Shown here: positions 1 to 64,000 of the stretch, one piece after another
How positions within the stretch are numbered: position 1 is the stretch's first letter
Layout of the letters: the number at the start of each line of letters is the position of its first letter
Translations under genes and position numbers: made by a program
NCBI GenBank assembly: GCA_964639185.1
Contig: CAZXCN010000003.1
Span: forward strand, 14,059 to 78,058
Reading direction: 5' to 3'
DNA length: 64,000 nucleotides
Origin: an uncultured Candidatus Saccharibacteria bacterium
Lineage (GTDB): Bacteria > Patescibacteriota > Minisyncoccia > Phycocordibacterales > UBA9973
The notes under the pieces: model-generated
Seen by the model: only the letters and a program-made list of their open reading frames with translations
Database searches by the model: none
What the model was told of the DNA's origin: nothing

Positions 1-908
1 TCACTGTTGTGATATTCAACATTCATATTAATATCCTCTACTCCATGTACTGTCAGAGTACTAGTACCTATACCGTCTATTTTTACACCAAGTTTCTCCA
101 GAAAGAAACATATTTCCTGTACCATATAATTTGCACTAGCGAAATTGATTACAGTTTTACCTGGTATCTTACTAGCTGTTGTTAAGACATTTTCACATGC
201 AGTGTCACCAGCCTCATACATTACTAGGCTTGTTGCTTTTGGGTTTTTAGAAGTAATAATATAATTTTCATTTGTAGTTTTGATTTTTATTCCTAAATCT
301 TCCAGTGCATATATATGTGCTGCTATTGTGCGCTTACCGAGCTTGCATCCAGATGCATGTGGTAAAGAAAATGTAGGTAGTAAATGTACTAATGGGCCAA
401 TAAGCATGATTATTGATCGAGTACGGATAGCAGACTCTACATTTATATTGTCTAGATTAAATTTCTTCGGAGGTGTTATCTCGACAGTATTTTGTGCGGT
501 CCATACAACTTTAACTCCAATACTTTCTAATATTTCTATGACCCGATATACCTCTTCGATACGAGCAATGCCATGCAATGTTGTTTTACCTCGGTTCAAT
601 AATGATGCACACAATAGACCTACTGATCCATTCTTTGAATAGTTGGTTTTTATGCTACCTTGTAATTTTCTACCACCCTCTATCTGAAAGTCTATAGAAT
701 TATTTATTGAAACTATCTGATGGCCTAATACATCACCTATTTTACTAAGTATATCGGTGCTAAAATTCTGTTCACCCTTTTCCATACGAGCAACAGCGCT
801 TTGTGAAGTACCTAATGCTTTGGCAAAAGCGCCTTGTGTCAGACCTTTGTGTTCGCGTAATTCTTTTATAAAATAAGCTATTTTTTGCTGATCGGATTGT
901 TTTTTCAT
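1..908 (-). CDS. murA: UDP-N-acetylglucosamine 1-carboxyvinyltransferase (MurA), partial (C-terminus off the window edge), with an N-terminal XRE-type helix-turn-helix fusion
   Basis: Manual reverse-complement translation from the ATG at 908..906 gives MKKQSDQQKIAYFIKELREHKGLTQGAFAKALGTSQSAVARMEKGEQNF (XRE HTH). This runs in frame into KLQGSIKTNYSKNGSVGLLCASLLNRGKTTLHG...SGCKLGKRT, which matches the MurA/EPT N-terminus and the catalytic Cys loop. The ORF runs off the window start. Confidence 0.75.
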   Translation of the reverse strand, partial: MKKQSDQQKIAYFIKELREHKGLTQGAFAKALGTSQSAVARMEKGEQNFSTDILSKIGDVLGHQIVSINNSIDFQIEGGRKLQGSIKTNYSKNGSVGLLCASLLNRGKTTLHGIARIEEVYRVIEILESIGVKVVWTAQNTVEITPPKKFNLDNINVESAIRTRSIIMLIGPLVHLLPTFSLPHASGCKLGKRTIAAHIYALEDLGIKIKTTNENYIITSKNPKATSLVMYEAGDTACENVLTTASKIPGKTVINFASANYMVQEICFFLEKLGVKIDGIGTSTLTVHGVEDINMNVEYHNS

Positions 909-920
909 AATTGGCATTAT

Positions 921-936
921 ATATCATATATGATAT
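921..936. promoter_or_regulatory. Perfect 16-bp palindrome ATATCATATATGATAT in the murA-murB divergent region; a candidate operator for the fused HTH that overlaps a TGnTATAAT-like -10 for murB
   Basis: The sequence atatcatatatgatat is its own reverse complement. It lies 12 bp from the HTH-murA start and 10 bp from the murB start. Confidence 0.35.
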
Positions 937-945
937 AATTGCAAT

Positions 946-2025
946 ATGGACAAGTTTATAGACATATCACTGTATACAACATTCAAGCTCGCTTCATATG
1001 CGGGGGAACTTGTGGTTTTTAAAGGTGGTGATGTAAAAAATATTATAGGTTCTATAAATAAAGATAATAATAAAATTTTTGTGCTAGGTGGTGGGTCCAA
1101 TATTATATTGCCGAATGATATGACAAATTTTAGTATTTTAAAAATAGAAAATAAAGGCATTGAAAAATTAAATGACCCCGAAGGAAAGAATACTTCCAAC
1201 GGGGCAGGAGATGATGTTTTTATTAGAGTTGCTGCAGGAGAGGTGTGGGATGATGTGGTGCAGTATGCTGTTGATAATAATTATTCAGGTATTGAAGCTT
1301 TGTCGGCGATCCCTGGAACAGCAGGCGCTACACCTGTACAAAATGTAGGTGCTTATGGGCAGGAAATCAAAGATGTATTGGTATCTATCGATGCATATGA
1401 CACACAAGCTGGCGAGATGGTTAGTATTACAAATACCGAATGCGAATTTAGTTATCGTATGAGTCGGTTTAAAAAGGACTGGAAGGGTAGATACATAATT
1501 ACACATATAATACTAAAGCTTTCAAAGAATCAACCAAAATTACCAGACTACCCAGGTGTAAAAAAATATTTTGAAAACAAAATACTCAGCCAGCCGTCCG
1601 ACGGCTATCTGGGTCCTAGCTTGCAGGAAATTCGTGATGCTATTATTGAAATACGCTGGTCAAAATTACCAAAACCTGAAGAAATTCCTAATTGTGGATC
1701 ATTCTTTGAGAATCCGATAGTAGATAAAAGTATTGCGGATAAAATAAAACAAGATTATCCGAACATGCCAACATTTCACGTCTCCGCTAGGAAAGACCTA
1801 GCGGAAGAGTTAGTAAAGATACCTGCTGGCTGGCTGATAGAAAATTCCGGACTCAAAGGCGCAGATTTTGGTACTGTAGGTACTTATGAAAAGAATGCTC
1901 TGGTATTGATAAACCTAGGCTCTGCAACTCAGGATGATGTAATCAGTGCTCGTGATCAGATAATCAGTGCTGTTTATGAAAAGTTTGGAATAACTCTTGA
2001 ATCGGAACCGGAGATAGTTAAATAA
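946..2025 (+). CDS. murB: UDP-N-acetylenolpyruvoylglucosamine reductase (MurB)
   Basis: VLGGGSNIIL and AIPGTAGATPVQNVGAYGQE are MurB FAD-binding motifs. SYRMSRFK is also typical. The gene is divergent from murA. Confidence 0.85.
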   Translation: MDKFIDISLYTTFKLASYAGELVVFKGGDVKNIIGSINKDNNKIFVLGGGSNIILPNDMTNFSILKIENKGIEKLNDPEGKNTSNGAGDDVFIRVAAGEVWDDVVQYAVDNNYSGIEALSAIPGTAGATPVQNVGAYGQEIKDVLVSIDAYDTQAGEMVSITNTECEFSYRMSRFKKDWKGRYIITHIILKLSKNQPKLPDYPGVKKYFENKILSQPSDGYLGPSLQEIRDAIIEIRWSKLPKPEEIPNCGSFFENPIVDKSIADKIKQDYPNMPTFHVSARKDLAEELVKIPAGWLIENSGLKGADFGTVGTYEKNALVLINLGSATQDDVISARDQIISAVYEKFGITLESEPEIVK

Positions 2026-2049
2026 AGATGGCTTGGCCACGAATACACT

Positions 2050-2101
2050 CCGGCACAATAATAAAATCCCCTATTTATAGGGGATTTTATTATTGTGCCG
2101 G
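2050..2101. terminator. Long perfect palindrome acting as a bidirectional terminator between murB and tRNA-Leu
   Basis: ccggcacaataataaaatcccctat-ttat-aggggattttattattgtgccgg. The right arm overlaps the tRNA-Leu 3' end. Confidence 0.6.
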
Positions 2102-2177
2102 AGAAGGGACTTGAACCCTTAACCCTTGCGAGACACGATTTTGAGTCGTGCGCGTATACCAATTCCGCCACTCCGGC
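2096..2177 (-). tRNA. tRNA-Leu (anticodon CAA), long variable arm
   Basis: The reverse complement reads GCCGGAGUGGCGGAAUUGGUAUACGCGCACGACUCAAAAUCGUG...AAGGGUUCAAGUCCCUUCUCCGGCA. Acceptor GCCGGAG pairs with CUCCGGC, the anticodon loop is CUCAAAA and the T-loop is UUCAAGU. No CCA is encoded. Confidence 0.85.
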
Positions 2178-2253
2178 GAGTAAGGATAGTATACTAAAAT
2201 ATGGCAAAAAATCAATTTTTGGTTATGTAAAATTTTTATGTTAAAATATCCTC

Positions 2254-3264
2254 ATGTCACAATTATACAGTAACTCAATATTTTGGATTGATGTAGATAA
2301 GATCAAGCCAAACCCATATCAGCCACGCCGTGAATTCGATGAAGCTCGATTAAAAGATTTATCCAGTTCTATTCGCCAATATGGTATCCTTCAACCTCTA
2401 ACAGTATCACGTAATGAAGTTATAAAAGATGATGGGGGAATTGCTGTTGAATATGAATTAATAGCCGGTGAGCGCCGACTACGTGCTTCAAAGTTGGCTG
2501 GATTGCGTGAAGTACCTGTAGTAATACGTGTCGGGGATGATAGTATGGCTAAATTGGAACTTGCTATTATAGAGAATTTACAACGCGAAGATTTGAATGC
2601 TGTTGAGCGCGCTCGTGCATTTATGAAACTTGCTGAAGAATTCAAATTTACTCATGCACAAATAGGTTTAAAAGTAGGCAAGAGTCGTGAATATGTTTCT
2701 AATACTTTGCGCTTGCTAGCTTTACCTCAAGAAGTTCTGGATGCCCTATCACAAGGCAAAATTACAGAAGGTCATACTCGTCCAATACTTATGCTTTCTG
2801 ATAGACCTGAAGAGCAGATGGTTCTATTTAAAGAGATAATGTTTAAAAAGATCAATGTTCGTGATGCTGAAAAAATGGCACGTCGTGTTGCAACTGATCG
2901 AGTTCGCAAGAAGGAATACATGCCAGATCCAGAAATGTCTGCTATAGAGGAACGTCTTCAAGAGACTCTGGGTACTCGTGTACATATCGAACGTGGAGAA
3001 GTTGGCGGTCAGATCACTATTGATTTCTTTTCTAACGAAGACCTAGAAACTATATTAGAAATAATAAAGACAAATAATGTTGCTGAAAAACATGCAATGT
3101 TAAAGAAGTATGAAGCTAGTCAAATGACTGCAAATACAGAAAAACCAATAGAGTCAAAGGAAGATATTTTCGACAATGCACCTATCGATGACCGTACTAA
3201 AGATGAAATCCAAAAATCTGAAGAAGAAGCTGACCTATATAATATAAGTAAATTCTCTTTATAA
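2254..3264 (+). CDS. parB: ParB/Spo0J-like chromosome partitioning protein
   Basis: ParB N-terminal box (LIAGERRLRASKLAGL), HTH region (GLKVGKSREYVSNTLRLL) and an acidic C-terminus. No parA is adjacent. Confidence 0.8.
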   Translation: MSQLYSNSIFWIDVDKIKPNPYQPRREFDEARLKDLSSSIRQYGILQPLTVSRNEVIKDDGGIAVEYELIAGERRLRASKLAGLREVPVVIRVGDDSMAKLELAIIENLQREDLNAVERARAFMKLAEEFKFTHAQIGLKVGKSREYVSNTLRLLALPQEVLDALSQGKITEGHTRPILMLSDRPEEQMVLFKEIMFKKINVRDAEKMARRVATDRVRKKEYMPDPEMSAIEERLQETLGTRVHIERGEVGGQITIDFFSNEDLETILEIIKTNNVAEKHAMLKKYEASQMTANTEKPIESKEDIFDNAPIDDRTKDEIQKSEEEADLYNISKFSL

Positions 3265-3267
3265 AAT

Positions 3268-4758
3268 TTAGAATCCAGTATAAGAACGCAAGCGTGATAG
3301 TAGACTATTTTCTTTTAGGTAAGCATTAATATACTTTTTAGCCATACTTGTTTTTACATTATCGATCCACTTGCTGGATGGATTAGACTTTTTATTTACT
3401 ACTATTTCCACGATGTCATTATTGTGAAGTTTAGTGAATAGTGTGGTCATCTTGCTATTTATCTTTGCGCTTTGGGCATGATTACCAATATCTGAGTGTA
3501 TTGCATAAGCAAAGTCGATAACTGTTGAGTCTTCTGGTAGATCTACGACATCACCTTTTGGTGTTAGGACGAATATTCTATCTTTAAAAAGATCCATCTT
3601 TAGATGCTCTAAGAACTTTTCAGGATTTATCTTCTTTTCCTCCAATCCCTTCAATTCTTCTAGCCATTCAAGATTCTTTGAGCTAGGAGTGTTGTCATCA
3701 GTAGAAGCTTTTTTATTTCTTCTATTACTTTCTTCTTTATATATAAAATGTGCTGCAACACCATAGGCAGCTTCAGCATGCATTTCTGTGGTGCGTATTT
3801 GGATCTCGACTATACCACCATTACCTGTAAAGATTGTAGTGTGTAGACTTCGATAACCATTTGGCTTTGGCATGGCTATATAGTCTTTTATGCGCCCTGG
3901 CATTGGTCGCCACAGCATATGTATGAGCCCAAGTGTTCGATAACAATCCTCGATGTCTTTTACTATTACTCGTATGGCAACAATATCATATATTTTATCG
4001 ATATCCATTTCATAGCGCTTTAATTTCTGCCATAGACTATATTTATGTTTCTCTCGTTCATCTATCTCAATGAATTTTATATTATTCTTTTCCAATTCTT
4101 CTTTTAAGGTTTCTGATACTATCTCTAACTCTTCATTGTTTGAAGTAGACTTTTCTTTTAAAAGATCTTCAACTTTTGCATAATCTTCTGGAAATACATA
4201 AGGGAAAGCTGCGTCTTCAAGAGCACCTTTTAACTTACCCATACCGATACGATCAGCAAGGCGGGCATGTATTTGGATAGTTTCGAGTGCTATGCGATAA
4301 CGTTTGTCTTCGCGTACGTGTTGGAGTGTTCGGACATTGTGTAGTCTGTCTGCAAGCTTGATAATCAATACTCGCAAATCTTCGGCCACAGCCATGAAGA
4401 ATTTACGTAGACTTTCAACATGACGTTCTGCTCCACGGTATTTTAATTTACCCAGTTTAGTAACACCTTTTACTAGACGAACTATTTCTTCACCAAACTT
4501 TTTTTGCATCTCTTCTTCGGGGATTTCTGTATCTTCGAGTGTATCGTGTAGTAGGCCTGCTACTATAGTACTAGCATCCATACCTAAGCCCGCCAATATT
4601 TTGGCAGTTTCAAATACATGTATAAAGTAAGGTTCACCACTATTACGCAGTTGACCTTCGTGGGCACTCATAGCAAAATCGTAAGCTTTCTGTATCAAGA
4701 CTTTGTCAGCCTTGTTTAGCTTGTGAGCTTGTTCAAATATTTCATTGATATCTGGCAT
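3268..4758 (-). CDS. rel: RelA/SpoT-homolog (p)ppGpp synthetase/hydrolase, short form (HD + synthetase + TGS, no ACT/ZFD C-terminus)
   Basis: HD motif HVFETAKILAGLGMDASTIVAGLLHDTLEDT. Synthetase motif GRIKDYIAMPKPNGYRSLHTTI. TGS-like VLTPKGDVVDLPEDSTVIDFAYAIHSDIG at the C-terminus. Only 496 aa. Confidence 0.85.
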   Translation of the reverse strand: MPDINEIFEQAHKLNKADKVLIQKAYDFAMSAHEGQLRNSGEPYFIHVFETAKILAGLGMDASTIVAGLLHDTLEDTEIPEEEMQKKFGEEIVRLVKGVTKLGKLKYRGAERHVESLRKFFMAVAEDLRVLIIKLADRLHNVRTLQHVREDKRYRIALETIQIHARLADRIGMGKLKGALEDAAFPYVFPEDYAKVEDLLKEKSTSNNEELEIVSETLKEELEKNNIKFIEIDEREKHKYSLWQKLKRYEMDIDKIYDIVAIRVIVKDIEDCYRTLGLIHMLWRPMPGRIKDYIAMPKPNGYRSLHTTIFTGNGGIVEIQIRTTEMHAEAAYGVAAHFIYKEESNRRNKKASTDDNTPSSKNLEWLEELKGLEEKKINPEKFLEHLKMDLFKDRIFVLTPKGDVVDLPEDSTVIDFAYAIHSDIGNHAQSAKINSKMTTLFTKLHNNDIVEIVVNKKSNPSSKWIDNVKTSMAKKYINAYLKENSLLSRLRSYTGF

Positions 4759-4797
4759 ATATTAAGTATACATCATTGATAAAATATCGGAAATAAA

Positions 4798-7074
4798 TTA
4801 TTTCTTGTTGTTTACTAGATTGTCGTCTAATTTATGAGGGTTGTGATTTTTACACATTTTATTTGAACAGCGTTCGGGTATTGTTTTAGTACCTTCCATC
4901 ATTAATGATTGGCAATATTGGCATATATTGCCTGTCGGTTTTGCTTTAATTGCATTTTTACAGTCTGGGTAATTTGAACAGGAATAGAATATTCCAAATC
5001 TTCCTCGGCGTTCCATCATTTTTCCAGCATTACAAACAGGGCAAGTGACTGTAGTCATTTTCTTTTTTAATTCCTCCTCATCTTCTTCTATGTATTTACA
5101 TTTTGGATATCTTGAGCAAGATATAAATGACCCAAATTTACCTTCGCGTAATACTAGGCGACCGAGTTCAACTACCTTTGTGCTCTTCCTCTTTTTTCTA
5201 CCATTTTTATCAAGGCCAGAATCTTCTACAGCCGTTCCACATTTGGGGCATGGTCTACCTAAATCTTTTGGCCCTTCCAATTCCTTACCTTCTAGATTGC
5301 GAGCACCAATACAATCGGGATATTTTTCACATGAATAGAATTTACCATTACGAGCAAGCTTTACTATCATGGGGCCATTACACTTTGGGCATAGCATATC
5401 ATCGGGTGCATCACCCATATTTGTTGCTTTGGCTAATTTATCTTTCTCTTTCAATTCTTTTTGGAAAGGTAAGTAGAAATCTTTTAAAGTTTTTTCGTAT
5501 TCACGATCACCGTTGGAAATATCATCGAGCTTGTCCTCCATATCGGCGGTAAATGTATCTGATATATATTCAGCAAAGTTGTCTTCTAAGAAGCTTGATA
5601 CAACATCACCAGTGTCAGTGGGGAATAGTGTGCGACCTTCTTTGTTTACATATCCGCGTTCTTCTATAGTACGCATAATAGATGCGTATGTAGATGGGCG
5701 CCCGATACCACGTGCTTCGAGTTCTTTGACCAATCCAGCTTCAGTGTATCTGCCGGGTGGTACAGTTGCCTTTTCGATATCTTTTAATTCAAGCAATTTT
5801 AATTCTTGCCCAATTTCCATTTCAGGTAGTTCTACATCTTCACCACGAGCATCGGTGTCGACTGCAAGCCATCCAGGAAATAATACACGGGAACCATTGG
5901 CAGTAAAGTCAGGGATAGAGCCTGCCTTTATATTTGCTACTATCTTTGTTTTCATTAATTTTGCATCTGCCATTTGGCTTGATACAACTCTGTCCCATAT
6001 TAATTTGTATAACCTCTTTTGTTCTTCATTGTTACCTGCATTCATTGATTCAAAATGTGTTGGACGGATAGCTTCGTGAGCTTCTTGGGCATTCTTTGAT
6101 TTGGTTTTGTATGTATGAGCTTCAGCATAATCTTTGCCGTATTTCTTTGTTACTACTTCCAAGATTTGCTTTGTTGCTACGGCTGATATATTTGTACTGT
6201 CTGTACGCATGTATGTAATATGTCCGGCTTCATACAATTTCTGTGCGACTTGCATAGTGCGTGAAGGGGAGAATCCAAGGCGTGATGACGCTACCTGTTG
6301 CAGTGTACTTGTTGTAAATGGTGCACGGGGTGAACGCTTCTGCTCACTCGCTTTCAAGTCAGTGATGTACCACTTATTTGTATTGCCAAGTTCTAGTATA
6401 TTGTCGACAACTTTTTTATCGCGAGGTTCGTCCACGCATGATAATAATAATTTATCTTTTTTATTTGTTTCAAATAATCCTTCTAGTATCCAATATTGTT
6501 CGGGTATAAATGCACGTATCTCGCGTTCACGCTCCATAATTATACGAAGTGCAGGGGACTGTACTCGGCCAGCACTCAGACCATAGCGTACCTTTTTCCA
6601 TATTATTCCAGACAAATCATAACCTACCAGACGATCCAATATGCGTCGGGCCTCTTGGGCGCGACGCAGATTTGTATCGATTTTCCTCGGGCTTTTCAAA
6701 GCCTCCTCTACTGCTTCCTTTGTTATTTCGTGGAAAGTCACTCTTTGAATAGGGGCTTTGACTTTTTTATCTTCTTTTAGTAACTCCTCAATATGCCAGG
6801 CGATGGCTTCACCTTCACGGTCCGGGTCGGTTGCAAGCATTATTTCTTTTGCTTTTTCAGCTAGGTGTTGTAATTCATTTACAACTTTTTCTTTACCTTT
6901 TGATATTTCATAATGCGGAATAAAGCCACCGGGTATGTCGATAGCTTTTTTATTAGATTTTGGTAAATCACGCACATGACCCACAGATGCACGTACTGTA
7001 TATGCACCATCGAGGTATTTTTCAATAGTCTTTGCTTTGCTTGGTGATTCAACAATCAGTAATTTCATAAACAA
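4798..7074 (-). CDS. topA: DNA topoisomerase I
   Basis: Toprim N-terminus LLIVESPSKAKTIEKYL and a type IA core with active-site Tyr context. Multiple C-terminal C4 zinc ribbons (CPKCG..., CPVCN..., CQYCQ). Confidence 0.9.
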   Translation of the reverse strand: MFMKLLIVESPSKAKTIEKYLDGAYTVRASVGHVRDLPKSNKKAIDIPGGFIPHYEISKGKEKVVNELQHLAEKAKEIMLATDPDREGEAIAWHIEELLKEDKKVKAPIQRVTFHEITKEAVEEALKSPRKIDTNLRRAQEARRILDRLVGYDLSGIIWKKVRYGLSAGRVQSPALRIIMEREREIRAFIPEQYWILEGLFETNKKDKLLLSCVDEPRDKKVVDNILELGNTNKWYITDLKASEQKRSPRAPFTTSTLQQVASSRLGFSPSRTMQVAQKLYEAGHITYMRTDSTNISAVATKQILEVVTKKYGKDYAEAHTYKTKSKNAQEAHEAIRPTHFESMNAGNNEEQKRLYKLIWDRVVSSQMADAKLMKTKIVANIKAGSIPDFTANGSRVLFPGWLAVDTDARGEDVELPEMEIGQELKLLELKDIEKATVPPGRYTEAGLVKELEARGIGRPSTYASIMRTIEERGYVNKEGRTLFPTDTGDVVSSFLEDNFAEYISDTFTADMEDKLDDISNGDREYEKTLKDFYLPFQKELKEKDKLAKATNMGDAPDDMLCPKCNGPMIVKLARNGKFYSCEKYPDCIGARNLEGKELEGPKDLGRPCPKCGTAVEDSGLDKNGRKKRKSTKVVELGRLVLREGKFGSFISCSRYPKCKYIEEDEEELKKKMTTVTCPVCNAGKMMERRGRFGIFYSCSNYPDCKNAIKAKPTGNICQYCQSLMMEGTKTIPERCSNKMCKNHNPHKLDDNLVNNKK

Positions 7075-7126
7075 CAGTATTACACGAAAGTAAATATTTT
7101 TGCAAATTTTGATATAAAAATATTTT

Positions 7127-8008
7127 TTATATCCTTTTTATTTCCCCGTATTCTTCTTTTATTAAATCTTTGATTTCCATTATTGAAAGTAGGGCGCCGG
7201 CGCGGGAGGTATCCATACCACTTGCACGGATCAATTCATCGCGCTCCATCGGCTCGATGAGTAGATTTATTATTATCATTTCGTCTTTTCCGCAGTCGGC
7301 GTATTTTTGTTTGTCGGTCTGCATGGGCTTTTCTATATCAAATCCAAGTGCATCGAGTAATTCGTCAGTATTGGTAATAGGTGTGGCGCCTTGGCGAATG
7401 AGGTTATTAGTACCTTTGGAATTTGGTGACAATGCCGACCCAGGCACTACTAATACATCGCGATTGTAATCCACTGCCATGCGTGCAGTAATTAATGTGC
7501 CAGATTTTTCCTGAGCTTCGATTATTAATACAGCACGAGATATCCCAGCCATTAATCGGTTGCGTTGGGGGAATGAATATAGTTGCGACTTTTCATCTGG
7601 TAACATTTCAGATATTAGGCATCCACCTGCATCTACTATTTCTTGGGCAAGTTTTATATTGGACCGTGGGTATAAAGCATTGTTGTCGAGCCCCGACCCA
7701 GGCATAGAAAGGGTAATGAGTCCTGCACGTAATGCAGCACGGTGGGCTATAGTGTCGATACCAAGTGCCAAGCCCGATACTATTACAACAGGGTAGCCTT
7801 TTAATCCAGCGATTAATTTCTCGCATATTTCTTTACCATACGAGGTAAAGTTGCGTGAGCCAACAACGGCTAGATACACATAATCTTGCGGAGGTAATTC
7901 ACCCCTACGGAAAAGTTGTTTAGGAGGTTGTGGAATCTCGAGTAGTGGCTTTGGAAACTCTTCAATTTTTAGTTTGACGATATCTTCCATATTATTTACG
8001 TTTCGCAA
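7127..8008 (-). CDS. dprA: DNA processing protein DprA (Smf)
   Basis: Rossmann-like DprA core: YLAVVGSRNFTSYGKE, VIVSGLALGIDTIAHRAAL and LIIEAQEKSGTLITARMA. Confidence 0.85.
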   Translation of the reverse strand: MRNVNNMEDIVKLKIEEFPKPLLEIPQPPKQLFRRGELPPQDYVYLAVVGSRNFTSYGKEICEKLIAGLKGYPVVIVSGLALGIDTIAHRAALRAGLITLSMPGSGLDNNALYPRSNIKLAQEIVDAGGCLISEMLPDEKSQLYSFPQRNRLMAGISRAVLIIEAQEKSGTLITARMAVDYNRDVLVVPGSALSPNSKGTNNLIRQGATPITNTDELLDALGFDIEKPMQTDKQKYADCGKDEMIIINLLIEPMERDELIRASGMDTSRAGALLSIMEIKDLIKEEYGEIKRI

Positions 8009-8097
8009 GTATATTAAAATTTTCTTCGCTTATCCCTCTTCGCTCGTTCCTCGCTACGGCGCGCCCACACCTACTCAGAAAATTTTAATATACTTGC
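8005..8097. repeat. 21-bp perfect inverted repeat (gcaagtatattaaaattttct / agaaaattttaatatacttgc) enclosing a 51-nt GC-rich loop, in the dprA-serS divergent promoter region
   Basis: Read directly from the sequence. The loop tcgcttatccctcttcgctcgttcctcgctacggcgcgcccacacctactc is far more GC-rich than its surroundings. Confidence 0.6.
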
Positions 8098-8140
8098 TTC
8101 ACTATTTGTTTATTATACCATTTTTGGTTATACTAGCTGT

Positions 8141-9448
8141 ATGTTAGACATTAAATTCATCAGGGAAAATACCGATATAGTAAAAGCAGGCATAAAGAAT
8201 AAAAATTCAGATATAGATATTGATTTATTGATAAAACTTGACGATAGGCGTCTGGCTGTATTAAAGATGACCGAGGATCTACGTGCCGAGCAGAATAGGA
8301 TGAATGCTTCTATTTCAATAGAAAAAGATTCTTCAAAAAGGGAACAGATGATAGAGGAAATGCGTTTGGTAAAAGACGATTTTAAAAAAGGGGAAGAAGA
8401 GCTTCGTGAGGTGATGTCACAATGGCAAGGATTAATGTTGAAAATACCAAATATCCCATCTGTAGATACACCTGTGGCTCCTGATGAGAGTGGTAATATG
8501 GTTATAAGGCAATGGGGAGAAAAGCCACAATTTAATTTTACACCAAAGGAGCATTTTGAAATTGGTAAAAAATTAGGCTTGATAGATACTGAAACAGCAG
8601 CCGAAGTAGCATCCTCACGATTTTCATATTTAAAAGGTGATCTTGTTATGATGCAATTTGCACTCATTCAAATGTGTTTAGGTATTTTAACTAATAAGGA
8701 AACATTACAAAAAATTGCTGATGAAGCTGGTATATCTATTAGCGTAGACAGCTTTATGCCTGTGATACCACCAGTATTTATTCGCCCGATAGTTCAGGTA
8801 AAGATGGCGCGCATGATGGCACCAGAGGATCATTATATGTTTCCTGATGATGATTTGATGCTTATTGGTAGTGCCGAACACACACTTGGTTCTATGCATA
8901 TGAATAAAATATTTGAAGAAAATGAATTGCCAATACGTTATGCTGGATACTCTACAGCTTTTAGACGTGAGGCTGGTACTGCTGGCAAGGATACAAATGG
9001 AATATTACGTCAGCATCAATTCGATAAATTAGAGATGGAAGTTTTTTCATTACCAGAGAATTCTATCCAGGAGCACAATTTCCTAGTAGCTATTCAGGAG
9101 CATGTTTTGAAAACTTTAAATCTACCTTATCAAGTTGTGTCTGTTTGTACTGGTGATATGGGCTTTCCTGACACAAGGCAAATAGATATTGAAACTTGGA
9201 TGCCAGGCCAAAATATATATAGGGAAACTCATAGTGCTGATGCAACTGGTGGATTCCAAGCTCGTAGATTAAATACTCGTGTACGTCGTGCCGATGGTAG
9301 GATCGAGCCCGTACATATGACCGATGCTACTGTTGTAGCTATTGGCCGAACTTTGATAGGTATAATCGAGAATTATCAGCAAGAAGATGGCAGTATTCGT
9401 GTACCGGAAGCTTTGCAAAAATATTTAGGTAAAGATTTTATTAAATAA
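8141..9448 (+). CDS. serS: Seryl-tRNA synthetase
   Basis: N-terminus MLDIKFIREN with a coiled-coil arm. Class II motifs FRREAGTAGKDTNGILRQHQFDKLE and GRTLIGIIENYQ at the C-terminus. Confidence 0.9.
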   Translation: MLDIKFIRENTDIVKAGIKNKNSDIDIDLLIKLDDRRLAVLKMTEDLRAEQNRMNASISIEKDSSKREQMIEEMRLVKDDFKKGEEELREVMSQWQGLMLKIPNIPSVDTPVAPDESGNMVIRQWGEKPQFNFTPKEHFEIGKKLGLIDTETAAEVASSRFSYLKGDLVMMQFALIQMCLGILTNKETLQKIADEAGISISVDSFMPVIPPVFIRPIVQVKMARMMAPEDHYMFPDDDLMLIGSAEHTLGSMHMNKIFEENELPIRYAGYSTAFRREAGTAGKDTNGILRQHQFDKLEMEVFSLPENSIQEHNFLVAIQEHVLKTLNLPYQVVSVCTGDMGFPDTRQIDIETWMPGQNIYRETHSADATGGFQARRLNTRVRRADGRIEPVHMTDATVVAIGRTLIGIIENYQQEDGSIRVPEALQKYLGKDFIK

Positions 9449-9463
9449 TAGAATAAGTTATTC

Positions 9464-10345
9464 ATGGCAAAAGCTAATAGCTCACTTGTTACATCTCCAC
9501 GCATAACAGAGATCAAGCGTAGAAAAAAGAAGCGAATACGATTTGCTATTATTTTTTATACCATATCAATTATTATAGTTTTTGTTGGTTTAGGATTCTT
9601 GTCTCGATTACCAAAAATAAGGATAACAAATATTGAAGTAAATGGTACACATATAGTAGACAGTACTCAAGTTATTGAAAATATAAAAGGTCATATAAGT
9701 GGCCGATATATTTATATGTTTGATCGTAATAATGCTTTCCTGTATCCAAAAAGAAATATTGAGCAGGATCTTGTCCATAAATTTCCTAGGATTAATAGCA
9801 TTGATATTTCTTTGAAAGGTTTTAATACTATAATAGTCACAATCGATGAGCGTACTGGATCATATTTATGGTGTGGCGCTAACATCCCAGCAGTTATAAC
9901 TGAATCTGGGGACAATTGTTATTTTATAAATTCAAATGGTGAAGTATTCGACAAAGCCCCGTATTTTTCAGGTAGTGTGTATTTTAAATTTTATGTACCA
10001 ATAGATGGCATGGAGGACCCATTGAATAAAATAATTTTAAATACAGAAACATTGCAGAAAGTTATAGCATTTGTCGATGGGTTAGAAGCTTTGGGTTTCG
10101 ATACTGTATCTGTGGTTATGGCTGACCCAGAGGCTTTTGCTTTTCACTTGGACCGCAAAGGTAATACAGCCGAGCCTGTGATTTATTTCAATAAAGAAAA
10201 TGACTTAAATAAAATATTTGAAAATTTAGCATCGGCGATGAGTAAAGATGAATTTAAAGATAATATAAATTCCAAATATAATAATTTAGATTATATTGAT
10301 TTACGTTTTAATAATAAAGTCTTATATAAATTCCGCAATGAATAA
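9464..10345 (+). CDS. ftsQ: FtsQ/DivIB-like cell division protein (single N-terminal TM + POTRA-like domain)
   Basis: Basic N-terminus, a single TM (FAIIFYTISIIIVFVGLGFL) and a POTRA-like IRITNIEVNGTHIVDSTQVIENI. Size and layout are typical of FtsQ. Confidence 0.5.
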   Translation: MAKANSSLVTSPRITEIKRRKKKRIRFAIIFYTISIIIVFVGLGFLSRLPKIRITNIEVNGTHIVDSTQVIENIKGHISGRYIYMFDRNNAFLYPKRNIEQDLVHKFPRINSIDISLKGFNTIIVTIDERTGSYLWCGANIPAVITESGDNCYFINSNGEVFDKAPYFSGSVYFKFYVPIDGMEDPLNKIILNTETLQKVIAFVDGLEALGFDTVSVVMADPEAFAFHLDRKGNTAEPVIYFNKENDLNKIFENLASAMSKDEFKDNINSKYNNLDYIDLRFNNKVLYKFRNE

Positions 10346-11432
10346 TTTTTGGGAAAAATTGCCTAAGCCTTTTTTTGCTCTTGCACCAATGGCCGATGTT
10401 ACAGATGCTGCCTTTAGGCGTATCATTACCAAATGCTCTCGTCATGGAGAAGTCGGTGGTGGGCCTGATGTTTTTTGGACAGAATTTGTATCAGCAGATG
10501 GGCTGATGAGCGCAGGTAGGGAAGTTCTAAAAAGGGATTTGGAATACAGTGTGGAAGAGAGCCCGATAGTGGCTCAATTATTTTCCTCGCATCCTGATCG
10601 CATGCGTGGTGCTGCTAAATTGTGTGCAGAATTAGGCTTTGATGGTATTGATATTAATATGGGGTGCCCTGATCGTAGTATCGAGAAGCAGGGCGCCGGT
10701 GCATGCATGATAAAGACTCCAGATATAGCAGGCCAAATAATTCAAGCTGTAAAAGATGGTATCAAAGATGCAGGACGCGATATACCAGTATCTGTAAAAA
10801 CTCGTGTTGGTTACAACACAGTACAAATCAATGAATGGATCCCTTTTCTTCTGTCACAAGACATTGCTACGTTGACTGTGCATGCTCGTACTCGTAAAGA
10901 AATGTCCAAGGTTCCTGCACGCTGGGAACATATAAGTGAAGTGGTGAAAATCCGTGACCGCATGGGTGTAAAAACAAAAATTATTGGTAATGGTGATGTG
11001 GTAGATATTGCGCATGGGTATACACTTGCAGAGCAAACTGGGTGTGATGGCATAATGATCGGTCGTGCAGTATTTGGTAATCCGTGGATATTTGACCATG
11101 ATAGAGTGGTTATAAAAAGACCAAAGAAAATGAATTTATTTTTGGCGAAAATCTTATCACGTAAAATGATGAAGAAATTGCAAGGCGCCGACCGCTATAC
11201 AGTTTCCGAAGTTCCAATAAAAGAAAAATTGCAAACTCTAGTAGAGCATACAAAATTGTACGATGAATTGCTTGGTGATATTAAAAGCTTCTCGATCATG
11301 AAGAAGCACTACAAGGCATATGTGAATGGTTTCGAAGGGGCTAAAGAATTAAGAGTTAAATTAATGGAAACAAATTCATCAAAAGAAGTAGAGGGTATAA
11401 TAAACGATTTTTTAAAATTTAATTATAAATAA
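10338..11432 (+). CDS. dus: tRNA-dihydrouridine synthase (Dus family)
   Basis: MNNFWEKLPKPFFALAPMADVTDAAFRRII is the Dus N-terminus (FMN-binding TIM barrel). Start reassigned to the ATG at 10338; the track ORF at 10296 overlaps ftsQ. Confidence 0.8.
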   Translation: MNNFWEKLPKPFFALAPMADVTDAAFRRIITKCSRHGEVGGGPDVFWTEFVSADGLMSAGREVLKRDLEYSVEESPIVAQLFSSHPDRMRGAAKLCAELGFDGIDINMGCPDRSIEKQGAGACMIKTPDIAGQIIQAVKDGIKDAGRDIPVSVKTRVGYNTVQINEWIPFLLSQDIATLTVHARTRKEMSKVPARWEHISEVVKIRDRMGVKTKIIGNGDVVDIAHGYTLAEQTGCDGIMIGRAVFGNPWIFDHDRVVIKRPKKMNLFLAKILSRKMMKKLQGADRYTVSEVPIKEKLQTLVEHTKLYDELLGDIKSFSIMKKHYKAYVNGFEGAKELRVKLMETNSSKEVEGIINDFLKFNYK

Positions 11433-11440
11433 AAAAAACC

Positions 11441-11470
11441 GACATTTTTATTTAATATCGGTTTTTTTTG
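11441..11470. terminator. Rho-independent terminator (bidirectional) after dus
   Basis: aaaaaaccgacat-ttttatttaat-atcggtttttttt: a stem flanked by A and T runs on both sides. Confidence 0.55.
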
Positions 11471-11482
11471 TTTTTTACTTTT

Positions 11483-11677
11483 TTATAAAGCTTCTTTTTT
11501 GTTTCGTATTTTATTGTAAAGTCTTTTTAAAAAACTTGGTTCCTCTGTGTCTTCATTTATTTCCTCTTCTTTAGATTTTATTTTTGGAGGGTTTTTGTGC
11601 GATAAATGATAGTCATTTTCTTCTTTTGGTGGTGAGTAAACTCCATTTACCCCTTCCACAAATTTTTCTTTTTTCAT
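11483..11677 (-). CDS. Small hypothetical protein (64 aa, Lys/Glu-rich)
   Basis: ORF MKKEKFVEGVNGVYSPPKEENDYHLSHKNPPKIKSKEEEINEDTEE... sits in an otherwise empty 360-bp gap with a terminator just downstream. No homology recognised. Confidence 0.3.
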   Translation of the reverse strand: MKKEKFVEGVNGVYSPPKEENDYHLSHKNPPKIKSKEEEINEDTEEPSFLKRLYNKIRNKKEAL

Positions 11678-11793
11678 GAGTTTACTATTTTTATATATGG
11701 TGACATATTAAGATTATATGTCAATCTTATAAATCGTAAATGATAGAGAGTGGTATATTGTGCCAGTATTATTTTATTTGCTATACTAAACAT

Positions 11794-12858
11794 ATGAAAA
11801 AGGAAAAAGATTCAAAAACAATGTCTCATATTGCTTTATATCGTAAATATAGACCAAAGGATTTTACCGAAGTTATAGGTCAGGACCATATAGTAAAGGC
11901 TATAGAAGGTGCTTTGAAGTCTGGCAAGGTTTCGCATGCTTATTTATTGTCAGGGCCACGTGGTACAGGCAAGACAACAATCGCTCGTATTATCGCCAAT
12001 GCATTAGGCACATCAGCAAGTGACATATACGAGATGGATGGTGCTTCAAATCGTAAAATCGAGGATGCCCGTGATATAAAAGAAAATGTTCGAACATTAC
12101 CTTTTGATTCTAAATACAAAGTTTATATACTCGACGAAGTTCACATGCTAACAAAAGAAGCATGGAATGCACTACTCAAGACTATTGAAGAGCCACCCGA
12201 GCATGCCATATTTATCCTAGCAACAACCGAGATAGAGAAAGTGCCTGAAACAATAGTCTCACGCTGTCAGACATTTGTATTCAAGAAGCCGACCGATACA
12301 ATACTTGCAAACGTGGTTACAAATATAGGGAAGAATGAAGGATATACGATTATGGAAGGTGGTGCTGAATTAATAGCACTATTAGGTGATGGGTCATTCC
12401 GAGATACTATTTCTACTTTAGATAAAGTTGTATCTTTTGCAAAAACAAACAAGATCACTTTGCAAGATATTGTGGAGGTGACAGGTGCACCAGAGGTGAG
12501 CTTGGTAAAGGATTTTATAACTTCATTAGCCGAATCAGATATTGAAAAAGGTTATGCCACAATACACCAAGCTGTCGAGCAAAATATCGAAATGAAAATT
12601 TACATAAAAATGATATTATCGATGCTACGTCATGCATTGATGTTGCGCTATGCGCCGAGCATGAAGTCTAAGATATCAGATTCTTTATCTGAAGTTGATA
12701 TGGAATTTTTAGTAGACATAGTGTCAAAGAAGCCTGAGCATATTTCGTCTAGAACTTTATTGATATTGCTTGATTCATATCAATCATTGCGATATTCATT
12801 TATATCTGAACTTCCACTCGAGCTTGCCCTTGTGAATATCTTAAACAATGAAAAATAA
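11794..12858 (+). CDS. dnaX: DNA polymerase III gamma/tau subunit (short form)
   Basis: LYRKYRPKDFTEVIGQDHIVKAIEGALKSGKVSHAYLLSGPRGTGKTTIARIIA (Walker A). ILDEVHMLT is the DEAD-like box and SRCQ the sensor motif. Start placed at the ATG at 11794. Confidence 0.85.
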   Translation: MKKEKDSKTMSHIALYRKYRPKDFTEVIGQDHIVKAIEGALKSGKVSHAYLLSGPRGTGKTTIARIIANALGTSASDIYEMDGASNRKIEDARDIKENVRTLPFDSKYKVYILDEVHMLTKEAWNALLKTIEEPPEHAIFILATTEIEKVPETIVSRCQTFVFKKPTDTILANVVTNIGKNEGYTIMEGGAELIALLGDGSFRDTISTLDKVVSFAKTNKITLQDIVEVTGAPEVSLVKDFITSLAESDIEKGYATIHQAVEQNIEMKIYIKMILSMLRHALMLRYAPSMKSKISDSLSEVDMEFLVDIVSKKPEHISSRTLLILLDSYQSLRYSFISELPLELALVNILNNEK

Positions 12859-14098
12859 AAATTCTAATATATATGATGTAATCATTATGGGTGGTGGAGC
12901 TTCAGGCATGATGGCTGGTGCTGTGGCTTCATCATTGGGTAAGAGTGTTTTAATAATAGAAAAGAATCGAGGCCTAGGTGAGAAGTTGAAAATCACTGGT
13001 GGAGGCAGGTGTAATATTACTAATGCTGAAGAGGATTTGCGTGTTTTGATGAAGTTCTATGGCAAAGCCGAGCCATTCCTATATTCTGCATTTGCTCGTT
13101 TTGATAATAAAGATACTTTTAAATATTTTACTGATCGTGGTTTGCCTCTTGTGGTTCAAGCACGCAAGCGCGCATTTCCACATACTGAAAAAGCTTCTGA
13201 TGTATACAATGTATTGAAGAAGGAGCTAGAAAAAGGGGGAGTGGAAACAATACTAGGTGCAAGTGTATTAAGTATTGATGCTGATGGTAATAAAATAAAA
13301 AGTATAAATACAATAAAAGGTAGCTATGTTGCCAAATCATATATATTGGCAACAGGTGGTATGTCGCACCCAGAAACTGGCGCAACAGGGGACGGATTTA
13401 CATTTCTAAAACAACTTGGGCATTCTATAAAAGAACCAACACCTTCGATAGTACCACTTGAGGTGTCTGACAAATGGGTGCACGAACTCGCTGGAGTATC
13501 TTTGTCATTTATGAAGATAACATTTTTTATGGAGGACAAAAAAGCTTTTAGTAAAACGGGTAAAGTTTTGTTTACTCATTTTGGGCTTTCTGGTCCATTG
13601 ATATTGAATTCGGCAAGTAAAGTTGGTGACTTGTTGCAAAGTGGCCGTGTCACTGCATTTATCGATGCCTACCCAGATACAAACCACGGAGCACTTGCTG
13701 ATAAAATAATAAAGATATTTGATGCAAATAAAAATAAATCTTTAAAAACTGTTTTCAAAGATATAGTTCCTGAAGGAACAGCGAAAGCTTTGCAGAAAGT
13801 TTTCCCTAATATCGATTTCGAGACCAAAGTACACAGTGTTACAAAAGATATGCGCAAAGATATTGTTCATAAATTAAAAGCACTGCCTATTAATATTACG
13901 AACCTTATGGGTTACGATCGTGCTGTGGTGGCTGATGGTGGTGTGTATTTAAAAGAGGTGGACATGAGAACAATGCAATCCCAACTTTATGACAATTTAT
14001 ACATCACTGGTGACTTGTTGAATATTAACCGCCCTTCGGGTGGATACGGCCTTCAGCTGTGTTGGACTACTGGATTTATTGCTGGAACGGAAGCTTAG
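12848..14098 (+). CDS. HI0933/BaiN-like NAD(P)/FAD-dependent flavoprotein
   Basis: YDVIIMGGGASGMMAGAVAS is the FAD dinucleotide-binding motif and ITGGGRCNITN the HI0933-family signature. Confidence 0.75.
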   Translation: MKNKNSNIYDVIIMGGGASGMMAGAVASSLGKSVLIIEKNRGLGEKLKITGGGRCNITNAEEDLRVLMKFYGKAEPFLYSAFARFDNKDTFKYFTDRGLPLVVQARKRAFPHTEKASDVYNVLKKELEKGGVETILGASVLSIDADGNKIKSINTIKGSYVAKSYILATGGMSHPETGATGDGFTFLKQLGHSIKEPTPSIVPLEVSDKWVHELAGVSLSFMKITFFMEDKKAFSKTGKVLFTHFGLSGPLILNSASKVGDLLQSGRVTAFIDAYPDTNHGALADKIIKIFDANKNKSLKTVFKDIVPEGTAKALQKVFPNIDFETKVHSVTKDMRKDIVHKLKALPINITNLMGYDRAVVADGGVYLKEVDMRTMQSQLYDNLYITGDLLNINRPSGGYGLQLCWTTGFIAGTEA

Positions 14099-14144
14099 CT
14101 TGAAAAATAGTCATTTTTAAGGTATTCTGTTAGTGTTTATATAT

Positions 14145-14215
14145 TGGGATATCGTCTAATGGTAGGACAGGGGCCTTTGAAGCCCTTAATCGAGGTTCGA
14201 ATCCTTGTATCCCAG
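14145..14215 (+). tRNA. tRNA-Gln (anticodon UUG)
   Basis: UGGGAUAUCGUCUAAUGGUAGGACAGGGGCCUUUGAAGCCCUUAAUCGAGGUUCGAAUCCUUGUAUCCCAG. Acceptor UGGGAUA pairs with UAUCCCA. The anticodon loop is CUUUGAA and the T-loop UUCGAAU. Confidence 0.85.
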
Positions 14216-14237
14216 CAAAAAATGCTATAATTACTTT

Positions 14238-15248
14238 ATGTCAATATCAAATTTTGAAAACCGATTCTTCTTTATATTATCTGGGATAATATTGGTTGTA
14301 GCTTTATTAATCATCAAGCCATTCTTTTCAGTATTGGTTATTAGTATCGCAATGGCTGTTATATTTGAACCTGTGCATAGGTGGCTACGTAGCAATGTGT
14401 GTGGTGGAATAAATTGGCTGTCGGCATTACTTAGTGTAATTATCGGTCTTGTTATTATTGTTACGCCTATGGTTTTTATTGGTAAAACACTTTTTAATGA
14501 ATCTCAGAATTTATACCAAGTAGTAAATAATGATGGGGATACTAGCTATGTAAAATCTATATCTGATTCTATCAATGGTTTTTTGCCAAAGAATTTCAAA
14601 ATCCCTGATACTGAGATCAAAACATTGGTTGCTAAATTTTCAGATAGTATCGGATCAATGTTTACAAAGACTATATCAACTTTATTCTCATTCTTGTTAG
14701 TGATTATTGCTTTCTTCTATTTCTTGAAAGACGGTAAGCAATTTAGCGATTCATTAGTAAGCCTAAGTCCACTTTCTGATTCACACAATAGAGCTTTATT
14801 GAAAAAAGTACAAATTGTTATCAATGGTGTTTTGAAAGGATATTTCCTTGTGGGCCTTGTGCAGGGTGCATTGCTCGGACTTGGATTTTGGATATTTGGA
14901 GTCCCTTCACCAGTATTGTGGGGTACTATGGCAGCATTTGCATCTCTCGTACCAACTATCGGAACAGCTTTTGTATCTTTGCCTGGTATTATTTATTTAT
15001 TTATTACAGGGGCGACTAATCCAGCTATTGGTCTGATTATATGGTCAGTATTAATAGTAGGTTTGGTAGATAATTTGCTCAATCCACTAGTAGTAGGTAA
15101 AAAGATTAATGTTCCACCATTATTTATTTTATTCTCTGTATTAGGTGGAATATCATTATTTGGAATTATCGGTGTACTGATTGGACCTATTGTTGTTGGT
15201 TTGTTGTATGAATTAGTAACACTGTATCGCGAGAAATTTTCTGCATAA
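14238..15248 (+). CDS. AI-2E family transporter (PerM-like permease)
   Basis: Multi-TM protein with the AI-2E pattern GYFLVGLVQGALLGLGFWIFGVPSPVLWGTMAAFASLVPTIG. Start set at 14238 to avoid overlap with tRNA-Gln. Confidence 0.65.
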   Translation: MSISNFENRFFFILSGIILVVALLIIKPFFSVLVISIAMAVIFEPVHRWLRSNVCGGINWLSALLSVIIGLVIIVTPMVFIGKTLFNESQNLYQVVNNDGDTSYVKSISDSINGFLPKNFKIPDTEIKTLVAKFSDSIGSMFTKTISTLFSFLLVIIAFFYFLKDGKQFSDSLVSLSPLSDSHNRALLKKVQIVINGVLKGYFLVGLVQGALLGLGFWIFGVPSPVLWGTMAAFASLVPTIGTAFVSLPGIIYLFITGATNPAIGLIIWSVLIVGLVDNLLNPLVVGKKINVPPLFILFSVLGGISLFGIIGVLIGPIVVGLLYELVTLYREKFSA

Positions 15249-15253
15249 ATAAA

Positions 15254-16663
15254 ATGCTTGAAACTACACAAAAAAAATTATCTACTGTATTGCAAGGTGT
15301 AGAAATATATAAAACAATCGGTGATATCGATGTGTTAGTTAATAGTGTGTCGCTTGATTCACGTAATATGATTGTGGGTGCATTGTATGTAGCTATTGTT
15401 GGGCATGTTACTGACGGACATTTGTATATCAATGATTGTATTGCCAAGGGGGCAAAGGTAATAGTTCACGAAAGTGATGTCCAAGATATAAAAGAAGGTG
15501 TGACATATGTACAAGTTGCCGACAGTCACAAGGCAGTGGGGCAGATAGCTTGTAACTTTTACGACAATCCATCTACCAAGTTTAAACTAGTAGGTATTAC
15601 AGGTACTAATGGTAAAACGACTACAACAACACTGCTTTATAATTTATTCCAAAAGCTCGGATTTAATGTGGGTATGATAGGTACTGTTGTGAACAAGATC
15701 AATGATGATTCACTCGAAGCAGTACGCACTACACCTGATGCTGTTACTCTACAGAAACTTTTTGCCAGTATGGTAGATGCACGTTGCGAATATGTATTTA
15801 TGGAAGTTTCCTCACACGCAGTTAATGAGGGTCGCTTGCAAAATGTATCTTTCGCCGGAGGGGTATTTACAAACCTGACTCATGACCACTTGGACTATCA
15901 TGGAACTTTTGAAAATTATCGTGACGCAAAGAAAGAATTCTTTACCATGTTACCTGCAAATGCTTTTGCTATTACTAATAGTGATGATGCTAATGGTATA
16001 TATATGGTGGATAACACCAAGGCTTCGACTTTTACATACGGGTTCCGTAATCCAGCAGACTTTAGTCAAAAGTTAGTGAGTAAATTAGTAGGGGAATTCA
16101 ATGCTTATAATATACTTGCTGTATACACAACAGCCATTACTTTAAAGCAAGATCCTGCTGTAGTAAAAGAATTTATAAAGTTTATCGATGGTGCCCCCGG
16201 ACGCTTTGAATCATTTACTAGTCCGATTGGTACAGTAGGTATTGTAGACTATGCTCATACACCCGATGCAGTGGAGAATGTTTTGAATACTGTCCGCGCT
16301 ATGTCAGGTGGCCAGGTGATCACTGTTATTGGTTGTGGTGGTGACAGGGATAAAACAAAGAGGCCTACAATGGCACGTATAGCATATGATATGAGCGATA
16401 TTGTGATACTAACTTCTGATAACCCAAGGAGTGAAAAGCCGGAGGATGTAATAAATGAAATGCAGGGTGGTATTGCAGATATTGATAACAATAAATTGTA
16501 TACTATAGTAGATAGGCGCGATGCTATTGCGAAGGCGTGTGATATTGCAAAACAAGGCGACTATATAGTGGTGTTGGGTAAAGGCCACGAGGATTACCAA
16601 GAGGTAAATGGTGTTAAAACACATTTCTCTGATATGGAAGAGTTAAAGAAATTTATAAAATAG
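15254..16663 (+). CDS. murE: UDP-N-acetylmuramoyl-L-alanyl-D-glutamate--2,6-diaminopimelate (or L-Lys) ligase MurE
   Basis: Mur ligase with GITGTNGKTTTTTLL (P-loop). DNPR at the C-terminus (SDNPRSE) is the MurE signature. Confidence 0.85.
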   Translation: MLETTQKKLSTVLQGVEIYKTIGDIDVLVNSVSLDSRNMIVGALYVAIVGHVTDGHLYINDCIAKGAKVIVHESDVQDIKEGVTYVQVADSHKAVGQIACNFYDNPSTKFKLVGITGTNGKTTTTTLLYNLFQKLGFNVGMIGTVVNKINDDSLEAVRTTPDAVTLQKLFASMVDARCEYVFMEVSSHAVNEGRLQNVSFAGGVFTNLTHDHLDYHGTFENYRDAKKEFFTMLPANAFAITNSDDANGIYMVDNTKASTFTYGFRNPADFSQKLVSKLVGEFNAYNILAVYTTAITLKQDPAVVKEFIKFIDGAPGRFESFTSPIGTVGIVDYAHTPDAVENVLNTVRAMSGGQVITVIGCGGDRDKTKRPTMARIAYDMSDIVILTSDNPRSEKPEDVINEMQGGIADIDNNKLYTIVDRRDAIAKACDIAKQGDYIVVLGKGHEDYQEVNGVKTHFSDMEELKKFIK

Positions 16664-18015
16664 TGTATATTTTTAAAGTGATTGATTACAAAAAATATTT
16701 CAAAGGTAAGAAGATAACCATCATGGGGTTGGGGGTTCTTGGGCGTGGACTTGGCTATACCAAGTTCTTGGCAGAATGCGGCGCTGAATTGATAGTGACA
16801 GATATGAAGACAAAGGAACAATTGGCAAGTTCTATAAAAGAACTTAAAAAATATAAAAATATTGAATGGGTATTAGGTGAACATAGAATGCAGGATTTCA
16901 AGAACGTAGACATGGTTATAAAGAATCCGGGGATTCCTGCTGGCTCTATTTATATAAAAGAAGCTCGCAAGAATAAGATCCCTGTAGAGATGGATGCATC
17001 GCTTTTTGCAAAGCTTGCACCCGAGGTAACACTCGTAGGTGTGACAGGTACTAGGGGCAAGACTATGACTACGATGCTAATATACGAAATACTTAAGAGT
17101 GCAAAAAAGCGAGTTTTTTTGGGTGGTAATATTCGTGGTATTGCAACACTGCCACTACTTGCAAAAGTGAAGAAGGGTGACTTGGTGGTGATGGAGCTCG
17201 ACTCTTGGCAATGTGCTGGATTCGGTGAAGCCAAAATTTCCCCACATATTGCTGTATTCACTACATTTATGCGTGACCATATGAACTATTACGCTGGTAG
17301 TATGAAGAAATATTTTGTAGACAAGGCCAATATCTTTAAATATCAAAAGAAGGGTGACATGCTAATAATACGACCCGAGATGAAGAAGCTAATTCCAAAA
17401 GGTGCAGCTTGTAAATTAGTGGTGGCTAATAGCAAGAACGTTGCCGATGTGGATTTCACAATTCCTGGAACTCACCAACTTGCAAACTTGGCTTGTGCTG
17501 TTGAGGCAGTGAAAGCTTTGGGTGTATCAGATACAATAATCAAGAAAGCCGTGAAAAATTTCAAAGGAGTAGAAGGGCGTCTTCAATATATGAAGACTGT
17601 AAAAGGGGTAAAGATCTACAACGATAACAATGCCACAACTCCAGAGGCAACAATGGTGGGTATCGAAGCATTATCTTTCAAAAAGAATATTGTATTGATA
17701 TGTGGTGGTAGTGATAAGAATATAGAAACAAAGTCACTTGTGAATGCAATAAATAAATATACAAAGGCCGTGGTATTGTTGCCTGGAAGTGGAACAGATA
17801 AATTGGTAAGTAGTATGCAGAAAGTAGTGAGTAGTAAGGGAAATACAGAATTAATAAATGCGAAGGATCTGAAAGATGCGGTGGGGAAGGCGGTGAAGAG
17901 TGCAGTGAAGGGGGATACAATATTATTCTCGCCAGCATTTGCATCGTTTGGAATGTTTACGAATGAATATGACCGCAACGACCAATTTGTAAAGATAATA
18001 AAAGGGTTGAAATAA
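16663..18015 (+). CDS. murD: UDP-N-acetylmuramoylalanine--D-glutamate ligase MurD
   Basis: N-terminal Rossmann KKITIMGLGVLGRGLGYTKFLAECGAELIVTD. P-loop GVTGTRGKTMTTMLIYEIL. Confidence 0.85.
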   Translation: MYIFKVIDYKKYFKGKKITIMGLGVLGRGLGYTKFLAECGAELIVTDMKTKEQLASSIKELKKYKNIEWVLGEHRMQDFKNVDMVIKNPGIPAGSIYIKEARKNKIPVEMDASLFAKLAPEVTLVGVTGTRGKTMTTMLIYEILKSAKKRVFLGGNIRGIATLPLLAKVKKGDLVVMELDSWQCAGFGEAKISPHIAVFTTFMRDHMNYYAGSMKKYFVDKANIFKYQKKGDMLIIRPEMKKLIPKGAACKLVVANSKNVADVDFTIPGTHQLANLACAVEAVKALGVSDTIIKKAVKNFKGVEGRLQYMKTVKGVKIYNDNNATTPEATMVGIEALSFKKNIVLICGGSDKNIETKSLVNAINKYTKAVVLLPGSGTDKLVSSMQKVVSSKGNTELINAKDLKDAVGKAVKSAVKGDTILFSPAFASFGMFTNEYDRNDQFVKIIKGLK

Positions 18016-18019
18016 ATAT

Positions 18020-18598
18020 ATGCTTCCGGAATATTTAAATTTTTTAACACCTATCGTTGCTATTATTGCTAGCTATTTATATATAAAAAGTATAGTAAAA
18101 GGCGACACAATTCCCAACAAGGTTGGATGGTTTATTTGGTTATTAGCACCACTAGTTTCGTCCTTTATAATTTTGCAAAATGGTGGAGGATTTTCTGCTA
18201 TACCGGTTTTTATGTCTTGGATTATTCCACTTATTGTCCTGATTGCATCATACAAGATTAAAACAAAAATAAAAATAAATAAGTTAGATATTGTATGTTT
18301 TATAAGTGCACTCATTGCTATGTATTTTTGGCTCATTGCTAAAAATATTTATAATGCAACTGTATTTGCAATAATTGCAGATGGGTTCGGTTTTATACCA
18401 ACTATTTATAAAACTATAAAAAACCCAGGAACCGAAAAACCTTGGCCGTATATCGCTGGAATTTTTAATGCGAGCATTGCTATCCTAACACTGCATAATT
18501 TTGCATTTCATTTATTTGCTTTCCCTTTTTATTTATTGATTGGTAATGTTATATTGATTAGTGTGATATATTTTACTAATTTTAAGAGAGTTGAATAA
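18020..18598 (+). CDS. Hypothetical integral membrane protein (5-6 TM)
   Basis: Hydrophobic helices throughout; no recognisable family. It occupies the slot where ftsW would follow murD in a canonical dcw cluster. Confidence 0.5.
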   Translation: MLPEYLNFLTPIVAIIASYLYIKSIVKGDTIPNKVGWFIWLLAPLVSSFIILQNGGGFSAIPVFMSWIIPLIVLIASYKIKTKIKINKLDIVCFISALIAMYFWLIAKNIYNATVFAIIADGFGFIPTIYKTIKNPGTEKPWPYIAGIFNASIAILTLHNFAFHLFAFPFYLLIGNVILISVIYFTNFKRVE

Positions 18599-19184
18599 CA
18601 TGGAAGATAAAATATTAAAATTTAAAGATATTGTAATAAAAAACTTCTCCAGAGAAGATTTTCAATATCATGAATGGATGGGGGAATATCATCTTGAAAT
18701 TGTAGAGAGGATTGCAATGGAACTTTGTGATTTTTATACAGTAGCAGATAGAAACATCGTGCAAGCAATGGTGTGGTTCCATGATTTCGGTAAACCTTTT
18801 AATGAAGAAAGAGAAAGAGAAATAACTCTTGAAAAAGGGCCGGAAGCCATGCTTAATTGTGGATTTTCAAAGGATTTCATTGATAAGGTTATTGAGTATT
18901 GGAAGTTAATGGAATCGAAAAATGAAATAGATATAAAAGATACACCGATAGAAGTACAAATAGTGTCTTCATCAGATGGAGCTTCGCATTTTGTAGGGGT
19001 TTTCTACCCTAGTTATTTTGGAGATGGTAATGATTTTAAGAATACACAAAAAAATCTTCAAAAAAAGATTGAACAAGATTGGAATAGAAAAATGGTTTTA
19101 CCTGAGATACGTAACGCTTTTGAAGGTAGATACAAAAAGGCTAAAGAATTATTAGGAGAATTTCCAGATAATTTTTTAAAATAA
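18591..19184 (+). CDS. HD-domain protein (putative metal-dependent phosphohydrolase)
   Basis: H...H...HD pattern: YHEWMGEYHLEIVERIAMEL ... VWFHDFGKP. Confidence 0.5.
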   Translation: MNNMEDKILKFKDIVIKNFSREDFQYHEWMGEYHLEIVERIAMELCDFYTVADRNIVQAMVWFHDFGKPFNEEREREITLEKGPEAMLNCGFSKDFIDKVIEYWKLMESKNEIDIKDTPIEVQIVSSSDGASHFVGVFYPSYFGDGNDFKNTQKNLQKKIEQDWNRKMVLPEIRNAFEGRYKKAKELLGEFPDNFLK

Positions 19185-19188
19185 TAAT

Positions 19189-19719
19189 ATGAAAATATAT
19201 ATAATAAGACATGGGCAGACAGAATTTAATAAGGCTGGGTTGATTAATGGGAATATTGATTCTGATCTAACTGAAACTGGTATAGAGCAAGCAAAACTTG
19301 CGGCTGATTTTATACCAAAAACTATAAAGCGTATGTATGTATCTTCGCTTGGTAGGGCAAAAAAGACAGCTGAAATTTTAAATGAATATTTAAATGCTTC
19401 ATTAAGTTTTCATGATGAATTAAAAGAAGTACACTTTGGTAAATTGGAAGGTACACCTTTTTTGGAAGAATATAAGAAGAGACACAGAATGCTAGATTAT
19501 GATTGGGGTTCATATGGAGGTGAAGATTTTAATAAAGTTAAATCTAGAGTTTTAAAAGTTTTGGAAAAAATTAAAGAGGAAAATGAGGATGGCGAGGCTC
19601 TAATTGTTGCCCACGGTGGTATTATTAGGTTAATGCACTTCCTTGAATTTGGAGATGAATTAAAGGAAATAGAAAATACCTCTTTACATAGCTTTGATTT
19701 AGATAAAATTTTAAAATAA
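19189..19719 (+). CDS. Histidine phosphatase family protein (phosphoglycerate mutase-like)
   Basis: MKIYIIRHGQTEFN (RHG catalytic motif) and the C-terminal AHGG. Confidence 0.75.
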   Translation: MKIYIIRHGQTEFNKAGLINGNIDSDLTETGIEQAKLAADFIPKTIKRMYVSSLGRAKKTAEILNEYLNASLSFHDELKEVHFGKLEGTPFLEEYKKRHRMLDYDWGSYGGEDFNKVKSRVLKVLEKIKEENEDGEALIVAHGGIIRLMHFLEFGDELKEIENTSLHSFDLDKILK

Positions 19720-19720
19720 T

Positions 19721-20335
19721 ATGAAAAAGAAAACTCAAATATTAATGGTCCATGGTGGAATGACTTTCAGGAATAGAAAGGATTATTTATCTTGGCTAAA
19801 AGATAGGTCAATAACTTTTGGCGCAAAGAAGCGTTGGACTACTGATTATATGGATGAAAAACTAGGAAAGGATTTTGAAATTATAAGGCCACGAATGCCT
19901 CTACCGGAAAATGCTATGTATGAGGACTGGAAAATTCATTTTGAGAAATTTATACCTTATTTAAAGAATAATGTTATTCTGATTGGCGGTTCACTTGGTG
20001 GAATATTCCTTGCAAAATATCTATCAGAGAATAAGTTTCCAAAGAAAATACTTTCTACATATCTTGTTTGCCCACCCTTTGATGATACATGCTTTACCGA
20101 GGATTTGGTTGGGGGTTTTAAATTAAAATCAAACCTATCACTCTTGGAGCAAAATTCTAAAAATCTTACACTAATGTTCTCAGAAGATGATGACGATGTT
20201 CCAGTAGATCATGCTGAAAAATACAGAGCCAAGTTGCCGAATGCAAAGATTATCATATACAAGAGCAAAAATGGCCATTTTGATGTATCAACATTCCCAG
20301 AAATAGTAAAAATGATTAAAGAAGATATTAAATAA
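19721..20335 (+). CDS. Alpha/beta hydrolase (YdeN/RBBP9-like serine hydrolase)
   Basis: ILMVHGG, a nucleophile elbow LIGGSLGG and about 200 aa in size. Confidence 0.45.
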   Translation: MKKKTQILMVHGGMTFRNRKDYLSWLKDRSITFGAKKRWTTDYMDEKLGKDFEIIRPRMPLPENAMYEDWKIHFEKFIPYLKNNVILIGGSLGGIFLAKYLSENKFPKKILSTYLVCPPFDDTCFTEDLVGGFKLKSNLSLLEQNSKNLTLMFSEDDDDVPVDHAEKYRAKLPNAKIIIYKSKNGHFDVSTFPEIVKMIKEDIK

Positions 20336-20336
20336 T

Positions 20337-20963
20337 ATGAAAATAATCTTAGCATCAGATACTAGTTTTTTAATTAAATACGGATATAAATTAACCAATA
20401 TTCCAAAAGATGAAATAAATATTGGTTATATTTATACTGCTTCGAAAGGTGCAAGAGATCAACAATTTTTTATGGATGTTGAAAATGAAATTAAAAATGC
20501 TGGATTTAATTTTACTAAATACGATATAGAAGGAAAATCTTGTAAGGAGATTGAAGATTTTTTTAGTGATAAAAATATAATTCAGGTTGATGGTGGAAAT
20601 ACCTTTTATCTTTTAAATTCCATTAGAAATAGTGGGTTTTATGAATTTTTAAAAAATGAATTAAATAAAGGTAAAATATTTATTGGTACAAGTGCTGGTG
20701 CTTATGTAATGTGTCCAACAATTGAAGTAGCAGACTGGAACCCAAATGGTAAAAGCAGATTTGGAATTACAGATTTTACTGCGCTTAATTATGTACCTTT
20801 TGTATTAAAAGTACATTATAAAGATGATCAAGAAGAAAGAATTAAAGAAAAAATGAAATCATTAAAATACCAGCTGAGAATATTACGTGATGGACAAGGT
20901 ATAATAGTAGAAGATGGAATTTATAAATTTGTCGGTGATGGTGAAGAGGTAATTTTAAAATAA
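20337..20963 (+). CDS. Peptidase S51 (dipeptidase E)-like / class I glutamine amidotransferase-like protein
   Basis: IQVDGGNTFYLLN and IGTSAGAYV match the S51 family Ser/His region. Confidence 0.55.
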   Translation: MKIILASDTSFLIKYGYKLTNIPKDEINIGYIYTASKGARDQQFFMDVENEIKNAGFNFTKYDIEGKSCKEIEDFFSDKNIIQVDGGNTFYLLNSIRNSGFYEFLKNELNKGKIFIGTSAGAYVMCPTIEVADWNPNGKSRFGITDFTALNYVPFVLKVHYKDDQEERIKEKMKSLKYQLRILRDGQGIIVEDGIYKFVGDGEEVILK

Positions 20964-20964
20964 T

Positions 20965-22293
20965 ATGGACTTAGATTTAAATAAAATTAAAAATATACAC
21001 TTTATCGGGATCGGGGGGATTGGGATCTCGGCTATTGCGCGTATGATGTTGGCGGATGGCAAGAGTGTTAATGGTCAGGACATGCAGGATTCCGATATAA
21101 TTGCGGATCTTATGAGCGCTGGGGCTGATATAACAATAGGGCAGAAATATGAGGATATTCCAAAGGGGACCGAGCTTGTGGTCTACACAATTGCTATCGA
21201 GTACTATGATCCGGAATTATTTAAAAAGTTACAAGAGCAAAATGACTTTGCTATTCGCTCATACCCACAGATGCTACACCTAGTGACTGATCATAAATAC
21301 ACTATTGCTGTGGCAGGAACTCATGGCAAGACCACAACCACAGCCATGATAGGCTATGCATTGCGTGGGATAGGCAAGGACCCAAGTATGATAGTGGGGA
21401 GTTTAATTCAAGACCCTTCGAATACCTCAGGGCAGGCACGTACTAATTACTGGGCGGGCAAGAGTGACTTGTTCGTAGTAGAGGCGTGCGAATATCGCCG
21501 TTCATTTTTAAATATCAAACCCAACATTCTTGTTATTACAAATATTGATGCAGATCATCTTGATTATTATAAAGACATTGCTGACATACAGAGCGCTTTT
21601 CATGAATTGGTTATGAGTGTGCCTGAAAATGGATATATTATATGTAATCCAAATGATGATAAAGTGGCAAGTGTTCTAGTAGATATTACTGCGCAGATTA
21701 TTGACTATACAAAATTATTTGATAACAATTTAAAATTACAAATCCCTGGGCTTCATAATAAATACAATGCGGCTTGTGCACTGGCTGTGATAGAAGCTCT
21801 AAAATTTAATAAGGATGAGGCGGTAAATATATTGGCAGACTTCCCTGGGACTTGGAGACGTTTCGAATACAAGGGGTTACTATCAAGCGGTACGAAAGTC
21901 TACGATGATTATGCCCACCACCCAACCGAGGTAAAGGCAAGCCTCCAAGGATTCCGTGAATTGTATCCATCAAGTAGTGGATATAAAGTTACAGTAGTTT
22001 TCCAGCCACATTTGTTCAGTAGAACTAAATCATTGCTCGACGAATTTGCACACAGCTTCGCTGAAGCTGACAATGTATTGATATTGCCTATATACTATGC
22101 ACGCGAGGAGGATGACGGCACAGTTAGTGCCCACACACTTGCCGAAGCTATCGGTGGTGGTGCATTAGGATACGATGATTTTCAGGAAGCTGAAAAATAT
22201 ATTCAAAATATGAATCTGAGTGATAAAGATATTATAGTTACCATGGGTGCAGGTGAAGCATTTAAAGTGGGTGATACTTTGCTTGGTAAATAA
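20965..22293 (+). CDS. murC: UDP-N-acetylmuramate--L-alanine ligase MurC
   Basis: IHFIGIGGIGISAIA is the MurC N-terminal motif. The P-loop is AVAGTHGKTTTTAMI and DDYAHHP lies in the C-terminal domain. Confidence 0.85.
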   Translation: MDLDLNKIKNIHFIGIGGIGISAIARMMLADGKSVNGQDMQDSDIIADLMSAGADITIGQKYEDIPKGTELVVYTIAIEYYDPELFKKLQEQNDFAIRSYPQMLHLVTDHKYTIAVAGTHGKTTTTAMIGYALRGIGKDPSMIVGSLIQDPSNTSGQARTNYWAGKSDLFVVEACEYRRSFLNIKPNILVITNIDADHLDYYKDIADIQSAFHELVMSVPENGYIICNPNDDKVASVLVDITAQIIDYTKLFDNNLKLQIPGLHNKYNAACALAVIEALKFNKDEAVNILADFPGTWRRFEYKGLLSSGTKVYDDYAHHPTEVKASLQGFRELYPSSSGYKVTVVFQPHLFSRTKSLLDEFAHSFAEADNVLILPIYYAREEDDGTVSAHTLAEAIGGGALGYDDFQEAEKYIQNMNLSDKDIIVTMGAGEAFKVGDTLLGK

Positions 22294-22333
22294 TTATTTC
22301 TTATATTTACTTGTTGTTGGTATAATATAATAT

Positions 22334-23173
22334 ATGAAAAAATATTTTGTATTTATAATTTTTATCTTATCGATATTTGTTTCCTTTTTTGCATCTGAGC
22401 ATATTGCTTTTGCTGCAGGAAATAATTCAGGATTCATCGATACTTCTATATGGTATTCACCAAATGATTTTTCTGAAGGTGATACTATTCAAATACATAC
22501 AGCCGTGTGGAATGGTGAAAGTTATAGTATAAATGCAAAGGTAGAATTCTTGGATGTAAATACAATATTGGGGTCACGTGATGTGACAATAGCAAAGAAT
22601 ACTTTGCAAGATGTATCTATATCTTGGAAAGTAACAGCAGGGGATCACAAGATTTCTACACGCATATCACAAGCTCAGTCTGTTATTAATGGTGTTAAAT
22701 CAAATATAACAATAATTAACAAAGAGGAGGCAGCCAAGGACTTTTCAGTTACAAAGAAGTTGGCAATAAACAAAGATGGAGAAACTGAAATAATTCCAAC
22801 AATAACTGATAAGGTAAATGAAGTTTTGCCACAAAGCATGGCTGTTCCTGTTGTAAAAACGGTAGGTAATATCGACAGTTTTCGTCAAGATATTAATGGA
22901 ACACTTTCTGATTTTAAATCTGACACAGTGGAAAGACTTGAATTATTGAACAACCCAAAGCCTGTTGCAAAAACTGATTCAAAATCAAATACAGTTGAAG
23001 CTCAAGAAAAACCAAAGCCAATGTCAGGTATCGATAAGCCAGTAGCTTATGTAGAATTATTTTTACTAACTGTTGCACTATTTATATTCCATAATAGTAT
23101 TGTTTTTTATTCGTTACTTGCATTTCTCTTATTCATAATATTACGCTTCCTGTATCGTAAAATGCGCAGATAA
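22334..23173 (+). CDS. Hypothetical secreted protein with signal peptide and C-terminal TM anchor
   Basis: N-terminal signal MKKYFVFIIFILSIFVSFFASEHIAFA; hydrophobic C-terminus followed by basic RKMRR. Confidence 0.45.
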   Translation: MKKYFVFIIFILSIFVSFFASEHIAFAAGNNSGFIDTSIWYSPNDFSEGDTIQIHTAVWNGESYSINAKVEFLDVNTILGSRDVTIAKNTLQDVSISWKVTAGDHKISTRISQAQSVINGVKSNITIINKEEAAKDFSVTKKLAINKDGETEIIPTITDKVNEVLPQSMAVPVVKTVGNIDSFRQDINGTLSDFKSDTVERLELLNNPKPVAKTDSKSNTVEAQEKPKPMSGIDKPVAYVELFLLTVALFIFHNSIVFYSLLAFLLFIILRFLYRKMRR

Positions 23174-23215
23174 TTGTATTTGTAGAAGATTGCAAACTAG
23201 CCTATAATAGCTTCT

Positions 23216-23491
23216 ATGAGCATTACTTTGAAGCGTATAATTATAGGCATCTTTATATTTTTATGTATATTTTGGGCTCCTTGGTGGGTCACTATTTTTA
23301 TTGCATCAGCTGGGATATTTTTATTCAATAATTATATTGAATTTATATTTACAGGATTGATTATGTATTCTGTTTACGGGGCAGGTAGCATGGGCATACT
23401 TGGGTCTACATTATATTTGCCAGTTGTATTAGTGGGTATATATCTAACACTTTCATTTATCAAGAAGTATATAATAATTTACAATAAATAA
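23216..23491 (+). CDS. Small hypothetical membrane protein (91 aa, 3 TM)
   Basis: Hydrophobic ORF between the secreted protein and PBP2. Confidence 0.35.
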   Translation: MSITLKRIIIGIFIFLCIFWAPWWVTIFIASAGIFLFNNYIEFIFTGLIMYSVYGAGSMGILGSTLYLPVVLVGIYLTLSFIKKYIIIYNK

Positions 23492-25185
23492 TGTTTAAAA
23501 AAAGACGAAAAAGGAAATACTATGATGTGCACCCAGATGAAATATTTCTGGATTCTAAAAATTTACCAGAATTCAATACACAACAATTCGAAGGTCGTTT
23601 AGAAAAAGCAATTCCAAAAAGATCTTTATTCTACCTCGGGGGATTCTTTTTTCTTATTGGGTTGATATTCATATATCAATTAGGCACATTGCAAGTATTA
23701 AAAGGTACATATTATTTTAAGAAAAGTGAGAACAATACTCTCTCGCAAGAACCTATATTTTCTGACCGTGGCTTGATACTCGACAGGAATCAGGTCAAAT
23801 TGGCATGGAATGTGTGGACAGAAGACAATACCGATAGATTCGACATACCTGTACGTGCGTATATATCTGAAGGCGGGTTTGGGCATTTGTTGGGTTATGT
23901 GTCTTATCCACAAAAGGATTCATCGGGTAATTATTGGCAAAGTTCATTTATAGGTAAAGACGGCACGGAAAAAGTTTATGATGAAAAATTAAAAGGTGAA
24001 AATGGTGTACGTATTACTGAGGTAGATGTGAAGAATACAATACAATCTGAAAATATTATTACGCCACCAAAACATGGTGACAATATTATATTATCTATAG
24101 ACAAAGGAATACAAAGCCAAATGTATAAATCTATTGTAGATATGTCAAAAAATGTTGGATTCTCTGGAGGGGCTGGTGCTGTTATGGACCTGGCTACAGG
24201 TGAATTGTTGGCTATTACTAGCTACCCGGAATATAACCCAAACATACTTTCCAAAGGTAGCGACACTGCTGTAATCAAAGGGTATCTAACTGATAAAAGG
24301 AAAGTATTTCTAAATCGTGCTATTGGTGGATTGTATGCACCTGGTTCTATTGTAAAACCTTTTGTTGGATATGCAGCGCTTGTCGAAGGTGTTATAACAC
24401 CTTCGAAAAATATTCTTTCAAATGGAAAATTGGAAATACAAAATCCATATTTCAAAGATCAGAAAACTGTTTTCAATGACCATGGAGTTTTCGGTTATGT
24501 AAATATGAGCAAAGCAATAGCTGTATCTTCTGACGTTTACTTTTACCAGATAGGTGGTGGGTATATGGATCAAAAAGGCCTTGGTATTGTGAATATAGAT
24601 AAATATATAAAAATTTTCGGTATTACTAATAAAACAGGTATTGATTTGTTGGGCGAAAAGGAGGGTAATATTCCTACGCCTGAATGGAAAGCTAAAACTT
24701 TCAAAGGTGATGCTTGGCGGGTTGGTGACACATACAACACAGCTATTGGTCAATATGGTTTACAAGTAACGCTGATGCAAATGGTGCGAGCTGTTTCTGC
24801 TATCGCCACAATGGGTACTATGCCTACACCACATATTCGATTCCGTGATGATGCTATGGAGTCAAAAGTTGAAAAGATAGATGTAGATAAAGATATGATG
24901 AAAGTTATTCAATCCGGAATGCGTGAAGCTGTATTGACTGGCACAGCAACATCGCTCAATATTCCAGGTGTTGCTGTCGCTGCAAAATCCGGTACTGCCC
25001 AAATCGGAGTAGGCAATACAAATACAAATTCGTGGATTATTGGATACTTCCCATATGAAAATCCAAAATACGCTTTTGCTGTTCTGATGGAGCGTGGTCC
25101 AAAAGAAGCTTCGGGTAATGCTACGCGTGTAATGAGTGAAGTTGTCGATTATATGAAAATTTCTACTCCACAATATTTACAATAG
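23491..25185 (+). CDS. Class B penicillin-binding protein (PBP2/transpeptidase)
   Basis: N-terminal TM. SxxK motif GSIVKPF, SxN-like SSDVYF and KSGTAQ (KTG variant). Confidence 0.8.
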   Translation: MFKKRRKRKYYDVHPDEIFLDSKNLPEFNTQQFEGRLEKAIPKRSLFYLGGFFFLIGLIFIYQLGTLQVLKGTYYFKKSENNTLSQEPIFSDRGLILDRNQVKLAWNVWTEDNTDRFDIPVRAYISEGGFGHLLGYVSYPQKDSSGNYWQSSFIGKDGTEKVYDEKLKGENGVRITEVDVKNTIQSENIITPPKHGDNIILSIDKGIQSQMYKSIVDMSKNVGFSGGAGAVMDLATGELLAITSYPEYNPNILSKGSDTAVIKGYLTDKRKVFLNRAIGGLYAPGSIVKPFVGYAALVEGVITPSKNILSNGKLEIQNPYFKDQKTVFNDHGVFGYVNMSKAIAVSSDVYFYQIGGGYMDQKGLGIVNIDKYIKIFGITNKTGIDLLGEKEGNIPTPEWKAKTFKGDAWRVGDTYNTAIGQYGLQVTLMQMVRAVSAIATMGTMPTPHIRFRDDAMESKVEKIDVDKDMMKVIQSGMREAVLTGTATSLNIPGVAVAAKSGTAQIGVGNTNTNSWIIGYFPYENPKYAFAVLMERGPKEASGNATRVMSEVVDYMKISTPQYLQ

Positions 25186-25186
25186 C

Positions 25187-25215
25187 TTGCCTTATTTAGT
25201 GAAAATCTATATAAT
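25187..25215 (+). promoter_or_regulatory. Sigma70-like promoter upstream of greA (TTGCCT-17-TATAAT)
   Basis: cttgccttatttagtgaaaatctatataat. Confidence 0.4.
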
Positions 25216-25242
25216 TGTTTCTTATATAAAGTAATCGAGTGT

Positions 25243-25734
25243 TTGGCGTTAGAGCCTTATACTATATACAGAATGGATACAGAATACATAACAGAAGAGA
25301 AGAAAAAAGCCCTCATTGAAGAGGTTAATTTTTTAAAGAGTAATCGTCGCAAGGAAATCTTGGAAGCACTTGAGTATGCTAAAAGCCTAGGTGATTTGTC
25401 TGAAAATGCTGAATACCACCAAGCTCGCGAAGATCAAGGTAAATTAGAAGACCGCATCAATCAGATAGAATACATGTTGCAATCTGCAATAGTGGTAAAG
25501 AAGCATCACAGTACAAAAGTAGAAATAGGTACAACTGTAAAGGTAAAGAAAGAGGGTTTAAAAGACTCTATTATTTATAATATTGTTGGTGCCGAGGAAG
25601 CTGACATGCTTGAAAATAAAATATCAAATCGCTCACCATTAGGATCTGCATTGTATGGTAAAGTAAAAGGCGACACTGTATCTATCACAACTCCAAAGGG
25701 GCTGGTCAAATACACCATTGTTGAGATACAATAG
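25243..25734 (+). CDS. greA: Transcription elongation factor GreA
   Basis: GDLSENAEYHQAREDQ (acidic finger tip region) and the C-terminal FKBP-like domain. True start may be the Met at 25273. Confidence 0.85.
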   Translation: MALEPYTIYRMDTEYITEEKKKALIEEVNFLKSNRRKEILEALEYAKSLGDLSENAEYHQAREDQGKLEDRINQIEYMLQSAIVVKKHHSTKVEIGTTVKVKKEGLKDSIIYNIVGAEEADMLENKISNRSPLGSALYGKVKGDTVSITTPKGLVKYTIVEIQ

Positions 25735-25740
25735 TACTAT

Positions 25741-27228
25741 ATGGCATCAATTGAAGAATTAAAACAAGTTCGTATAGATAAATTGAATAAATTAAAGGCA
25801 TCTGGTATGAATCCATATCCGGAAAGTGTTTTGCGTGACTATTCACTTGAATATGTAAAAAATAATTTTGAAACTTTAGAAAAAGAGGCAAAGGAAATAT
25901 CATTAGCCGGCCGAGTAATGGTGACTCGTGGTCAGGGTGCAATATTATTTATTGTTCTTCAAGATGGCGCCACAAAATTTCAATCAGTATTAAAGAAGGA
26001 TGAATTAAGCGAAGATGTTTTTAATTTATTTGTAGACACAGTAGATTCTGGTGATTTTATTTCTGTTACTGGATCATTGTTTGTCACAGCACGTGGCGAG
26101 CAGAGTATCCTGATAAAGAATTGGTGTATGGCAACAAAATCACTATTACCACTACCTGACAAGTGGCATGGTCTTCAGGATGTAGAGGAAACATATCGTA
26201 AAAGATATCTAGATATTATTATGGATCCTGAAGTTTATAACCGTTTCGCTACACGGTCACGCGTTGTCACAGCAGTGCGTTCTTATTTAAATAATAAAAA
26301 TTTTATGGAAGTGGAAACTCCAATACTTCAGAATCAAGCAGGTGGTGCTATGGCAAAAGTTTTTGAAACGCATCACAATGATTTTGATATACCTATGGTT
26401 ATGCGTATAGCACTTGAATTAGAGCACAAGATACTCGTGGCTGCAGGATATGAGCGCGTGTATGAAATAGGCAAGAATTTCCGCAATGAAGGTTCGGACC
26501 CAACTCATATTCAAGAATTTACAATGCTTGAGTGGTATGCCGCATATCAAACACTAGAGACAAACATCGCTTGGACTGAGGAAATGATAAAATCTATTGC
26601 TTTAGAGGTAACAGGCAAGAGTATTTTTACTGTATACGACAAAGAGGGTAATTCTACTGAAGTTGATTTTAGTAAAGCATGGCCACAAATATCATTTAAA
26701 GATTTAGTAATGGAAAATACAGGTATAGATATTACAACTATTTCTACAGATGATGCACGCAAAGAAGCTATAAAGTGGGGTATGCCTGAGGATGAAGCTA
26801 GTAAAACTGGCCGAGGTAATCTACTCGACTATATTTATAAAAAGTCTTCACGTGCAAAGATAATCAATCCTACATTTATTATGAATTTTCCTGGTGACTT
26901 GAAGCCACTTGCTCAGCAGAATGATGATGGTACTGCGTGTGTGGCACAGCTGGTGATAGCTGGTGCTGAGATAACAAATCAGTATGCTGAGTTAGTAAAC
27001 CCAATACAGGAACGTGAATTATTAGAAGCTCAAGCAAGTGCAAAGAAAGGTGGCGATGATGAAGCTATGGATGTAGACGAGAGGTTCTTGCAAGCTATGG
27101 AGCATGGTATGCCACCAATGACAGGATTCGGTATGGGTATAGATAGGTTAGTAGCAATACTAACTGAGCAGAAGAACTTGCGTGATGTAATATTCTTCCC
27201 AATACTACGACCAAAGCAAGACGAATAA
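25741..27228 (+). CDS. lysS: Lysyl-tRNA synthetase (class II)
   Basis: OB-fold N-terminus, RYLDIIMDPEVYNRFATRSRVV, motif 2 FRNEG and motif 3 GMGIDRLVAIL. Confidence 0.9.
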   Translation: MASIEELKQVRIDKLNKLKASGMNPYPESVLRDYSLEYVKNNFETLEKEAKEISLAGRVMVTRGQGAILFIVLQDGATKFQSVLKKDELSEDVFNLFVDTVDSGDFISVTGSLFVTARGEQSILIKNWCMATKSLLPLPDKWHGLQDVEETYRKRYLDIIMDPEVYNRFATRSRVVTAVRSYLNNKNFMEVETPILQNQAGGAMAKVFETHHNDFDIPMVMRIALELEHKILVAAGYERVYEIGKNFRNEGSDPTHIQEFTMLEWYAAYQTLETNIAWTEEMIKSIALEVTGKSIFTVYDKEGNSTEVDFSKAWPQISFKDLVMENTGIDITTISTDDARKEAIKWGMPEDEASKTGRGNLLDYIYKKSSRAKIINPTFIMNFPGDLKPLAQQNDDGTACVAQLVIAGAEITNQYAELVNPIQERELLEAQASAKKGGDDEAMDVDERFLQAMEHGMPPMTGFGMGIDRLVAILTEQKNLRDVIFFPILRPKQDE

Positions 27229-27244
27229 AATTTTTATAAATTAT

Positions 27245-27288
27245 ACAAAAAAGAAAACCCACAACATTATGTGTTGTGGGTTTTTTTT
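27245..27288. terminator. Rho-independent terminator after lysS
   Basis: aaaacccacaacattatgtgttgtgggtttttttt. Confidence 0.7.
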
Positions 27289-27321
27289 AGAATGATTTTT
27301 TGATACTTTCGCTACAATTAA

Positions 27322-27483
27322 TTAGCTTCCAAAAATGGTTAAATTATCAGTTTTAACTGGATGATCTAAAGATTTTAGGAATAATTTTAATCTTCCAAAT
27401 GACATCATCTGGATTTTTAAAGCTCTTAAGGGGTCTTTGGCCCTTCGTTCTGCTGCTTTTTTAGCAATTTTTTCTTTAGTCAT
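27322..27483 (-). CDS. Possible small basic protein (53 aa), not in the ORF track
   Basis: Manual translation: MTKEKIAKKAAERRAKDPLRALKIQMMSFGRLKLFLKSLDHPVKTDNLTIFGS. It sits in the intergenic region between lysS and mraZ with no other support. Confidence 0.2.
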   Translation of the reverse strand: MTKEKIAKKAAERRAKDPLRALKIQMMSFGRLKLFLKSLDHPVKTDNLTIFGS

Positions 27484-27565
27484 AACTATATTATTTATTT
27501 AAATACAATGATACAACAAGGATATAAATATGTCCACTTTTTAAAATAATATGTAGTTATCCACA

Positions 27566-27645
27566 TAATAGTGTGGGATAGTGGTTTGTATTGTGGGATA
27601 AAGTGGAGTATAATTAAATGCAGTGGGATAAAGTGGGTTAAATTA
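27566..27645 (+). promoter_or_regulatory. MraZ operator-like array of direct GTGGG(A) boxes upstream of mraZ
   Basis: GTGGG/GTGGT/GTGGA boxes at 27573, 27581, 27593, 27603, 27623 and 27633 at 10/20-bp spacing (tgtgggataaagtggag ... agtgggataaagtgggt). MraZ is known to bind GTGGG direct repeats upstream of the dcw promoter. Confidence 0.55.
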
Positions 27646-27651
27646 ATTATT

Positions 27652-28086
27652 ATGCTTATCGGTGAATACACACATACTCTAGATGAAAAGAACAGGCTTT
27701 CACTTCCTGTAAAATTCCGAAAAGAAATAGGGAAGAGTATTGTAGTTGCACCAGGCTTGGATAATTGTATTTCATTATTTACCGAAAAGGAGTGGAGCAA
27801 GATATCCGACAAGCTAGCTGACAGCTCTATGTTGCAAGCAGACAATCGTAACTTTTCCCGTTTTATGTTCGGACAAGCTGTGAGTACTGATGTAGATGCA
27901 AGTGGCCGTATATTGATTCCTGAACATTTGCGCCGTCGTTCAAAGCTTGGTTCCAAAGTAGTTGTTATCGGAGTTCAGAATCGTGCTGAAATATGGAATG
28001 AAACTGCATGGAATACGTACAAGAAGTCAATCGACACACAGGCCGACGCCCTCGCTGATAAATTGGGCAGTATTGGAGTTCTTTAA
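27652..28086 (+). CDS. mraZ: Transcriptional regulator MraZ
   Basis: MLIGEYTHTLDEKNRLSLPVKFRKE and a second DxxxR repeat (DASGRILIPEHLRRR). Start set at 27652. Confidence 0.85.
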   Translation: MLIGEYTHTLDEKNRLSLPVKFRKEIGKSIVVAPGLDNCISLFTEKEWSKISDKLADSSMLQADNRNFSRFMFGQAVSTDVDASGRILIPEHLRRRSKLGSKVVVIGVQNRAEIWNETAWNTYKKSIDTQADALADKLGSIGVL

Positions 28087-28087
28087 T

Positions 28088-28987
28088 ATGAAGCATATAC
28101 CGGTTTTACTTTCAGAGTCAGTTGATGCATTGAACCTCGCAAGTGGTGACATAATGCTCGACGGTACACTTGGTGGCGGAGGCCATACATATGAGGTGGT
28201 AAAACGCTTTGGGTCAGGGGTAAAAATTATTGGCCTTGATCTAGATGCAGATGCCATAGGCCGTGCAAATGAAAAGTTGGTAGATACTGATCATGACACA
28301 AAGTTTATTGTTGCAAACTTCCAAGACGCAAGTAAGGTCCTCGAAGGTTTGAATATTGATCATGTGGATGCTGTACTTCTGGATTTGGGCATAAGCTCGT
28401 TTCAGTTGGAAGTTGCAGGGCGTGGATTCTCCTTTATGCGAGACGAACCATTGCAAATGACAATGAAGAAGGACCCAAGTGATACTGATGTTACAGCTTC
28501 CGATATTGTAAATACTTGGAAAGAAGAAACGATCGCAGACATTATCTACGGATTTGGCGAGGAGCGATATTCCAGGAAGATAGCAAAAGCAATAGTTGAA
28601 GCTCGACAAGTAAAGCCATTTACAACCACAAAGGAACTTGCCGATGTATTGGAACAAGCAGTAGGTAAAGCTTATCGCCGTATGAAGATCCACCCAGCGA
28701 CAAAGACATTTCAAGCTTTGCGTATCGCAGTGAATATGGAACTGACAAGTATAGAAAATGCAATTCCTGAAATATTTGAAAAATTGCATGCAGGCGGGCG
28801 TATGGCGATCATATCATTTCACAGTTTAGAGGACCGGATAGTAAAGAGGGCATTTAGGGATTTGGTTGGCAGTGGTATGGCCTTGGCTATAACCAAAAAG
28901 CCCATAATACCAAGTGCTAATGAATTGCAAGACAACCCCCGAGCTCGAAGTTCCAAGTTAAGAGTAATAGAGAAAGTAAACAAATAG
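28088..28987 (+). CDS. rsmH: 16S rRNA (cytosine1402-N4)-methyltransferase RsmH (MraW)
   Basis: MKHIPVLLSESVDAL, the SAM-binding DGTLGGGGH and DLGISS. Start at the ATG at 28088. Confidence 0.9.
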   Translation: MKHIPVLLSESVDALNLASGDIMLDGTLGGGGHTYEVVKRFGSGVKIIGLDLDADAIGRANEKLVDTDHDTKFIVANFQDASKVLEGLNIDHVDAVLLDLGISSFQLEVAGRGFSFMRDEPLQMTMKKDPSDTDVTASDIVNTWKEETIADIIYGFGEERYSRKIAKAIVEARQVKPFTTTKELADVLEQAVGKAYRRMKIHPATKTFQALRIAVNMELTSIENAIPEIFEKLHAGGRMAIISFHSLEDRIVKRAFRDLVGSGMALAITKKPIIPSANELQDNPRARSSKLRVIEKVNK

Positions 28988-29003
28988 GTAAATTTAAATA
29001 ATA

Positions 29004-29324
29004 ATGAAAATCAAAAATATAAAACAACAAATACCAAGTGACGATAATTCAAGGAAACAGATGTTTCGTATACTTGTCGGCTCATTAGGAGCATTGTGTT
29101 TGTGTTATGTTTATTTGATCGGATCTATTACTTTCAATGTATTGGCTCGTAAATCATTGGAAACAAATGCTCGTGTAGTATCAAGCAATGTATCACAACT
29201 TGAACTGCAATATATTGCATTATCAAATTCTATTGATGCACAATATGGTACAGATAATGGCTTTGTAGAAGCAAAAGGAACTTTGTTTGCAAGTCGTGAT
29301 TCTGCAAAAGTTGCTATGAAATAA
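29004..29324 (+). CDS. ftsL: FtsL-like cell division protein (single TM)
   Basis: Position between rsmH and ftsI; single TM FRILVGSLGALCLCYVYLIGSITF; small size. Confidence 0.45.
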   Translation: MKIKNIKQQIPSDDNSRKQMFRILVGSLGALCLCYVYLIGSITFNVLARKSLETNARVVSSNVSQLELQYIALSNSIDAQYGTDNGFVEAKGTLFASRDSAKVAMK

Positions 29325-29327
29325 TAT

Positions 29328-31040
29328 ATGGATTTATCATCGTTCCACTCACGCATAAGGATATTGGCCACATGCGTTTTTTTATTTGCATGTATTTTGA
29401 TTTTGAAACTTTTTTATATTTCGGTAATTCACCAGAATGAATATAGCGAACGTGCCGATAGGCAATATGCAACACCTTCTGGTGACATGTTCAATCGTGG
29501 TGATATATTTATGACCAAACGCGATGGTACCATTGTATCCGGAGGTACTGTTATATCTGGATTCAAAGTTGCTATTAATAATAATAAAATAACAACAAGC
29601 CCTGAGGCCCTATATAATTCTTTGAGTCCGTACTTGGTAATATCTCGTGATGAATTTATTACAAAGGCTTCAAAAACAGGCGATCCTTATGAGGAGATAA
29701 TATTTAAATTAACAAAAGAACAGGCCGATGAGATATCTGCACTGAGTTTGCCTGGAGTTTCGATATATAAACAAAAATGGCGATTTTATCCAGGGGGTTC
29801 TATGGCTGCGCATGCTTTAGGCTTTGTTTCGTTCAAAGGCGACAAACGTGTGGGTCAATACGGATTGGAAAAGTTTTATAATAGTACATTGTCAAAGCCA
29901 GATGATGGTGTGTATGTAAACTTTTTTGCTGAAGTATTTTCTAATATTGGTAAAAGCTTTTCTAACGTACGTGAAGGTGACGTTGTAACAACTATTGAAC
30001 CTGTTACTCAAAATATATTGGATAAAGAATTGAATGATGCTATGGATAAATGGCATGGAGACACAATGGGTGGAATAATCATGGACCCAAATACTGGTGA
30101 GATATATGCCATGTCGGGTTTGCCTGATTTTGATCTGAATGATTTTGGTAAAGTAAAGGATCCTCGTTTGTACGGTAACCCAATTGTTGAGAGTGTTTTT
30201 GAATTCGGATCAGTTATAAAGCCATTGGTTATAGCAGCAGCGTTAGATAAAGGTGTTATTACTCCGGAAACAACTTATCTAGACAAGGGTTCGGTAGTTG
30301 TAAATAAAAAAGAAATATTTAATTTCGATAAAAAAGCTCGTGGCCAAGCAACTATGCAAACTGTGTTAGATCAATCATTGAATACAGGAATGGTGTTTGT
30401 AGAGAATAAGCTTGGGCATGAATCATTTCGTAATTATATGAAAGCGTACGGTATAGGTGAGAAGACAGGCATCGACTTGCCAAACGAAACTTCGGGTTTG
30501 ATTAATAACCTCGATAGTACTCGTGATATTGAATATGCTACTGCATCGTTTGGTCAGGGTATCGCACTAACACCTATTGAGGCTATACGAGCATTTGCTG
30601 TACTTGCAAATGGTGGTAACCTAGTTACACCACACTTTGGTAAAGAGCTTAAATACGCTGACGGAACTTCGAAAAAATTAGAATTTCCAATTACTAAAAC
30701 AGGTCTTTTGAGTAAAGAAGCTACGAATACATTGTCACGCATGTTGGTACATGTATTCGATACATCGTATGGTGGTGGTGCATACAAATTCGAGCATTAT
30801 ACTGTTGCCACAAAGACCGGTACAGCGCAAGTGGCGCGTGATGATGGAAAAGGTTATTATGAAGATCAGCATATGCATTCATTCTTTGGATATTTCCCAG
30901 CATACGAACCAAGATTCGTCGTATTCTTGTTTATAAAGAATCCAAAAGGTGTACAATATGCAGCCCAGTCACTGATACCACCATTTGTAAATATTACAAA
31001 ATTCCTGCTTAATTATTATAATGTTCCACCAGATAGATAA
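29328..31040 (+). CDS. ftsI: Penicillin-binding protein (FtsI/PBP3-like class B transpeptidase)
   Basis: N-terminal TM. SxxK motif GSVIKP, SxN motif SLNTG and KTGTAQ. Sits in the dcw context. Confidence 0.85.
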   Translation: MDLSSFHSRIRILATCVFLFACILILKLFYISVIHQNEYSERADRQYATPSGDMFNRGDIFMTKRDGTIVSGGTVISGFKVAINNNKITTSPEALYNSLSPYLVISRDEFITKASKTGDPYEEIIFKLTKEQADEISALSLPGVSIYKQKWRFYPGGSMAAHALGFVSFKGDKRVGQYGLEKFYNSTLSKPDDGVYVNFFAEVFSNIGKSFSNVREGDVVTTIEPVTQNILDKELNDAMDKWHGDTMGGIIMDPNTGEIYAMSGLPDFDLNDFGKVKDPRLYGNPIVESVFEFGSVIKPLVIAAALDKGVITPETTYLDKGSVVVNKKEIFNFDKKARGQATMQTVLDQSLNTGMVFVENKLGHESFRNYMKAYGIGEKTGIDLPNETSGLINNLDSTRDIEYATASFGQGIALTPIEAIRAFAVLANGGNLVTPHFGKELKYADGTSKKLEFPITKTGLLSKEATNTLSRMLVHVFDTSYGGGAYKFEHYTVATKTGTAQVARDDGKGYYEDQHMHSFFGYFPAYEPRFVVFLFIKNPKGVQYAAQSLIPPFVNITKFLLNYYNVPPDR

Positions 31041-31050
31041 TATAAAAATC

Positions 31051-32349
31051 ATGAAAAAAAAATTTAGAAAGATAGTAATTCGTATTCTTACTTGGCAAGC
31101 CAAGATAGTATTGAAGCGTTATAATCCAAAAATAGTAGCTATTACTGGATCAGTAGGCAAGACTTCAACAAAAGATGCTGTATATACAGTATTGTCACAA
31201 TTTTATACTGTACGTAAAAGTCAAAAGAGTTTTAATGGTGAAATAGGTTTGCCTCTTACTATACTCGGTTTTCCAAATGGCTGGAATAATCCAATTATTT
31301 GGATGGATAATGTTATCCGAGGATTCGCACTTTTATTGTGGAAGCATGATTTCCCCGAGTATCTTGTTTTGGAAATAGGTGCGGGTAAACCAAATGATAT
31401 TATTAGTGTGTCCAAGTGGCTCAAGTCTGACTTTGTTATTTTTACACGTTTTCCAGATATGCCAGTACATGTTGAATTCTTTAAAGACAAGAATCATGTA
31501 ATAGAAGAAAAGACTTCATTGGCCTATACATTGAAGCCTAATGGTGTGTTGATACTAAATCATGATGACAAGGAAGTTTATAAAATTCACCACAAGGTAA
31601 AGAACCGGTCTATTTCATTTGGGTTCGATGAACATGCTACTTATCGTGCTACATATCCAACAGTAGCTACGCATAGTGCAGGAACTGCATCGGTAACACT
31701 TGGTATGAATTTTAAATTGGAACACGGGGGCAATACATTCCCTGTAGCTATGGATCATATTATCGGTATGAATCATGTTTATTCAGGTCTTGCTGCTATT
31801 GCTTGTGCCGTGGAAAGTGGTGCCGACATATTGGCATCAGTAAATGCTATTGCTGAATACAGGACACCACCAGGCCGACTTTCAATAATCGAAGGTATGA
31901 ACAATAGTGTGATTATCGATGACACTTACAATGCATCACCAACCGCTACTGAATCTGCATTAGAGGTGCTGGGGTCTGTCGAAGGCAAGAGGAAGATAGC
32001 AGTATTGGGCGACATGCTCGAGCTAGGCAAGATGACTGAGGAAGCTCATAAAGATATTGGTGTCAAAGTTTGCAATGTTGCTGATATATTGATAGTAGTT
32101 GGTCCACGTTCTAGATTTATTGCTCAGGGTGCAAATGAAAATGGGTTCCCAATAAAAGAAACATATGCATTTGAAAGTTCAGAAACTTGTGGCAAATTCC
32201 TGTCTGCTATGATCGAACCTTCTGACGTAATTCTTCTGAAAGGTTCCCAAGGTACTCGTATGGAGCGTGCCGTGGCGATGATAATGGCACACCCAGAAGA
32301 TGCCCCGAATTTATTATGCCGGCAGGAAAAGGAATGGCTGAAGAGGTAG
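31051..32349 (+). CDS. murF: UDP-N-acetylmuramoyl-tripeptide--D-alanyl-D-alanine ligase MurF
   Basis: IVAITGSVGKTSTKDAVY (P-loop) plus Mur ligase middle and C-terminal domains. Start at the ATG at 31051. Confidence 0.8.
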   Translation: MKKKFRKIVIRILTWQAKIVLKRYNPKIVAITGSVGKTSTKDAVYTVLSQFYTVRKSQKSFNGEIGLPLTILGFPNGWNNPIIWMDNVIRGFALLLWKHDFPEYLVLEIGAGKPNDIISVSKWLKSDFVIFTRFPDMPVHVEFFKDKNHVIEEKTSLAYTLKPNGVLILNHDDKEVYKIHHKVKNRSISFGFDEHATYRATYPTVATHSAGTASVTLGMNFKLEHGGNTFPVAMDHIIGMNHVYSGLAAIACAVESGADILASVNAIAEYRTPPGRLSIIEGMNNSVIIDDTYNASPTATESALEVLGSVEGKRKIAVLGDMLELGKMTEEAHKDIGVKVCNVADILIVVGPRSRFIAQGANENGFPIKETYAFESSETCGKFLSAMIEPSDVILLKGSQGTRMERAVAMIMAHPEDAPNLLCRQEKEWLKR

Positions 32350-32412
32350 TATTGTAAAATTCTTCATTTGTTAAATTCATAATCATGTGGTATATTAATA
32401 AAAAAATATATT

Positions 32413-32817
32413 ATGGCATATAGATTAAAAGAATTAAAAATCGAGTCTTCTAAGTACAAGTTAGAAGCTAATGATGAAGAAAAAAAAGCCTTAAATCAAA
32501 TAGGGATGTGCGAAAAGAATAAAAATAAACCGCATATTATCTCTAATCATTATTGGGTAAGAGAAAAAGACGCTATGTGTAATTGTTTAAATTGTGACCT
32601 CTCCTTTTTAAAAGGTCATCTCTATTTAATACCACAAGGTGTGATTTTAATTGAAGAAGAAAATAGGAGAAAATTTATTAAGAAAAAGACTAGTCCTGAG
32701 CTTAATTCTAATTCTAATTCTGAGACTAAAATTAATTCTAATTCTAATTCTAATTCTAATTTTAATTCTGAGATTAAGGTTAAACCTTATTTTAAAATGC
32801 ACTTTGGCTCAAATTAA
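32413..32817 (+). CDS. Hypothetical protein with a Cys cluster (CNCLNCD) and a Ser/Asn-rich low-complexity tail
   Basis: ORF with NSNSNSETKINSNSNSNSNFNSE encoded by the hexamer repeat. No homology recognised. Confidence 0.35.
   Translation: MAYRLKELKIESSKYKLEANDEEKKALNQIGMCEKNKNKPHIISNHYWVREKDAMCNCLNCDLSFLKGHLYLIPQGVILIEEENRRKFIKKKTSPELNSNSNSETKINSNSNSNSNFNSEIKVKPYFKMHFGSN
32704..32770 (+). repeat. Tandem hexamer repeat (AATTCT)n, two runs, inside the ORF
   Basis: aattctaattctaattct ... aattctaattctaattctaattct. Confidence 0.8.
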
Positions 32818-32837
32818 AAATTGAATTTTATTATTAT

Positions 32838-32868
32838 AAAACAGCGAATGAAAATTTGCTGTTTTTTT
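32838..32868 (+). terminator. Rho-independent terminator
   Basis: aaacagcgaatgaaaatttgctgttttttt. Confidence 0.6.
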
Positions 32869-32870
32869 AT

Positions 32871-33077
32871 GGGGGGCCTACAGGGAACATGAGTACATTT
32901 ATCGCCGACTACATCGGCAGGTACTTTTCCGGTCGTAAACGACACGGAAAAGTCTTTCGATTCTCTGACGCTAGCAAAGCAGTTTGCTCGCTTAGGGTCA
33001 CGCAATAAAAAAGGCCCGACAAAGTCGAGCTCTTTTTTATACGCGTGAGGGTTTAACAGATAGAACCCCCCCCAAGG
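32871..33077 (+). repeat. GC-rich repeat element E1. It starts with a direct repeat of the tRNA-Glu 3' end (cctacagggaa, 32877..32887), followed by a conserved arm (gagtac ... gtctttcgattct) and a tail (agggtt...ccccccccaagg)
   Basis: Shares cctacagggaac, gagtac and gtctttcgattct in the same order and orientation with the element at 36537..36640 and with the 3' end of tRNA-Glu at 36700..36715. Much higher GC than the flanks. Confidence 0.7.
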
Positions 33078-33119
33078 TTCATTGCCCAGTAAGGCTTTTT
33101 TATATGTTCATAATATATA

Positions 33120-33584
33120 CTATTTAACTTTCTCGTGCATAGCTTGTTTCTCTTTTTGTTTTGCAACTTCAAGCAAATATTTTAATCCTTCATTGGAATT
33201 AAATTTATTTTGTATCTCTAATTTGAAATATCGAAAAATCATTACAACGAATGTAGTGAAAAAAAGTATGATAAAAATATTATATAAATAACCATGTGGT
33301 ACGTTTCTGTCTATTATATTAGCAACGAGGTTTCCTGAAATACCCAGTATTATTCCTAGAAATAAAAGCCAATATGATTCTCTCTTTTCTTCGATTTCTT
33401 TAACAACAGTTTCGAATTTTGTAATTTCTTTTTGTAAAGTATCAGTCATATTTTTGATAAAGACATCTTTGTCTTTATCAGGAATAGCATTCCATGTAGA
33501 AATACCCACTGTTTCAATTATTTTTTCTCTAATTTGATATTCTCGTTTTACGCTGTTTTCCATGATTAAAGTATTATAATACAA
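33120..33584 (-). CDS. Hypothetical protein, 154 aa: soluble N-terminal domain plus 2 C-terminal TM helices (island cargo)
   Basis: ORF with TMs LLFLGIILGISGNLVANII and LYNIFIILFFTTFVVMIF. Divergent from the 930-aa ORF. No homology recognised. Confidence 0.5.
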   Translation of the reverse strand: MYYNTLIMENSVKREYQIREKIIETVGISTWNAIPDKDKDVFIKNMTDTLQKEITKFETVVKEIEEKRESYWLLFLGIILGISGNLVANIIDRNVPHGYLYNIFIILFFTTFVVMIFRYFKLEIQNKFNSNEGLKYLLEVAKQKEKQAMHEKVK

Positions 33585-33676
33585 AAAGTGACAAAAGTGA
33601 CATTATTTTAAATAATAAGAAAATTACTCTCAAAAGTGTCTGATTTACCTGTCAAATAGGATCTAAAAATGCTAAA

Positions 33677-36469
33677 ATGGCTATTATGTGGCATAAATAT
33701 TTATACATAATACAAAATCCAGATCCTCAGACGTGTCTCGCAGGTCTCGTTTGTGCCAATGATACTTTTATTGCCATATACGGGGTCATATTCACTATTG
33801 TAATTTCCTTGGGTGTATATATTTATGGTCTACAAAACAGAGAAGAGAAAATAACCCTACTTAAAAGTACAGATATTAAAGGTATCATAGAAAACTCTCT
33901 TGGTTTTTTTGCATTTACTTTTTTTGCATTACCCAACCCCGTCTATGAAATTTTTAACTTTATATTTTTAGGATGGATTCTTCTGAGACTGCTAGGTGCT
34001 TTTAAGGAAGTCTTTAAATTTAATGAGAGCGAATTGTCGGGAGAAAGAGCTGTGAAGAAGTTCAAGGAAGGTGTGATTCGTGAGAAGCTTATCCAATTTG
34101 AGGATTTAAAGAAAAAGAATGAGTTACTGAATGAAGAACTTGAGAAGAAAAGGGGTGAGGAAATAGAAAGATTCCTCTTCAGTGAAAACAATGAGTCTTA
34201 TCACCTTATTCGCGCTCAAAGTTCCGGGTATATTACAGATATTGATCTCAATATCTTATTTGCGAATGAAGACAGTAAAGATTCTTTGGGAAATTATTCA
34301 TACTATATTCCGTATCACATTTCACACGGTGCTCCAATAGATTTCGATACAGTGATTCTCGGTGTAAAAAAAGATGGAGATAAGAAAATCGATGAAGACA
34401 GAGAAGACAGACTGCGGTCTTTCATATCTGTCAGTGATGAATATGAAAATCCGACCTCTTACATTGAAGCCGAAACAAGGAATTATTACCCACAAATGAT
34501 CTCCTTGATAAAGCTTGAAGATTCAAAAAGTCTTGAATTGAAACTTAAAGAATTTTCTAGCTTCGTTGATCATTTCACAAACAAGTCAGATTCGTACGTA
34601 GATATTATCCAATTTATTAATGATGATATTATCTTTACCTTGCAAAAATACGCATTCAAGCAAGGAAACGTTGATTGTATAAGAAAGGTGGTGTCGTTCT
34701 CTCTCGGATATATTTATCAGGCGTTAGACAAGAAATCAACGAAGACATTTAATATCTTTTTTAGAAACTTCGGGCATGCCTATTATGAAGCGTTCAGTCT
34801 CAATAAAAAAGAAAGGGATGAATTCTTTGATATTTATTTCAGATGGCTTAACGAAGTTGCTAAGTATTCATTAAAATCCAGAATCAAAAAGGATGATGAT
34901 TATTCGGAGTTTGTTACTACTTTTCTATCTGGAGTTAACGGATGGTTAAAAATTGCTTTTGACCGCAAAGACATTGATGTTTTCGAGAAAACACTGTCAT
35001 TCTTAAATAACTCTCTTTCCCGTGAGACGTATGAGCACGATAAGGATGATGCACTTGATGAGGCTGTTCTCACCAAGAAAGCTGTACTGTTTGGTTTTAC
35101 TGCGTGGGTGTATAAATATTTTCCGGCAAGAAAGGGCGATGACTTTTACCGCAATGCACTGTCCAAACTACTGTCAGCCTTGGCTAAGGATCCAATCCGT
35201 CACTACGCAAACAATCAAGATGATTTGAATTATTATTTGAGTATTTACTTAAAGAGTGCGGAACTCTCAGAAAGCAAGGGTTCTTTTGGATGGGATAGTT
35301 GGGATATGCCCGAGGGAACAGTTTCTACGGTTACAATACGTCATGATATTAAGAATCTGCTAACAGATCGTATTCTTAATATTGTATTAGCTAACCCCAC
35401 TCTAGCCGTTGATATAAAAGATAAAAATTATAACGACGAACTTTCTCTTGTAAAACAAGGCAACCAGCAGTTCGATGTTCTTCTAAATAAGACCAAAGAC
35501 TTTTTTGTCTCTACGGAAAAACTAACAGATGAACAATTTGATACCGCAAAAACTAAATTTTATGAAGTCTTCTCAAAGATCGCTGAAAAATACGAATCCG
35601 ATGTTAGGAGTAAGCTTATTCAGCAGTCAATTGATGATGAAAAATTTAATGAATTTGCAAAACAGAATTTTGAGTCATATAAAAAGTCGCGAGTTTTGTA
35701 CGGTATTCAAAAGTTTATAAAAGATAGTACAAAGAGGAGCGATGGTTTTGGATATAACACCCTCTTATCCAAAGAACAGTTTGTTAAAGAGACCAATGTT
35801 CACTATTCAAACGGAGACCAGTTTGGTGAAGATCTTGCTAGGTCAGAAGACAACAAGATTCTTGAATCCATCTACAAGAAAGTAGAAAAGACCCCTCTTA
35901 TTAGTAGAGAAAATATTGGTAAGAACATATATCCCGAGAGTGATACAACAGCCATCATCTTGTGGCTAAACGGCTACTTGAGTATCGAATCATATTCTCC
36001 TAACGATTTTGTTCCTTATTGGCAGGAAGTAGATTCCAGAAAAGATAAAGGTCCCTATTATCAAGGAACTATTAAGGGTGTTCCCGTGTATATCATTTAT
36101 AAGTTCCAAGATCAGAAGTCATATCCAGACTCCATGTTTATTTTTAAATCGGGGTCATTCTCTGCTCATGAATTTGAAATAGAGAAGGATACTGAGTTAG
36201 ATGAGGCAAACACAAAATGGTCAAACGATGAAGAAAGTTGTTTAACTTTATCCATAACTAACCTCTCAAGTCTTGATGAGGCTCGTAAAAAGATAGTTGA
36301 AAATTGGATCAAGAATGATCCTGATAGCGTAAAAGATAAAGACGCAAAAATTGAAGAGATTAAAACAGATGTGATCTTTAAATTCTATAAAGGACTGGGA
36401 GTTGAAGATTTAGTTATTGATGGTAAAAAAATTAAGATTTTCCGCATTAAGAGAAGTTGGATTAAGTAA
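33677..36469 (+). CDS. Large hypothetical protein, 930 aa: three N-terminal TM helices, a coiled-coil segment, then an ~800-aa cytoplasmic region with no recognisable motifs (island cargo)
   Basis: Long uninterrupted ORF. TMs at about residues 20-50, 65-85 and 90-110; coiled coil LIQFEDLKKKNELLNEELEKKRGEEIERF. No Walker A, integrase or nuclease signatures seen. Confidence 0.6.
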   Translation: MAIMWHKYLYIIQNPDPQTCLAGLVCANDTFIAIYGVIFTIVISLGVYIYGLQNREEKITLLKSTDIKGIIENSLGFFAFTFFALPNPVYEIFNFIFLGWILLRLLGAFKEVFKFNESELSGERAVKKFKEGVIREKLIQFEDLKKKNELLNEELEKKRGEEIERFLFSENNESYHLIRAQSSGYITDIDLNILFANEDSKDSLGNYSYYIPYHISHGAPIDFDTVILGVKKDGDKKIDEDREDRLRSFISVSDEYENPTSYIEAETRNYYPQMISLIKLEDSKSLELKLKEFSSFVDHFTNKSDSYVDIIQFINDDIIFTLQKYAFKQGNVDCIRKVVSFSLGYIYQALDKKSTKTFNIFFRNFGHAYYEAFSLNKKERDEFFDIYFRWLNEVAKYSLKSRIKKDDDYSEFVTTFLSGVNGWLKIAFDRKDIDVFEKTLSFLNNSLSRETYEHDKDDALDEAVLTKKAVLFGFTAWVYKYFPARKGDDFYRNALSKLLSALAKDPIRHYANNQDDLNYYLSIYLKSAELSESKGSFGWDSWDMPEGTVSTVTIRHDIKNLLTDRILNIVLANPTLAVDIKDKNYNDELSLVKQGNQQFDVLLNKTKDFFVSTEKLTDEQFDTAKTKFYEVFSKIAEKYESDVRSKLIQQSIDDEKFNEFAKQNFESYKKSRVLYGIQKFIKDSTKRSDGFGYNTLLSKEQFVKETNVHYSNGDQFGEDLARSEDNKILESIYKKVEKTPLISRENIGKNIYPESDTTAIILWLNGYLSIESYSPNDFVPYWQEVDSRKDKGPYYQGTIKGVPVYIIYKFQDQKSYPDSMFIFKSGSFSAHEFEIEKDTELDEANTKWSNDEESCLTLSITNLSSLDEARKKIVENWIKNDPDSVKDKDAKIEEIKTDVIFKFYKGLGVEDLVIDGKKIKIFRIKRSWIK

Positions 36470-36476
36470 GTTCACA

Positions 36477-36512
36477 GGTACCAAAATAGCCCTTTAAGGG
36501 CTATTTTGGTAC
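36477..36512 (+). terminator. Perfect 16-bp stem hairpin immediately after the 930-aa ORF (no T-run)
   Basis: ggtaccaaaatagccc-ttta-agggctattttggtac. Confidence 0.45.
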
Positions 36513-36536
36513 GCTTCTCGTGCCGCGCTCTTGAAG

Positions 36537-36700
36537 GTGACCCTACAGGGAACCGCGAGTACGCTTTCGGTCACGAGTCTTTTCTTGGTAGAAAAGCTCG
36601 CGACCCCGACTCGGCTCGACAGCCTCCGTCTTTCGATTCTTTTTAAACATAGATTTAGCTATGTTTAAAAATCACAAAATTTGTCCTGCGGAAAATTTTG
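36537..36700 (+). repeat. GC-rich repeat element E2. It has a 16-nt exact direct repeat of the tRNA-Glu 3' end (gtgaccctacagggaa, 36537..36552), a conserved arm (gagtac ... gtctttcgattct to 36640) and further hairpins up to the tRNA
   Basis: gtgaccctacagggaa is identical to 36700..36715. The arm is homologous to E1. It contains the palindromes aaacatagatttagctatgttt and cacaaaattt...aaattttgtg. Confidence 0.7.
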
Positions 36701-36772
36701 TGACCCTACAGGGAATCGAACCCTGATTCCATCCTTGAGAAGGATGTGTCCTAACCGTTAGACGATAGGGCC
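36701..36772 (-). tRNA. tRNA-Glu (anticodon CUC)
   Basis: The reverse complement reads GGCCCUAUCGUCUAACGGUUAGGACACAUCCUUCUCAAGGAUGGAAUCAGGGUUCGAUUCCCUGUAGGGUCA. The anticodon loop is UUCUCAA and the T-loop UUCGAUU. Confidence 0.85.
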
Positions 36773-36838
36773 ATATGAGATTTAAAATACCACATTTTGT
36801 ATATTTTTCAAAGTTGAATAGAAGTATATTTTGCCGAT

Positions 36839-36868
36839 TTGACTCATTTGCACTCAAATGGTATTCTG
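36839..36868 (+). promoter_or_regulatory. Putative promoter for prs (TTGACT-17-TATTCT), overlapping the palindrome GCACTCA...TGAGTGC
   Basis: ttgactcatttgcactcaaatggtattctgagtgc. Confidence 0.3.
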
Positions 36869-36898
36869 AGTGCAAACAAAAAAATAAAAATAAAAATT

Positions 36899-37963
36899 AT
36901 GAAAGAAGTTTCAGCAGACCCTAACATCCTCATAATCGGAGGCAGTACTTGTAATGATGGCATAGCTGTCGAAATTGCAGGAATTTTAGGAACAGATTTG
37001 TTTCCATGTGATATTGGAAAATTCGCAAACGGAGAACCTGACATTGATTTAAAAAAAAGTGTCAGAGGTAAAACAGTATTTTTTATCCAACGTTCATTAA
37101 CTGGAAATGGTGAAATGGGTTCTGGTATGATGGAAACCCGCACTGTTGCAGATGCGTTGTTGAGGGCTAAGGTAGGTAGAATGATACTCATACAATTAAA
37201 TTTTCCCATGTCTAGACAAGACAGAAGAGAATTTAATGTTAAATCAAAAAGTTTGAAACCTAAAAGACGCCCCATCAGTGCAAGAGTAGCTGCAGATTTC
37301 TACACAGAATGTGGATTTGAAGATGTTGTAACTATACATTTGCATTCTGCCCAAATTGAAGGATTCTTCGATGCTAGAAAGTGTGGTATTGATAATATCA
37401 ATCCCGCATCTGTTTTTATAGATTATTTGCATGAAGAAGGAATTTTGAATGGAGAAAATAGTGACCTCATGCTGGTATCTCCTGATGTTGGGGGTGCTAC
37501 ATTTGTTTCTTTGATCTCAGACATTTTAAACTTACCTCCTTATGCAATTATTGATAAACGCAGAACGGGTCCTGGTAAAAGCAAAGCCATGAACATAATT
37601 GGTAGTGTGAAAGGTAAGAGGTGTATTTTGTGGGACGATATGGTGGATTCTGGTGGAACTGCCGTTGAAGCTGCTGAAAAGGTTTTGGATGAAGGAGCAA
37701 AAGAGGTAATGCTAATTGCTACTCACCCAGTGCTTACAGGTGAAGCCGTTAAAAATTTACTAAATTCAAAATTTAGTAAAGCTATCTTCACAAACACACT
37801 TCCTATTCCAGTAGAATTAAAAAATAGTCCAAAGATTGTTCAGCTATCTATTGGTCCAATGGTAGCAAGAATTATTGCAAATATTTACAATGATGAATCG
37901 TTAGAAGAAATTGTGAATATTAATACAGAATTTTTACAATCTAAAACTGCTACACAATCATGA
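36899..37963 (+). CDS. prs: Ribose-phosphate pyrophosphokinase (PRPP synthetase) with a short basic insertion
   Basis: PRPP-binding loop ILWDDMVDSGGTAVEAA; RQDRRE flexible-loop region with an extra EFNVKSKSLKPKRR. Start placed at the ATG at 36899. Confidence 0.8.
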   Translation: MKEVSADPNILIIGGSTCNDGIAVEIAGILGTDLFPCDIGKFANGEPDIDLKKSVRGKTVFFIQRSLTGNGEMGSGMMETRTVADALLRAKVGRMILIQLNFPMSRQDRREFNVKSKSLKPKRRPISARVAADFYTECGFEDVVTIHLHSAQIEGFFDARKCGIDNINPASVFIDYLHEEGILNGENSDLMLVSPDVGGATFVSLISDILNLPPYAIIDKRRTGPGKSKAMNIIGSVKGKRCILWDDMVDSGGTAVEAAEKVLDEGAKEVMLIATHPVLTGEAVKNLLNSKFSKAIFTNTLPIPVELKNSPKIVQLSIGPMVARIIANIYNDESLEEIVNINTEFLQSKTATQS

Positions 37964-38100
37964 AAAATTTATTTTTTAACAACGATCCTCGTGAATACGG
38001 GGAAGACGATGACGAAGAAGAAGACGAAGACGGTAACTATTCAAATTATTCAGAAGATTCTGAAGCTAATGAATCTGCTACTGATCTAAGAGGGAAGTAA
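37960..38100 (+). CDS. Possible small acidic protein (46 aa) overlapping the prs stop (ATGA)
   Basis: Manual translation: MKNLFFNNDPREYGEDDDEEEDEDGNYSNYSEDSEANESATDLRGK. Not in the ORF track. Confidence 0.2.
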   Translation: MKNLFFNNDPREYGEDDDEEEDEDGNYSNYSEDSEANESATDLRGK

Positions 38101-38122
38101 AATTCTCACAAACACAATTCTA

Positions 38123-38170
38123 AAATCCTACAGACGTTTAACCAACGTTTGTGGGATTTTTTTTATACCT
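38123..38170 (+). terminator. Rho-independent terminator (imperfect 14-bp stem + T8)
   Basis: atcctacagacgtt-taacca-aacgtttgtgggatttttttt. Confidence 0.6.
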
Positions 38171-38255
38171 AAATATAGGGTTGACCCCGTTAGAAGCAGG
38201 TCGCCCCAAGGTGATCGTAGCACTCCCGTACTCAGGAAGGTGGCTACTAACGATA

Positions 38256-38284
38256 TTGACAAATATGCTTAAAAGGTATATAAT
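38256..38284 (+). promoter_or_regulatory. Consensus sigma70 promoter (TTGACA-17 nt-TATAAT) ending 10 nt upstream of the ATG (leaderless or near-leaderless)
   Basis: ttgacaaatatgcttaaaaggtatataat then atataaact ATG. No Shine-Dalgarno. Confidence 0.6.
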
Positions 38285-38293
38285 ATATAAACT

Positions 38294-38686
38294 ATGAAAA
38301 AAGGAGTATTAATAATTTCAATATTTATTTTATCAATAAGTTTTGGGCTGACAGCTTTCCCTCAGTCAGCAAATGCTGTGTGGGGTCTAAATGTTGGTTT
38401 GGGTTTTGGTAATGGTGGTTATGATAATTATGGTGGAGGCTACTCCTCATATGGTAACAATTATGGCAATAGTCCTTATGGCTATGGCTACAATGCGCCT
38501 TACAACGGAACTTGGGGTAATAATGCTTATACTAATCCATACGGTAGTTATTATGGTAACTACGGTAACAACAATAATGCAAGGCTTAATGTAGGTATTA
38601 ACTTTGGTTTCAATAATTATGGTGCTAACACTTATGGTGGATACGGAGGTTACTCATGTATGCCAACAAACATCTGGGGTTGCTAA
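38294..38686 (+). CDS. Secreted Gly/Tyr/Asn-rich low-complexity protein (130 aa) with a signal peptide and a C-terminal Cys pair
   Basis: Signal MKKGVLIISIFILSISFGLTAFPQSANA, then GYGYNAPYNGTWGNNAYTNPYGSYYGNYGNNNN ... CMPTNIWGC. Confidence 0.55.
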   Translation: MKKGVLIISIFILSISFGLTAFPQSANAVWGLNVGLGFGNGGYDNYGGGYSSYGNNYGNSPYGYGYNAPYNGTWGNNAYTNPYGSYYGNYGNNNNARLNVGINFGFNNYGANTYGGYGGYSCMPTNIWGC

Positions 38687-38699
38687 ATTTAAAATAAAC

Positions 38700-38742
38700 A
38701 AAAATCACTTGGAAGTCAGACTTCCAAGTGATTTTTGTTTAT
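38700..38742. terminator. Bidirectional rho-independent terminator between convergent genes
   Basis: aaatcacttggaagtc-aga-cttccaagtgatttttgttt (perfect 16-bp stem). Confidence 0.75.
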
Positions 38743-39785
38743 TAATCTTCGTTTATTTTTTCTAGCAACATTGGCTCGAGCTCTATACTCTCGCCAGTGA
38801 TCTTCATAATATCTTTATCTACTTTTTTGAATTCTTTTTGGCTGGCTTGGTAGTGGTTGATAACTGTACCAATAGAATTACCAAGCTTGTTGTGATATTC
38901 CTCATACGATTTTAAATGTTTAGTCAATTCACCAACACGCTTTACTATATCTTTTGCACTCTCTTCTATCTGCATAGCTTTGAGGCCTTGGAGTACTGTT
39001 TGCAAATAAGCTAGGAATGAAGTAGGGGATACAATAATGACTTTGTATTTACTTGCAGCACGCTGAATCAGGTTTTCGTTGTCTTCATTCAGCCCTCCTA
39101 TTTTATTTATAAGCAAGTCATAATATATGGCTTCGTGAGGGATGAACATAAAGGCAAAGTCCATTGTGTTTTGATCGGGTTGGATATATTTACTTGTCTC
39201 GCTTATTCGCATTTTCAAATCATTTACAAAAGTTTTCTCTAATCTTTCTTTTTCAGATTTATCATTTGTTTCTACCATGCGATTATAATTCTCGAGCGAG
39301 AATTTAGAATCAATAGGAATGATTTTGTCTTTTACAAATACTACAGCATCGACAATAGTACCATCGGGGAATCCGTATTGCATTTCATAGCTTCCAGGTG
39401 GCATGACATTTTTTAATAAAGTTTCCAAATAATATTCACCGAGCACACCACGCTGTTTTGGGTTCTTCAATATGTCTTGCAAGCTCTTGAGCTGGTCGGC
39501 AAAAGATACAACTTGTTTATTTGTCTCATCGAGGCGTGTAATCTTCTCTGTGATGTCACCTATAATGCGAGATGTTTCGCTTGATTGATAGCGCATAGTC
39601 TCATTTACCTGTTTACTTGATTCATGGAGCTTGTTGTCCAGAGTCCGAGTCATCTCATTCATTTGCGCTAGAATCAATTTTAGCCCTGTATCATCAGCTT
39701 GCGTATCCTTTTTACTACGAGTAAAAAAGTAACCTACTACAAGCCCAGCTAGTACTGCAATTATTATAAATAAAATATTTGTCAT
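38742..39785 (-). CDS. rmuC: DNA recombination protein RmuC
   Basis: N-terminal TM, a long coiled coil and the RmuC C-terminal domain (GVLGEYYLETLLKNVMPPGSYEMQYGFPDGTIVDAVVFV... MFIPHEAIY). Confidence 0.7.
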   Translation of the reverse strand: MTNILFIIIAVLAGLVVGYFFTRSKKDTQADDTGLKLILAQMNEMTRTLDNKLHESSKQVNETMRYQSSETSRIIGDITEKITRLDETNKQVVSFADQLKSLQDILKNPKQRGVLGEYYLETLLKNVMPPGSYEMQYGFPDGTIVDAVVFVKDKIIPIDSKFSLENYNRMVETNDKSEKERLEKTFVNDLKMRISETSKYIQPDQNTMDFAFMFIPHEAIYYDLLINKIGGLNEDNENLIQRAASKYKVIIVSPTSFLAYLQTVLQGLKAMQIEESAKDIVKRVGELTKHLKSYEEYHNKLGNSIGTVINHYQASQKEFKKVDKDIMKITGESIELEPMLLEKINED

Positions 39786-39889
39786 ATGTGTATTTTAGCA
39801 TAAACCTAAAAATGAACCTTATTTTCTAAACCTTTACAAAACCAATTTAGTATGTTAATTTAAAGAAAAATATTTAAAAATAAAATATC

Positions 39890-41716
39890 ATGAACAAAAG
39901 ATCCTTATTGCTCAAAAATTCTAGTGTAGAGATTAACAACACTGAAAAATTTGGATTGCTTCAATTTTTGCAATCCATCACTAACTCCATTCCCATGCCA
40001 CGTCTTTGGTTGCCTAATAATGATTACGATTATATGGGTTCCTTTCAGATCAAAGAAAAAATCGAAAAAAATGGCTTAAATTTTTTATCAAACATTGAAA
40101 TAGACTACGTAACTCTCTTGCAAAGACAAGAATTTATTAAATGGTTCTTTGGTAACAAGGAATTCATTAACTTCCTTTTGACTACAACTGTGCCGGTAAA
40201 AAAAAGTAGCGGTAATCGTTACTCTGATGTTACCGATGTTTTGGCAATGCGTCGTTATCTGTCGAATCTTTTAAAGTATCTAGAGGAACATCCTTATAGT
40301 GCTTCTTTTGCAAAAAAAGTGAAAAAAGAGTTATCTGATTTCAGGCAGATTGATTCCTTGGTAAGCTCATGTCACTCAATTACACTACAGGGAGTATGTT
40401 CTTTTACTCCAGAAAATCATTCCAGGAAATTTTTTCTTAATACGAAAAATTTGGAGTTAAAATTGGTTGGAAAAAATAAAAAGTACATACTAACTATTAT
40501 TGACTTTTTAGAGGGAAATGTTGATTCTATGAAATGTTGTTTAGAACAAAAAGGTGGAGATTCAAAAATGCCATATGATATTTGCGAAGCGATTTTTTAT
40601 GCAATTTTTACTTTATATAATGATGATATTAAAAAAATATCAGAAAATAAGAAGGGTAACGTGCATATAAAGCTTGAATTTTCAGACATTCAATTAAGAA
40701 GTGTGCAATGTATGTTGTCAGTACAAGGATTCGGTAAAAAGCATGTATTGTATCCTGTGAAAGTCGATCCGACGAGTAACAGTTACGAAACTGTTGAATT
40801 CCATGTTCTGCCAGAAAATGATTCTATTACAAAACACAGAATACTCACTAAAGTTTTACCTATTCAAAAATTGATGGATCTTCCTGGAAAAGAATCAGCA
40901 GGCTTATCAAACGGGTTCATTAATAAAATGACGAATACGGTAAGTGAATTTTTTCGACAATCTGATTCTTTTAAGGAATTGATTTTTTTGGCCAGCATTG
41001 CTCACTACTATCATAAATCTGGTAAAGTTTTTGTTTTCCCTAAAATTCTTCCAAAAGAAGAAATGAAGCTGAAATCAATAGCAAGTATCAATCCTTTGTT
41101 TATTGATGCAAAAAAATCGGTGCCAAATAATGTAATGTTGAATAGAAAGATATTGGCGAATGTGATTTATGGTGCAAATACTGGAGGAAAGACAGGTTAT
41201 GTAAATATGTTTATTTTAAATCAAATTTTGACTCAAACAGGATTACCTATTTTTGCCAAAAATGCCGAAATTTCCATGAAGGACAATATTCTCCTTCATT
41301 ATCCTGAAGGTGCAGAAATAAGCCCAAATGAATCAAGGTTTGATGCTGAGCTATCTCGATTGGAAACGCTATTAAAGCAGTCTACTAAATATAGCCTCAT
41401 AGTATTTGATGAAGCTTTTACAGGGACAGAGGCAGAAGTCGGTTCTTCTCAGTTGCAGGATGTGATTTTTGTGTTGAAGACATTGGGATGCCATTTTATG
41501 GTAACTACTCATTTTCATGGATTAATTGATTTCATTGATAAAATGGAATCTTTAGAAAATAAACATTTTAAATTGCCCAATCCTAACGGCGTCAAAAAAT
41601 TTAATTATAAAATCCAACCTAATGGATCAACTCAATCTTTTGGCCTTGATGTTATTCGTAGAAAAAAATTAGATCTTGAGTCAATGTTGAAATTAGTAGA
41701 AAAGAAAACTACTTAA
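39890..41716 (+). CDS. MutS-family ATPase (domain V only) with a ~400-aa N-terminal region of unknown homology; no mismatch-binding or Smr domain
   Basis: C-terminal ABC/MutS ATPase: Walker A GANTGGKTGYVNM, MutS signature SRFDAELSRLETLL, Walker B SLIVFDEAFTGTE and TTHFHGL (the ATHYHEL equivalent). The N-terminal 400 aa are unrecognised. Confidence 0.6.
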   Translation: MNKRSLLLKNSSVEINNTEKFGLLQFLQSITNSIPMPRLWLPNNDYDYMGSFQIKEKIEKNGLNFLSNIEIDYVTLLQRQEFIKWFFGNKEFINFLLTTTVPVKKSSGNRYSDVTDVLAMRRYLSNLLKYLEEHPYSASFAKKVKKELSDFRQIDSLVSSCHSITLQGVCSFTPENHSRKFFLNTKNLELKLVGKNKKYILTIIDFLEGNVDSMKCCLEQKGGDSKMPYDICEAIFYAIFTLYNDDIKKISENKKGNVHIKLEFSDIQLRSVQCMLSVQGFGKKHVLYPVKVDPTSNSYETVEFHVLPENDSITKHRILTKVLPIQKLMDLPGKESAGLSNGFINKMTNTVSEFFRQSDSFKELIFLASIAHYYHKSGKVFVFPKILPKEEMKLKSIASINPLFIDAKKSVPNNVMLNRKILANVIYGANTGGKTGYVNMFILNQILTQTGLPIFAKNAEISMKDNILLHYPEGAEISPNESRFDAELSRLETLLKQSTKYSLIVFDEAFTGTEAEVGSSQLQDVIFVLKTLGCHFMVTTHFHGLIDFIDKMESLENKHFKLPNPNGVKKFNYKIQPNGSTQSFGLDVIRRKKLDLESMLKLVEKKTT

Positions 41717-41744
41717 AAGTAAATATACTTTATTCTTGAAACAA

Positions 41745-41786
41745 AAAATCGCTCAAAGTCTTGAAAAAACTTGAGCGATTTTTTTA
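41745..41786. terminator. Bidirectional terminator between the MutS-like gene and the exonuclease gene
   Basis: aaaaatcgctcaaag-tcttgaaaaaa-cttgagcgatttttt. Confidence 0.6.
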
Positions 41787-41790
41787 TTTT

Positions 41791-42510
41791 TTAATGCAAC
41801 ATTCCTAAATAATGTTTTAATGTATATATCCAATCTTCGTCATCGGGGCTTTGTTCCAACTTTTGATTCAATAACCATTGTAAATATCCTGAATCTATTT
41901 TGGATACTTCCTCAATACTCTTGCCCTTGTGTTTACCAAAATTAAAGTCACGCATTAGTGACGGGTGTGATGACATTTCAAGCATCTTTGTTATGGCTTT
42001 ATCCTCGCTACCTTCTTGGTCGACAGCTTTTTTATACAGTCTTTCAAACAATTTCTCTAGTACACGTACATCACCGAGTGCATCATGAGCTTGGGCATCT
42101 ACTTCTATTTCCAGCAAGTAACGCAAGTACTGTAAACCGTATTGGCTGATCTTGCCTTCTTTATCGAGCCCCCGTGCACATCGTAATGTACATATAAAAT
42201 TCTTCGGATAAATATCTTCTTTGTGCATCATGCCTAAGTCAAACTTGGCATTGTGAGCAATAAATATAGAATCATTATCTTCAAGTAAATCTTTCATCGG
42301 CTGGTAATCTCTGCTTTCTTTAAAGCTTGGCTTGTCAGCTACATGTTTGTTTGTGATGTGTGTTATTGCACTTGCTTCGGGTGGAATAGGTATCGCAGGC
42401 TTGTACAATTCGCAGAATTCGGTTCCGTCGAGTTTATATGCTATCTGACACAATACATCAGATGGTGTATTGCCTGTTGTCTCAGTATCTATAAATATAA
42501 GTTTTTTCAT
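41791..42510 (-). CDS. DEDDh 3'-5' exonuclease (DnaQ-like) with a C-terminal extension
   Basis: Exo I FIDTETTG, Exo II FIAHNAKFDLGMM and Exo III HDALGDV. A C-terminal ~70 aa (FGKHKGKSIEEVSKIDSGYLQWLL) resembles DUF3820/QSregVF_b-type tails. Confidence 0.75.
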   Translation of the reverse strand: MKKLIFIDTETTGNTPSDVLCQIAYKLDGTEFCELYKPAIPIPPEASAITHITNKHVADKPSFKESRDYQPMKDLLEDNDSIFIAHNAKFDLGMMHKEDIYPKNFICTLRCARGLDKEGKISQYGLQYLRYLLEIEVDAQAHDALGDVRVLEKLFERLYKKAVDQEGSEDKAITKMLEMSSHPSLMRDFNFGKHKGKSIEEVSKIDSGYLQWLLNQKLEQSPDDEDWIYTLKHYLGMLH

Positions 42511-42544
42511 TTTCTTATTGTATCATATTTGCTATAATAAAATC

Positions 42545-42997
42545 ATGTTACATGAACAAATAAAAGGTGGAATAAAGGAAGCAATGATGGCTCGCGACGC
42601 AGTGCGCCTCGAAGTATTACGAGGTCTGTCTGCTGCTTTTACAAATGAACTTGTTGCTACAGGACATACTCCTCAGGAGATGCTCAATGATGAACAAGCC
42701 CTAGCTGTTATTATTCGTACAGCAAAACAACGCAAAGATTCAATCGAGCAATTCACAAAAGGTGGCCGTATGGATTTAGCACAAGAGGATCAGGCCCAAT
42801 TAGCAGTATTGGAAGTATATTTACCGAGGATGATGGAGCGTAGCGAAGTAGAGGACATAGCTCGTGCAAAGCAAATAGAGCTCGGATTCACAGACCCTGC
42901 TAAAAAAGGAATGTTTATGGCAACCTTGATGAAGGACCTAAAAGGTAAAGCCGATGGAAATGTAGTAAAAGAAGTCGTCGATTCATTATTTAATTAA
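42545..42997 (+). CDS. yqeY: GatB/YqeY domain protein
   Basis: MLHEQIKGGIKEAMMARDAVRLEVLRGLSAAF ... LAVLEVYLP is the YqeY pattern. Confidence 0.7.
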   Translation: MLHEQIKGGIKEAMMARDAVRLEVLRGLSAAFTNELVATGHTPQEMLNDEQALAVIIRTAKQRKDSIEQFTKGGRMDLAQEDQAQLAVLEVYLPRMMERSEVEDIARAKQIELGFTDPAKKGMFMATLMKDLKGKADGNVVKEVVDSLFN

Positions 42998-43015
42998 TTT
43001 TTTTAAAAAAATATT

Positions 43016-43360
43016 ATGAGGATTATTTTACATTGGATTATTCTTTCTGTTGCAGTGTGGGGTACGACTAAGGTTATGCCTGGCATTACTGTTAACCCTG
43101 TATGGGTAGCAGCAGTAGTAGGTGCTTGTCTAACACTATTCAATATGTTTCTAAAGCCGGTTATAAATGTACTAACATTGCCTTTGAATCTACTGACACT
43201 CGGGTTCTTTTCATTAATCGTAAATGGTTTTATATTTTGGTACCTTAGTACAATATTAAAAGGTTTTACTATTACTAGCTTTACAGCAGCATTTGTGGGG
43301 GCATTGGTAGTGTCACTCTTGAATTGGTTGATCACAAAAGTATTTCGATTTGACCTATAA
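43016..43360 (+). CDS. Phage-holin-4-2-like small membrane protein (4 TM)
   Basis: Four TM helices with LTLPLNLLTLGFFSLIVNGFIFWYL and ...LVVSLLNWLI, resembling the Phage_holin_4_2/YvlD family. The antisense ORF 43003..43374 is rejected. Confidence 0.45.
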   Translation: MRIILHWIILSVAVWGTTKVMPGITVNPVWVAAVVGACLTLFNMFLKPVINVLTLPLNLLTLGFFSLIVNGFIFWYLSTILKGFTITSFTAAFVGALVVSLLNWLITKVFRFDL

Positions 43361-43363
43361 TAC

Positions 43364-43972
43364 ATGTTAAGCATTCACTTTATTAGTCATTTTGTAGAGA
43401 ACCACGCCATAGTGGCTTATATTCTAATATTTCTAGGAGTACTTATTGAGGGTGAGATCATTGTTATATTGGCAGGTATATTTGCTTATCTAGGTTCATT
43501 GAATGTTGTTTTTTCTGGAGTAGCAATTTTTCTGGGTGGAGCAATAAAATCTATGATTGGTTACTCGTTAGGGTATTATTTGCAAAAGCATCATTCGCAT
43601 AGAATCTTTTTAAGAAAGATCGAAAAGCGTATTACCTACTTTTTACCACGCTTTACTAACAAGCCTTTTTGGTCTATATTTATATCACGATTCTTTATTC
43701 TAGGGTTGAACTGGTTTACCCTTATATTCTCAGGATATAAGAGGGTAAATATAAAGACATATCTCAAAGCCGAGATTTGCTCCCTTATTGTGTGGATGAC
43801 AGCCATGTTCTCACTAGGTTATTCGTTCAGCTACGCAGCTCTTAATGTTAGTCGAGATATACGTAAATTTTTTGGATTCCTGATTCTATTTTTTATACTA
43901 TTTTTCTTTGTTAGAAAGTTAATAGCATTTATTATAGAAATAAATAGTAAGTTGGATATTGATTCAAATTAA
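43364..43972 (+). CDS. DedA/SNARE-associated-like membrane protein
   Basis: AYILIFLGVLIEGEIIVILAGIFA resembles the DedA N-terminal motif; multi-TM. Confidence 0.4.
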   Translation: MLSIHFISHFVENHAIVAYILIFLGVLIEGEIIVILAGIFAYLGSLNVVFSGVAIFLGGAIKSMIGYSLGYYLQKHHSHRIFLRKIEKRITYFLPRFTNKPFWSIFISRFFILGLNWFTLIFSGYKRVNIKTYLKAEICSLIVWMTAMFSLGYSFSYAALNVSRDIRKFFGFLILFFILFFFVRKLIAFIIEINSKLDIDSN

Positions 43973-43977
43973 ATAAA

Positions 43978-44874
43978 ATGAAATTTTTTAATAAAAAGAA
44001 AATATTAGTAACACACAACAGTACATTTCATGCTGATGATGTTTTTGCTACAGCAGTACTATCAATACTTTTTAAAGACAATGTTCGTATTATTCGTACT
44101 CGTGACGAAGCTTTGATAAAGAGTGCCGATGTAGTGTACGATGTAGGTGGTGAAGATGACCCAGATCATGACAGGTTTGATCATCATCAAATAGGTGGTG
44201 CAGGCAAGAGGGCAAATGGAATACCTTATGCAGCTTTTGGTTTAGTATGGAAGAAATATGGCGAGCATTTATGTGGCAGTAAAGCTTGTGCTGATAGGGT
44301 AGATGAGAGGTTGGTGCAGCCTATCGATGCAAATGACAATGGTATGGATTTGTTTAGTGATACTGCAATTACTGCACCATATTTAATACAAAATGCTTTT
44401 TATTCTTTTAGACCTAGCTGGAAGGAGGAACAAGATTATGATTCAGCTTTTATCAAAGTAGTAAAGATAGCAAAACAGATTCTAGAGAGGGAGATAATAA
44501 AAACACGCGATGCACTCGATGGGCAGAGCTTGGTGTACGAAGCTTACCAGAAATGCGATGATAAGAGGTTGCTAATACTTGATACCAAGCTCCCTTGGGA
44601 GGAAGTTGCTACATCGTATGGGGAACCACTATTAGTTGTTGCTCCACGACCTGATGGTAAATGGAAAGCCGAAGCCGTATTTATCAAGTCAGGTTCTATT
44701 GAACGCAAGATTAAATTACCGGAAAGTTGGGCTGGACTTCGTGATGAATCATTGGCCAAGGTAACTGGGGTACCGGATTCAGTATTTTGCCACAATGGGC
44801 GGTTTATGGTAGTGGCTATGAGTAAAGAAGGCGCAATCCAATTAGCAAAGCAGGCTTTAGCAATTAATAAATAA
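43978..44874 (+). CDS. MYG1/UPF0160 family metal-dependent hydrolase
   Basis: ILVTHNSTFHADDVFATAVL is the UPF0160 N-terminal signature. Confidence 0.7.
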   Translation: MKFFNKKKILVTHNSTFHADDVFATAVLSILFKDNVRIIRTRDEALIKSADVVYDVGGEDDPDHDRFDHHQIGGAGKRANGIPYAAFGLVWKKYGEHLCGSKACADRVDERLVQPIDANDNGMDLFSDTAITAPYLIQNAFYSFRPSWKEEQDYDSAFIKVVKIAKQILEREIIKTRDALDGQSLVYEAYQKCDDKRLLILDTKLPWEEVATSYGEPLLVVAPRPDGKWKAEAVFIKSGSIERKIKLPESWAGLRDESLAKVTGVPDSVFCHNGRFMVVAMSKEGAIQLAKQALAINK

Positions 44875-44887
44875 AGAATTAAATTTT

Positions 44888-45859
44888 ATGTTAATAGATG
44901 AAATAAAAATAAATGCAAAGGCTGGTCGTGGTGGTGACGGGGTAGTACGATGGCGTCAGGAAAAATTCGTAGATAAAGGTGGTCCAAATGGTGGCGACGG
45001 TGGGCATGGTGGTGATGTGTACGCATTAGGTGTACAAGACATAAACTTGCTTGCTAAATATAAACACAAGAAAAAATTCGAAGCCGAGGACGGCAAGGAG
45101 GGTGCTGGTGGAAGCAGGCATGGTAAAAGTGGCGAGGATTTAATAATTGAATTTCCAATAGGTTCTATTATTACCAATATTGCAAGTGGTGATTTTGTGT
45201 CATTGGAAACTGAAGGGCAAAAGGAATTATTGCTCCGAGGTGGCCAAGGTGGGTTCGGTAATGAAAGATTCAAGAGTTCAATAAACACTACTCCGACAAA
45301 AGCTACCAAAGGTATATTTGGCGAGGAAGGTAATTTCCAAATAGAATTGCATTTGTTTGCAGACGTTGGATTGATAGGTTTACCAAATGCTGGCAAGAGT
45401 TCATTGTTGAATTCATTAACAAATGCTAATGCAAAAATCGGGGCTTATCAATTTACTACTTTGGATCCAAACTTGGGCGAATTCCATAAATTTATACTTG
45501 CTGATATTCCTGGGCTTATCGAAGGTGCAAGTGAGGGTAAAGGTCTAGGTATCAAATTCCTAAAGCATATTACTCGTACCAAAATGTTGGCACACTTGGT
45601 AAGCTTTGAAAATGCAGACATGATGAAAGTATACAAAGAGATACGTCATGAATTAGAAAATTATGATAAAGAATTGGCTGAAAAAGATGAAATTATTATT
45701 TTAACAAAGACCGATGTTGTAACTGACCCAAAGGTTATTGAAAAAGCAAAGAAGGAATTTGCAAAATTAAAAAAGCCGGTATTTGTATTGTCATTGTTTG
45801 ATGATGCGATGGTAAAACAATTCAGCGACGATTTTATAAAACTTTTACGAGTAAAATAA
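44888..45859 (+). CDS. obg: GTPase Obg
   Basis: Gly-rich Obg fold (GGDGGHGGDVY, GGQGGFGN). G1 GLIGLPNAGKSSLL, G3 DIPGLIEGA and G4 TKTD. Confidence 0.9.
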   Translation: MLIDEIKINAKAGRGGDGVVRWRQEKFVDKGGPNGGDGGHGGDVYALGVQDINLLAKYKHKKKFEAEDGKEGAGGSRHGKSGEDLIIEFPIGSIITNIASGDFVSLETEGQKELLLRGGQGGFGNERFKSSINTTPTKATKGIFGEEGNFQIELHLFADVGLIGLPNAGKSSLLNSLTNANAKIGAYQFTTLDPNLGEFHKFILADIPGLIEGASEGKGLGIKFLKHITRTKMLAHLVSFENADMMKVYKEIRHELENYDKELAEKDEIIILTKTDVVTDPKVIEKAKKEFAKLKKPVFVLSLFDDAMVKQFSDDFIKLLRVK

Positions 45860-45871
45860 TTTATTTATAAA

Positions 45872-47302
45872 ATGGAACAGAAAAAATATTACACAACAAT
45901 AGGGCTCGAAATCCATGCTGAATTAAAAACTAATTCAAAGATGTTTTGTGGTTGCAAAAACAATGTTGACATACTCGACGAGGGTGTAGAATACAAGCCC
46001 AATGTTTATATCTGCCCTGTGTGTATGGCACACCCAGGTACATTGCCAATGCCGAACAAGGAGGCTATAAAAAGTGTAATAAAAGTAGGTTTGGCACTCG
46101 GTGGCGATATTGCTGATTTTACTGAATTTGATCGCAAGAATTATTTCTATCCAGATATTCCAAAAGCATATCAGATATCACAGTTAAAATACCCGATAGT
46201 TCGAGGTGGAAATTTAGCAGGGGTTGCTATCACTCGCGTACATTTAGAGGAGGATACAGCAACATCATCACACTCTGTCGATGGGTCACTTGTTGATTTT
46301 AATCGCGCTGGTGTACCGTTGATGGAATTAGTTACCGAGCCTGTAATACATAACATAAATAAAATAAGTGAATTTGCCAGTGGCTTGCAGACACTACTGC
46401 GCTACCTGAAAGTTTCCGAAGCAAATATGGAAATGGGCCAAATGCGTGTTGAAGTAAATATTTCTGTACATCCTGAGGAAGGTAAATTTGGTATACCAGT
46501 AGAAGTGAAGAATATTGCATCATTCCGTTCGGCTGAAAGGGCAGCACTATATGAACAGAAGCGCATGATCGACCTATGGGAGTCTGGTAAGCAAAGTGAA
46601 ATAGTAAAAGAAACTCGTGGTTGGAACGAAGACAAGCAAGCTACATTTAGCCAGCGCACAAAAGAGAACGCCGAGGATTATCGTTATTTCCCCGACCCAG
46701 ATATTTCGAAATTATATTTAAGCAAGCTTTTTGATATTGAAAAAATCCGAAGTGAACTTCCTGAGCTTCCTGAAGCAAAGCGTGTACGGTATCAGAATGA
46801 TTTTGGAATCAAAGATGAAGATATAGAAACATATATAATAGACCAAGATCTTGGTATATGGTTTGAAAGTGTGGCAAGTATTCTAAATGATAAAAATAAA
46901 GTAAAGACTGCTTCAAATTATATTACATCAGACTATATAGGATTAAAGAAATCAAATGACAGTATCAAGCTTCCAAGCTCTGAGAATTTTGCCGAGCTTG
47001 TAAATATGGTTGCAGATGGGCAAGTGTCTTCACGCGGAGCAAAAGATATATTGGCTATGATTGTAGTTGAAGATGCCAGCCCTATGAAAATAGCAACTGA
47101 GAAAGATTTGATACAGAAGAATGATGAGGGTGCATTGAAAGAAATATGTCAGAAGGTGATAGACGCCAATCCCGATGTTGTTGCTTCATACAAAGCCGGC
47201 AAGGAGCCTGTATTAATGGCATTGGTGGGCCAAGTAATGAAAGAGTCAAAAGGATCTGCGAACCCGCAACTAGTTCAGAAAGTATTAAAGGAGTTAATCT
47301 AA
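45872..47302 (+). CDS. gatB: Asp-tRNA(Asn)/Glu-tRNA(Gln) amidotransferase subunit B
   Basis: YYTTIGLEIHAELKTNSKMFCGC is the GatB N-terminus; the C-terminal YqeY-like tail is present. Confidence 0.9.
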   Translation: MEQKKYYTTIGLEIHAELKTNSKMFCGCKNNVDILDEGVEYKPNVYICPVCMAHPGTLPMPNKEAIKSVIKVGLALGGDIADFTEFDRKNYFYPDIPKAYQISQLKYPIVRGGNLAGVAITRVHLEEDTATSSHSVDGSLVDFNRAGVPLMELVTEPVIHNINKISEFASGLQTLLRYLKVSEANMEMGQMRVEVNISVHPEEGKFGIPVEVKNIASFRSAERAALYEQKRMIDLWESGKQSEIVKETRGWNEDKQATFSQRTKENAEDYRYFPDPDISKLYLSKLFDIEKIRSELPELPEAKRVRYQNDFGIKDEDIETYIIDQDLGIWFESVASILNDKNKVKTASNYITSDYIGLKKSNDSIKLPSSENFAELVNMVADGQVSSRGAKDILAMIVVEDASPMKIATEKDLIQKNDEGALKEICQKVIDANPDVVASYKAGKEPVLMALVGQVMKESKGSANPQLVQKVLKELI

Positions 47303-47306
47303 ATAT

Positions 47307-47546
47307 ATGGAAGATAAAATAAAACCAGGGCAAATATATAAACACTACAAAGGTGATACTTATAAAATTATTACTTTAGCAAAACATTCTGAGACTCGTG
47401 AATGGATGGTGGTTTATGAAAGACAAACAGATATAGTTCATAATGGGTGGAAAATGCAAGTTCGCCCACTCGATATGTTCATGGAAGACGTAGATGTCTC
47501 AGAATATAATTACAAAGGCCCCCGTTTCCAATACATAGAAGGATAA
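47307..47546 (+). CDS. DUF1653 family protein
   Basis: GQIYKHYKGDTYKIITLAKHSETREWMVVYE is the DUF1653 signature. Confidence 0.6.
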   Translation: MEDKIKPGQIYKHYKGDTYKIITLAKHSETREWMVVYERQTDIVHNGWKMQVRPLDMFMEDVDVSEYNYKGPRFQYIEG

Positions 47547-48107
47547 AGAAAGACCCGAGTTAACCTCGGGTCTTTTTGTTGCTAGTAGATTTTTCAAAAA
47601 TGTCTTTCGACAGGCAATGAATATTGATAGCATTTGAAAACATACAAAAATGTAATCATTGTTTTCAAGTAGAATGTAAGCTAATAATACATCTGCTATT
47701 ATATTTACATACCAACCGAATTTTTTATTCCTTGCTATTAATAAACTACCTATAAGAAAGAAGCTTGAAGAAATTGTTTCCTGTATTTTGCTATTCCCAA
47801 TAAAAAAATAAATAAATATGACTACACATGCTATGAATGCCATACTGTTGTCAGTTTTAGTTATTATCTTTATTCCACGTTTCCATTTGTGGAAACCATA
47901 AATGGCAAAAGGTATGTTGATAATTTCTACTATACCTAAAATATAGTGTTTACTAATAAAAAAGAAAAAAATTCCAGCAAGAATGGATGCCAAAATGGCA
48001 AGTATCCAACCAGATGACTTTTCCTTTGCGAGCTTGTGCTCACTCAGTACTGCTACAAGGGCTACTACTAGCTCGAACCCTTGGATGGCTAAGTCACTGT
48101 CTCTCAT
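47499..48107 (-). CDS. pnuC: PnuC-like nicotinamide riboside transporter (membrane protein); 3' end overlaps the DUF1653 gene and reads through the terminator hairpin
   Basis: AIYGFHKWKRG matches the PnuC NIYGWYAW motif and WYVNIIADVLLAYILLENNDY matches the second PnuC W..N...Y motif. 6-7 TMs. Confidence 0.45.
   Translation of the reverse strand: MRDSDLAIQGFELVVALVAVLSEHKLAKEKSSGWILAILASILAGIFFFFISKHYILGIVEIINIPFAIYGFHKWKRGIKIITKTDNSMAFIACVVIFIYFFIGNSKIQETISSSFFLIGSLLIARNKKFGWYVNIIADVLLAYILLENNDYIFVCFQMLSIFIACRKTFLKNLLATKRPEVNSGLSLSFYVLETGAFVIIF
47546..47578. terminator. Rho-independent terminator after the DUF1653 gene
   Basis: aaagacccgag-gttaac-ctcgggtctttttgtt. Confidence 0.65.
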
Positions 48108-48197
48108 AAAATGGAACTTTTATGTTCATATATATTATATACCTATATAAATAAAAAAGCCCTTTTTGTTTGTGTCTATTATTGGTATAATTGACCT

Positions 48198-49292
48198 ATG
48201 AAATTATTTAACAAAAAATCGTCTTCTGACGGAAAGAAAATTAAAGTAGCTATTAATGGTTTTGGTCGTATCGGTCGTGCTTTTTACCGTATTGCTTGGG
48301 ATAATCCAAATATTGATGTAGTGGCTATCAATGACCTTGGTTCTATGGAGTCACTCGCATATCTATTACAATACGACTCTGTTTATCGTGAGAAATTATT
48401 TATCGTAAAAGGAACAGCTAATGCAAATGGTATTGGTGGCACTCTCAATGTTGTTGGGGCAAATGGTAGGAATGAGGTGTTGCAAGTATTGGCCGAGAAA
48501 GAACCAGGTAAGTTACCATGGAAAGATATGGATGTAGATGTGGTGGTGGAATCTACTGGCTTCTTTACTACATACGACAAAGCCAATGCTCATATTACAG
48601 CTGGTGCAAAGAAGGTGGTAATATCTGCCCCTGCAAAAATGGGCGAAGATACAAGCATAATTGGCGAGACAATAGTATTGGGTATCAACGAAGATAAATT
48701 TGGTACATGTGATGTGACAAGCAATGCCAGCTGTACTACAAATGGTGCAAGCCCAGTGATAGCGATACTTGATAAAGCTATTGGTATAGATAAAGCCATG
48801 CTTTCTACAACACATGCATATACTGGTACTCAGGCATTGGTTGACGGTCCAAGTAAGAAAGATTTCCGCGAAGGTCGTGGAGCTGCGCAGAATATTGTGC
48901 CATCTTCAACTGGAGCAGCATTAGCTGTCGCACAAGTGTATCCAAAACTAAAAGGTAAATTTGACGGTATATCACTCCGTGTACCAGTACCAGCAGGTTC
49001 TATTGTAGATATTACATTTATCGCATCACGCGCAACAACTGCCGAAGAAGTGAATAAGATACTGACTGATGCATCACAGACACAAGAATGGCAGAACTTG
49101 ATTCAGGTAACCAATGAGCCAGTTGTCTCTACAGATATATTGGGTGCAAAAGTTCCATGTATTGCCGACCTCGCACTGACACGTGTAGTGGATGGTAACT
49201 TGGTAAAAGTCATGGCTTGGTATGATAACGAGATGGGGTATACGCATACACTTGTAGACCATGTAATCAAAACTGGGAAGACTATAAAATAA
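48198..49292 (+). CDS. gap: Glyceraldehyde-3-phosphate dehydrogenase (type I)
   Basis: VAINGFGRIGR, the catalytic SNASCTTN and WYDNEMGY. Confidence 0.9.
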   Translation: MKLFNKKSSSDGKKIKVAINGFGRIGRAFYRIAWDNPNIDVVAINDLGSMESLAYLLQYDSVYREKLFIVKGTANANGIGGTLNVVGANGRNEVLQVLAEKEPGKLPWKDMDVDVVVESTGFFTTYDKANAHITAGAKKVVISAPAKMGEDTSIIGETIVLGINEDKFGTCDVTSNASCTTNGASPVIAILDKAIGIDKAMLSTTHAYTGTQALVDGPSKKDFREGRGAAQNIVPSSTGAALAVAQVYPKLKGKFDGISLRVPVPAGSIVDITFIASRATTAEEVNKILTDASQTQEWQNLIQVTNEPVVSTDILGAKVPCIADLALTRVVDGNLVKVMAWYDNEMGYTHTLVDHVIKTGKTIK

Positions 49293-49296
49293 TATT

Positions 49297-49761
49297 ATGA
49301 AAATATATATAGGGACAGATCATGCGGGGTTTGAGTTGAAGAATAAATTAAAAGTATTCTTAGGTACTTTGAATAGTTCTGGCTACGAGGTGGTAGATAT
49401 GGGGGCAAATAGTTACAACGAAGTTGATGATTATCCAGACTTTATCCGCCCTGTGGCCGAGGCTGTGGTGACCGACGAATTGTCTATCGAGGCGAAAGTT
49501 AAATCATTTGGTATAATCCTTGGAGGAAGTGGCAATGGTGAGGCTATGTGTGCCAACAGGCTAGACGGTGCCCGTGCAGCTGTATACCATGGAGGCAATT
49601 TAGATATTGTAAAGTTTGCTCGTGCACATAACAATGCCAATATATTATCTCTAGGTGCACGCTATGTCAGTGAGGAGGAGGCCATGTATGCTGTACGTGT
49701 ATTTATCGATACAGCATTTACTGGTGAGGCTCGTCATATACGAAGACTAAATAAATTTTAA
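49297..49761 (+). CDS. rpiB: Ribose-5-phosphate isomerase B (RpiB/LacAB family)
   Basis: MKIYIGTDHAGFELK and GIILGGSGNGEAMCANR. Confidence 0.85.
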   Translation: MKIYIGTDHAGFELKNKLKVFLGTLNSSGYEVVDMGANSYNEVDDYPDFIRPVAEAVVTDELSIEAKVKSFGIILGGSGNGEAMCANRLDGARAAVYHGGNLDIVKFARAHNNANILSLGARYVSEEEAMYAVRVFIDTAFTGEARHIRRLNKF

Positions 49762-49765
49762 AAAA

Positions 49766-50470
49766 ATGAGTAAAATAATCCCAGCTTTAATGCCAGATAA
49801 CTTTATAGATATGCGTCACAAGATGGGGCAGATTCTTGGTGCCGTGCCTGTAGTACAGCTTGATATTATGGATGGCAGATTCGTGCATGATCGTACTTTC
49901 CCATTCAACAGTGGTGACGAAGTAGATATGGCAAAATTAGAGAGCGAGGATGGTGGTATGCCGTATTGGCAAGATGTTGATGTTGAATTGGATCTGATGG
50001 TCCGCTATGCACATAAATCATTCGATAGATTCATGGCTTTTGCTCCAAAGAGGATTATCTATCATATTGAAGCTGAAGCTACAAATGAAAAAGAAATGGA
50101 AGAATTCAAGGAATACTTGGAAGCTATCGATATGTATACTCGCGAGAGTGTTGAATTTGGTATAGCTATTGGTAACGATACTCCTATTGAAAATATTTAC
50201 CCACTTATACCATTCATATCATTTATACAATGCATGGGTATCGCCAATATTGGTTATCAAGGTGAAGCTTTTGACGAGAGGGTAATAGATAGGATAAAAA
50301 CTTTAAAGGAGAAATTTCCTGATATAGAAATAAGTGTAGATGGTTCAGTAAATGAAGATACTATTGAAAGGCTTATCGATGTAGGAGTAGACAGGTTCGT
50401 GATAGGTAGCGCCATATTTTCTGATATGGATCCACGTGGCAAGATAAAGGAATTCCAAAATATGTTATAA
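49766..50470 (+). CDS. rpe: Ribulose-phosphate 3-epimerase (divergent, with insertions)
   Basis: QLDIMDGRFV (HLDVMDG-like), ELDLMV, ISVDGSVN and GSAIF align to Rpe motifs. Sits in a pentose-phosphate context. Confidence 0.6.
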   Translation: MSKIIPALMPDNFIDMRHKMGQILGAVPVVQLDIMDGRFVHDRTFPFNSGDEVDMAKLESEDGGMPYWQDVDVELDLMVRYAHKSFDRFMAFAPKRIIYHIEAEATNEKEMEEFKEYLEAIDMYTRESVEFGIAIGNDTPIENIYPLIPFISFIQCMGIANIGYQGEAFDERVIDRIKTLKEKFPDIEISVDGSVNEDTIERLIDVGVDRFVIGSAIFSDMDPRGKIKEFQNML

Positions 50471-50482
50471 TTAAATTTATAA

Positions 50483-51352
50483 ATGGAAGAATTAAATTCT
50501 GAAAAATTAAAATTTTTACGTATCAAAGCGACAGAAATTCGTGAGAGTATTATAAGTATGTTGCTAGAAGCAAAAAGTGGGCATACTGCTGGACCTCTTG
50601 GTATGACTGATATTTTTACACTGCTTTATTTTCATGCCATGCATCATGACCCAAAGAATACAAATATGAAAGACCGTGATAGGCTTGTTCTTTCGAATGG
50701 TCATATATGTCCAGTACTATATGCTACTATGGCGCATCGAGGGTATTTCCCAATAGAGGAATTGAAAACTTTGCGTAAATTTGGAAGTCGACTACAGGGT
50801 CACCCGCATCGTGAATTTATGCCATGGCTCGATACTTCATCGGGCCCACTTGGTTCAGGATTATCCCAAGCAGTAGGTATGGCTATAGCCGACAGGATGG
50901 ATAATGGTTTAAATGCTCATACTATAATATATGCAATGCTTTCCGACGGTGAACACGACGAAGGTAATTTATGGGAGGCAGTAATACTTGGTGCAAAAGA
51001 AAAATTGGGCAATTTAATAGCAATCATCGATCGTAATAATATTCAGATCGATGGATATACTGAGGATGTTATGCCATTAGGTGACTTGGCAAAGAAATAT
51101 AATCAATTTGGCTGGCACGTTCAGGAGATCAATGGCCATAATATGGAAGACATAAATAATGCTATTAATACTGCAAAGGCTGTGCGTGACAAGCCGTCGG
51201 TAATAGTTGCCCGTACTATCCCCGGTAAAGGAGTAAAGGAATTTGAATATGATTTCCATTGGCACGGCGTAGCTCCGGATCGTGAACAAGCCAATATGGC
51301 ACTTGCTGAATTACGAACATTACAAGGTCAGATAGAAAGCGAACACCAATAG
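50483..51352 (+). CDS. Transketolase, N-terminal (TPP-binding) subunit
   Basis: GHTAGPLGMTDIFTLLY, GSLGQG-like GPLGSGLSQAVGMA and DGEHDEGNLWEA; split-form transketolase. Confidence 0.85.
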   Translation: MEELNSEKLKFLRIKATEIRESIISMLLEAKSGHTAGPLGMTDIFTLLYFHAMHHDPKNTNMKDRDRLVLSNGHICPVLYATMAHRGYFPIEELKTLRKFGSRLQGHPHREFMPWLDTSSGPLGSGLSQAVGMAIADRMDNGLNAHTIIYAMLSDGEHDEGNLWEAVILGAKEKLGNLIAIIDRNNIQIDGYTEDVMPLGDLAKKYNQFGWHVQEINGHNMEDINNAINTAKAVRDKPSVIVARTIPGKGVKEFEYDFHWHGVAPDREQANMALAELRTLQGQIESEHQ

Positions 51353-51380
51353 TTCAATAAAAATTCACTACAAGTAATTT

Positions 51381-52367
51381 ATGTTAAATCAATCATTAAA
51401 ATTAAATACAAAGATGTGGAATGAAGATGTTGAGCAGATTCCAATACGCAAAGGTTTTGGCCAAGGTTTGTTGCAGGCAGGTGAGATAGATGCAAATGTT
51501 GTCGCACTTTGTGCTGACTTGACCGAGAGTACTCAAATGCATTTCTTTAAAGAGAGGTTCCCTGAAAGATTCGTGCAGATAGGTGTTGCTGAGCAAAATT
51601 TAGTAACAGTAGCAAGTGGTATGTCGGCCCTCGGCAAGATTCCATTTGTATCTTCATATGCCATGTTTAGCCCAGGCCGTAATTGGGAACAGATCCGGAC
51701 AACTGTCGCATATAATAACAGGAAGGTAGTAATAGTAGGTTCACATGCTGGTATATCAGTAGGGCCTGATGGAGGAACTCATCAAGCTATCGAGGACATA
51801 GCTATTATGCGTGTAATGCCAAATATGATTGTGATATCACCTTGTGATGCTATTGAAGCTCGCAAAGCAACATTGGCATTAGCTAAGAATACCGAGCCTG
51901 CATATTTGCGCCTCGCTCGTGAAAAAACTCCAATAATAACAACAGAAGATACACCTTTTGAAATAGGAAAGGCCGAGACAATATTTATACCTGAAGTTGG
52001 TTTGGCTCAAGTTGGTATCATTGCTACAGGTGCGCTTGTATACAAAGCATTATTGGCAGCAAGGCAATTAGAAAATGAGGGCGTAAAAGTAAAAGTGATG
52101 AACATAGCAACTATCAAGCCTCTTGATCATGAAGCAATAATTGCATTAGCAAAAGAAACAAAAAAGATTGTAACAGTCGAGGAGCATCAGATAGCTGGAG
52201 GGCTCGGTAGTGCTGTGGCAGAATGTCTAGCCGAGAACTATCCAGTAAAGATGAAGTTCATCGGTGTACATGATAAATTTGGTCAGTCTGGAACTCCAGA
52301 TGAACTTTTGAAACATTACAATATGGACACTGTTGATATCGTAGAAGCTTGTAAAAGTTTATTGTAG
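51381..52367 (+). CDS. Transketolase, C-terminal (pyrimidine-binding) subunit
   Basis: RKGFGQGLLQAGE, FVQIGVAEQNLVTVASGMS and GPDGGTHQAIEDIAIMR. Confidence 0.85.
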   Translation: MLNQSLKLNTKMWNEDVEQIPIRKGFGQGLLQAGEIDANVVALCADLTESTQMHFFKERFPERFVQIGVAEQNLVTVASGMSALGKIPFVSSYAMFSPGRNWEQIRTTVAYNNRKVVIVGSHAGISVGPDGGTHQAIEDIAIMRVMPNMIVISPCDAIEARKATLALAKNTEPAYLRLAREKTPIITTEDTPFEIGKAETIFIPEVGLAQVGIIATGALVYKALLAARQLENEGVKVKVMNIATIKPLDHEAIIALAKETKKIVTVEEHQIAGGLGSAVAECLAENYPVKMKFIGVHDKFGQSGTPDELLKHYNMDTVDIVEACKSLL

Positions 52368-52406
52368 TATCTATACAAAAAATAAAATTTAAATATAAAA
52401 ATAAAA

Positions 52407-52435
52407 AAGAGCAGTCTGGAAGACTACTCTTTTCT
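52407..52435. terminator. Rho-independent terminator after the transketolase genes
   Basis: aagagcagtct-ggaa-gactactcttttctttaatt. Confidence 0.5.
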
Positions 52436-52453
52436 TTAATTGTTTGTGTAAAA

Positions 52454-52726
52454 TTAGGCAAGGATAGAAATACCTTCGAGTTTTTTCTCAAGCCGAGTAG
52501 CTTTTCGATTTAGGGCTTTAAAGGTTTTTTCCAAGAAATTCCACAATGAGCCTGGCTGTGTTCTTGTTTTCCAATATGCTTCGCATATACGGTTGATTTG
52601 TCGAATTTTTTCACTGATAAATGTGTAATCATTCGATAAATTTGTAAATTCTTTGATGTAACTAGGCTCCTTAGGTGCAACAGGATTAAAATCTGTTTTC
52701 ATGATTTTTTTTGTTAAGTGGGACAA
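52454..52726 (-). CDS. Small hypothetical protein (90 aa)
   Basis: ORF only; no homology recognised. Confidence 0.3.
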   Translation of the reverse strand: MSHLTKKIMKTDFNPVAPKEPSYIKEFTNLSNDYTFISEKIRQINRICEAYWKTRTQPGSLWNFLEKTFKALNRKATRLEKKLEGISILA

Positions 52727-52800
52727 TTGTTTAAAGAATTATAAACAATTACACATTGTGTGTCAACATGGTTTAATTTAGTCTTATCTTATAAGATTAT

Positions 52801-53796
52801 TTAGTTTATCTTACTTATTTTATAATCTTCTGGGGCATTAGCTAGGTGTTCCTCGAGCTTGTCACGGAAAAGTAGTCCTGCCTGAGCACCAACTTTCTGG
52901 ACCACTGACATAGAGTTGATAGGTGCCCAAGTCATAGCCTCAGCCAAACTCTTGCCCATGCAAAGAACTGCTGTGATCGTAGATGAGAATGCATCACCAG
53001 CACCTGTACGTTCAACAGGGTCATGTGGGTATACAGGCATAAAGAATGCGTCAGTTCCATCGTATGCATATGCACCCTTGATACCATCGGTCATGATTAT
53101 TATATTTGGACCCAGATCTTTTAACCCTTGCATGAGTTTGATCTTGTCATGGCCATTTGGAATATCTAATATTCTCTCGGCTTCTTCTACATTACAGAAG
53201 AAGATTTCAGTATTCTTGTAGATATCTTTTAATATTTCAGTACCAAGCTTCATCTGAAATGTTCCAGGTTGGAATGCTAATTTTACATTTGGATGTTCGT
53301 TTAGGTATTGAGCTATTTGCTTGTGGTATTCGGTAGAATTAGAAGCCATTGAAGATAGATATATCCACTTTGGTTCAGGCATGTTCATAGGGAAGGCGTA
53401 CGGGTACTCTTCGTGTTTTACAAGTATTGTGCGTTCTACATCGTACCAAAGTACGTAGTGGAAGTTCGACTTCATGCCTTCGACAGTTGTGACATAGTCA
53501 GTTATGATGTTGTTCTTTTTTAATTCAGCTACATTGTTTACACCTATTTCGTCGCTACCTATATATGTCATGAGGGCAGTGTTCAGGCCAAGGCGTGAAG
53601 CAGACACAGCAGCATTTGGGCTATTGCCGACAGCTACACATAATTCAGCAGATTCATAAGGTACTTTATCGCCAAAGCGGAGTGATAATTTGCAGTGTTC
53701 TTGGTCTAGATCGCAAGTAGCTTCTGCATCCTTTAGTCTAATAAATGGCTCGGTGACTATGTCACCAATTGCTAAAAAGTCAATTTGTTTTTCCAT
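52801..53796 (-). CDS. PfkB-family carbohydrate kinase (ribokinase-like; possibly a PfkB-type phosphofructokinase given the glycolytic neighbours)
   Basis: C-terminal PfkB signature DPVERTGAGDAFSS. An N-terminal GG-like region fits the ribokinase fold. Confidence 0.7.
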   Translation of the reverse strand: MEKQIDFLAIGDIVTEPFIRLKDAEATCDLDQEHCKLSLRFGDKVPYESAELCVAVGNSPNAAVSASRLGLNTALMTYIGSDEIGVNNVAELKKNNIITDYVTTVEGMKSNFHYVLWYDVERTILVKHEEYPYAFPMNMPEPKWIYLSSMASNSTEYHKQIAQYLNEHPNVKLAFQPGTFQMKLGTEILKDIYKNTEIFFCNVEEAERILDIPNGHDKIKLMQGLKDLGPNIIIMTDGIKGAYAYDGTDAFFMPVYPHDPVERTGAGDAFSSTITAVLCMGKSLAEAMTWAPINSMSVVQKVGAQAGLLFRDKLEEHLANAPEDYKISKIN

Positions 53797-53831
53797 AGGT
53801 ACAGTATAACATAGTGTGATATAATTTTGGA

Positions 53832-54833
53832 ATGAACAAAGAAATACTTATAAATACAGTTAGTAAATTAGTAGCGGAACCAAAAGGAATCTTGGCTATA
53901 GATGAAAGTATGCCTACTTGTAATAATCGATTCGAAAAATTGGGAATTCCTACAAATGAAGATAAGCGTAGAGATTATCGTGATTTATTAGTTTCTACTC
54001 CAGGTATTGAAGAATATATATCTGGATACATTACATTTGATGAAACAATGCGTCAAACTACTCATGACGGCATTACATTTCCAGATGTATTGATTAACAA
54101 AGGTATCGAAGTAGGTATTAAGCTCGATGAAGGAACTATCGATTTTGGAGATAAGGGCGAAAAAGTAACTAAAGGACTTGATAATTTATCAATACGTATT
54201 CCTGATTACAAAGATATGGGTGCAAGTTTTGCAAAGTGGCGTGCTGTTATAAATATTGGTGAGGGGTTGCCAACTAGTGAGGCTTTGTATGCAAATGCAC
54301 AAGCACTAGCGAAGTATGCAAAGATTTGTCAGGATAATGATATCGTGCCGATAGTAGAGCCTGAAGTTTTGATTAACGGTACTCACACCATGGAGCGTTG
54401 TTATGAAGTTACAGCTCAGAACTTGGATATTCTTTTTATTGAATTAAATAATGAAGGTGTATACATGCCAGGGGTAATACTGAAGACAAGCATGATACTG
54501 CCAGGTAAGGATAGTGGTATTGTTGCTACACCTGAGCAAGTAGCCGAGATGACAATCAAATGTCTACGTGAACATGTGCCAGCAGATATTGGTGGTATTG
54601 TGTTCCTGTCTGGTGGTCAGAGTGACGAGGATGCAGTGTTGAATCTAAATGCAATGAAGAAGGATGCTGACTTGCCTTGGTTCCTGACATTTTCATACGG
54701 ACGTGCTATTCAGAATAATGCATTACAAGCATGGGCGAAGAATCCTGAGGATATAGCAGGTGCGCAGAATGCATTACTGGAAAGTGCTCGTGCAAATAGC
54801 TTGGCATCTGTTGGTAAATATGAACAAAAATAA
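53832..54833 (+). CDS. fba: Fructose-bisphosphate aldolase, class I
   Basis: GILAIDESMPTCNNRFEKLGIPTNEDKRRDYRDLL aligns to class I FBA (ILAADESTGT...NRRFYRQLL). Catalytic Lys region ILKTSMILPG; LSGGQS. Confidence 0.8.
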   Translation: MNKEILINTVSKLVAEPKGILAIDESMPTCNNRFEKLGIPTNEDKRRDYRDLLVSTPGIEEYISGYITFDETMRQTTHDGITFPDVLINKGIEVGIKLDEGTIDFGDKGEKVTKGLDNLSIRIPDYKDMGASFAKWRAVINIGEGLPTSEALYANAQALAKYAKICQDNDIVPIVEPEVLINGTHTMERCYEVTAQNLDILFIELNNEGVYMPGVILKTSMILPGKDSGIVATPEQVAEMTIKCLREHVPADIGGIVFLSGGQSDEDAVLNLNAMKKDADLPWFLTFSYGRAIQNNALQAWAKNPEDIAGAQNALLESARANSLASVGKYEQK

Positions 54834-54858
54834 TTCTAATATTAAATAATTAAATTTA

Positions 54859-56622
54859 ATGATATTATCAAACGAGTTAAAAAAAATAATAAAGGGTGAT
54901 GTAGACGATACTGTCGATACACGTACCAAGTATTCACATGACGCGAGTTTACTCGAAGTCATGCCCGAAGTTGTTGTGTACCCAAAGGATTCTATAGATG
55001 TTTGCTCGATCGTAAAGTGGGTAAATGAAAATAAAGATAAATATCCAAATCTATCTATCACAGCACGCTCTGCCGGTACATGTATGTCTGGTGGTGCAAT
55101 AGGTGAGTCTATTATTATGGACTTTACTCGTTATATGAATACTATTGAAAGCGTAAATAAAGTTACACCTTTTAATATTGTTCCGAAATATCCAAATGCA
55201 CATGAGGTAGAGGTGGCAGGTCAGGCGACTGTTATGCCAGGGTGTTATTATCGTGACTTTGAAAAGGTGACATTGGAGAACGGTTTAATACTGCCTTGCT
55301 ACACCGCTTCTAAAAGTATTAATGCTGTGGGTGGTATGGTAGGCAATAATTCTGCGGGTGAGAAGACTTTGCAATATGGTAAAACTGAAGATTATATAAA
55401 AGAGTTAAGTGTAGTTTTTGCTGATGGGTATGAATATATTGTAAAACCTTTAAATAAAAAAGAATTATATGCAAAGATAGCCCAGACTGATTTTGAAGGT
55501 AAAGTATACAAAGATATATTTAACATGATAAAAGAGAATTCTATAACTTTGCGTAATGCAAAGCCAAATGTTAGCAAGAATTCTGCTGGATATTATTTAT
55601 GGAATGTTATGAGTCCTGAACCTACCGCAGGGTATGGTGACGAGCCTATGTTTGACTTAACCAAGTTGATCGTTGGATCACAAGGTACACTCGGTATTGT
55701 TACTCGTATTACTTTCCACCTTACTGCAGTAAAATCAGCTTCAAAGCTCGTTGTCTTATTTATGAAAGACCTAACAAAGCTTGGCGATGTTGTAGATGCA
55801 ATATTACCATTTCAGCCTGAGAGTATCGAGAGCTACGACGACGCCACTATGAAGCTCGCTGTGAAATTCTTCCCTGACTTTTACAAAAAGAAGGGTGCAT
55901 GGGGAATGATCAAATTCATGTGGAGCTTTTGGCCAGAAGTATTTATGATGTTTTCTGGTGGAATACCAAAATTAATATTGCTTGTTGAATTTGCTGGTGA
56001 CAGTGAAGTTGTTATCGATAAACAAGCAAAAGATTTCGCAAAAGAAATAAATAAATTTGGCTTCCCGACACGTGTTACTAATAGTAGTTCTGAGAGTGAA
56101 AAATATTGGGACATAAGGCGTGAGAGTTTTGCTCTATTGCGCAAGCATGTCAAAGACAAGCACACAGCACCATTTATCGATGACATAGTTGTGACTCCAC
56201 AATTACTTCCTAAATTTCTACCAGAATTAAATTCAATTTTAAAAACATATCCAATAACTTATACCATAGCTGGTCATGCAGGAAATGGTAACTTTCATAT
56301 TATTCCATTGATGGATTTTTCTGATCCAAAGACAGCCGACATAATAATCGAGCTTTCAGCTAAAGTTTATGATTTGGTTATTAAATACAAAGGGTCTACA
56401 ACAGCTGAGCATAACGATGGTATTATTCGTACTCCATTCTTGAATCAGATGTTCGGTGATAATGTTACAAAACTTTTTGCCGATACAAAGAATTTATTTG
56501 ATGCAAAAAATATTCTAAATCCAGGTAAAAAGGTTGCATTGGGTAATGGGGGTGCTGGAACTATTGAATACATACGCTCACATATCATTAAAGAAGCTCA
56601 CGAACATAGCCATAAAATATAA
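54859..56622 (+). CDS. FAD-linked oxidase (GlcD/D-lactate dehydrogenase-like)
   Basis: FAD_binding_4 motifs ITARSAGTCMSGGAIGESIIMD and GGMVGNNSAGEKTLQYG; C-terminal FAD-oxidase_C domain. Confidence 0.7.
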   Translation: MILSNELKKIIKGDVDDTVDTRTKYSHDASLLEVMPEVVVYPKDSIDVCSIVKWVNENKDKYPNLSITARSAGTCMSGGAIGESIIMDFTRYMNTIESVNKVTPFNIVPKYPNAHEVEVAGQATVMPGCYYRDFEKVTLENGLILPCYTASKSINAVGGMVGNNSAGEKTLQYGKTEDYIKELSVVFADGYEYIVKPLNKKELYAKIAQTDFEGKVYKDIFNMIKENSITLRNAKPNVSKNSAGYYLWNVMSPEPTAGYGDEPMFDLTKLIVGSQGTLGIVTRITFHLTAVKSASKLVVLFMKDLTKLGDVVDAILPFQPESIESYDDATMKLAVKFFPDFYKKKGAWGMIKFMWSFWPEVFMMFSGGIPKLILLVEFAGDSEVVIDKQAKDFAKEINKFGFPTRVTNSSSESEKYWDIRRESFALLRKHVKDKHTAPFIDDIVVTPQLLPKFLPELNSILKTYPITYTIAGHAGNGNFHIIPLMDFSDPKTADIIIELSAKVYDLVIKYKGSTTAEHNDGIIRTPFLNQMFGDNVTKLFADTKNLFDAKNILNPGKKVALGNGGAGTIEYIRSHIIKEAHEHSHKI

Positions 56623-56647
56623 ATTTTGACAAAACTCATCCCCACAG

Positions 56648-56674
56648 GTCCGACCTGTGTGGGTATACAGGGGA
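56648..56674 (+). other. 12-bp perfect-stem hairpin (cccacaggtc-cga-cctgtgtggg) in the leader of rplY, no T-run
   Basis: Read directly from the sequence, followed by aggggagga (Shine-Dalgarno) and the ATG at 56716. Confidence 0.4.
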
Positions 56675-56715
56675 GGAGTTTGCCTAAATATGGTTTTTAT
56701 GCTAAAGTTGGACCT

Positions 56716-57348
56716 ATGAATAAATTAACCGCAACAAAGCGAAGTAAGGCTGAAAAGCTTGTGACTGTACGAAATAACGGTATGGTTCCTGCTGTAGTCT
56801 ATGGCGCTCACGTGGAGAATACTATAATCTCTGTGCCGAGCGTTGATTTTATAAAAGTTTTTAGGGTGGCTGGTGAATCAAGTCCTGTACAATTAGCTAT
56901 TGATGGTATCAATGTTGATGTACTTATTCACGATGTGCAGATAGATCCTTTAAAGGGTTTTCCATTGCATATAGATTTCCTTGCTGTAGATATGAACAAG
57001 GAAGTAACAGTTTCTATACCACTTGAATTTACAGGTGTTGCCCCTTCTGAAAAAGCTGGATTAGGATCACTTGTAAAAGTTCTGCATGAAGTAGAAGTTA
57101 GTGCACTTCCAAAAGATTTGCCACATACTATAGTTGTAGATATATCAACACTCGTAACACTTGATGATCAGATACATGTGTCTAACATTGTTTTACCAAA
57201 AGGTGTAAAGATGTTAACCAGTGCTGAAGAAGTAGTTGCATTAGTTGCTGTAGCAAAGGAAGAAGTAGAACAAGCTCCTGTAGATCTATCTGCTATTGAA
57301 GTAGAAAAGAAGGGTAAGAAGGAGAGTACTGAAGAAACAGAAAAGTAA
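56716..57348 (+). CDS. rplY: 50S ribosomal protein L25 (Ctc/general stress protein form)
   Basis: MNKLTATKRSKAEKLVTVRNNGMVPAVVYG is the L25 N-terminal domain, plus a C-terminal Ctc-like domain and an acidic tail. Confidence 0.85.
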   Translation: MNKLTATKRSKAEKLVTVRNNGMVPAVVYGAHVENTIISVPSVDFIKVFRVAGESSPVQLAIDGINVDVLIHDVQIDPLKGFPLHIDFLAVDMNKEVTVSIPLEFTGVAPSEKAGLGSLVKVLHEVEVSALPKDLPHTIVVDISTLVTLDDQIHVSNIVLPKGVKMLTSAEEVVALVAVAKEEVEQAPVDLSAIEVEKKGKKESTEETEK

Positions 57349-57364
57349 TACATTGTATAACATA

Positions 57365-57392
57365 AAAAACTGCACGAAAGTGCAGTTTTTTA
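57365..57392. terminator. Rho-independent terminator after rplY
   Basis: aaaaaactgcac-gaaa-gtgcagtttttt. Confidence 0.75.
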
Positions 57393-57407
57393 TGTTATAA
57401 TAGAACA

Positions 57408-58760
57408 ATGCGACTAAATAAAAATTTTGTCATTAGTATTTTATTTTCTATTTTTTGCTTGTTAGTTTCTGCGCATGTATCATTTGCCGACCAATTGCAG
57501 GATGCTCAAGCCGATAAAGCTCGTCTACAACAAGAATTATCTAAGCTTGAAACAGAAATAGCGCAAAAACAAAAAGAACTAGATAGCCAAAAAGGGCAAT
57601 CTGTTTCTTTGTCGCGTGATATTACAATACTTACAACCCAGATCAGTAAAGCAAAGCTTGATATTAAATCTAGGAATCTGACTATAACTAAATTGGGTGG
57701 AGAAATAAATCAAAAAAATACAGCAATTCGTTCACTAACCGAAAAAATAGAATTAGAAAAGGAATCTCTAGCACAATTATTGCGTAAAAATAGGGAAATA
57801 GACGATATGTCTATAATGGAATTAATGTTATCAAAGAAAAGTCTAAGCGAGGCTTATGGGGATGTCGATGCATTTGCATCTTTGAGTAAATCTATAAAAA
57901 ATTCTGTAAATAGCATACAAGGTATTCGAACTGAAACAGAGGTGGAGAAGAAATCACTTGAAGTAAAGAAAAATCAGGAGATAGATACAAAAGTTGCGTT
58001 AGAAAATGCAAAAAAAGAAGTTGAAAAAAATGAAGCAAATAAAAAACAACTTCTATCAATAAGTAAAAATAAAGAGTCTGAGTACAATAAATTATTGGCA
58101 GAGAAAGCGAAGCGCCGTGCAGAAATATTGGCAGTACTATTTAATTTGCGTGATACTGGGGCTATTCCATTCGGTAGAGCTTTAGAATATGCGACTTCTG
58201 CAAGTAAAATCACTGGTGTGCGTATTGCTTTTATCCTTGCAATTATTACACAAGAAAGTAATCTAGGTACTGACCAAGGATCTTGCTATCTAACAAATCA
58301 AGAAACAGGTGCTGGTGTAAGTTCACGAAGTGGTAAAGTTTTTCCAAATGTAATGAAGCCAACGCGTGACGTAAAGCCATTTATCGAAATTACTACTGGT
58401 GCAGGGCGTGACCCAGCTAAAACTCTTGTTTCTTGTCCAATAGCATCAGCCGGAACTTCGAGTTGGGGTGGGGCTATGGGGCCTGCTCAATTTATACCTT
58501 CTACTTGGATGGGTATGAAGAAGAAGATATCTGCCGCTCTTGGAAAGACAAATCCAGACCCTTGGAATGCATCAGATGCATTTATGGCTTCAGCACTATT
58601 CCTTAAAGATTTAGGTGGTGTAAATGGTAGTTATACTGCAGAAATAAAGGCTGCTTGTAAATATTATGGTACTGGTGGCACTGCTTGTGCATATGGAAAA
58701 CAAGTTATGGCAAAGGCTACAAAGATTCAAACAACCATGATTGATCCATTGCAAAACTAA
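57408..58760 (+). CDS. Secreted coiled-coil protein with a C-terminal lytic-transglycosylase-like (SLT/lysozyme-like) domain
   Basis: Signal peptide and a long coiled coil. C-terminal [12 protein letters not shown] (catalytic Glu-Ser) and [13 protein letters not shown] resemble SLT motifs. Confidence 0.5.
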
Positions 58761-58786
58761 TAAACCTATGCTATTATGGCATTTAT

Positions 58787-59005
58787 ATGAAAAAGGAAAT
58801 TCACCCAAAATATAATACAGCCTCAGAGGTAACTTGCGCATGCGGAGCTTCATTTGCTCTAGGTTCTACAATGGACAAGATTAATGTTGAAATATGTAGT
58901 CAATGTCACCCATTCTATACAGGTAATGAAAAGGTTCTAGATACTGCAGGACGTGTTGACCGCTTCAAGAAGCGTGCAGCTGCAAGTGCAAAAACAAAGA
59001 AATAG
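58787..59005 (+). CDS. rpmE: 50S ribosomal protein L31
   Basis: [23 protein letters not shown]...[10 protein letters not shown] (the Zn-ribbon CxxC form). Confidence 0.9.
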
Positions 59006-59014
59006 ATATAAAAA

Positions 59015-59132
59015 TCCTAAACTAGCTCTCCCCAGAGGGTACGGAAATTTTTTGGTAAAAATTTCCTGAAGTTTGATCGCCGTCGCGCTCAAAACCCCCT
59101 CTGGAAAGACTAGTTTAGGATTTTTTTTGTTA
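59015..59132 (+). other. ~118-nt nested inverted-repeat structure between rpmE and prfA (outer 14-bp stem aatcctaaactag/ctagtttaggatt + T8; inner stems ccagaggg/ccctctgg and ggaaattttt/aaaatttcc)
   Basis: Read directly from the sequence. It probably serves as the rpmE terminator but is far larger and more structured than the other terminators here. Confidence 0.55.
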
Positions 59133-59145
59133 TAATATTAAAATT

Positions 59146-60114
59146 ATGGAAAATATTGAAGAACTAAAAAAGAATCACAAAACAAGTTATCTCGCTACAC
59201 AATACGAGCATCTTTGTCGTGAGGAGGATAAGGTTATGACTATGATAAATGAAGATGAAAGCATGCGTGAACTTGCCGAGGAAGAATTGCAAAATATTAA
59301 ATTTCAAAAAGAGGGGATCGAGAGGCAAGTAGAAGAAATATTAAAATCAGAACGTGAGGAAGAGGAATTTCCAAATGAAATTGTTTTAGAGGTTCGTGCT
59401 GGTGCGGGGGGTGACGAAGCATCGCTTTTTGCATGGGAATTGGCACGTATGTATGAGCGTTATGCTGAGGATAAAGGCTGGAGTTGGAAAACTTTAAATG
59501 AATCTGAAAATAATGTTGGTGGATACAAAGAGGCTTCGTTTGAAGTTCGTGGCCGTGATGTATACCGTGAATTACGATACGAGACAGGTGTGCACCGTGT
59601 ACAAAGAATTCCTGCTACTGAGAAAAATGGGCGCATACATACATCTACTGCATCAGTCGCTGTTTTGCCGATGAAGAAGAAGGTGACTATTGAAGTTAAC
59701 CCTGCTGATATTGATATGGAATATTCACGTTCCGGTGGTGCTGGCGGGCAAAATGTGAATAAAGTTGAAACAGCAGTACGACTAATACACAAGCCAACAG
59801 GTATCGATGTCCGATCGACTTCTGAGCGCACACAGCTTGGTAATAGAGAAAAAGCAATGGGTATATTATTGTCTAAATTACAAATGGCAAAAGACGAAGA
59901 AGATGCAAAGAAGTATTCTGCTGATCGAAAGAATCAGATAGGTACAGCCGACAGAAGTGAAAAGATTCGAACATACAATTTCCCTCAGGATCGTGTGACT
60001 GATCACCGAATTCGCCAATCTTGGTCCAATATCCCAGGCATAATGGAAGGTAACATAGTAAAGATAGTAGAAGCCCTTTCATCTGGAGTCGTTGGCGAAG
60101 CAGACGAGGAATAA
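59146..60114 (+). CDS. prfA: Peptide chain release factor 1
   Basis: GGQ motif [28 protein letters not shown] carries the RF1-type PxT (PAT) tripeptide. Confidence 0.85.
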
Positions 60115-60365
60115 ATTCATTATAATATTGTAATAATAAAGATGTGTATTTTGTGCATATAATTGATTTCCACTACTTGCCACCTTTTGCTTAAAATGAT
60201 ATATTAATCCTCAGTAGTTTGCTAAGTTGTTTTGGTGTTTATTTCATTTTCGTTGTGTTAAACATTGAGAGTGTAAATGAAAATCGGCATGAGCGATTAC
60301 ATTTATAAATTTATTTCCTTTGAATTTCAGTATGTAAGTACTGTAAGGAGAAGTATATTGTCATT

Positions 60366-60626
60366 ATGGCAAAGAAATTATATGTTGGTGGTCTTCCTTA
60401 CAAGACAACTAACGACGAGCTAAAAGCTCACTTTGAGGGTGCAGGTTCAGTTGAATCAGCAACAATTATCATGGATAAGATGACAGGCCGATCAAAAGGT
60501 TTTGGATTCGTAGAAATGACAAATGATGAAGATGCTGACAAAGCTATCTCAATGTTTAACGGTCAAGATTTCGATGGTCGAAATCTAACTGTCAACGAAG
60601 CTCGCCCAATGGCACCACGTGCTTAA
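60366..60626 (+). CDS. RRM-domain RNA-binding protein
   Basis: RNP2 LYVGGL and RNP1 KGFGFVEM; 86 aa. Confidence 0.85.
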   Translation: MAKKLYVGGLPYKTTNDELKAHFEGAGSVESATIIMDKMTGRSKGFGFVEMTNDEDADKAISMFNGQDFDGRNLTVNEARPMAPRA

Positions 60627-60636
60627 TTAGGTTTGT

Positions 60637-60670
60637 TTACAAAAAGCCCATGGTTTACCCTTGGGCTTTT
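60637..60670. terminator. Rho-independent terminator after the RRM gene
   Basis: aaaagcccatgg-tttac-ccttgggctttttgttt. Confidence 0.7.
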
Positions 60671-60755
60671 TGTTTGCCAAAAAGGGTTATTTTTGCTATA
60701 TTTTATGTGCCTATAATGTAAATTAATGGGTTGTTATTTTATTTAGTAATATCTT

Positions 60756-60835
60756 GAGCGTGTAGTTCAGTGGTAGAACGCTGTCCTGATATAACGGGTA
60801 CAATATAAATGGTTCGCTCGTTCAAAATAAAAGAG
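60756..60835 (+). pseudogene. Truncated/degenerate tRNA-Ile copy (5' half through the anticodon loop)
   Basis: gagcgtgtagttcagtggtagaacgctgtcctgata matches positions 1-36 of the downstream tRNA-Ile with 2 mismatches, then diverges; no valid anticodon stem or T-arm. Confidence 0.55.
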
Positions 60836-60852
60836 TTAATAATTCTTTGCGT

Positions 60853-60924
60853 GCGCGTATAGTTCAGTGGTAGAACGCTGTCCTGATAAGACAGAGGCCC
60901 TTGGTTCGATTCCAAGTACGCGCA
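60853..60924 (+). tRNA. tRNA-Ile (anticodon GAU)
   Basis: GCGCGUAUAGUUCAGUGGUAGAACGCUGUCCUGAUAAGACAGAGGCCCUUGGUUCGAUUCCAAGUACGCGCA. The anticodon loop is CUGAUAA; acceptor GCGCGUA pairs with UACGCGC. Confidence 0.85.
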
Positions 60925-61004
60925 CGCAGGGCGGTATACTCTTTTACTTTGCAACTCGCTGCCATTTATAAGACAGAGGCCTTTGATCTATATAAATCAA
61001 TTTT

Positions 61005-61247
61005 ATGGAAGAAAACAATAAAAAAACATCTAAATGGATGATAGGTACAATCTTGTTTATGAAGGTATCTGTTTGGATCGTGGGCCCTATATTAATTGCT
61101 CTGTTTGTAGGTAAATACATGGATGCGAAATATAATACAGAGCCATGGATATTTATATGGGCGATGGTTATTGCATTTATTACCTCAATGATAGCCATAA
61201 CAAAAGTTGCTTTAAAGTATATTAAGAAAGTTGATGTAAAAAAATAA
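61005..61247 (+). CDS. ATP synthase protein I-like (AtpZ/AtpI) small membrane protein
   Basis: 80-aa, 2-TM protein immediately upstream of atpB. Confidence 0.45.
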   Translation: MEENNKKTSKWMIGTILFMKVSVWIVGPILIALFVGKYMDAKYNTEPWIFIWAMVIAFITSMIAITKVALKYIKKVDVKK

Positions 61248-61248
61248 T

Positions 61249-62205
61249 ATGTCACAAATAGAAAATACAATAGAAGGTACTCATGAAAATAATACAGATA
61301 TTACTGTAGGCGGTACAGAACATGCAGTTTCAACTGAAAGTCATTCTTCTGAGCTTGTACCACACGAAGCTGGTCTGTATGCAGAAGAGATAGGTCATAT
61401 AGGTAACTTCCCAATAACAAATGCATTGTTTACAGGGTGGTTGTCTGTTGGAGTAATACTTTTTATTGCGATTATTATAAGAATAAAAATGAAAGAAATA
61501 CCAAAAGGTATTCAGAACTTCTTTGAATACGTTGTAGATGGTGCAATGTCACTTGCTGATCAGGTGACAGGTGACAGAAAAGTTACTGAGAAGGCTTTCC
61601 CTTTCATATTTCCAATATTTATGTTTGTGTTAATAAATAATTGGTTTGGTATTATGCCATTGGGTGGGTTTGGTATTATTCATGTTACTGAACATGGTAA
61701 TGCATTTATACCTCTTATACGTAGTGCCACAGCAGATATCAATGGCACACTCGCACTGGCGATATTCTCAGTTATAGGAGCCAATATCTTTGGAGCAATA
61801 TTTATTGGTATATGGAAAATGTTCAATAAATATGTTAATCTAAAAGCACTCGGTGGCATTGTTACGAAGGTAAGAAAAGACCCAATGGTTCTTCTAACAG
61901 CCCCGATTATGGTATTCGTAAGTGCATTGGAGATAGTGGGTGAGATAGCAAAGGTTGCATCATTATCATTTCGTTTATTTGGTAATGTGTTTGCAGGTGA
62001 AGTGTTACTTGCATCTATGGCAGCATTAATATCGTATCTCTTACCAACACCATTTCTAATACTTGAAGTTTTCGTAGGAATAATTCAAGCCTTTATATTT
62101 GCAATACTTACATTAGTGTATTATACAATCGCAGCACAAGACCATGATCATGATGAGGAGCACGAGCACAAACCCCATCATGACAAGGAATTGAGTGCTG
62201 AGTAG
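61249..62205 (+). CDS. atpB: F0F1 ATP synthase subunit a, with a ~60-aa hydrophilic N-terminal extension and a His/Asp/Glu-rich C-terminal tail
   Basis: LSFRLFGNVFAGEVLL (essential Arg motif), a 5-TM core, and C-terminal DHDHDEEHEHKPHHDKE. Confidence 0.85.
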   Translation: MSQIENTIEGTHENNTDITVGGTEHAVSTESHSSELVPHEAGLYAEEIGHIGNFPITNALFTGWLSVGVILFIAIIIRIKMKEIPKGIQNFFEYVVDGAMSLADQVTGDRKVTEKAFPFIFPIFMFVLINNWFGIMPLGGFGIIHVTEHGNAFIPLIRSATADINGTLALAIFSVIGANIFGAIFIGIWKMFNKYVNLKALGGIVTKVRKDPMVLLTAPIMVFVSALEIVGEIAKVASLSFRLFGNVFAGEVLLASMAALISYLLPTPFLILEVFVGIIQAFIFAILTLVYYTIAAQDHDHDEEHEHKPHHDKELSAE

Positions 62206-62232
62206 TTTATTTAGAGGTCAAAACATTATTAG

Positions 62233-62475
<243 letters not shown>

Positions 62476-62569
62476 TTCGCTATTTGTAACTGGCCACTTT
62501 ACTCTATCAAGTTGGCTGGTGACAAGGAGCGAATGAAGATTAACTTTTATAATTTAATTTTTTACAAAC

Positions 62570-63061
62570 ATGGATTCATTTATTAACGCATTTCATATAG
62601 ACTGGAAGATAATCATAGCTCAGGCTGTGAATTTTGTGGTTGTGTTGTTGGTATTACATTTTATACTTATCAAACCTTTAAAGAAGGTGATGGCAGAACG
62701 TTCAAAGAAGATTGAACAGGGTGTCGAAGATGCAAAGTGTAATGCTGAGGCATTAAAAATCACAAAAGAAGAATGTACTAAAATGATAGCCGAGGCAAAG
62801 TCTGAAGCTAATAAGATATTTCAAGAGGGTAAACATGATGCGGAGGCAAAAAAGGCTGAAATGTTGGAGCTTGCTAAAGTTGATGTAGAGAATTTGATAA
62901 TAAATGGCAAGAAAAGTCTTGAGCGTGAAAAAGTTCAAATGGTGGAAGATGCAAGGCGTGAAATTGTGTCACTTGTTGTTGCTGCAACCGAGAAATTATT
63001 GAATGATGAATCTGACGCAAAGCTTGATGCTAAGTTAACAAAACGTATAAGTAAGATGTAA
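62570..63061 (+). CDS. atpF: F0F1 ATP synthase subunit b
   Basis: Single N-terminal TM and a long charged helix; position in the operon. Confidence 0.75.
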   Translation: MDSFINAFHIDWKIIIAQAVNFVVVLLVLHFILIKPLKKVMAERSKKIEQGVEDAKCNAEALKITKEECTKMIAEAKSEANKIFQEGKHDAEAKKAEMLELAKVDVENLIINGKKSLEREKVQMVEDARREIVSLVVAATEKLLNDESDAKLDAKLTKRISKM

Positions 63062-63065
63062 TTCT

Positions 63066-63473
63066 ATGATAAAAGCCCGAACACAAGACATAGCATATGC
63101 AATACACGAAGCAACCAAAGGCAAAAAAGGTGCCGAGCTAAATGCTGTACTTGAAAATGTGGCAAAATTTTTAGATAAAAATAAACTTTTAAATAAAAAA
63201 GAAGAAATAATAAAAAAAATAGAAATCTTGAAAGATCAAGAGGACGGAACGATAAGAGTAAGTTTGCAAAGTAAAAATAAATTAAAAAAGGAGAGCATTG
63301 CAAATATACTTCACTTTCTAAAGCATTATTACAAAGCTCATGATGCTGAAATAGAGGAAACGATAAAAGAAGATCTGATAGGAGGGGTAAAAATACAAAT
63401 AGGTAATGACATTATAGATATGACGCTGAGTAATCAGATCAAGCAATTACAAAATCATTTATTACAAAATTAA
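63066..63473 (+). CDS. atpH: F0F1 ATP synthase subunit delta (short, 135 aa)
   Basis: C-terminal OSCP pattern DLIGGVKIQIGNDIIDMTLSNQIKQL; position in the operon. Confidence 0.65.
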   Translation: MIKARTQDIAYAIHEATKGKKGAELNAVLENVAKFLDKNKLLNKKEEIIKKIEILKDQEDGTIRVSLQSKNKLKKESIANILHFLKHYYKAHDAEIEETIKEDLIGGVKIQIGNDIIDMTLSNQIKQLQNHLLQN

Positions 63474-63484
63474 CTCACACAAAT

Positions 63485-64000
63485 ATGACAAAAAATAACA
63501 TTGTAGAAAATTTAAGAAAACAAATAGAAAAATTCGGTACTGATATCAAAGTGGAAAAGATAGGCCATGTTGTTGAAGTATTTGATGGTATTGCCCGTGT
63601 GTCAGGACTTGCTGACGTAAAAGTTTCTGAAATGGTTAATTTTGCTGGTGGTGAAGTGGGTGTAGCTTTGAACTTGGAAGAGGAATTTGTGGGTGTGATT
63701 ATCTTGTCAGACTTTTCAAATATCAAGGAAGGTGATGAAGTTCGAACAACAAATAAAATCCTCGAAGTTCCTGTATCTGATGCCCTTGTTGGCCGTGTAG
63801 TAAATGCTCTAGGTGAGGCTATCGATGGTAAAGGCGCAATAAAAGCAACATCATACAATCCTATAGAAAAGGTAGCTCCAGGTGTAGTAACTCGCCAAAG
63901 TGTGGACCAGCCAGTACAAACAGGTATCAAAGCTATTGATGCGATCATCCCGATCGGTCGTGGTCAGCGCGAGCTCATCATTGGTGACCGTCAGACAGGT
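63485..64000 (+). CDS. atpA: F0F1 ATP synthase subunit alpha, N-terminal part (runs off the window end)
   Basis: Manual translation from the ATG at 63485: MTKNNIVENLRKQIEKFGTDIKVEKIGHVVEVFDGIARVSGL ... IPIGRGQRELIIGDRQTG, which is the alpha N-terminal beta-barrel plus the start of the nucleotide-binding domain. The antisense ORF 63475..63948 is rejected. Confidence 0.85.
   Translation, partial: MTKNNIVENLRKQIEKFGTDIKVEKIGHVVEVFDGIARVSGLADVKVSEMVNFAGGEVGVALNLEEEFVGVIILSDFSNIKEGDEVRTTNKILEVPVSDALVGRVVNALGEAIDGKGAIKATSYNPIEKVAPGVVTRQSVDQPVQTGIKAIDAIIPIGRGQRELIIGDRQTG

Follow-up and report, generated by a model that had tools for sequence, protein, structure and literature searches.

Several metabolic enzymes control genes of their own pathway through a DNA-binding domain. 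The best-known case is BirA, the group II biotin protein ligase and bio repressor, in which an N-terminal HTH represses genes of the enzyme's own pathway from a palindromic operator placed over two divergent, partly overlapping promoters (bioA and bioBFCD). BirA dimerises on the reaction intermediate biotinyl-AMP and, in E. coli, does not regulate its own gene. Biotin protein ligases without the DNA-binding domain also exist, and they form group I as opposed to group II (PMC4016012). The 'trigger enzymes' PutA, NadR and RbkR likewise join a DNA-binding domain to a metabolic enzyme and control genes of the same pathway. RbkR, like the protein described here, came to light when fused proteins and conserved operators were compared across genomes (PMC5397151). 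The DNA-binding folds of this group (ribbon-helix-helix in PutA, winged HTH in RbkR) and its enzymes differ from those of the present protein, and none of the three acts on peptidoglycan synthesis.

MurA catalyses the first committed step of peptidoglycan synthesis and is the target of fosfomycin. To our knowledge, its established controls are post-translational, namely ClpCP/ReoM-dependent proteolysis in Firmicutes and feedback inhibition by UDP-MurNAc. Here we analysed a MurA with an N-terminal HTH (HTH-MurA), which is encoded at one end of a 64-kb stretch of DNA (the window). The locus shares with BirA the N-terminal HTH on an enzyme, the palindrome at divergent promoters and the existence of orthologues that lack the domain. 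It differs in that BirA has a winged HTH, another enzyme fold and another pathway, and the main predicted target of HTH-MurA is its own promoter. Full-text literature searches returned no report of an HTH-MurA fusion or of its operator.

The MurA reading frame (1-908, minus strand) is truncated by the window edge. Translation from 908 to 3 gave 302 codons without a stop; the complete protein has 503 aa and is represented in public data by an identical full-length entry (P0001). The first-pass annotation had described an HTH fused in frame to MurA, and a single open frame was indeed found to encode an XRE-type HTH (aa 1-62), a 10-aa linker and the MurA domain, with both domains scoring above their Pfam cut-offs (Table 1). 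The HTH peptide quoted in that annotation, QGAFAKALGTSQSAVARMEKG, corresponds to aa 25-45 of the fused frame, and the junction, which had been placed at about 700..720, lies at nt 693-722. Pfam HTH_3 (PF01381) matched aa 14-62 with 49.4 bits (cut-off 23) and HTH_31 scored 39.7 bits (cut-off 27). EPSP_synthase (PF00275) matched aa 77-296 of the partial protein with 59.5 bits, and the NCBIfam MurA models matched from aa 74. In the AF2 model, the HTH consists of predicted helices at 6-20, 25-32, 36-43 and 51-61 (pLDDT 86-93), and pLDDT falls to 67 in the linker region (aa 61-70).

Table 1. Features of the murA-murB region, with positions counted from the first nucleotide of the window
Feature	Position	Strand	Evidence
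MurA (UDP-GlcNAc enolpyruvyl transferase) domain, aa 73-302 of 503	3..692	-	Pfam EPSP_synthase, NCBIfam MurA models
Linker of ~10 residues, aa 63-72	693..722	-	No secondary structure in AF2 model; frame continuous
XRE/Cro-C1-type HTH, aa 1-62	723..908	-	Pfam HTH_3; start codon 906-908
Predicted recognition helix, aa 36-43 (QSAVARME)	780..803	-	AF2 helix
Predicted murB promoter: -35 TTGGCA 911-916, 17-nt spacer, TG 931-932, -10 TATAAT 934-939	911..939	+	Promoter scan 11/12, extended -10
Predicted murA promoter: -35 TTGCAA 944-939, 17-nt spacer, -10 TATAAT 921-916	916..944	-	Promoter scan 10/12
Predicted operator, perfect 18-bp palindrome TATATCATATATGATATA	920..937		Dyad-symmetric conservation over 75 sites
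murB (UDP-N-acetylenolpyruvoylglucosamine reductase, 359 aa)	946..2025	+	NF000755 319.6 bits (cut-off 277); Pfam FAD_binding_4 and MurB_C
tRNA-Leu(CAA), syntenic landmark upstream of murA	2095..2177	-	ARAGORN

The solved sequences closest to the HTH are the XRE DNA-binding proteins HipB, C.AhdI, HigA and PezA. Members of these families bind as dimers to palindromic operators in their own promoters and thereby autoregulate. They are small, and their dimers are held together by the C-terminal part of the protein itself or by a toxin partner, whereas the C-terminal partner in HTH-MurA is a 430-residue enzyme. A type II antitoxin of the HipB, PezA or HigA kind was rejected for the window: no toxin gene is present among the neighbours (murB, tRNA-Leu and parB). 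The NCBIfam antitoxin matches of the HTH were all below their cut-offs.

The fusion is not peculiar to this contig. Each of the 120 best homologues (length about 503 aa, identity 74-100%) combines HTH_3 with EPSP_synthase, and among the 80 best GTDB species loci the gene is fused in 71. The close relatives are 74-88% identical over the whole enzyme. No relative showed a stop between the domains or a separate HTH gene in front of murA; the nine loci that lack the HTH contain none at all. An assembly or frameshift error that joined a separate HTH gene to murA is thus extremely improbable, and we rejected it: the identical 503-aa protein sits on independent contigs, and hundreds of fused homologues were assembled independently from several data sources, isolate genomes of Nonomuraea included. 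The architecture had been called unusual for MurA, which is correct for MurA in general; within this Paceibacteria clade, the fusion is the standard form.

A scan of representative proteins extended the family to at least eight full-length fused proteins of 31-51% identity. It also returned shorter entries with matches beginning in the HTH, Nonomuraea species among them. These diverged fusions belong to other Patescibacteria and to cultured Nonomuraea (Actinomycetota). In public annotation the fused architecture is already visible, for example as a Nonomuraea 'helix-turn-helix domain-containing protein'. The HTH motif TSQSA..R.E.G.QN was preserved in 10 of 10 fused representatives, even at 30% overall identity.

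The HTH-less orthologues are 73-78% identical to the fused protein and share the tRNA-Leu synteny, with murA directly after tRNA-Leu. In a neighbour-joining tree of the MurA domain, the nine HTH-less sequences were scattered among the fused ones, on internal branches too short to be trusted. Since such branches give no count of losses, we do not claim multiple independent losses of the HTH.

We then compared the MurA body with canonical MurA (E. coli and E. cloacae; PDB 1UAE, 3SWD). The two share the fold and the catalytic Lys, Asn, Arg, Cys and Asp residues at 24-26% identity, and HTH-MurA has 72 additional N-terminal residues (HTH and linker). Alignment to solved MurA showed that eight of eight catalytic residues are kept (K22, N23, R91, C115, R120, D305, R371 and R397 in E. 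coli numbering; K92, N93, R164, C188, R193, D304, R457 and R483 in P0001). In the window, the codon of the catalytic Cys188 is at 345-347 (minus strand) and Lys92/Asn93 are encoded at about 630-635. The AF2 monomer model had a pLDDT of 93.1, and Foldseek aligned it to many solved MurA structures with a target-normalised TM of 0.92-0.94. P0001 exceeded the cut-off of the NF006873 subfamily model (308.8 bits; cut-off 297) and stayed below that of the TIGR01072 equivalog model (294.5 bits; cut-off 392.7). A canonical Patescibacteria MurA (L081) behaved in the same way, with 325.5 and 312.5 bits, respectively. E. coli D369 is replaced by Ala throughout the clade, the HTH-less members included. The retained residues argue that the fused protein is likely a catalytically competent MurA; this is not certain because of the exchange of D369 and the missed TIGR01072 cut-off.

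The intergenic region between murA and murB measures 37 bp, and the start codons are 38 bp apart. The perfect 16-bp palindrome of the first-pass annotation, ATATCATATATGATAT, is present at 921-936; its true length is 18 bp, as it can be extended to a perfect 18-mer at 920-937. Its distance to the murA start codon was measured as 12 bp, as had been noted, and the murB ATG is 9 bp away. By itself, in this AT-rich window, the palindrome is only weakly remarkable and barely above chance: two perfect palindromes of at least 18 bp were observed, where simulating the window with a first-order Markov model gave an expectation of 0.61. With as many as three mismatches allowed, the 16-mer occurred five times (1.7 expected). 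These weak matches are at chance level and reveal no further regulon sites in the 64 kb, where the 10-bp core of the palindrome is single-copy. The significance of the palindrome comes from the comparison with relatives and not from the window itself.

The predicted promoters of murA and murB overlap fully, and this divergent pair comprises the two strongest promoter matches between positions 700 and 1200. The palindrome lies in both -35/-10 spacers, and the murA spacer is essentially the operator. The left operator half, ATTATA, is TATAAT on the opposite strand; part of the operator sequence is also accounted for by two back-to-back TATAAT boxes. Only 7 nt (murA, ATG at 908) and 6 nt (murB, ATG at 946) separate the -10 boxes from the start codons, so both transcripts are probably leaderless. 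A Shine-Dalgarno-like 4-mer was found at none of the 62 long ORFs of the window.

A protein bound in the spacer could also activate transcription in the manner of MerR, whose relatives bind at this position too, or it could switch between the two promoters, which RNA polymerase cannot occupy simultaneously. We regard either mode as very unlikely here. MerR-type activation uses over-long spacers of 19-20 nt, whereas the spacers of this locus have 16-17 nt and are already optimal. With 10 and 11 of 12 consensus matches, neither hexamer pair should require an activator, and the HTH is of the XRE and not of the MerR type.

To follow the palindrome in relatives, we searched for its core in ±3 kb of each related contig (535 kb in total). 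Of the close fused loci, 69 extend far enough upstream to be scored; in 68 of these, and likewise in the window, the 10-bp core TCATATATGA (at most one mismatch, flanks kept) was found once, upstream of the gene. The remaining locus, L043, has two changes that preserve the symmetry (ATATATCACATGTGATATAT). The core was also upstream of all six diverged fusions that have upstream DNA; at L086 (P0140), whose contig is short on that side, no site was found. The palindrome that had been reported for the window is thus conserved in its relatives. The family consensus is TAT[A/C]TCATATATGA[T/G]ATA. A position matrix of 75 sites was dyad-symmetric, with at least 69 of the 75 agreeing at 16 of 18 positions, and the two degenerate positions mirror each other. 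Strict covariation between them (A/C at -1, T/G at +10) was not found in the 75 sites, among which mixed operators were common. The A-type left half predominates at loci with a divergent murB. The order of -35, operator and -10 seen in the window recurs in the 75-locus consensus.

The site was retained at 39% (L081) and 31% (L088) protein identity, and in the 70%-GC DNA of Nonomuraea it reads ATCTCATATGTGAGAT, at -26. Where genes have been inserted before murA, it has stayed with the promoter of the operon, 600 nt (L057, L059, L066) or 1300 nt (L043, L085) upstream. Throughout the 535 kb, one chance intragenic match was obtained: an additional core in L041, which lies within the coding sequence of alanine racemase and has no operator flanks. 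Nine of nine HTH-less loci had no operator core upstream; a core-like match at -1159 in one of them (L075) lacks the flanks and was dismissed as chance. This absence is weak evidence, because the operator adjoins the HTH coding sequence and one deletion from the tRNA end would take both. We have accordingly downgraded the common loss of operator and HTH as a proof of their coupling. Taken together, the comparison indicates that the putative operator is strictly associated with HTH-MurA over large evolutionary distances.

Could this conservation be explained without binding by the HTH? The palindrome might be bound by a different regulator or simply form the conserved core of a bidirectional promoter, and the HTH might serve another function such as protein docking. 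Indeed, each half of the palindrome overlaps a TATAAT-like hexamer, one per strand, and XRE-type HTHs can be protein-binding modules: the HTH of RodZ, which is also part of a cell-wall synthesis protein, binds MreB and not DNA. RodZ differs from HTH-MurA in being a membrane protein without an enzyme domain, and its HTH belongs to Pfam HTH_25. Against a mere promoter core, the palindrome is equally conserved at tRNA-Leu-murA loci that have no divergent gene (L020, L037-L039, L044, L064) and hence need no second -10 box. Promoter spacers are not normally conserved, whereas this one hardly varies, even at 30% protein identity or in DNA of 70% GC. Moreover, the palindrome is missing from the other promoters of the window. 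A RodZ-like HTH was rejected, as HTH_25 is not among the Pfam matches and a DNA site is conserved. Overall, we consider an HTH that does not target the palindrome to be unlikely.

We therefore favour a bifunctional trigger enzyme of the BirA kind as the likely explanation: a competent MurA whose HTH binds the palindrome in its own promoter and represses murA and murB. In this scheme, the XRE-type HTH would bind the 18-bp palindrome between -35 and -10, most likely as a dimer. Once enough protein has accumulated, RNA polymerase would be blocked at the murA promoter, resulting in negative autoregulation. As the divergent promoters overlap completely and the start codons are 38 bp apart, a single bound dimer would shut both genes and thus silence the first two committed steps of peptidoglycan precursor synthesis. 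DNA binding by the HTH, dimerisation, and repression rather than activation are all inferred from sequence comparison. MurA is generally monomeric, and the AF2 model is of a single chain; this tempers the predicted pairing of two HTHs. In about 35 of 80 related loci, the gene that diverges from the fused murA is murB, and co-regulation of murB is predicted for those loci only.

Several diverged fusions appear to have lost catalysis. P0128, P0129, P0147, P0138, P0140, P0199 and P0248 lack C115, R91 and R120, often together with K22, R371 or R397, and P0128 is below the MurA cut-offs. Three of them (P0128, P0147 and P0129) adjoin, behind the same operator, a canonical murA whose Cys loop is intact. 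At the pseudo-enzyme loci, the operator separates the regulator gene from a canonical operon of murA-murB or mur ligase-murA. From the canonical MurA of other Patescibacteria, the HTH-MurA clade is distinct, with an identity of only 26-28%.

Such relatives raise the possibility that the protein of the window, too, is mainly a transcription factor whose MurA-like body serves as sensor or scaffold, with the real MurA of the cell encoded elsewhere. No second murA was found within the window, and the survey of the organism's own genome spans just these 64 kb. However, the window protein has the full catalytic set and an NCBIfam score like that of canonical CPR MurA, and its close relatives are similar to it over the whole enzyme. 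The same locus is held by HTH-less orthologues, and the window has murB, yet no canonical murA where the pseudo-enzyme loci have murA-murB. We judge a purely regulatory role of this protein to be improbable and retain the bifunctional enzyme as the preferred reading.

In solved structures, UDP-MurNAc locks MurA in a closed, dormant complex. It is conceivable that DNA binding by the fused protein depends on the ligand state of its MurA body, with UDP-GlcNAc, PEP and UDP-MurNAc as candidate ligands; in contrast to the biotinyl-AMP of BirA, this link is speculative. As a broader and tentative proposal, to which we give somewhat less than even chances, HTH-MurA may represent an undescribed family of peptidoglycan-precursor regulators with the MurA fold as ligand sensor. 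In the form found in the window, the sole MurA would read its own substrate or product state (UDP-GlcNAc, PEP or UDP-MurNAc) and repress murA and murB in response. In other Patescibacteria, a dead 'pseudo-MurA' repressor would control a canonical murA-murB, mur-ligase or ddl cluster from an identical operator, and the cassette would also have moved into Actinomycetota (Nonomuraea).

The operator consensus provides a ready regulon probe for metagenomes, and the Nonomuraea homologues, which occur in cultured strains, make the hypothesis accessible to experiment. From active fusion and HTH-less enzyme to dead fusion beside a canonical murA, the series would illustrate how an enzyme becomes a regulator in nature. 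If the proposed mechanism is correct, HTH-MurA would exert direct transcriptional feedback on the supply of cell-wall precursors, an economical arrangement for Patescibacteria, whose genomes are very small and poor in regulators.

The window's MurA had been described in the first-pass annotation as fused in frame to an N-terminal XRE-type helix-turn-helix (HTH). ORF translation bore this out: a single, unbroken 302-codon frame runs on the minus strand from 908 to the window edge, both domains are recognized in it by Pfam (table), and the peptide quoted in the annotation corresponds to aa 25-45. P0001, a full-length match from public data (503 aa), is identical across the 302 residues. HTH_3 and EPSP_synthase were both present in all of the 120 best homologues (74-100% identity, ~503 aa), which came from NCBI, JGI, ENA and Logan assemblies and were labelled Paceibacteria, Nomurabacteria or Patescibacteria. 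A GTDB scan with one genome per species gave 540 confirmed relatives, and 71 of the best 80 loci examined were fused. The HTH is missing entirely in nine close relatives (enzyme part 73-78% identical), whose ORFs begin a few residues ahead of SIDFQ, the conserved opening of the MurA domain; tRNA-Leu(CAA) directly precedes murA in eight of them and also lies upstream in some fused loci and in the window. No relative examined has the HTH as a gene of its own, closed by a stop ahead of murA, which, together with the wide occurrence of fused homologues, argues against a sequencing error. We conclude that the fusion is genuine and widespread within its clade. Public annotation names these proteins MurA or 'helix-turn-helix domain-containing protein'.

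Features of the HTH-MurA locus in the window and at related loci (L, locus; P, protein; identities are to the window protein)
Locus	Feature	Position	Strand	Detail
Window	HTH-MurA start codon	906-908	minus	
Window	XRE-type HTH_3	aa 14-62 of frame	minus	Pfam 49.4 bits, cut-off 23
Window	EPSP_synthase/MurA domain	from aa 77	minus	Pfam
Window	MurA models	alignment from aa 74	minus	NCBIfam
Window	Predicted murA promoter	944-916	minus	TTGCAA, 17 nt, TATAAT; 10/12 matches
Window	Predicted murB promoter	911-939	plus	TTGGCA, 17 nt, TG-n-TATAAT; 11/12 matches
Window	murB, 359 aa	ATG at 946	plus	NF000755, 319.6 bits
Window	tRNA-Leu(CAA)	2095-2177	minus	upstream of fused gene
L084	P0122 (51%)	-26		ATCTCATATGTGAGAT
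L089	P0129 (41%)	abuts ATG		ATATCATATATGATAT
L081	P0128 (39%)	followed by ATG		TTGACAatatatcatatatgatatTAAATA
L085	P0138 (37%)	1.3 kb upstream		TTGCAatatatcatataggatatataat, promoter of NUDIX / nucleotidyl-transferase / HTH-MurA-like operon
L087	P0147 (36%)			symmetric variant TATAACATATATGCTATA
L086	P0140 (34%)			no site; contig upstream DNA too short to judge
L088	P0199 (31%)	-18		ATATCAGATATGATATAAT
L059	Intervening gene	2292-2867		AAA_33 P-loop kinase
L066	Intervening gene	710-1288		AAA_33 P-loop kinase
L057	Intervening gene	2427-2987		histidine phosphatase
L043, L085	Intervening genes			NUDIX hydrolase, sugar-phosphate nucleotidyl-transferase
L020, L035, L038, L039, L044, L046, L047, L052, L056, L062, L064, L070	Perfect DnaA box	44-90 nt ahead of murA	single orientation	TTATCCACA

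In the HTH-less locus L072, part of the tRNA-Leu 3' end is duplicated (2874-3000; …cgattctctccctgggcaca) just ahead of the murA start, perhaps a scar left when a rearrangement took out promoter and HTH. In the window, a parB-like gene (2254-3264, plus strand) adjoins the murB/tRNA-Leu/murA locus and a RelA/SpoT-like gene (3268-4758, minus strand) lies in the same neighbourhood, both identified from ORF translation only. The sign of the GC skew flips near the window start, suggesting that the locus may be near a replication origin.

The murA-murB intergenic gap is 37 bp. Its 16-mer at 921-936 is a perfect palindrome, as the annotation had stated, but 16 bp is too short: the symmetry extends to a perfect 18-mer, TATATCATATATGATATA (920-937). 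By itself this palindrome is not impressive in the 36%-GC window, in which two perfect palindromes of at least 18 bp were observed and 0.61 expected. The longest palindrome in the window, the perfect 24-bp TCGAAGGTGTTATAACACCTTCGA (24383-24406), lies within a long ORF (23491-25185). A scan of 700-1200 for sigma-70-like promoters gave, as its two strongest matches, predicted murA and murB promoters that form a completely overlapping divergent pair. The 18-bp palindrome occupies the spacers of the two promoters and extends into each -10 box, so that a protein bound there would keep RNA polymerase off both promoters. The -10 boxes end 6-7 nt ahead of the respective ATG, predicting leaderless murA and murB mRNAs. 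This fits the pattern across the window: none of the 62 window ORFs of at least 120 aa has a Shine-Dalgarno-like 4-mer at -16 to -4, and 28 of the 62 (raw count) have a TAnnWT hexamer ending 4-9 nt ahead of the ATG, several being a textbook TATAAT. The pattern points to leaderless translation as the norm in this organism.

Upstream regions were extracted from all loci; L033 and L040, with <35 nt upstream, were left out of the count. The palindrome proved to be conserved: its 10-bp core, TCATATATGA (at most one mismatch, conserved flanks), had a single occurrence ahead of the fused gene in 68 of 69 close fused loci, and likewise in the window; the 69th, L043, has the symmetric variant ATATATCACATGTGATATAT. 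The core was found upstream of murA in none of the nine HTH-less loci, and the 535 kb of locus DNA held one further exact match, within an alanine racemase gene and without the flanks. The matrix of 75 sites, tTGCaAtTATaTCATATATGAgATAtAaT, contains a recognizable -35 box, operator and -10 box. Conservation of the operator is mirror-symmetric (at least 69/75 at 16 of 18 positions), and its two degenerate positions (A/C and T/G) mirror one another. In divergent-murB loci the left half is predominantly A-type and then reads TATAAT on the opposite strand, so this half doubles as the murB -10 box. That the operator is merely two back-to-back -10 boxes is unlikely, since it is equally conserved without divergent transcription, for example in tRNA-Leu-murA loci. 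We regard the comparative evidence for the predicted operator as decisive. Because HTH and operator are adjacent, a single deletion may explain their joint absence; the number of loss events was not countable from the neighbour-joining tree.

Other elements occur near murA in relatives. A perfect DnaA box is found immediately ahead of the murA -35 box in loci that have tRNA-Leu, not murB, as upstream neighbour (table); this spot accounts for 12 of its 18 exact copies in the 535 kb, and one-mismatch versions occur in many other loci. It is absent at the window's murA, the window copies being at 23904 and 27557. The box could reflect DnaA control of murA or be another factor's site. In L009 (~2850-3000) and L030 (~2840-3000), inserts of ~100-140 nt with terminal inverted repeats (e.g. 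CCCGTTAGAGAT ... ATCTCTAACGGG) separate operator-promoter and murA ATG; they sit exactly at the former leaderless start and regenerate ATGA. Similar ~100-nt inserts are present in L005, L011, L048 and L049, and in L030 and L049 the promoter itself lies between the arms of another inverted repeat (AACGGGACAAGTA / TACTTGTCCCGT). The inserts look like MITE-type elements that give a formerly leaderless gene a leader.

HMMER, run exhaustively over 1.84 billion representatives, listed eight full-length fused representatives (31-51% identity) and shorter entries matching from the HTH onward; loci were fetched for seven of the eight (table). P0122 is from cultured Nonomuraea species and its site stands in 70%-GC DNA. 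In the alignment, the recognition-helix region TSQSA..R.E.G.QN was common to 10/10 fused representatives. The operon layout of L085 recurs in L043, whose protein is closely related to that of the window, and in L057, L059 and L066 another gene separates operator-promoter from HTH-murA. Sites ahead of intervening genes indicate that the operator tracks the fused gene's transcription unit, not just adjacent coding DNA. The products of the intervening genes plausibly act on nucleotide-sugar pools. The AAA_33 kinase is reminiscent of the zeta/PezT toxins, whose substrate is UDP-GlcNAc, which they phosphorylate, and the HTH has a weak match to PezA; there was no Zeta_toxin match. In L084 (Nonomuraea sp. 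NEAU-A123, JAHFZZ010000002.1; 4095-5486) a gene of the phage integrase family and a second, small HTH gene (HTH_31) come after HTH-murA, which hints that the cassette came on, or adjoins, a mobile element.

Alignment to solved MurA showed that K22, N23, R91, C115 (C188 here, nt 345-347), R120, D305, R371 and R397 (E. coli numbering) are all kept. D369 is replaced by Ala across the whole HTH-associated clade, HTH-less members and Nonomuraea included; in P0001 this Ala is residue 455-456, in a PPALRP motif beyond the window. Full-length P0001 scored 308.8 bits against the NCBIfam MurA subfamily cut-off of 297, and 294.5 against the equivalog cut-off of 392.7; a canonical Patescibacteria MurA likewise scores over the former and under the latter. 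In an AlphaFold2 model (mean pLDDT 93.1) the HTH helices span 6-20, 25-32, 36-43 and 51-61, the linker (aa 62-72) is of lower confidence, and the MurA body superposes on solved MurA structures with TM 0.92-0.94. Its sole disordered part is the Cys loop, which is disordered in real MurA too. From residues and model, the enzyme part looks active. No second murA was found within the 64-kb window, and another may lie elsewhere in the genome.

C115, R91 and R120 have disappeared from the diverged proteins P0128, P0129, P0147, P0138, P0140, P0199 and P0248, which vary in whether K22, R371 or R397 is missing as well; P0128 scores under the MurA cut-offs. The genes for P0128, P0147 and P0129 are divergent from a canonical murA that has an intact GGC loop and is in one operon with murB or with a Mur ligase; next after the fused genes themselves comes ddl or a gene for a Mur ligase. 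Their MurA-like bodies are 33-37% identical to the window MurA domain, versus 24-26% to the canonical MurA next door. The window has the order murB, operator, HTH-MurA, which is their layout without the canonical murA. In our reading these sequences form a single regulator family, and its fused proteins would be either working enzymes (window, Nonomuraea) or dead sensors or scaffolds.

We propose that an HTH-MurA dimer binds the palindrome, whose half-sites are centred roughly one helical turn from each other, like those of Cro/cI-type operators, although MurA is usually monomeric. The bound dimer would repress the predicted leaderless promoter of its own gene and, in the window, also the overlapping murB promoter, as the site position and the near-consensus promoters with optimal spacers suggest. 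In its simplest form this would hold the concentration of an essential enzyme steady in a regulator-poor genome. Ligand control through opening and closing of the MurA body is attractive and speculative; solved MurA structures are locked with UDP-MurNAc and PEP adduct (e.g. 3SWD).

The closest functional analogue is BirA, likewise an enzyme with an N-terminal HTH and a palindromic operator over divergent overlapping promoters. Natural BirA variants without the DNA-binding domain (PMC4016012) resemble the HTH-less MurA relatives. PutA, NadR and RbkR (PMC5397151) are of the same kind, and the HTHs of HipB, HigA, PezA and C.AhdI resemble that of HTH-MurA, which lacks a toxin partner. A literature search for HTH-MurA found no publication. 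The interest of the system lies in the strong comparative signal for the operator, the series from enzyme to pseudo-enzyme and the availability of culturable hosts in which tests can be made, and in the MurA step, which HTH-MurA would govern.

Follow-up and report, generated by a model that had tools for sequence, protein, structure and literature searches.

The 64-kb stretch of DNA analysed here (the window), from an uncultured Candidatus Saccharibacteria bacterium, contains a variable segment that extends from the murF stop codon (~32350) to a tRNA-Glu(CTC) gene (ending at 36772) and is probably a decayed accretion of att-flanked, integrase-less insertions of the CIME-like kind. We found direct repeats of the tRNA 3' end, homology between the GC-rich arms that accompany them, different slot contents in relatives, cargo identity at the level of horizontal transfer, and a homology breakpoint inside one of the repeats. 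The original prediction of tandem site-specific integrations at tRNA-Glu stands as regards the hotspot, the att-type scars and the mobile cargo, but in place of the two tandem elements it envisaged, the locus has a more mosaic make-up. The features of the locus are listed in Table 1.

Table 1. Features between murF and tRNA-Glu(CTC), in window coordinates
Feature	Position	Strand	Basis or match
134-aa ORF with Asn-Ser repeat, followed by hairpin 32841-32866	32413-32817	+	variable segment
Core copy 3, 11 nt of tRNA-Glu 3' end	32877-32887	-	repeat search, shuffles
Arm D (distal GC-rich arm): GAATCGAAAGAC, two hairpins, hairpin c (AUG-UACU-CAU)	32888-32963	-	
Inverted tRNA-Glu 3' remnant: TTCGATTCTCTG, 25-nt hairpin, TAGGGTCAC	32956-33001	+	shuffle test
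Terminator-like hairpin block	33004-33049	.	terminator scan match; 95.8% identical to L030 6141-6188
Tentative degenerate tRNA 3' fragment (psi), GGGGTTCTATCTGTTAAACCCTCAC	33045-33073	-	alignment A3, position of T-arm and acceptor end
154-aa small membrane protein gene (147 aa from ATG 33563)	33120-33584	-	ORF
Junction of 154-aa and 930-aa modules, GTGACaaaaGTGAC	33588-33601	+	BLAST breakpoints 33594, 33593; sequences
930-aa cargo gene, probable start M4 at 33686	33677-36469	+	
Block H: perfect 17-bp hairpin (36478-36512) and linker, bidirectional terminator-like flank	36478-36536	.	inverted repeat I11
Core copy 2, 16/16 direct repeat of tRNA-Glu 3' end	36537-36552	-	repeat search, shuffles
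Arm P (proximal GC-rich arm): GAATCGAAAGAC, hairpin a, 16-bp hairpin b, hairpin c (GCG-UACU-CGC)	36553-36640	-	
Spacer of proximal mini-insert	36641-36699	-	sequence; homologous to L025 9109-9165
Core copy 1, last 16 nt of tRNA-Glu(CTC)	36700-36715	-	ARAGORN, Rfam tRNA
tRNA-Glu(CTC), intact	36700-36772	-	ARAGORN; Rfam tRNA, 61.5 bits

Direct repeats of the tRNA-Glu 3' end

As had been claimed, the 3' end of the tRNA occurs in three copies of the same orientation, of which those at 36537 and 36700 are an exact 16-nt pair (GTGACCCTACAGGGAA) and the one at 32877 retains 11 nt. The motif CCTACAGGGAA is found at exactly three sites in the 64-kb window (32877, 36542 and 36705), always in the same orientation, and allowing one mismatch adds a single match, at 31738 on the opposite strand. 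Shuffled sequence gave a mean of 0.59 matches and at least four matches in none of 100 shuffles. Read on the tRNA strand, the repeated block TTCCCTGTAGGGTCAC comprises the last 2 nt of the T-loop, the 3' strands of the T-stem and acceptor stem, the discriminator and one further base. As stated for the island, the variable DNA is found 3' of the minus-strand tRNA, which is itself intact. Further tRNA-like sequence lies near copy 3. The inverted remnant matches the T-loop and stem of the tRNA-Glu in the related locus L011 at 12 of 12 positions, a score equalled in 0 of 500 shuffles, and it contains a motif whose reverse complement is the arm motif GAATCGAAAGAC. The psi fragment is not significant on its own, with 54 of 500 shuffles equally good.

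Homologous arms with conserved hairpins

The predicted homology between the arms at the two distal copies was confirmed: on the tRNA strand, GAATCGAAAGAC and a hairpin module precede both copy 2 and copy 3, and within the window this motif is present only at 32952-32963 and 36628-36639. GTACTC forms the loop region of a small hairpin immediately upstream of each repeat copy, and this UACU-loop hairpin precedes copy 2, copy 3 and the copy in the related locus L025. Arm P and L025 9084-9264 share 83.5% identity; from window to L025, hairpin a (GGCU/AGCC to GUGC/GCAC) and its closing stem (GAC/GUC to GCC/GGC) show compensatory changes, the remaining arm being near-identical. Hairpin c of arm D is likewise compensatory relative to arm P (GCG/CGC to AUG/CAU). 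CM R1 scores arm P at 128 bits and arm D at 72.7 bits. Fold z-scores on the tRNA strand and on the other strand are -3.27 and -2.09 for arm P and -3.06 and -0.13 for the L025 arm; arm D has a z of -3.98.

The arms are GC-rich islands within a 36% GC genome and are known in three copies from two genomes. CM R1 found no copy among 19 related and 59 viral loci, and the sequence at the arm position in L008 is unrelated. Rfam 15 matched the tRNA alone, with no family matching the arms even at E <= 10, and ARAGORN found no tmRNA. The spacer between arm P and the tRNA contains an AT-rich hairpin (36642-36669) and a palindrome, TCACAAAATTT/AAATTTTGTGA at 36672-36682/36693-36703, that takes in the tRNA end. 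Block H is 92% identical to L025 4311-4383, where it directly follows an intact tRNA-Glu, and is also present in L008. The L030 counterpart of the block at 33004-33049 sits immediately after the murF stop codon.

The same slot in related Patescibacteria

We compared the slot from murF to the PRPP-synthase gene in six related Patescibacteria lineages. Its content differs among them, as presence/absence variation of the island demands, and the orientation of tRNA-Glu is flipped in some (plus in L011, L028 and L093; minus in the window, L030 and L025). L025 carries a Gabija system (GajA, 2.8e-165; GajB, 1.5e-117) together with a 145-aa homologue of the 154-aa protein. In L011 a large serine recombinase lies against the tRNA end, accompanied by DUF6119 and other genes, L030 holds a 1-kb HTH cargo, and L008 has a 947-aa homologue of the 930-aa protein with different left neighbours. 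Both cargo genes are missing from L011 and L030, and each is missing from one of L008 and L025. Where present, the cargo DNA is 92.8-93.5% identical to that of the window, in genomes whose flanking core genes are only 66-71% identical.

Homology to L008 stops at 36543, within repeat copy 2. In L025 the mini-insert is missing and the tRNA directly abuts block H, which in the window comes after copy 2; this is an empty site for the 147-bp proximal insert. A compositional deviation was also seen: the tetranucleotide distance of the island has a z of 3.2 and is exceeded in only 5 of 304 windows of 3.4 kb, four of them overlapping with the island. In five relatives, metagenome contigs end inside or just past tRNA-Glu, as expected if the content varies within the population. 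At a tRNA-Arg in L002 we found a similar mini-module, consisting of the tRNA, ~106 nt and a 14-nt repeat of its own end; a 23-nt motif common to this module and L025 points to a common mobile arm sequence.

In agreement with the claim that no integrase survives, tblastn with two large serine recombinases and Pfam searches of three ORFs revealed no recombinase in the 64-kb window. The sole integrases observed at the slot or adjoining homologues of the 930-aa protein are large serine recombinases. A tyrosine integrase is not implied, and none was found in the window or at the related loci that were examined. The L011 recombinase has Resolvase, Recombinase and Zn_ribbon_recom domains; its junctions have TCAC alone in common with the tRNA end and the window arms, and CM R1 finds no arm in L011.

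Cargo genes and module boundaries

The 154-aa and 930-aa ORFs are both present and, as described originally, without recognisable domains; neither they nor the 134-aa ORF have a match in Pfam, PADLOC or PHROGs. The sole homologue of the 154-aa protein among 5.8 billion clusters is P0035, the 145-aa protein of L025, and the DNA at 33058-33594 is 93.5% identical between the two loci. The 154-aa module is common to L025 and the 930-aa module to L008, with a junction at 33593/4, and these separate histories contradict a 3.65-kb distal element inserted as a single unit. The junction sequence can be read as -35 boxes and is therefore weak evidence of a junction. The presence inside the 3.65-kb segment of the block that lies next to murF in L030 also indicates that the segment is not one element. 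The 134-aa ORF, previously taken as chromosomal flank, is missing between murF and the tRNA in L011, L028, L030, L025, L093 and L095, and the variable segment reaches left to the murF stop. A variable 134-aa gene and the presence of inverted tRNA 3' remnants make a picture of two tandem elements too simple.

The 930-aa protein is predicted to combine TM helices at its N terminus with an alpha-solenoid and, C-terminally, an HK97-like (capsid/encapsulin) fold; by sequence it has no match in the PDB and no membership of capsid, encapsulin or Linocin families. In L033, L031, L014 and L017 a gene of this family comes directly after Mod (PADLOC MTase_III, 1e-99) and Res (REase_III, 2e-16), and in L008-L010 a homologue again lies next to tRNA-Glu. 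Elsewhere homologues are also carried by serine-recombinase/terminase elements, and in five contexts they adjoin one family of large serine recombinases (58-98% mutual identity). The earlier description of the cargo as defence-type draws on association and is not borne out beyond it; an anti-phage or element-maintenance role of the 930-aa protein is putative.

It is conceivable, if rather doubtful, that the 930-aa family represents a novel type of mobile-element or anti-phage protein and that, separately, the covarying arms are an undescribed element RNA. The family would then be confined to Patescibacteria and invariably found on mobile DNA, often third in line behind type III Mod and Res or in the company of a serine recombinase and terminase genes. 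On that reading, the membrane-anchored protein would use its HK97-like domain to bind or mimic phage capsid subunits, for instance sequestering them at the membrane or poisoning their assembly there. Another option would be a capsid-like lattice that the protein builds for its own element.

Discussion

We propose that integrative elements repeatedly entered the T-loop-to-3'-end core of tRNA-Glu(CTC). Every insertion would have brought a replacement tRNA 3' end and shifted the older end and the DNA following it outward, and this displacement would have generated the stack of direct tRNA-end copies. Copy 2, with its 16/16 match, would be the youngest, while the psi fragment and the 11-nt copy 3 would be older. 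The recombinase genes may have been deleted later or may never have been present, leaving non-autonomous, att-flanked remains: the 147-bp arm-only mini-insert, the 930-aa module with the terminator block, the 154-aa module and an older arm unit. Such elements, presumably immobile today, would move only with a recombinase supplied in trans (cis-mobilizable, CIME-like), most likely one of the large serine type, since in relatives no other type was seen at the slot or next to the cargo gene. Simple stacking explains neither the plus-oriented tRNA remnant nor why the block at 33004-33049, which abuts murF in L030, is separated from murF in the window by arm D and copy 3. Because tRNA orientation varies among close relatives, the model needs added inversions. 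Since no integrase or excisionase and no circular junction came to light, mobility is putative.

The compensatory changes and strand-biased folding of the arms hint at an RNA role, which an att-arm reading does not require. The arms with their terminal tRNA-like 3' segment could be a functional structured RNA transcribed with or after tRNA-Glu, such as a small RNA derived from the trailer or an element-borne regulatory RNA, in which case the repeats would be parts of the RNA and not recombination scars. Paired changes in hairpin a, the closing stem and hairpin c, better folding of the tRNA strand and high GC content in an AT-rich background favour such an RNA, although template switching can give palindromes paired changes without selection. 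We regard it as unlikely, if compatible with an island, given that only three copies are known from two genomes, with none in the related or viral loci, that Rfam holds no match and that L008 has unrelated sequence at this position; it would also leave cargo turnover and the breakpoints at the repeats unexplained.

Another explanation dispenses with site-specific recombinases, the tRNA-end copies arising through local duplication, gene conversion and homologous recombination between tRNA fragments and hairpins, and the cargo entering a permissive intergenic region by ordinary illegitimate or homologous recombination. The tRNA fragments do occur in both orientations (plus at 32956-33001; minus at 32877, 33045 and 36537), the tRNA flips among relatives, and the window has no integrase. 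However, the limits of the repeat, exactly at the T-loop and the end of the tRNA, are those of the canonical att sublocation, each copy has a conserved hairpin motif ahead of it, the L011 serine recombinase sits directly on the tRNA end, and a parallel mini-module with a 23-nt motif in common with L025 is present at the L002 tRNA-Arg, all of which makes this account quite improbable. That the cargo consists of vertically inherited core genes next to a dispersed genome-wide repeat is scarcely credible: the recurrence of a 930-aa homologue beside tRNA-Glu in L008-L010 would fit, but this reading is contradicted by a motif with three sites in 64 kb, by patchy presence of both genes across L011, L030, L008 and L025, by the single homologue of the 154-aa protein and by cargo identity far above that of core genes.

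An accretion of att-flanked insertions is a textbook mechanism, and the locus belongs to an ordinary class of genomic island. Its value lies in an uncharacterised 930-aa family with a predicted HK97-like domain and a link to restriction systems, and in very small inserts that consist of att sequence only and have conserved hairpins. Little has been mapped of the mobile elements and defence islands in Patescibacteria (CPR). The tRNA-Glu 3' end is a common landing pad at which relatives swap small cassettes (Gabija, a type III R-M-associated gene, recombinase elements), and the sequence downstream of tRNA-Glu(CTC), beside murF, therefore offers a handle for mining CPR accessory genes.

Comparison with known systems

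The 930-aa family gene lies downstream of Mod and Res in the type III R-M operons of relatives, whereas the window copy is solitary, with neither gene within 64 kb. Its model has an HK97-like fold in common with capsid and encapsulin proteins, but also TM helices and a ~400-aa alpha-solenoid, which capsid proteins lack. Classical tRNA-linked islands and prophages use a tyrosine integrase, target the 3' side of the tRNA, have identity from the T-loop to the 3' end and restore the tRNA. The window is alike in target side, extent of identity and restored tRNA, but no tyrosine integrase was seen. Sublocation classes of tRNA integration were reportedly set out by Williams in 2002. Insertion by large serine recombinases does not as a rule produce a long direct repeat; the ssrA islands of Dehalococcoides are a precedent for direct repeats with these enzymes.

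CIMEs, which accrete site-specifically at ICE/IME att sites, are att-flanked DNA without recombination or transfer genes and can lie in tandem at one site (PMC5704250). The window is similar in that core copies 1/2 and 2/3 flank recombinase-free segments; no cognate autonomous element with matching att arms was found for it, and its mobilisation is putative.

The closest known system is the Dehalococcoides ssrA islands, several of which lie in tandem downstream of a tRNA-like gene, each bounded by a ~20-bp direct repeat of the 3' end that begins in the T-loop, with a conserved short motif just upstream of all repeats; some units lack the integration module and were proposed to be cis-mobilizable, and the integrase is of the large serine recombinase class (McMurdie et al. 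2011, PMC3146451). Those islands target ssrA and carry a CcrB-like large serine recombinase beside attL, whereas the window targets tRNA-Glu(CTC) and has no such gene, although L011 has a large serine recombinase beside its tRNA-Glu. The window units are far smaller (147 bp to ~3 kb) and, unlike the Dehalococcoides islands, are accompanied by inverted remnants and orientation flips. The repeat sublocation is nonetheless alike, the window block beginning 2 nt inside the T-loop and running to the tRNA end, and so is the motif upstream of the repeats, which in the window is the UACU-loop hairpin.

Repeats of the tRNA-Glu end and composition of the island

Our analysis supports the original prediction in kind, namely that integration scars at tRNA-Glu enclose mobile cargo with no surviving integrase, and indicates that the scheme proposed was too simple in detail. 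The tRNA-Glu(CTC) gene is intact, as called by ARAGORN and Rfam, and its 3' end recurs as had been described. The 11-mer CCTACAGGGAA has three exact copies in the 64-kb window, all on one strand (32877, 36542 and 36705), plus one match with a single mismatch on the opposite strand, a count reached in 0 of 100 dinucleotide-preserving shuffles. The exact 16-nt match to the tRNA end also holds, the same 16-mer, GTGACCCTACAGGGAA, being found at 36537 and 36700. Read along the tRNA, the common block is TTCCCTGTAGGGTCAC and covers the T-loop's final two bases, the 3' strands of the T-stem and of the acceptor stem, the discriminator and one further base. Motifs resembling extended -10 promoters, TGNTAT(A/T)NT, precede tRNA-Glu (36785-36793, minus strand), PRPP synthase (36858-36867) and a 134-aa ORF next to murF (32388-32396).

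Features between tRNA-Glu and murF, listed in the direction of the tRNA
Order	Feature	Position	Strand	Remark
1	tRNA-Glu(CTC)	36700..36772	-	its 3' end is core copy 1
2	Spacer			palindrome taking in the tRNA's terminal TCAC
3	Arm P (proximal GC-rich arm)	36553..36640		
4	Core copy 2	from 36537		
5	Block H (hairpin block)	36478..36536		
6	930-aa ORF	33677..36469	+	convergent
7	154-aa ORF	33120..33584	-	147 aa from first ATG
8	Degenerate tRNA-end fragment	33045-33073		tentative
9	Terminator block	33004-33049		common with relative L030
10	Inverted tRNA remnant			
11	Arm D (distal GC-rich arm)	32888..32963		
12	Core copy 3	from 32877		
13	134-aa ORF			
14	murF			

Beyond the three direct copies, the island contains an inverted tRNA remnant, which on the plus strand consists of TTCGATTCTCTG, 25 nt and TAGGGTCAC; its 12-mer matches the tRNA of the relative L011 exactly and was equalled in 0 of 500 shuffles. 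The degenerate tRNA-end fragment is not significant alone. The island also departs in composition from its flanks, a comparison that the original prediction had suggested: its tetranucleotide distance (z = 3.2) is exceeded by 5 of 304 windows of 3.4 kb, four of which overlap the island, and its GC content is low (z = -1.7; overall GC content 36%). The only other stretch with a similar tetranucleotide deviation, 17600-21400, has the lowest GC of the window (0.31).

Judged by where homologues come from, the organism belongs to the Patescibacteria (Paceibacterota-like). The flanks comprise ftsL-like, PBP and murF genes on the left, and PRPP synthase, a 130-aa ORF and rmuC on the right. The 134-aa ORF had been taken as chromosomal flank, an assignment that fails: it is absent from all relatives, and therefore the variable segment begins at the murF stop. 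The clean empty site that had been envisaged, with the tRNA abutting this ORF, was not found. The ORF contains a 12-nt tandem repeat coding Asn-Ser runs (32679-32774), and an identical Logan contig begins within it, at 32732. SRR12712865 is the source of an identical contig of 4,025 bp. To the right of rmuC, a 608-aa ORF (39890-41716) has MutS domain V as its only domain; at this position L011 has no counterpart and a different 414-aa ORF, which makes this another variable gene.

Content of the slot in relatives

In every relative examined, the content of the slot between murF and PRPP synthase is variable. L011, whose core genes are 71-77% identical to the window in DNA, is collinear with it on either side of the slot, on the left as far as the murF stop and on the right from the PRPP synthase promoter. 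Its tRNA-Glu stands right behind murF in the opposite orientation, and the end of this tRNA adjoins a gene for a large serine recombinase. Beyond this gene lie perfect 115- and 291-nt inverted repeats, a LOOT RNA (Rfam RF03000, 88.9 bits; L011 5806-5931) and genes for DUF6119 and DUF3750 proteins; the L011 slot lacks all of the window's island genes. At L011 3771-9391, the 115-nt repeats bracket the recombinase gene and the 291-nt repeats a 3.3-kb cargo, and the three junctions have in common the TCAC of the tRNA end. Such an arrangement may reflect an invertible system, or an artefact of assembly from an inverting population.

Orientation of tRNA-Glu relative to murF is plus in L011, L028 and L093, and minus in the window, L030 and L025. 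In the closest relative (L028/L029; MurF 87% identity) and in L093/L094, the plus-strand tRNA follows murF and the contigs stop within it; counting L030, five independent metagenome contigs end within tRNA-Glu. In L030 (MurF 82% identity), read along the plus strand, a terminator block 95.8% identical to that of the window comes after the murF stop, and then a degenerate tRNA-end fragment, 1 kb of cargo made up of a gene for an HTH protein and a 193-aa ORF, and finally the minus-strand tRNA-Glu.

In L025 (core genes 66-71% identity), read in the tRNA direction, tRNA-Glu runs straight into a block that has 92% identity to window 36481-36555 and comprises copy 2 and block H; as block H directly follows the tRNA there, L025 offers an empty site for the proximal insert of 147 bp. 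Next in the same slot come a complete Gabija system (4448-7228; GajA 2.8e-165, GajB 1.5e-117), two small ORFs and then the one homologue known for the 154-aa gene, with 93.5% DNA identity over window 33058-33594. The slot ends in a unit 83.5% identical to window 36724-36544, which consists of a fragment of a tRNA 3' end, a spacer, an arm and an incomplete core. In L008-L010, a 947-aa homologue of the 930-aa protein adjoins tRNA-Glu, with 92.8% DNA identity over window 34403-36543 and 70.8% for rmuC; the homology ends within core copy 2, so that one breakpoint falls at a repeat copy, and the genes to its left are unrelated. The histories of the two cargo genes are distinct and meet at 33593/4, and since their DNA identity to distant genomes far exceeds that of core genes, they were horizontally transferred. 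GTGAC is enriched at junctions and occurs twice exactly at this one (33588/33597), which we take as no more than a weak hint of a crossover scar, as the motifs can equally be read as -35 boxes.

The GC-rich arms

As had been claimed, the arms are homologous and share a GTACTC motif. A GC-rich segment precedes each of the two non-tRNA copies; both start with GAATCGAAAGAC, the reverse complement of a T-loop, which is restricted to 32952-32963 and 36628-36639, and both end in a small hairpin with GTACTC in its loop. The unit of tRNA end or remnant, hairpin, arm and core occurs three times: proximally and distally in the window, and in L025 (alignment A3; model R1). The arms fold significantly more stably than shuffles do (z of about -3 to -4), the tRNA strand better than its complement. 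Two hairpins show compensatory changes: between the window and L025, three of the four pairs of hairpin a and one pair of its closing stem are changed on both sides, and the other arm sequence is nearly constant; in hairpin c, GCG/CGC in arm P becomes AUG/CAU in arm D. In three copies from two genomes, folding and paired changes are compatible with arm sites for a recombinase or accessory protein that happen to be palindromic, and also with a small structured RNA.

No Rfam family matches the arms at E <= 10. A tmRNA in the 200-nt GC-rich distal region, an idea prompted by its GGGGGG...CCCCCC closing helix, was rejected along with other known RNAs, as ARAGORN found no tmRNA and Rfam nothing at E <= 10. 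We likewise rejected a guide-RNA reading, in which an omega-RNA or bridge-RNA scaffold would precede a tRNA-matching guide, because the large ORF is a membrane protein without a nuclease match and there is no TnpB, IscB or IS110-type gene. A dispersed or viral element was rejected too: the exact pattern gave no match in viral contigs, none of the 59 viral loci matching a relaxed pattern fits covariance model R1, and the model found no extra copy among 19 related loci. In L002 (22285-22479), a tRNA-Arg(GCG) has 14 nt of its 3' end repeated in direct orientation some 106 nt further on; the 23-nt TACTGTTCCTGTAAGGAAAGATT that precedes this repeat stands behind the arm in the tRNA-Glu slot of L025 as well (9264-9288), and was not found in the window or viral contigs.

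The cargo genes

Both cargo ORFs exist and lack recognisable domains, as stated originally: Pfam, PADLOC and PHROGs returned no match for either, and PDB sequence searches were also negative for the 930-aa protein. Searching 1.84 billion representatives with a profile recovered 98 relatives of the latter, 14 with E < 1e-30; none of nine relatives scanned reached a Pfam family's curated cut-off, and the family was not found in viral contigs. An extended -10-like motif (33669-33678) lies so near the ATG of the 930-aa gene that its mRNA may be leaderless, starting at M4.

In related loci (L033 719-7421, L031/L032 with L031 2488-9312, L014 and L017), the homologue takes third place in a type III Mod-Res operon, following Mod and a Res-like helicase with few-bp gaps (PADLOC MTase_III 1e-99, REase_III 2e-16), an order kept across Res proteins only 34% identical to each other. 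In L031 it is split into 555-aa and 167-aa ORFs. L005 and L006 carry it on an element with a serine recombinase, large terminase (PHROG 38, 2.7e-81), small terminase and methyltransferase. The window's copy is solitary, with no Mod or Res within the 64 kb. Its AlphaFold model (mean pLDDT 85.8, pTM 0.69) combines N-terminal membrane helices and a long helix with a small beta domain, a roughly 400-residue alpha-solenoid and a C-terminal alpha/beta domain. Against viral models, Foldseek placed major capsid proteins at the top, with probability 1.0 and weak E-values, and the predicted structure probably contains an HK97-like fold. Candidate roles are a defence accessory, a reading drawn solely from gene neighbourhood, or a structural or interference protein of the element.

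Proposed mechanism and known systems

We propose that elements recombined with the core of the tRNA-Glu gene, from T-loop to 3' end. Every insertion would have restored the tRNA, pushing the older 3' end and all behind it away, and repeated insertion would build a stack in which the copy closest to the tRNA is youngest; the perfect copy 2 and degraded distal copies are in line with this order. Loss of recombinase modules would then leave att-flanked, non-autonomous pieces. Our best guess for the recombinase is the serine class, because L011 has one directly on the tRNA-Glu end and because 930-aa homologues adjoin a single family of large serine recombinases (58-98% identity among themselves) in five loci (L002, L005, L006, L020 and L031). 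No tyrosine integrase was seen in the window or the related loci examined. Some features do not suit a simple stack: arm D and copy 3 come between murF and the block that abuts it in L030, an inverted tRNA remnant is present, and close relatives differ in the orientation of the tRNA. Inversions, or recombination between inverted sites, must also have taken place.

As an island the locus is of modest interest; what deserves attention is the 930-aa family, which is uncharacterised, together with the hairpin arms. The closest documented system is that of the Dehalococcoides ssrA islands, which are tandem, delimited by 20-bp direct copies of the 3' end of ssrA and integrated by a CcrB-like large serine recombinase, and whose integrase-less units have been interpreted as cis-mobilizable elements (PMC3146451). 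The tRNA-Glu island belongs to a well-known class, and is most like serine-recombinase ssrA islands and cis-mobilizable elements.

Follow-up and report, generated by a model that had tools for sequence, protein, structure and literature searches.

The largest open reading frame (ORF) of the window, a stretch of 64,000 nucleotides from an uncultured Candidatus Saccharibacteria bacterium, encodes a protein of 930 aa. What kind of protein is this, and what could be its role in the cell? The initial annotation, made from the letters alone, described it as a membrane-anchored protein without recognisable catalytic motifs, carried on an island together with a small two-TM partner, and saw in it a candidate defence effector that could equally be a phage-derived or surface protein. 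Here, we followed up these proposals with homology searches, structure prediction and comparison of the genomic contexts in which homologues are found.

A conserved gene of an unannotated family

The ORF is uninterrupted from 33677 to 36469 on the forward strand, stop codon included (ORF list), and its true start may be at 33686 (residue M4), as most homologues begin at the equivalent of M4 in the alignment. It had been ranked behind topA in size; in fact it tops the whole window, the second ORF being of 758 aa. Judged from its conservation, the ORF is a real gene: 33 full-length homologues (51-100% identity) and a dN/dS of 0.02-0.12, indicative of purifying selection, put it far beyond chance.

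The family to which this protein belongs is unannotated. It comprises at least 100 clusters at 50% identity. Most of these come from Patescibacteria, other phyla and a cyanobacterial plasmid holding scattered members, and the distribution of the family is patchy and strain-variable. Neither Pfam nor the PADLOC v2 defence HMMs gave any family at E<=1, distant homologues were likewise without a Pfam match, and Pfam indicated no sequence membership in the encapsulin families (PF04454, the family 2 group, PF05065 and PF08967). NCBIfam and PHROG gave no match, nor did profile searches of PDB sequences with two family alignments. Finally, no relative was detected by tblastn in 50,697 GenBank phage records, or in IMG/VR by pattern scans from two alignments, the latter being a weak negative owing to the short peptide patterns.

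The reported lack of catalytic motifs proved correct: Walker A, HExxH and GxSxG motifs are absent and no convincing PD-(D/E)xK was found. The only hint of an enzyme was RETYEH (residues 449-454), a single Rx4H match that could have pointed to an RNase toxin of the HEPN type or to some other enzyme acting in abortive infection. Such an activity is now extremely improbable, since homologues 87-88% identical have Y or R in place of H454, the motif sits within a helical repeat domain in the AF2 models, and no HEPN or other enzyme was matched in Pfam, NCBIfam, PADLOC or PDB sequences. Indeed, the lack of conservation of H454 effectively refutes the HEPN reading.

Domain architecture and membrane topology

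AF2 models divide the protein into five parts: an anchor, a stalk helix, a small variable domain, an alpha-solenoid and a C-terminal domain. What had been described as about 800 aa of mixed charged and aromatic sequence is thus folded in the models, as the alpha-solenoid of helical repeats (residues ~260-537; 34454..35287, forward strand) and an HK97-fold domain (residues 554-930).

The N-terminal membrane module (residues ~20-115; 33734..34021, forward strand) was delineated by hydropathy, AF2, alignment and K+R counts. Two hydrophobic segments (residues 20-53 and 89-113) and a weaker one (67-85) were recognised, and AF2 places helices at 29-50, 67-80 and 89-115. These three helices, followed by a 40-residue helix (residues 119-158), bear out the proposed membrane anchoring. 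TM1 is the best-conserved segment of the entire protein in the alignment, and C26, N28, F31, Y35, G36, F39, T40, I43, Y48, G51, L52 and Q53 are invariant in its region. Across 25 homologues, K+R counts amount to 0.5 at the N-terminus, 3.1 in loop 1, 0.0 in loop 2 and 5.3 in the segment that follows TM3. From the positive-inside rule, the three-pass anchor is therefore predicted to be N-out and C-in with the large domain in the cytoplasm, which speaks against a surface protein.

The 40-residue helix forms a long stalk or coiled coil in the AF2 secondary structure (34031..34150, forward strand). It leads to a small beta-rich and partly variable domain (residues ~159-259; 34151..34453, forward strand), delineated by AF2 and alignment and modelled with low confidence (pLDDT <50 over residues 154-257). 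There, the conserved 'SGYI.DIDL' and 'YYIPY.IS.GAPI' flank an indel-rich segment (~195-245), with indels in alignment columns 201-300. The divergence of the protein in this domain is mosaic, with a dN of 0.233 against the L006 homologue and of 0.025 against that of L045.

The membrane module is not fused in all family members. At six loci, a soluble homologue of ~790 aa, restricted to the solenoid-HK97 architecture, comes after an overlapping gene encoding a multi-TM protein of 150-190 aa, and an HMM of this small gene matches the N-terminus of the fused 1021-aa protein of a Pseudanabaena plasmid, pPg_05 (E 2e-29). In L039, for example, a split pair occupies 8434-8934 and 8906-11257. We count this split-form gene, together with the conservation of TM1, in favour of a membrane module that would be integral to function. 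Comparison of the membrane modules of three subfamilies by hhalign gave no convincing homology; with a best P of only 0.011 we do not claim that these anchors are related, and as they are not demonstrably homologous the membrane part may be a mere anchor. Altogether, a functional gene for an inner-membrane protein, with a three-helix anchor and with stalk, variable domain, solenoid and HK97-fold domain in the cytoplasm, is well supported.

A predicted HK97 fold in the C-terminal domain

The HK97 fold is that of tailed-phage major capsid proteins and of encapsulin shells; it is also present in gene transfer agents and satellites, all tailed phages build shells with it, and domains of this fold naturally assemble as pentamers and hexamers. 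Residues 554-930 (35336..36466, forward strand) are predicted to adopt this fold. The assignment rests on predicted structures: the AF2 model of the domain reaches a pLDDT of 91 and a pTM of 0.85, and the full-length model and a Foldseek comparison with BFVD provide independent support by agreeing with it. A clear beta-hairpin E-loop was not seen in the domain model. The proposal of a phage-derived protein was thus right in an unexpected way, by virtue of a C-terminal domain with a predicted capsid fold.

The most conserved block of this domain covers residues 688-731, 'DGFGYN..L.KEQFV.ETNVHY....QFGEDLARSEDN', in which G692, K699, F702 and E724 are invariant; it resembles a capsid contact surface less than it does a site for binding or catalysis. 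Moreover, the nearest structural neighbours of the domain are family 1 encapsulins, ahead of phage capsids. Both observations are what one would expect of a cellular, encapsulin-like or coat-like membrane assembly, with the conserved motif binding a ligand and a physiological role unrelated to phages (substrate sequestration, membrane organisation or a sub-membrane lattice), that spreads horizontally because it is useful. The solitary copy of Exiguobacterium, lying amid ordinary genes, and the predicted TM helices of some family 3 encapsulins (PMC8346489) are also in line with this. We nonetheless hold such an assembly to be unlikely. No conserved cargo or enzyme neighbour exists across at least 30 loci, where nothing but recombinases, methyltransferases and the split TM gene recurs among the neighbours, and no cargo targeting peptide was found nearby; in addition, no encapsulin Pfam family is matched, R-M/defence and mobile-element genes dominate the neighbourhoods, and the distribution of the family is, as stated above, patchy.

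The tRNA-Glu islet and the 154-aa ORF

In the window, the gene lies in an islet anchored by a tRNA-Glu(CUC) (36700..36772, reverse strand; ARAGORN, Rfam tRNA 61.5 bits). A tRNA-Glu also follows the homologue in L006 and bounds a Gabija islet in L059. The left boundary of the islet is a repeat copy (copy A; 32866..33045, forward strand), detected by repeat search and alignment, which begins with a degenerate tRNA-3'-like stretch (32872-32890) and in which positions 32947-33040 match (79% identity, blastn) a stretch of non-coding DNA situated at the far end of the L011 LSR element. The other copy (copy B; 36531..36650, forward strand), identified by the same means, opens with 19 nt copied from the 3' end of tRNA-Glu (36537-36555, 95%), and blastn against L059 identified it as the native sequence that flanks the tRNA on its downstream side. 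The tRNA was the sole Rfam match in the search of the flanking repeats. Repeat search and blastn also revealed a perfect 17-bp hairpin directly 3' of the stop codon (36478..36512). Its conservation at the corresponding end of the islet, both in L006 and in L059, where the islet carries Gabija, assigns it to the islet backbone.

The proposed small partner is a 154-aa two-TM ORF (33120..33584, reverse strand; ORF list and hydropathy). It is real as an ORF, but the pairing did not hold. Co-occurrence with homologues of the 930-aa protein was not found, the small ORF being missing from all 11 homologous loci first examined, and a search among 5.8 billion proteins returned one relative only, which adjoins GajA/GajB in L059, where no homologue of the 930-aa protein is present. 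In this close relative, the murF...tRNA-Glu slot with the 154-aa gene carries Gabija (GajA, E 2.8e-165; GajB, E 1.5e-117) in place of the 930-aa gene. The 154-aa ORF is therefore no dedicated partner and is best described as an islet backbone gene. A genuine two-gene form does exist elsewhere in the family, in which a small multi-TM gene precedes the soluble solenoid-HK97 gene.

Mobile elements and defence genes around the family

Family members were found in four settings: beside large serine recombinases, in a tRNA-Glu islet (the window), on a plasmid and directly downstream of diverse R-M genes; the description of the gene as island-borne is thus upheld. Large serine recombinases are found next to the gene or no more than 5 kb away in seven distinct contexts of the core family, that of the window not being among them, and within 10 kb in five loci of the wider family. 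The plasmid-borne member, from Pseudanabaena, lies beside PIN-domain genes and a relaxase, another (L013) adjoins ArdC and Dnd-associated genes, and a homologue exists in the cultured Firmicute Exiguobacterium profundum. In 8 of 10 wider-family loci the immediately upstream co-directional gene is an R-M component, and a neighbour census (n=143) is topped by ResIII, D12 and N6_N4 methyltransferases, Eco57I, HNH, AlwI, HsdR and GmrSD. By these neighbour counts, homologues adjoin known defence genes in variable regions, which qualifies the gene as a defence candidate by the defence-island criterion, and the defence-type neighbourhoods anticipated for them were indeed observed, with R-M genes directly upstream and Gabija in the equivalent slot. 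The family is mobile-element or defence-island cargo; as a caveat, R-M genes are frequent in Patescibacteria, so that association with them carries less weight there.

Terminase genes accompany the family gene in five contexts, which raises the question of whether the protein could be a structural component of a virus-like mobile element. Its HK97-fold domain, a capsid fold, would then be the capsid protein of the element, fused to a helical scaffold (delta-domain-like) and an anchor and working with the small and large terminase subunits and the serine recombinase, and the copy of the window would be a remnant left after decay of the element. Fusions of N-terminal helical scaffolds to HK97 capsid proteins occur in HK97 and T5 and provide a precedent. 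Furthermore, the ~10 kb elements of L001 and L003 combine the family gene with a large serine recombinase, a true large terminase (phrog_38, E 2.7e-81), an HTH small-terminase-like gene and a methyltransferase, and hold no other capsid gene. The layout is similar in L004 and L011, where the gene of 491-505 aa in the terminase position gave no match in PHROG or Pfam. Against this, no portal, protease or tail gene was found in any family-bearing element, and the window has no head-morphogenesis module (portal, protease/scaffold, terminase). Purifying selection is strong also where no recombinase or terminase is nearby (window, L006, L012, L013, L016), most wider-family members follow R-M genes and do not lie in morphogenesis modules, and GenBank phages and IMG/VR, the latter a weak negative, hold no relatives. 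Finally, a closed icosahedral shell would not easily accommodate a membrane anchor. Altogether, a structural role appears improbable.

The position of the gene at the edge of integrated elements, adjoining the recombinase and divergently transcribed, is typical of prophage exclusion genes. Together with the membrane anchor and the retention of the window copy as a solitary gene, it could indicate superinfection exclusion, in which DNA entry or another membrane step is blocked and the HK97-fold domain provides only a stable scaffold for oligomerisation, without sensing capsids. This is quite improbable in our view: the large domain is predicted to be cytoplasmic, away from the outer face or entry channel targeted by most injection blockers, soluble split versions exist, and the conservation across phyla of a capsid fold and of a 280-residue solenoid would be left unexplained.

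A candidate anti-phage protein

We consider the 930-aa protein to be a strong candidate for a new kind of anti-phage protein, a defence or abortive-infection role being inferred from genomic context. Our best guess, held at about even odds, is that this tethered protein with its capsid fold takes part in conflicts with phages or mobile elements. As a stand-alone anti-phage or anti-mobile-element protein, it would use its solenoid and stalk to hold the capsid-fold domain at the cytoplasmic side of the membrane, where this domain could recognise or co-assemble with the capsid-assembly intermediates of an infecting tailed phage. Procapsid assembly might then be sequestered or poisoned, or the conserved TM helices might cluster and compromise the membrane, leading to abortive infection.

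More tentatively, the family may form a new class of domesticated HK97-fold proteins: membrane-tethered 'capsid mimics' with a stand-alone immune function, fused to or split from their membrane module, that would detect or poison tailed-phage capsid assembly at the cytoplasmic membrane and would owe their spread across Patescibacteria and further phyla to plasmids, tRNA islets and serine-recombinase elements. Several points weigh against the anti-phage explanation: the lack of any PADLOC match, the conserved block of the HK97-fold domain with its resemblance to a binding or catalytic site, the lack of a clear E-loop hairpin in the model, a membrane part that may be a mere anchor and the frequency of R-M genes in Patescibacteria. 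In addition, a single family spans several phyla and does not obviously match any particular phage capsid protein, and the terminase genes found alongside in five contexts fit a structural role as well. If the function is confirmed, the principle of defence would be capsid mimicry and not nucleic-acid or nucleotide chemistry, and the protein would join a short list of candidate defences other than R-M in Patescibacteria, a group whose phage biology has barely been explored. The capsid-mimic idea is directly testable, as homologues exist in E. profundum and on a Pseudanabaena plasmid.

Comparison with known systems

Among structures, the closest are the family 1 encapsulins of Pyrococcus furiosus (PfV, 2e0z), Brevibacterium linens (linocin M18, 7bcv) and Thermotoga maritima (7k5w). 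Sequence identity to these is only 9-12%, with no PF04454 match, and the protein described here has ~550 additional N-terminal residues, including the three-helix anchor and the alpha-solenoid. Its family has no nearby cargo gene or targeting peptide and resides in mobile-element, R-M and defence settings, not in metabolic operons. With respect to encapsulins as a whole (families 1-4), the predicted structure shares their HK97 fold, whereas dedicated cargo was found in none of more than 30 loci, and the membrane anchor argues against a free closed icosahedral shell.

Our search of the literature for membrane-anchored or defence-linked HK97-fold proteins yielded one precedent, the family 3 encapsulins, some of which, from Mesorhizobium biosynthetic clusters, are predicted to have TM helices (PMC8346489); we found no other published HK97-fold shell protein of this kind. 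These encapsulins belong to PF05065, lie in natural-product clusters and carry their TM helices as insertions, whereas the 930-aa protein has no PF05065 match, is anchored at its N-terminus and is found in a defence and mobile-element context. A conserved, membrane-anchored version of the fold in defence islands and mobile elements would add a new reuse of a capsid protein by cells or their mobile elements.

The predicted fold is also shared with the capsid proteins of tailed phages, gene transfer agents and satellites, such as HK97 gp5, T4 gp24, the cf-PICI EcCI2 head protein and SaPIbov5 Ccm/CP. The family differs from these by its lack of accompanying portal, protease and tail genes and of relatives in phage and viral-contig collections, and by a membrane-anchored protein that is kept as a solitary gene, most family members following R-M genes.

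Finally, two-part defence systems such as RexA/RexB and Kiwa (KwaA/KwaB) combine a cytoplasmic sensor with a small membrane protein, and prophages also encode single-gene membrane-anchored Abi proteins. To our knowledge, none of the known systems uses an HK97-fold domain, and the 930-aa protein has no known sequence or fold relationship to them and no PADLOC match. The resemblance is one of organisation: like the two-part systems, the family consists of island or mobile genes that bring together a membrane module and a large cytoplasmic module, which are fused in the protein of the window and split as overlapping genes, in a layout like that of RexA/RexB and Kiwa, in six family loci.

A constrained gene without recognisable catalytic motifs

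The ORF at 33677-36469 (+) is intact, encodes 930 aa and is the longest in the window, the runner-up having 758 aa. A word-indexed search of 5.8 billion proteins returned 33 full-length relatives (~905-947 aa, 51-100% identity), and dN/dS, calculated against relatives without a nearby recombinase, amounts to 0.12, 0.05 and 0.02. Thus, the gene is real and is under purifying selection, and the ORF list, the relatives and dN/dS bear out the intact 930-aa ORF of the initial annotation, which was largely right except on a partner gene and a HEPN motif. The window looks patescibacterial from its low GC content, the dcw cluster (mraZ-rsmH-ftsL-PBP-murF) just upstream of the gene and the source records of the homologues, named Candidatus Paceibacterota or Patescibacteria. 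Between prs and RmuC, a 130-aa ORF (38294-38686) begins with a signal-like N-terminus, and its body is extremely rich in Gly, Tyr and Asn (GGY and NNYG repeats).

The protein has no match in Pfam, NCBIfam, PADLOC or PHROGs, nor among PDB sequence profiles, and none of the 33 full-length relatives carries a Pfam domain. A motif scan found no Walker A, HExxH or GxSxG, in accord with the earlier reading that no catalytic motif is recognisable. The RETYEH at residues 449-454, which had been taken as a hint of HEPN, is not conserved, H454 being Y or R in proteins 87-88% identical; we regard a HEPN or other enzymatic toxin as highly improbable.

A membrane anchor, an alpha-solenoid and a predicted HK97-fold domain

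The proposed N-terminal membrane segments were recovered: hydropathy is strong at residues 20-53 and 89-113 and weaker at 67-85, and the AlphaFold2 model (25 homologues as input, pLDDT 75.9) shows three N-terminal helices. These are followed by a 40-residue helix (residues 119-158), a low-confidence segment (154-257), a confident helical region forming an alpha-solenoid (~260-537), a short unconfident linker (538-553) and a confident alpha/beta region running from after 553 to the C-terminus. The parts of the protein, in order, are an anchor of three helices, the stalk helix, a small domain that varies, the alpha-solenoid and, at residues 554-930, a domain predicted to have the HK97 fold. In this last domain, the elements are modelled in an order that fits the HK97 topology, a 32-residue ‘spine’ helix leading into a strand, then a helix-sheet-helix A-domain and finally long strands at the C-terminus; about half of the domain's 377 residues lie outside the aligned core and no clear E-loop hairpin is seen in the model. 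Mean K+R among 25 homologues is 0.5 for the N-terminus, 3.1 for loop 1, 0.0 for loop 2 and 5.3 after the third membrane helix, from which the positive-inside rule predicts an N-out/C-in topology that would place both the solenoid and the HK97 domain on the cytoplasmic side.

Residues 688-731 are strongly conserved, with G692, K699, F702 and E724 invariant across subfamilies, and this block resembles a ligand-binding or active site. The stretch at 34260-34410 (residues ~195-245) is indel-rich, modelled with low confidence and mosaic in divergence. Over residues 116-259, dN is 0.233 against locus L006 and 0.025 against locus L045, both from other genomes, and other regions rank dS oppositely. 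This mosaic reversal of ranks suggests that alleles have recombined, and the indel-rich segment may be a specificity determinant.

A patchily distributed family with fused and split forms

Searched with a profile, 1.84 billion cluster representatives yielded 101 proteins at E<=1e-3, which form an unannotated family of patchy distribution. By source name, most are CPR (Falkowbacteria, Pacebacteria, Peregrinibacteria, Moraniibacteriota, Portnoybacteria and others); scattered members occur in Ignavibacteria, Owenweeksia and other MAGs, whose labels may be unreliable, in Exiguobacterium profundum and on a plasmid of Pseudanabaena galeata. Besides the core group of ~920 aa, a wider group of 1000-1150 aa, with N-terminal multi-TM regions and no Pfam domains, matches from the last TM helix or the solenoid to the end of the HK97 domain. 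Members of a third group (~780-810 aa) are without a TM segment, and in 6/6 loci (L035, L036, L038, L039, L043 and L044) the upstream gene, which overlaps, codes for a protein of 150-190 aa that has 2-4 TM helices, as in L039 (8434-8934 followed by the soluble solenoid-HK97 gene at 8906-11257). These small TM proteins are homologous to each other, and an HMM built from them matches the fused 1021-aa protein of the P. galeata plasmid pPg_05 (L016, 5823-8888) over residues 17-172 (E 2e-29). This pattern of fusion and fission shows, at the level of gene organisation, that the membrane and solenoid-HK97 modules probably act jointly. Homology among the membrane modules of the three groups is not demonstrable; what is conserved is membrane attachment and no one particular anchor.

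A tRNA-Glu islet with exchanged cargo

Both in the window and in L006, tRNA-Glu(CUC) comes shortly after the gene. In the window, the gene is bracketed together with the two-TM 154-aa ORF by direct repeats whose sources are the 3′ end of the tRNA and the flank downstream of it; the tRNA-derived starts lie at 36537-36555, where identity to the tRNA end is 95%, and, in degenerate form, at 32872-32890. The GC-rich non-coding blocks on either side (32866-33045 and 36531-36650, with others at L011 15710-15858 and L059 6489-6669) begin with the tRNA-Glu-3′-like ‘CCTACAGGGAAC’, include ‘GTCTTTCGATTCT’ and have no Rfam match; they could be att flanks or a small RNA. The copy at 32866-33045 is 79% identical over 95 nt to the block at the far end of the L011 serine-recombinase element of a distant genome, and small hairpins are kept between the two.

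The 154-aa ORF, which had been proposed as partner of the 930-aa gene, has a single relative in the database searched. It is found in a close relative (L059, GCA_964498035.1), where it likewise occupies the murF...tRNA-Glu region, with a tRNA-3′ fragment on one side, the intact tRNA-Glu on the other and the hairpin that in the window lies at 36478-36512; its neighbours are a complete Gabija system (1853-4633; GajA E 2.8e-165, GajB E 1.5e-117) and two small genes, with no 930-aa homologue in the islet. The proposed pairing is thus withdrawn: the 154-aa gene is islet backbone, and a known defence system has replaced the cargo of this small tRNA-Glu islet. No integrase is present in the islet of either genome, and no recombinase is found near members of the window's subclade (>=77% identity). 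A 134-aa ORF separating murF from the islet (32413-32817) has Cys pairs of zinc-ribbon-like pattern (CxxC) and, encoded by a 12-nt tandem repeat (32679-32774), an Asn-Ser repeat; a weak PHROG match is its sole link to any family, and the related loci contain no homologue.

Recombinase elements and restriction-modification neighbours

Core-family genes in L004, L009, L011, L051 and L057 directly adjoin a divergent large serine recombinase (Resolvase + Recombinase + Zn_ribbon_recom), which lies <5 kb away in L001 and L003; N6_N4 or ParB methyltransferases, together with a small HTH protein, are likewise encoded on these elements. In Paceibacteria-like genomes, integrated elements of ~10 kb (L001 2329-12094; L003 2514-12444; L004 6550-17080; L011 4704-15569) contain the recombinase, ParB/N6_N4 methyltransferases, the HK97-fold membrane protein and small and large terminase subunits, the terminase position being held in some by a 491-505-aa gene instead. 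They may represent an undescribed type of satellite or of decayed prophage. The large terminase of L001 and L003 is bona fide (phrog_38, E 2.7e-81), and this linkage would suit a structural role for the protein in a virus-like recombinase element; we consider such a role unlikely, as core-family elements have no portal, protease or tail genes, many copies are solitary and the protein has a membrane anchor. The L003 element is bordered at its recombinase end by genes for a type I HsdR, an SduA_C protein of Shedu type and a DUF5655 protein (1-2517), and on the other side by a RelB/YafQ toxin-antitoxin pair, a further indication that such elements insert into defence islands or form them. In L004, a 109-aa tRNA_bind (PF01588) gene occurs twice on the same strand, ~16.5 kb apart (801-1130 and 17672-18001), flanking the element and several metabolic genes, which could be an integration-linked duplication.

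In the wider family, a large serine recombinase lies <10 kb away in five loci. Among 143 neighbours within 4 kb at 19 loci, the leading families are ResIII, D12 and N6_N4 methyltransferases, Eco57I, DEAD, HNH, EcoRI methylase, AlwI, HsdR_N and GmrSD_N; PADLOC matches concur (type II and type III methyltransferases, DpdF). The co-directional gene immediately upstream is a restriction-modification component in 8/10 loci: GmrSD-HNH, N6_N4 methyltransferase and AlwI endonuclease in two each, a type I/IIG methyltransferase-specificity fusion and ResIII in one each. ArdC, HTH_17, helicase, AAA_23, Dnd-associated and radical-SAM genes surround L013, and the plasmid copy has PIN-domain genes on one side and a relaxase on the other. 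Recombinases, methyltransferases and the split TM gene are the only recurrent neighbours. The family is carried on mobile elements and occupies restriction-modification or defence neighbourhoods. No relative was found in GenBank phages, nor in IMG/VR by pattern scan, a weak negative.

Proposed role

From this context we infer a role in phage or mobile-element conflict. The defence effector of the initial annotation is plausible and gains support from these neighbours and from the Gabija-occupied slot. In our preferred model, which we consider about as likely as not, the capsid-fold domain, kept beneath the membrane, would engage capsid-assembly intermediates of an infecting tailed phage, or self-assemble capsomer-like once triggered; capsid assembly would then be sequestered or poisoned, or the membrane damaged via the conserved TM module. 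The ligand- or active-site-like block 688-731, the E-loop hairpin missing from the predicted structure and a cross-phylum family without obvious match to a specific phage do not fit this model well. Encapsulins are the closest fold neighbours, which would favour an encapsulin-like membrane assembly with a non-defence role; with no cargo gene and a defence-type context, this too seems unlikely. An exclusion protein that blocks entry is a rather improbable option.

Comparison with known systems

The main surprise is the predicted capsid fold, which would represent an HK97-fold exaptation; that it embodies a new defence principle, capsid mimicry at the membrane, is a tentative proposal. We found no described membrane-anchored or defence-linked HK97-fold family in the literature, the closest precedent being TM-containing family 3 encapsulins in biosynthetic clusters (PMC8346489). 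The 930-aa protein differs from encapsulins in sequence family, cargo and solubility, and from phage capsid proteins in its lack of a morphogenesis context and of relatives in the viral collections searched, while sensor-plus-membrane-effector defence systems resemble it in layout only. By analogy of predicted fold, its mode of action would be closest to that of domesticated HK97-fold proteins, for which encapsulins provide the known example.
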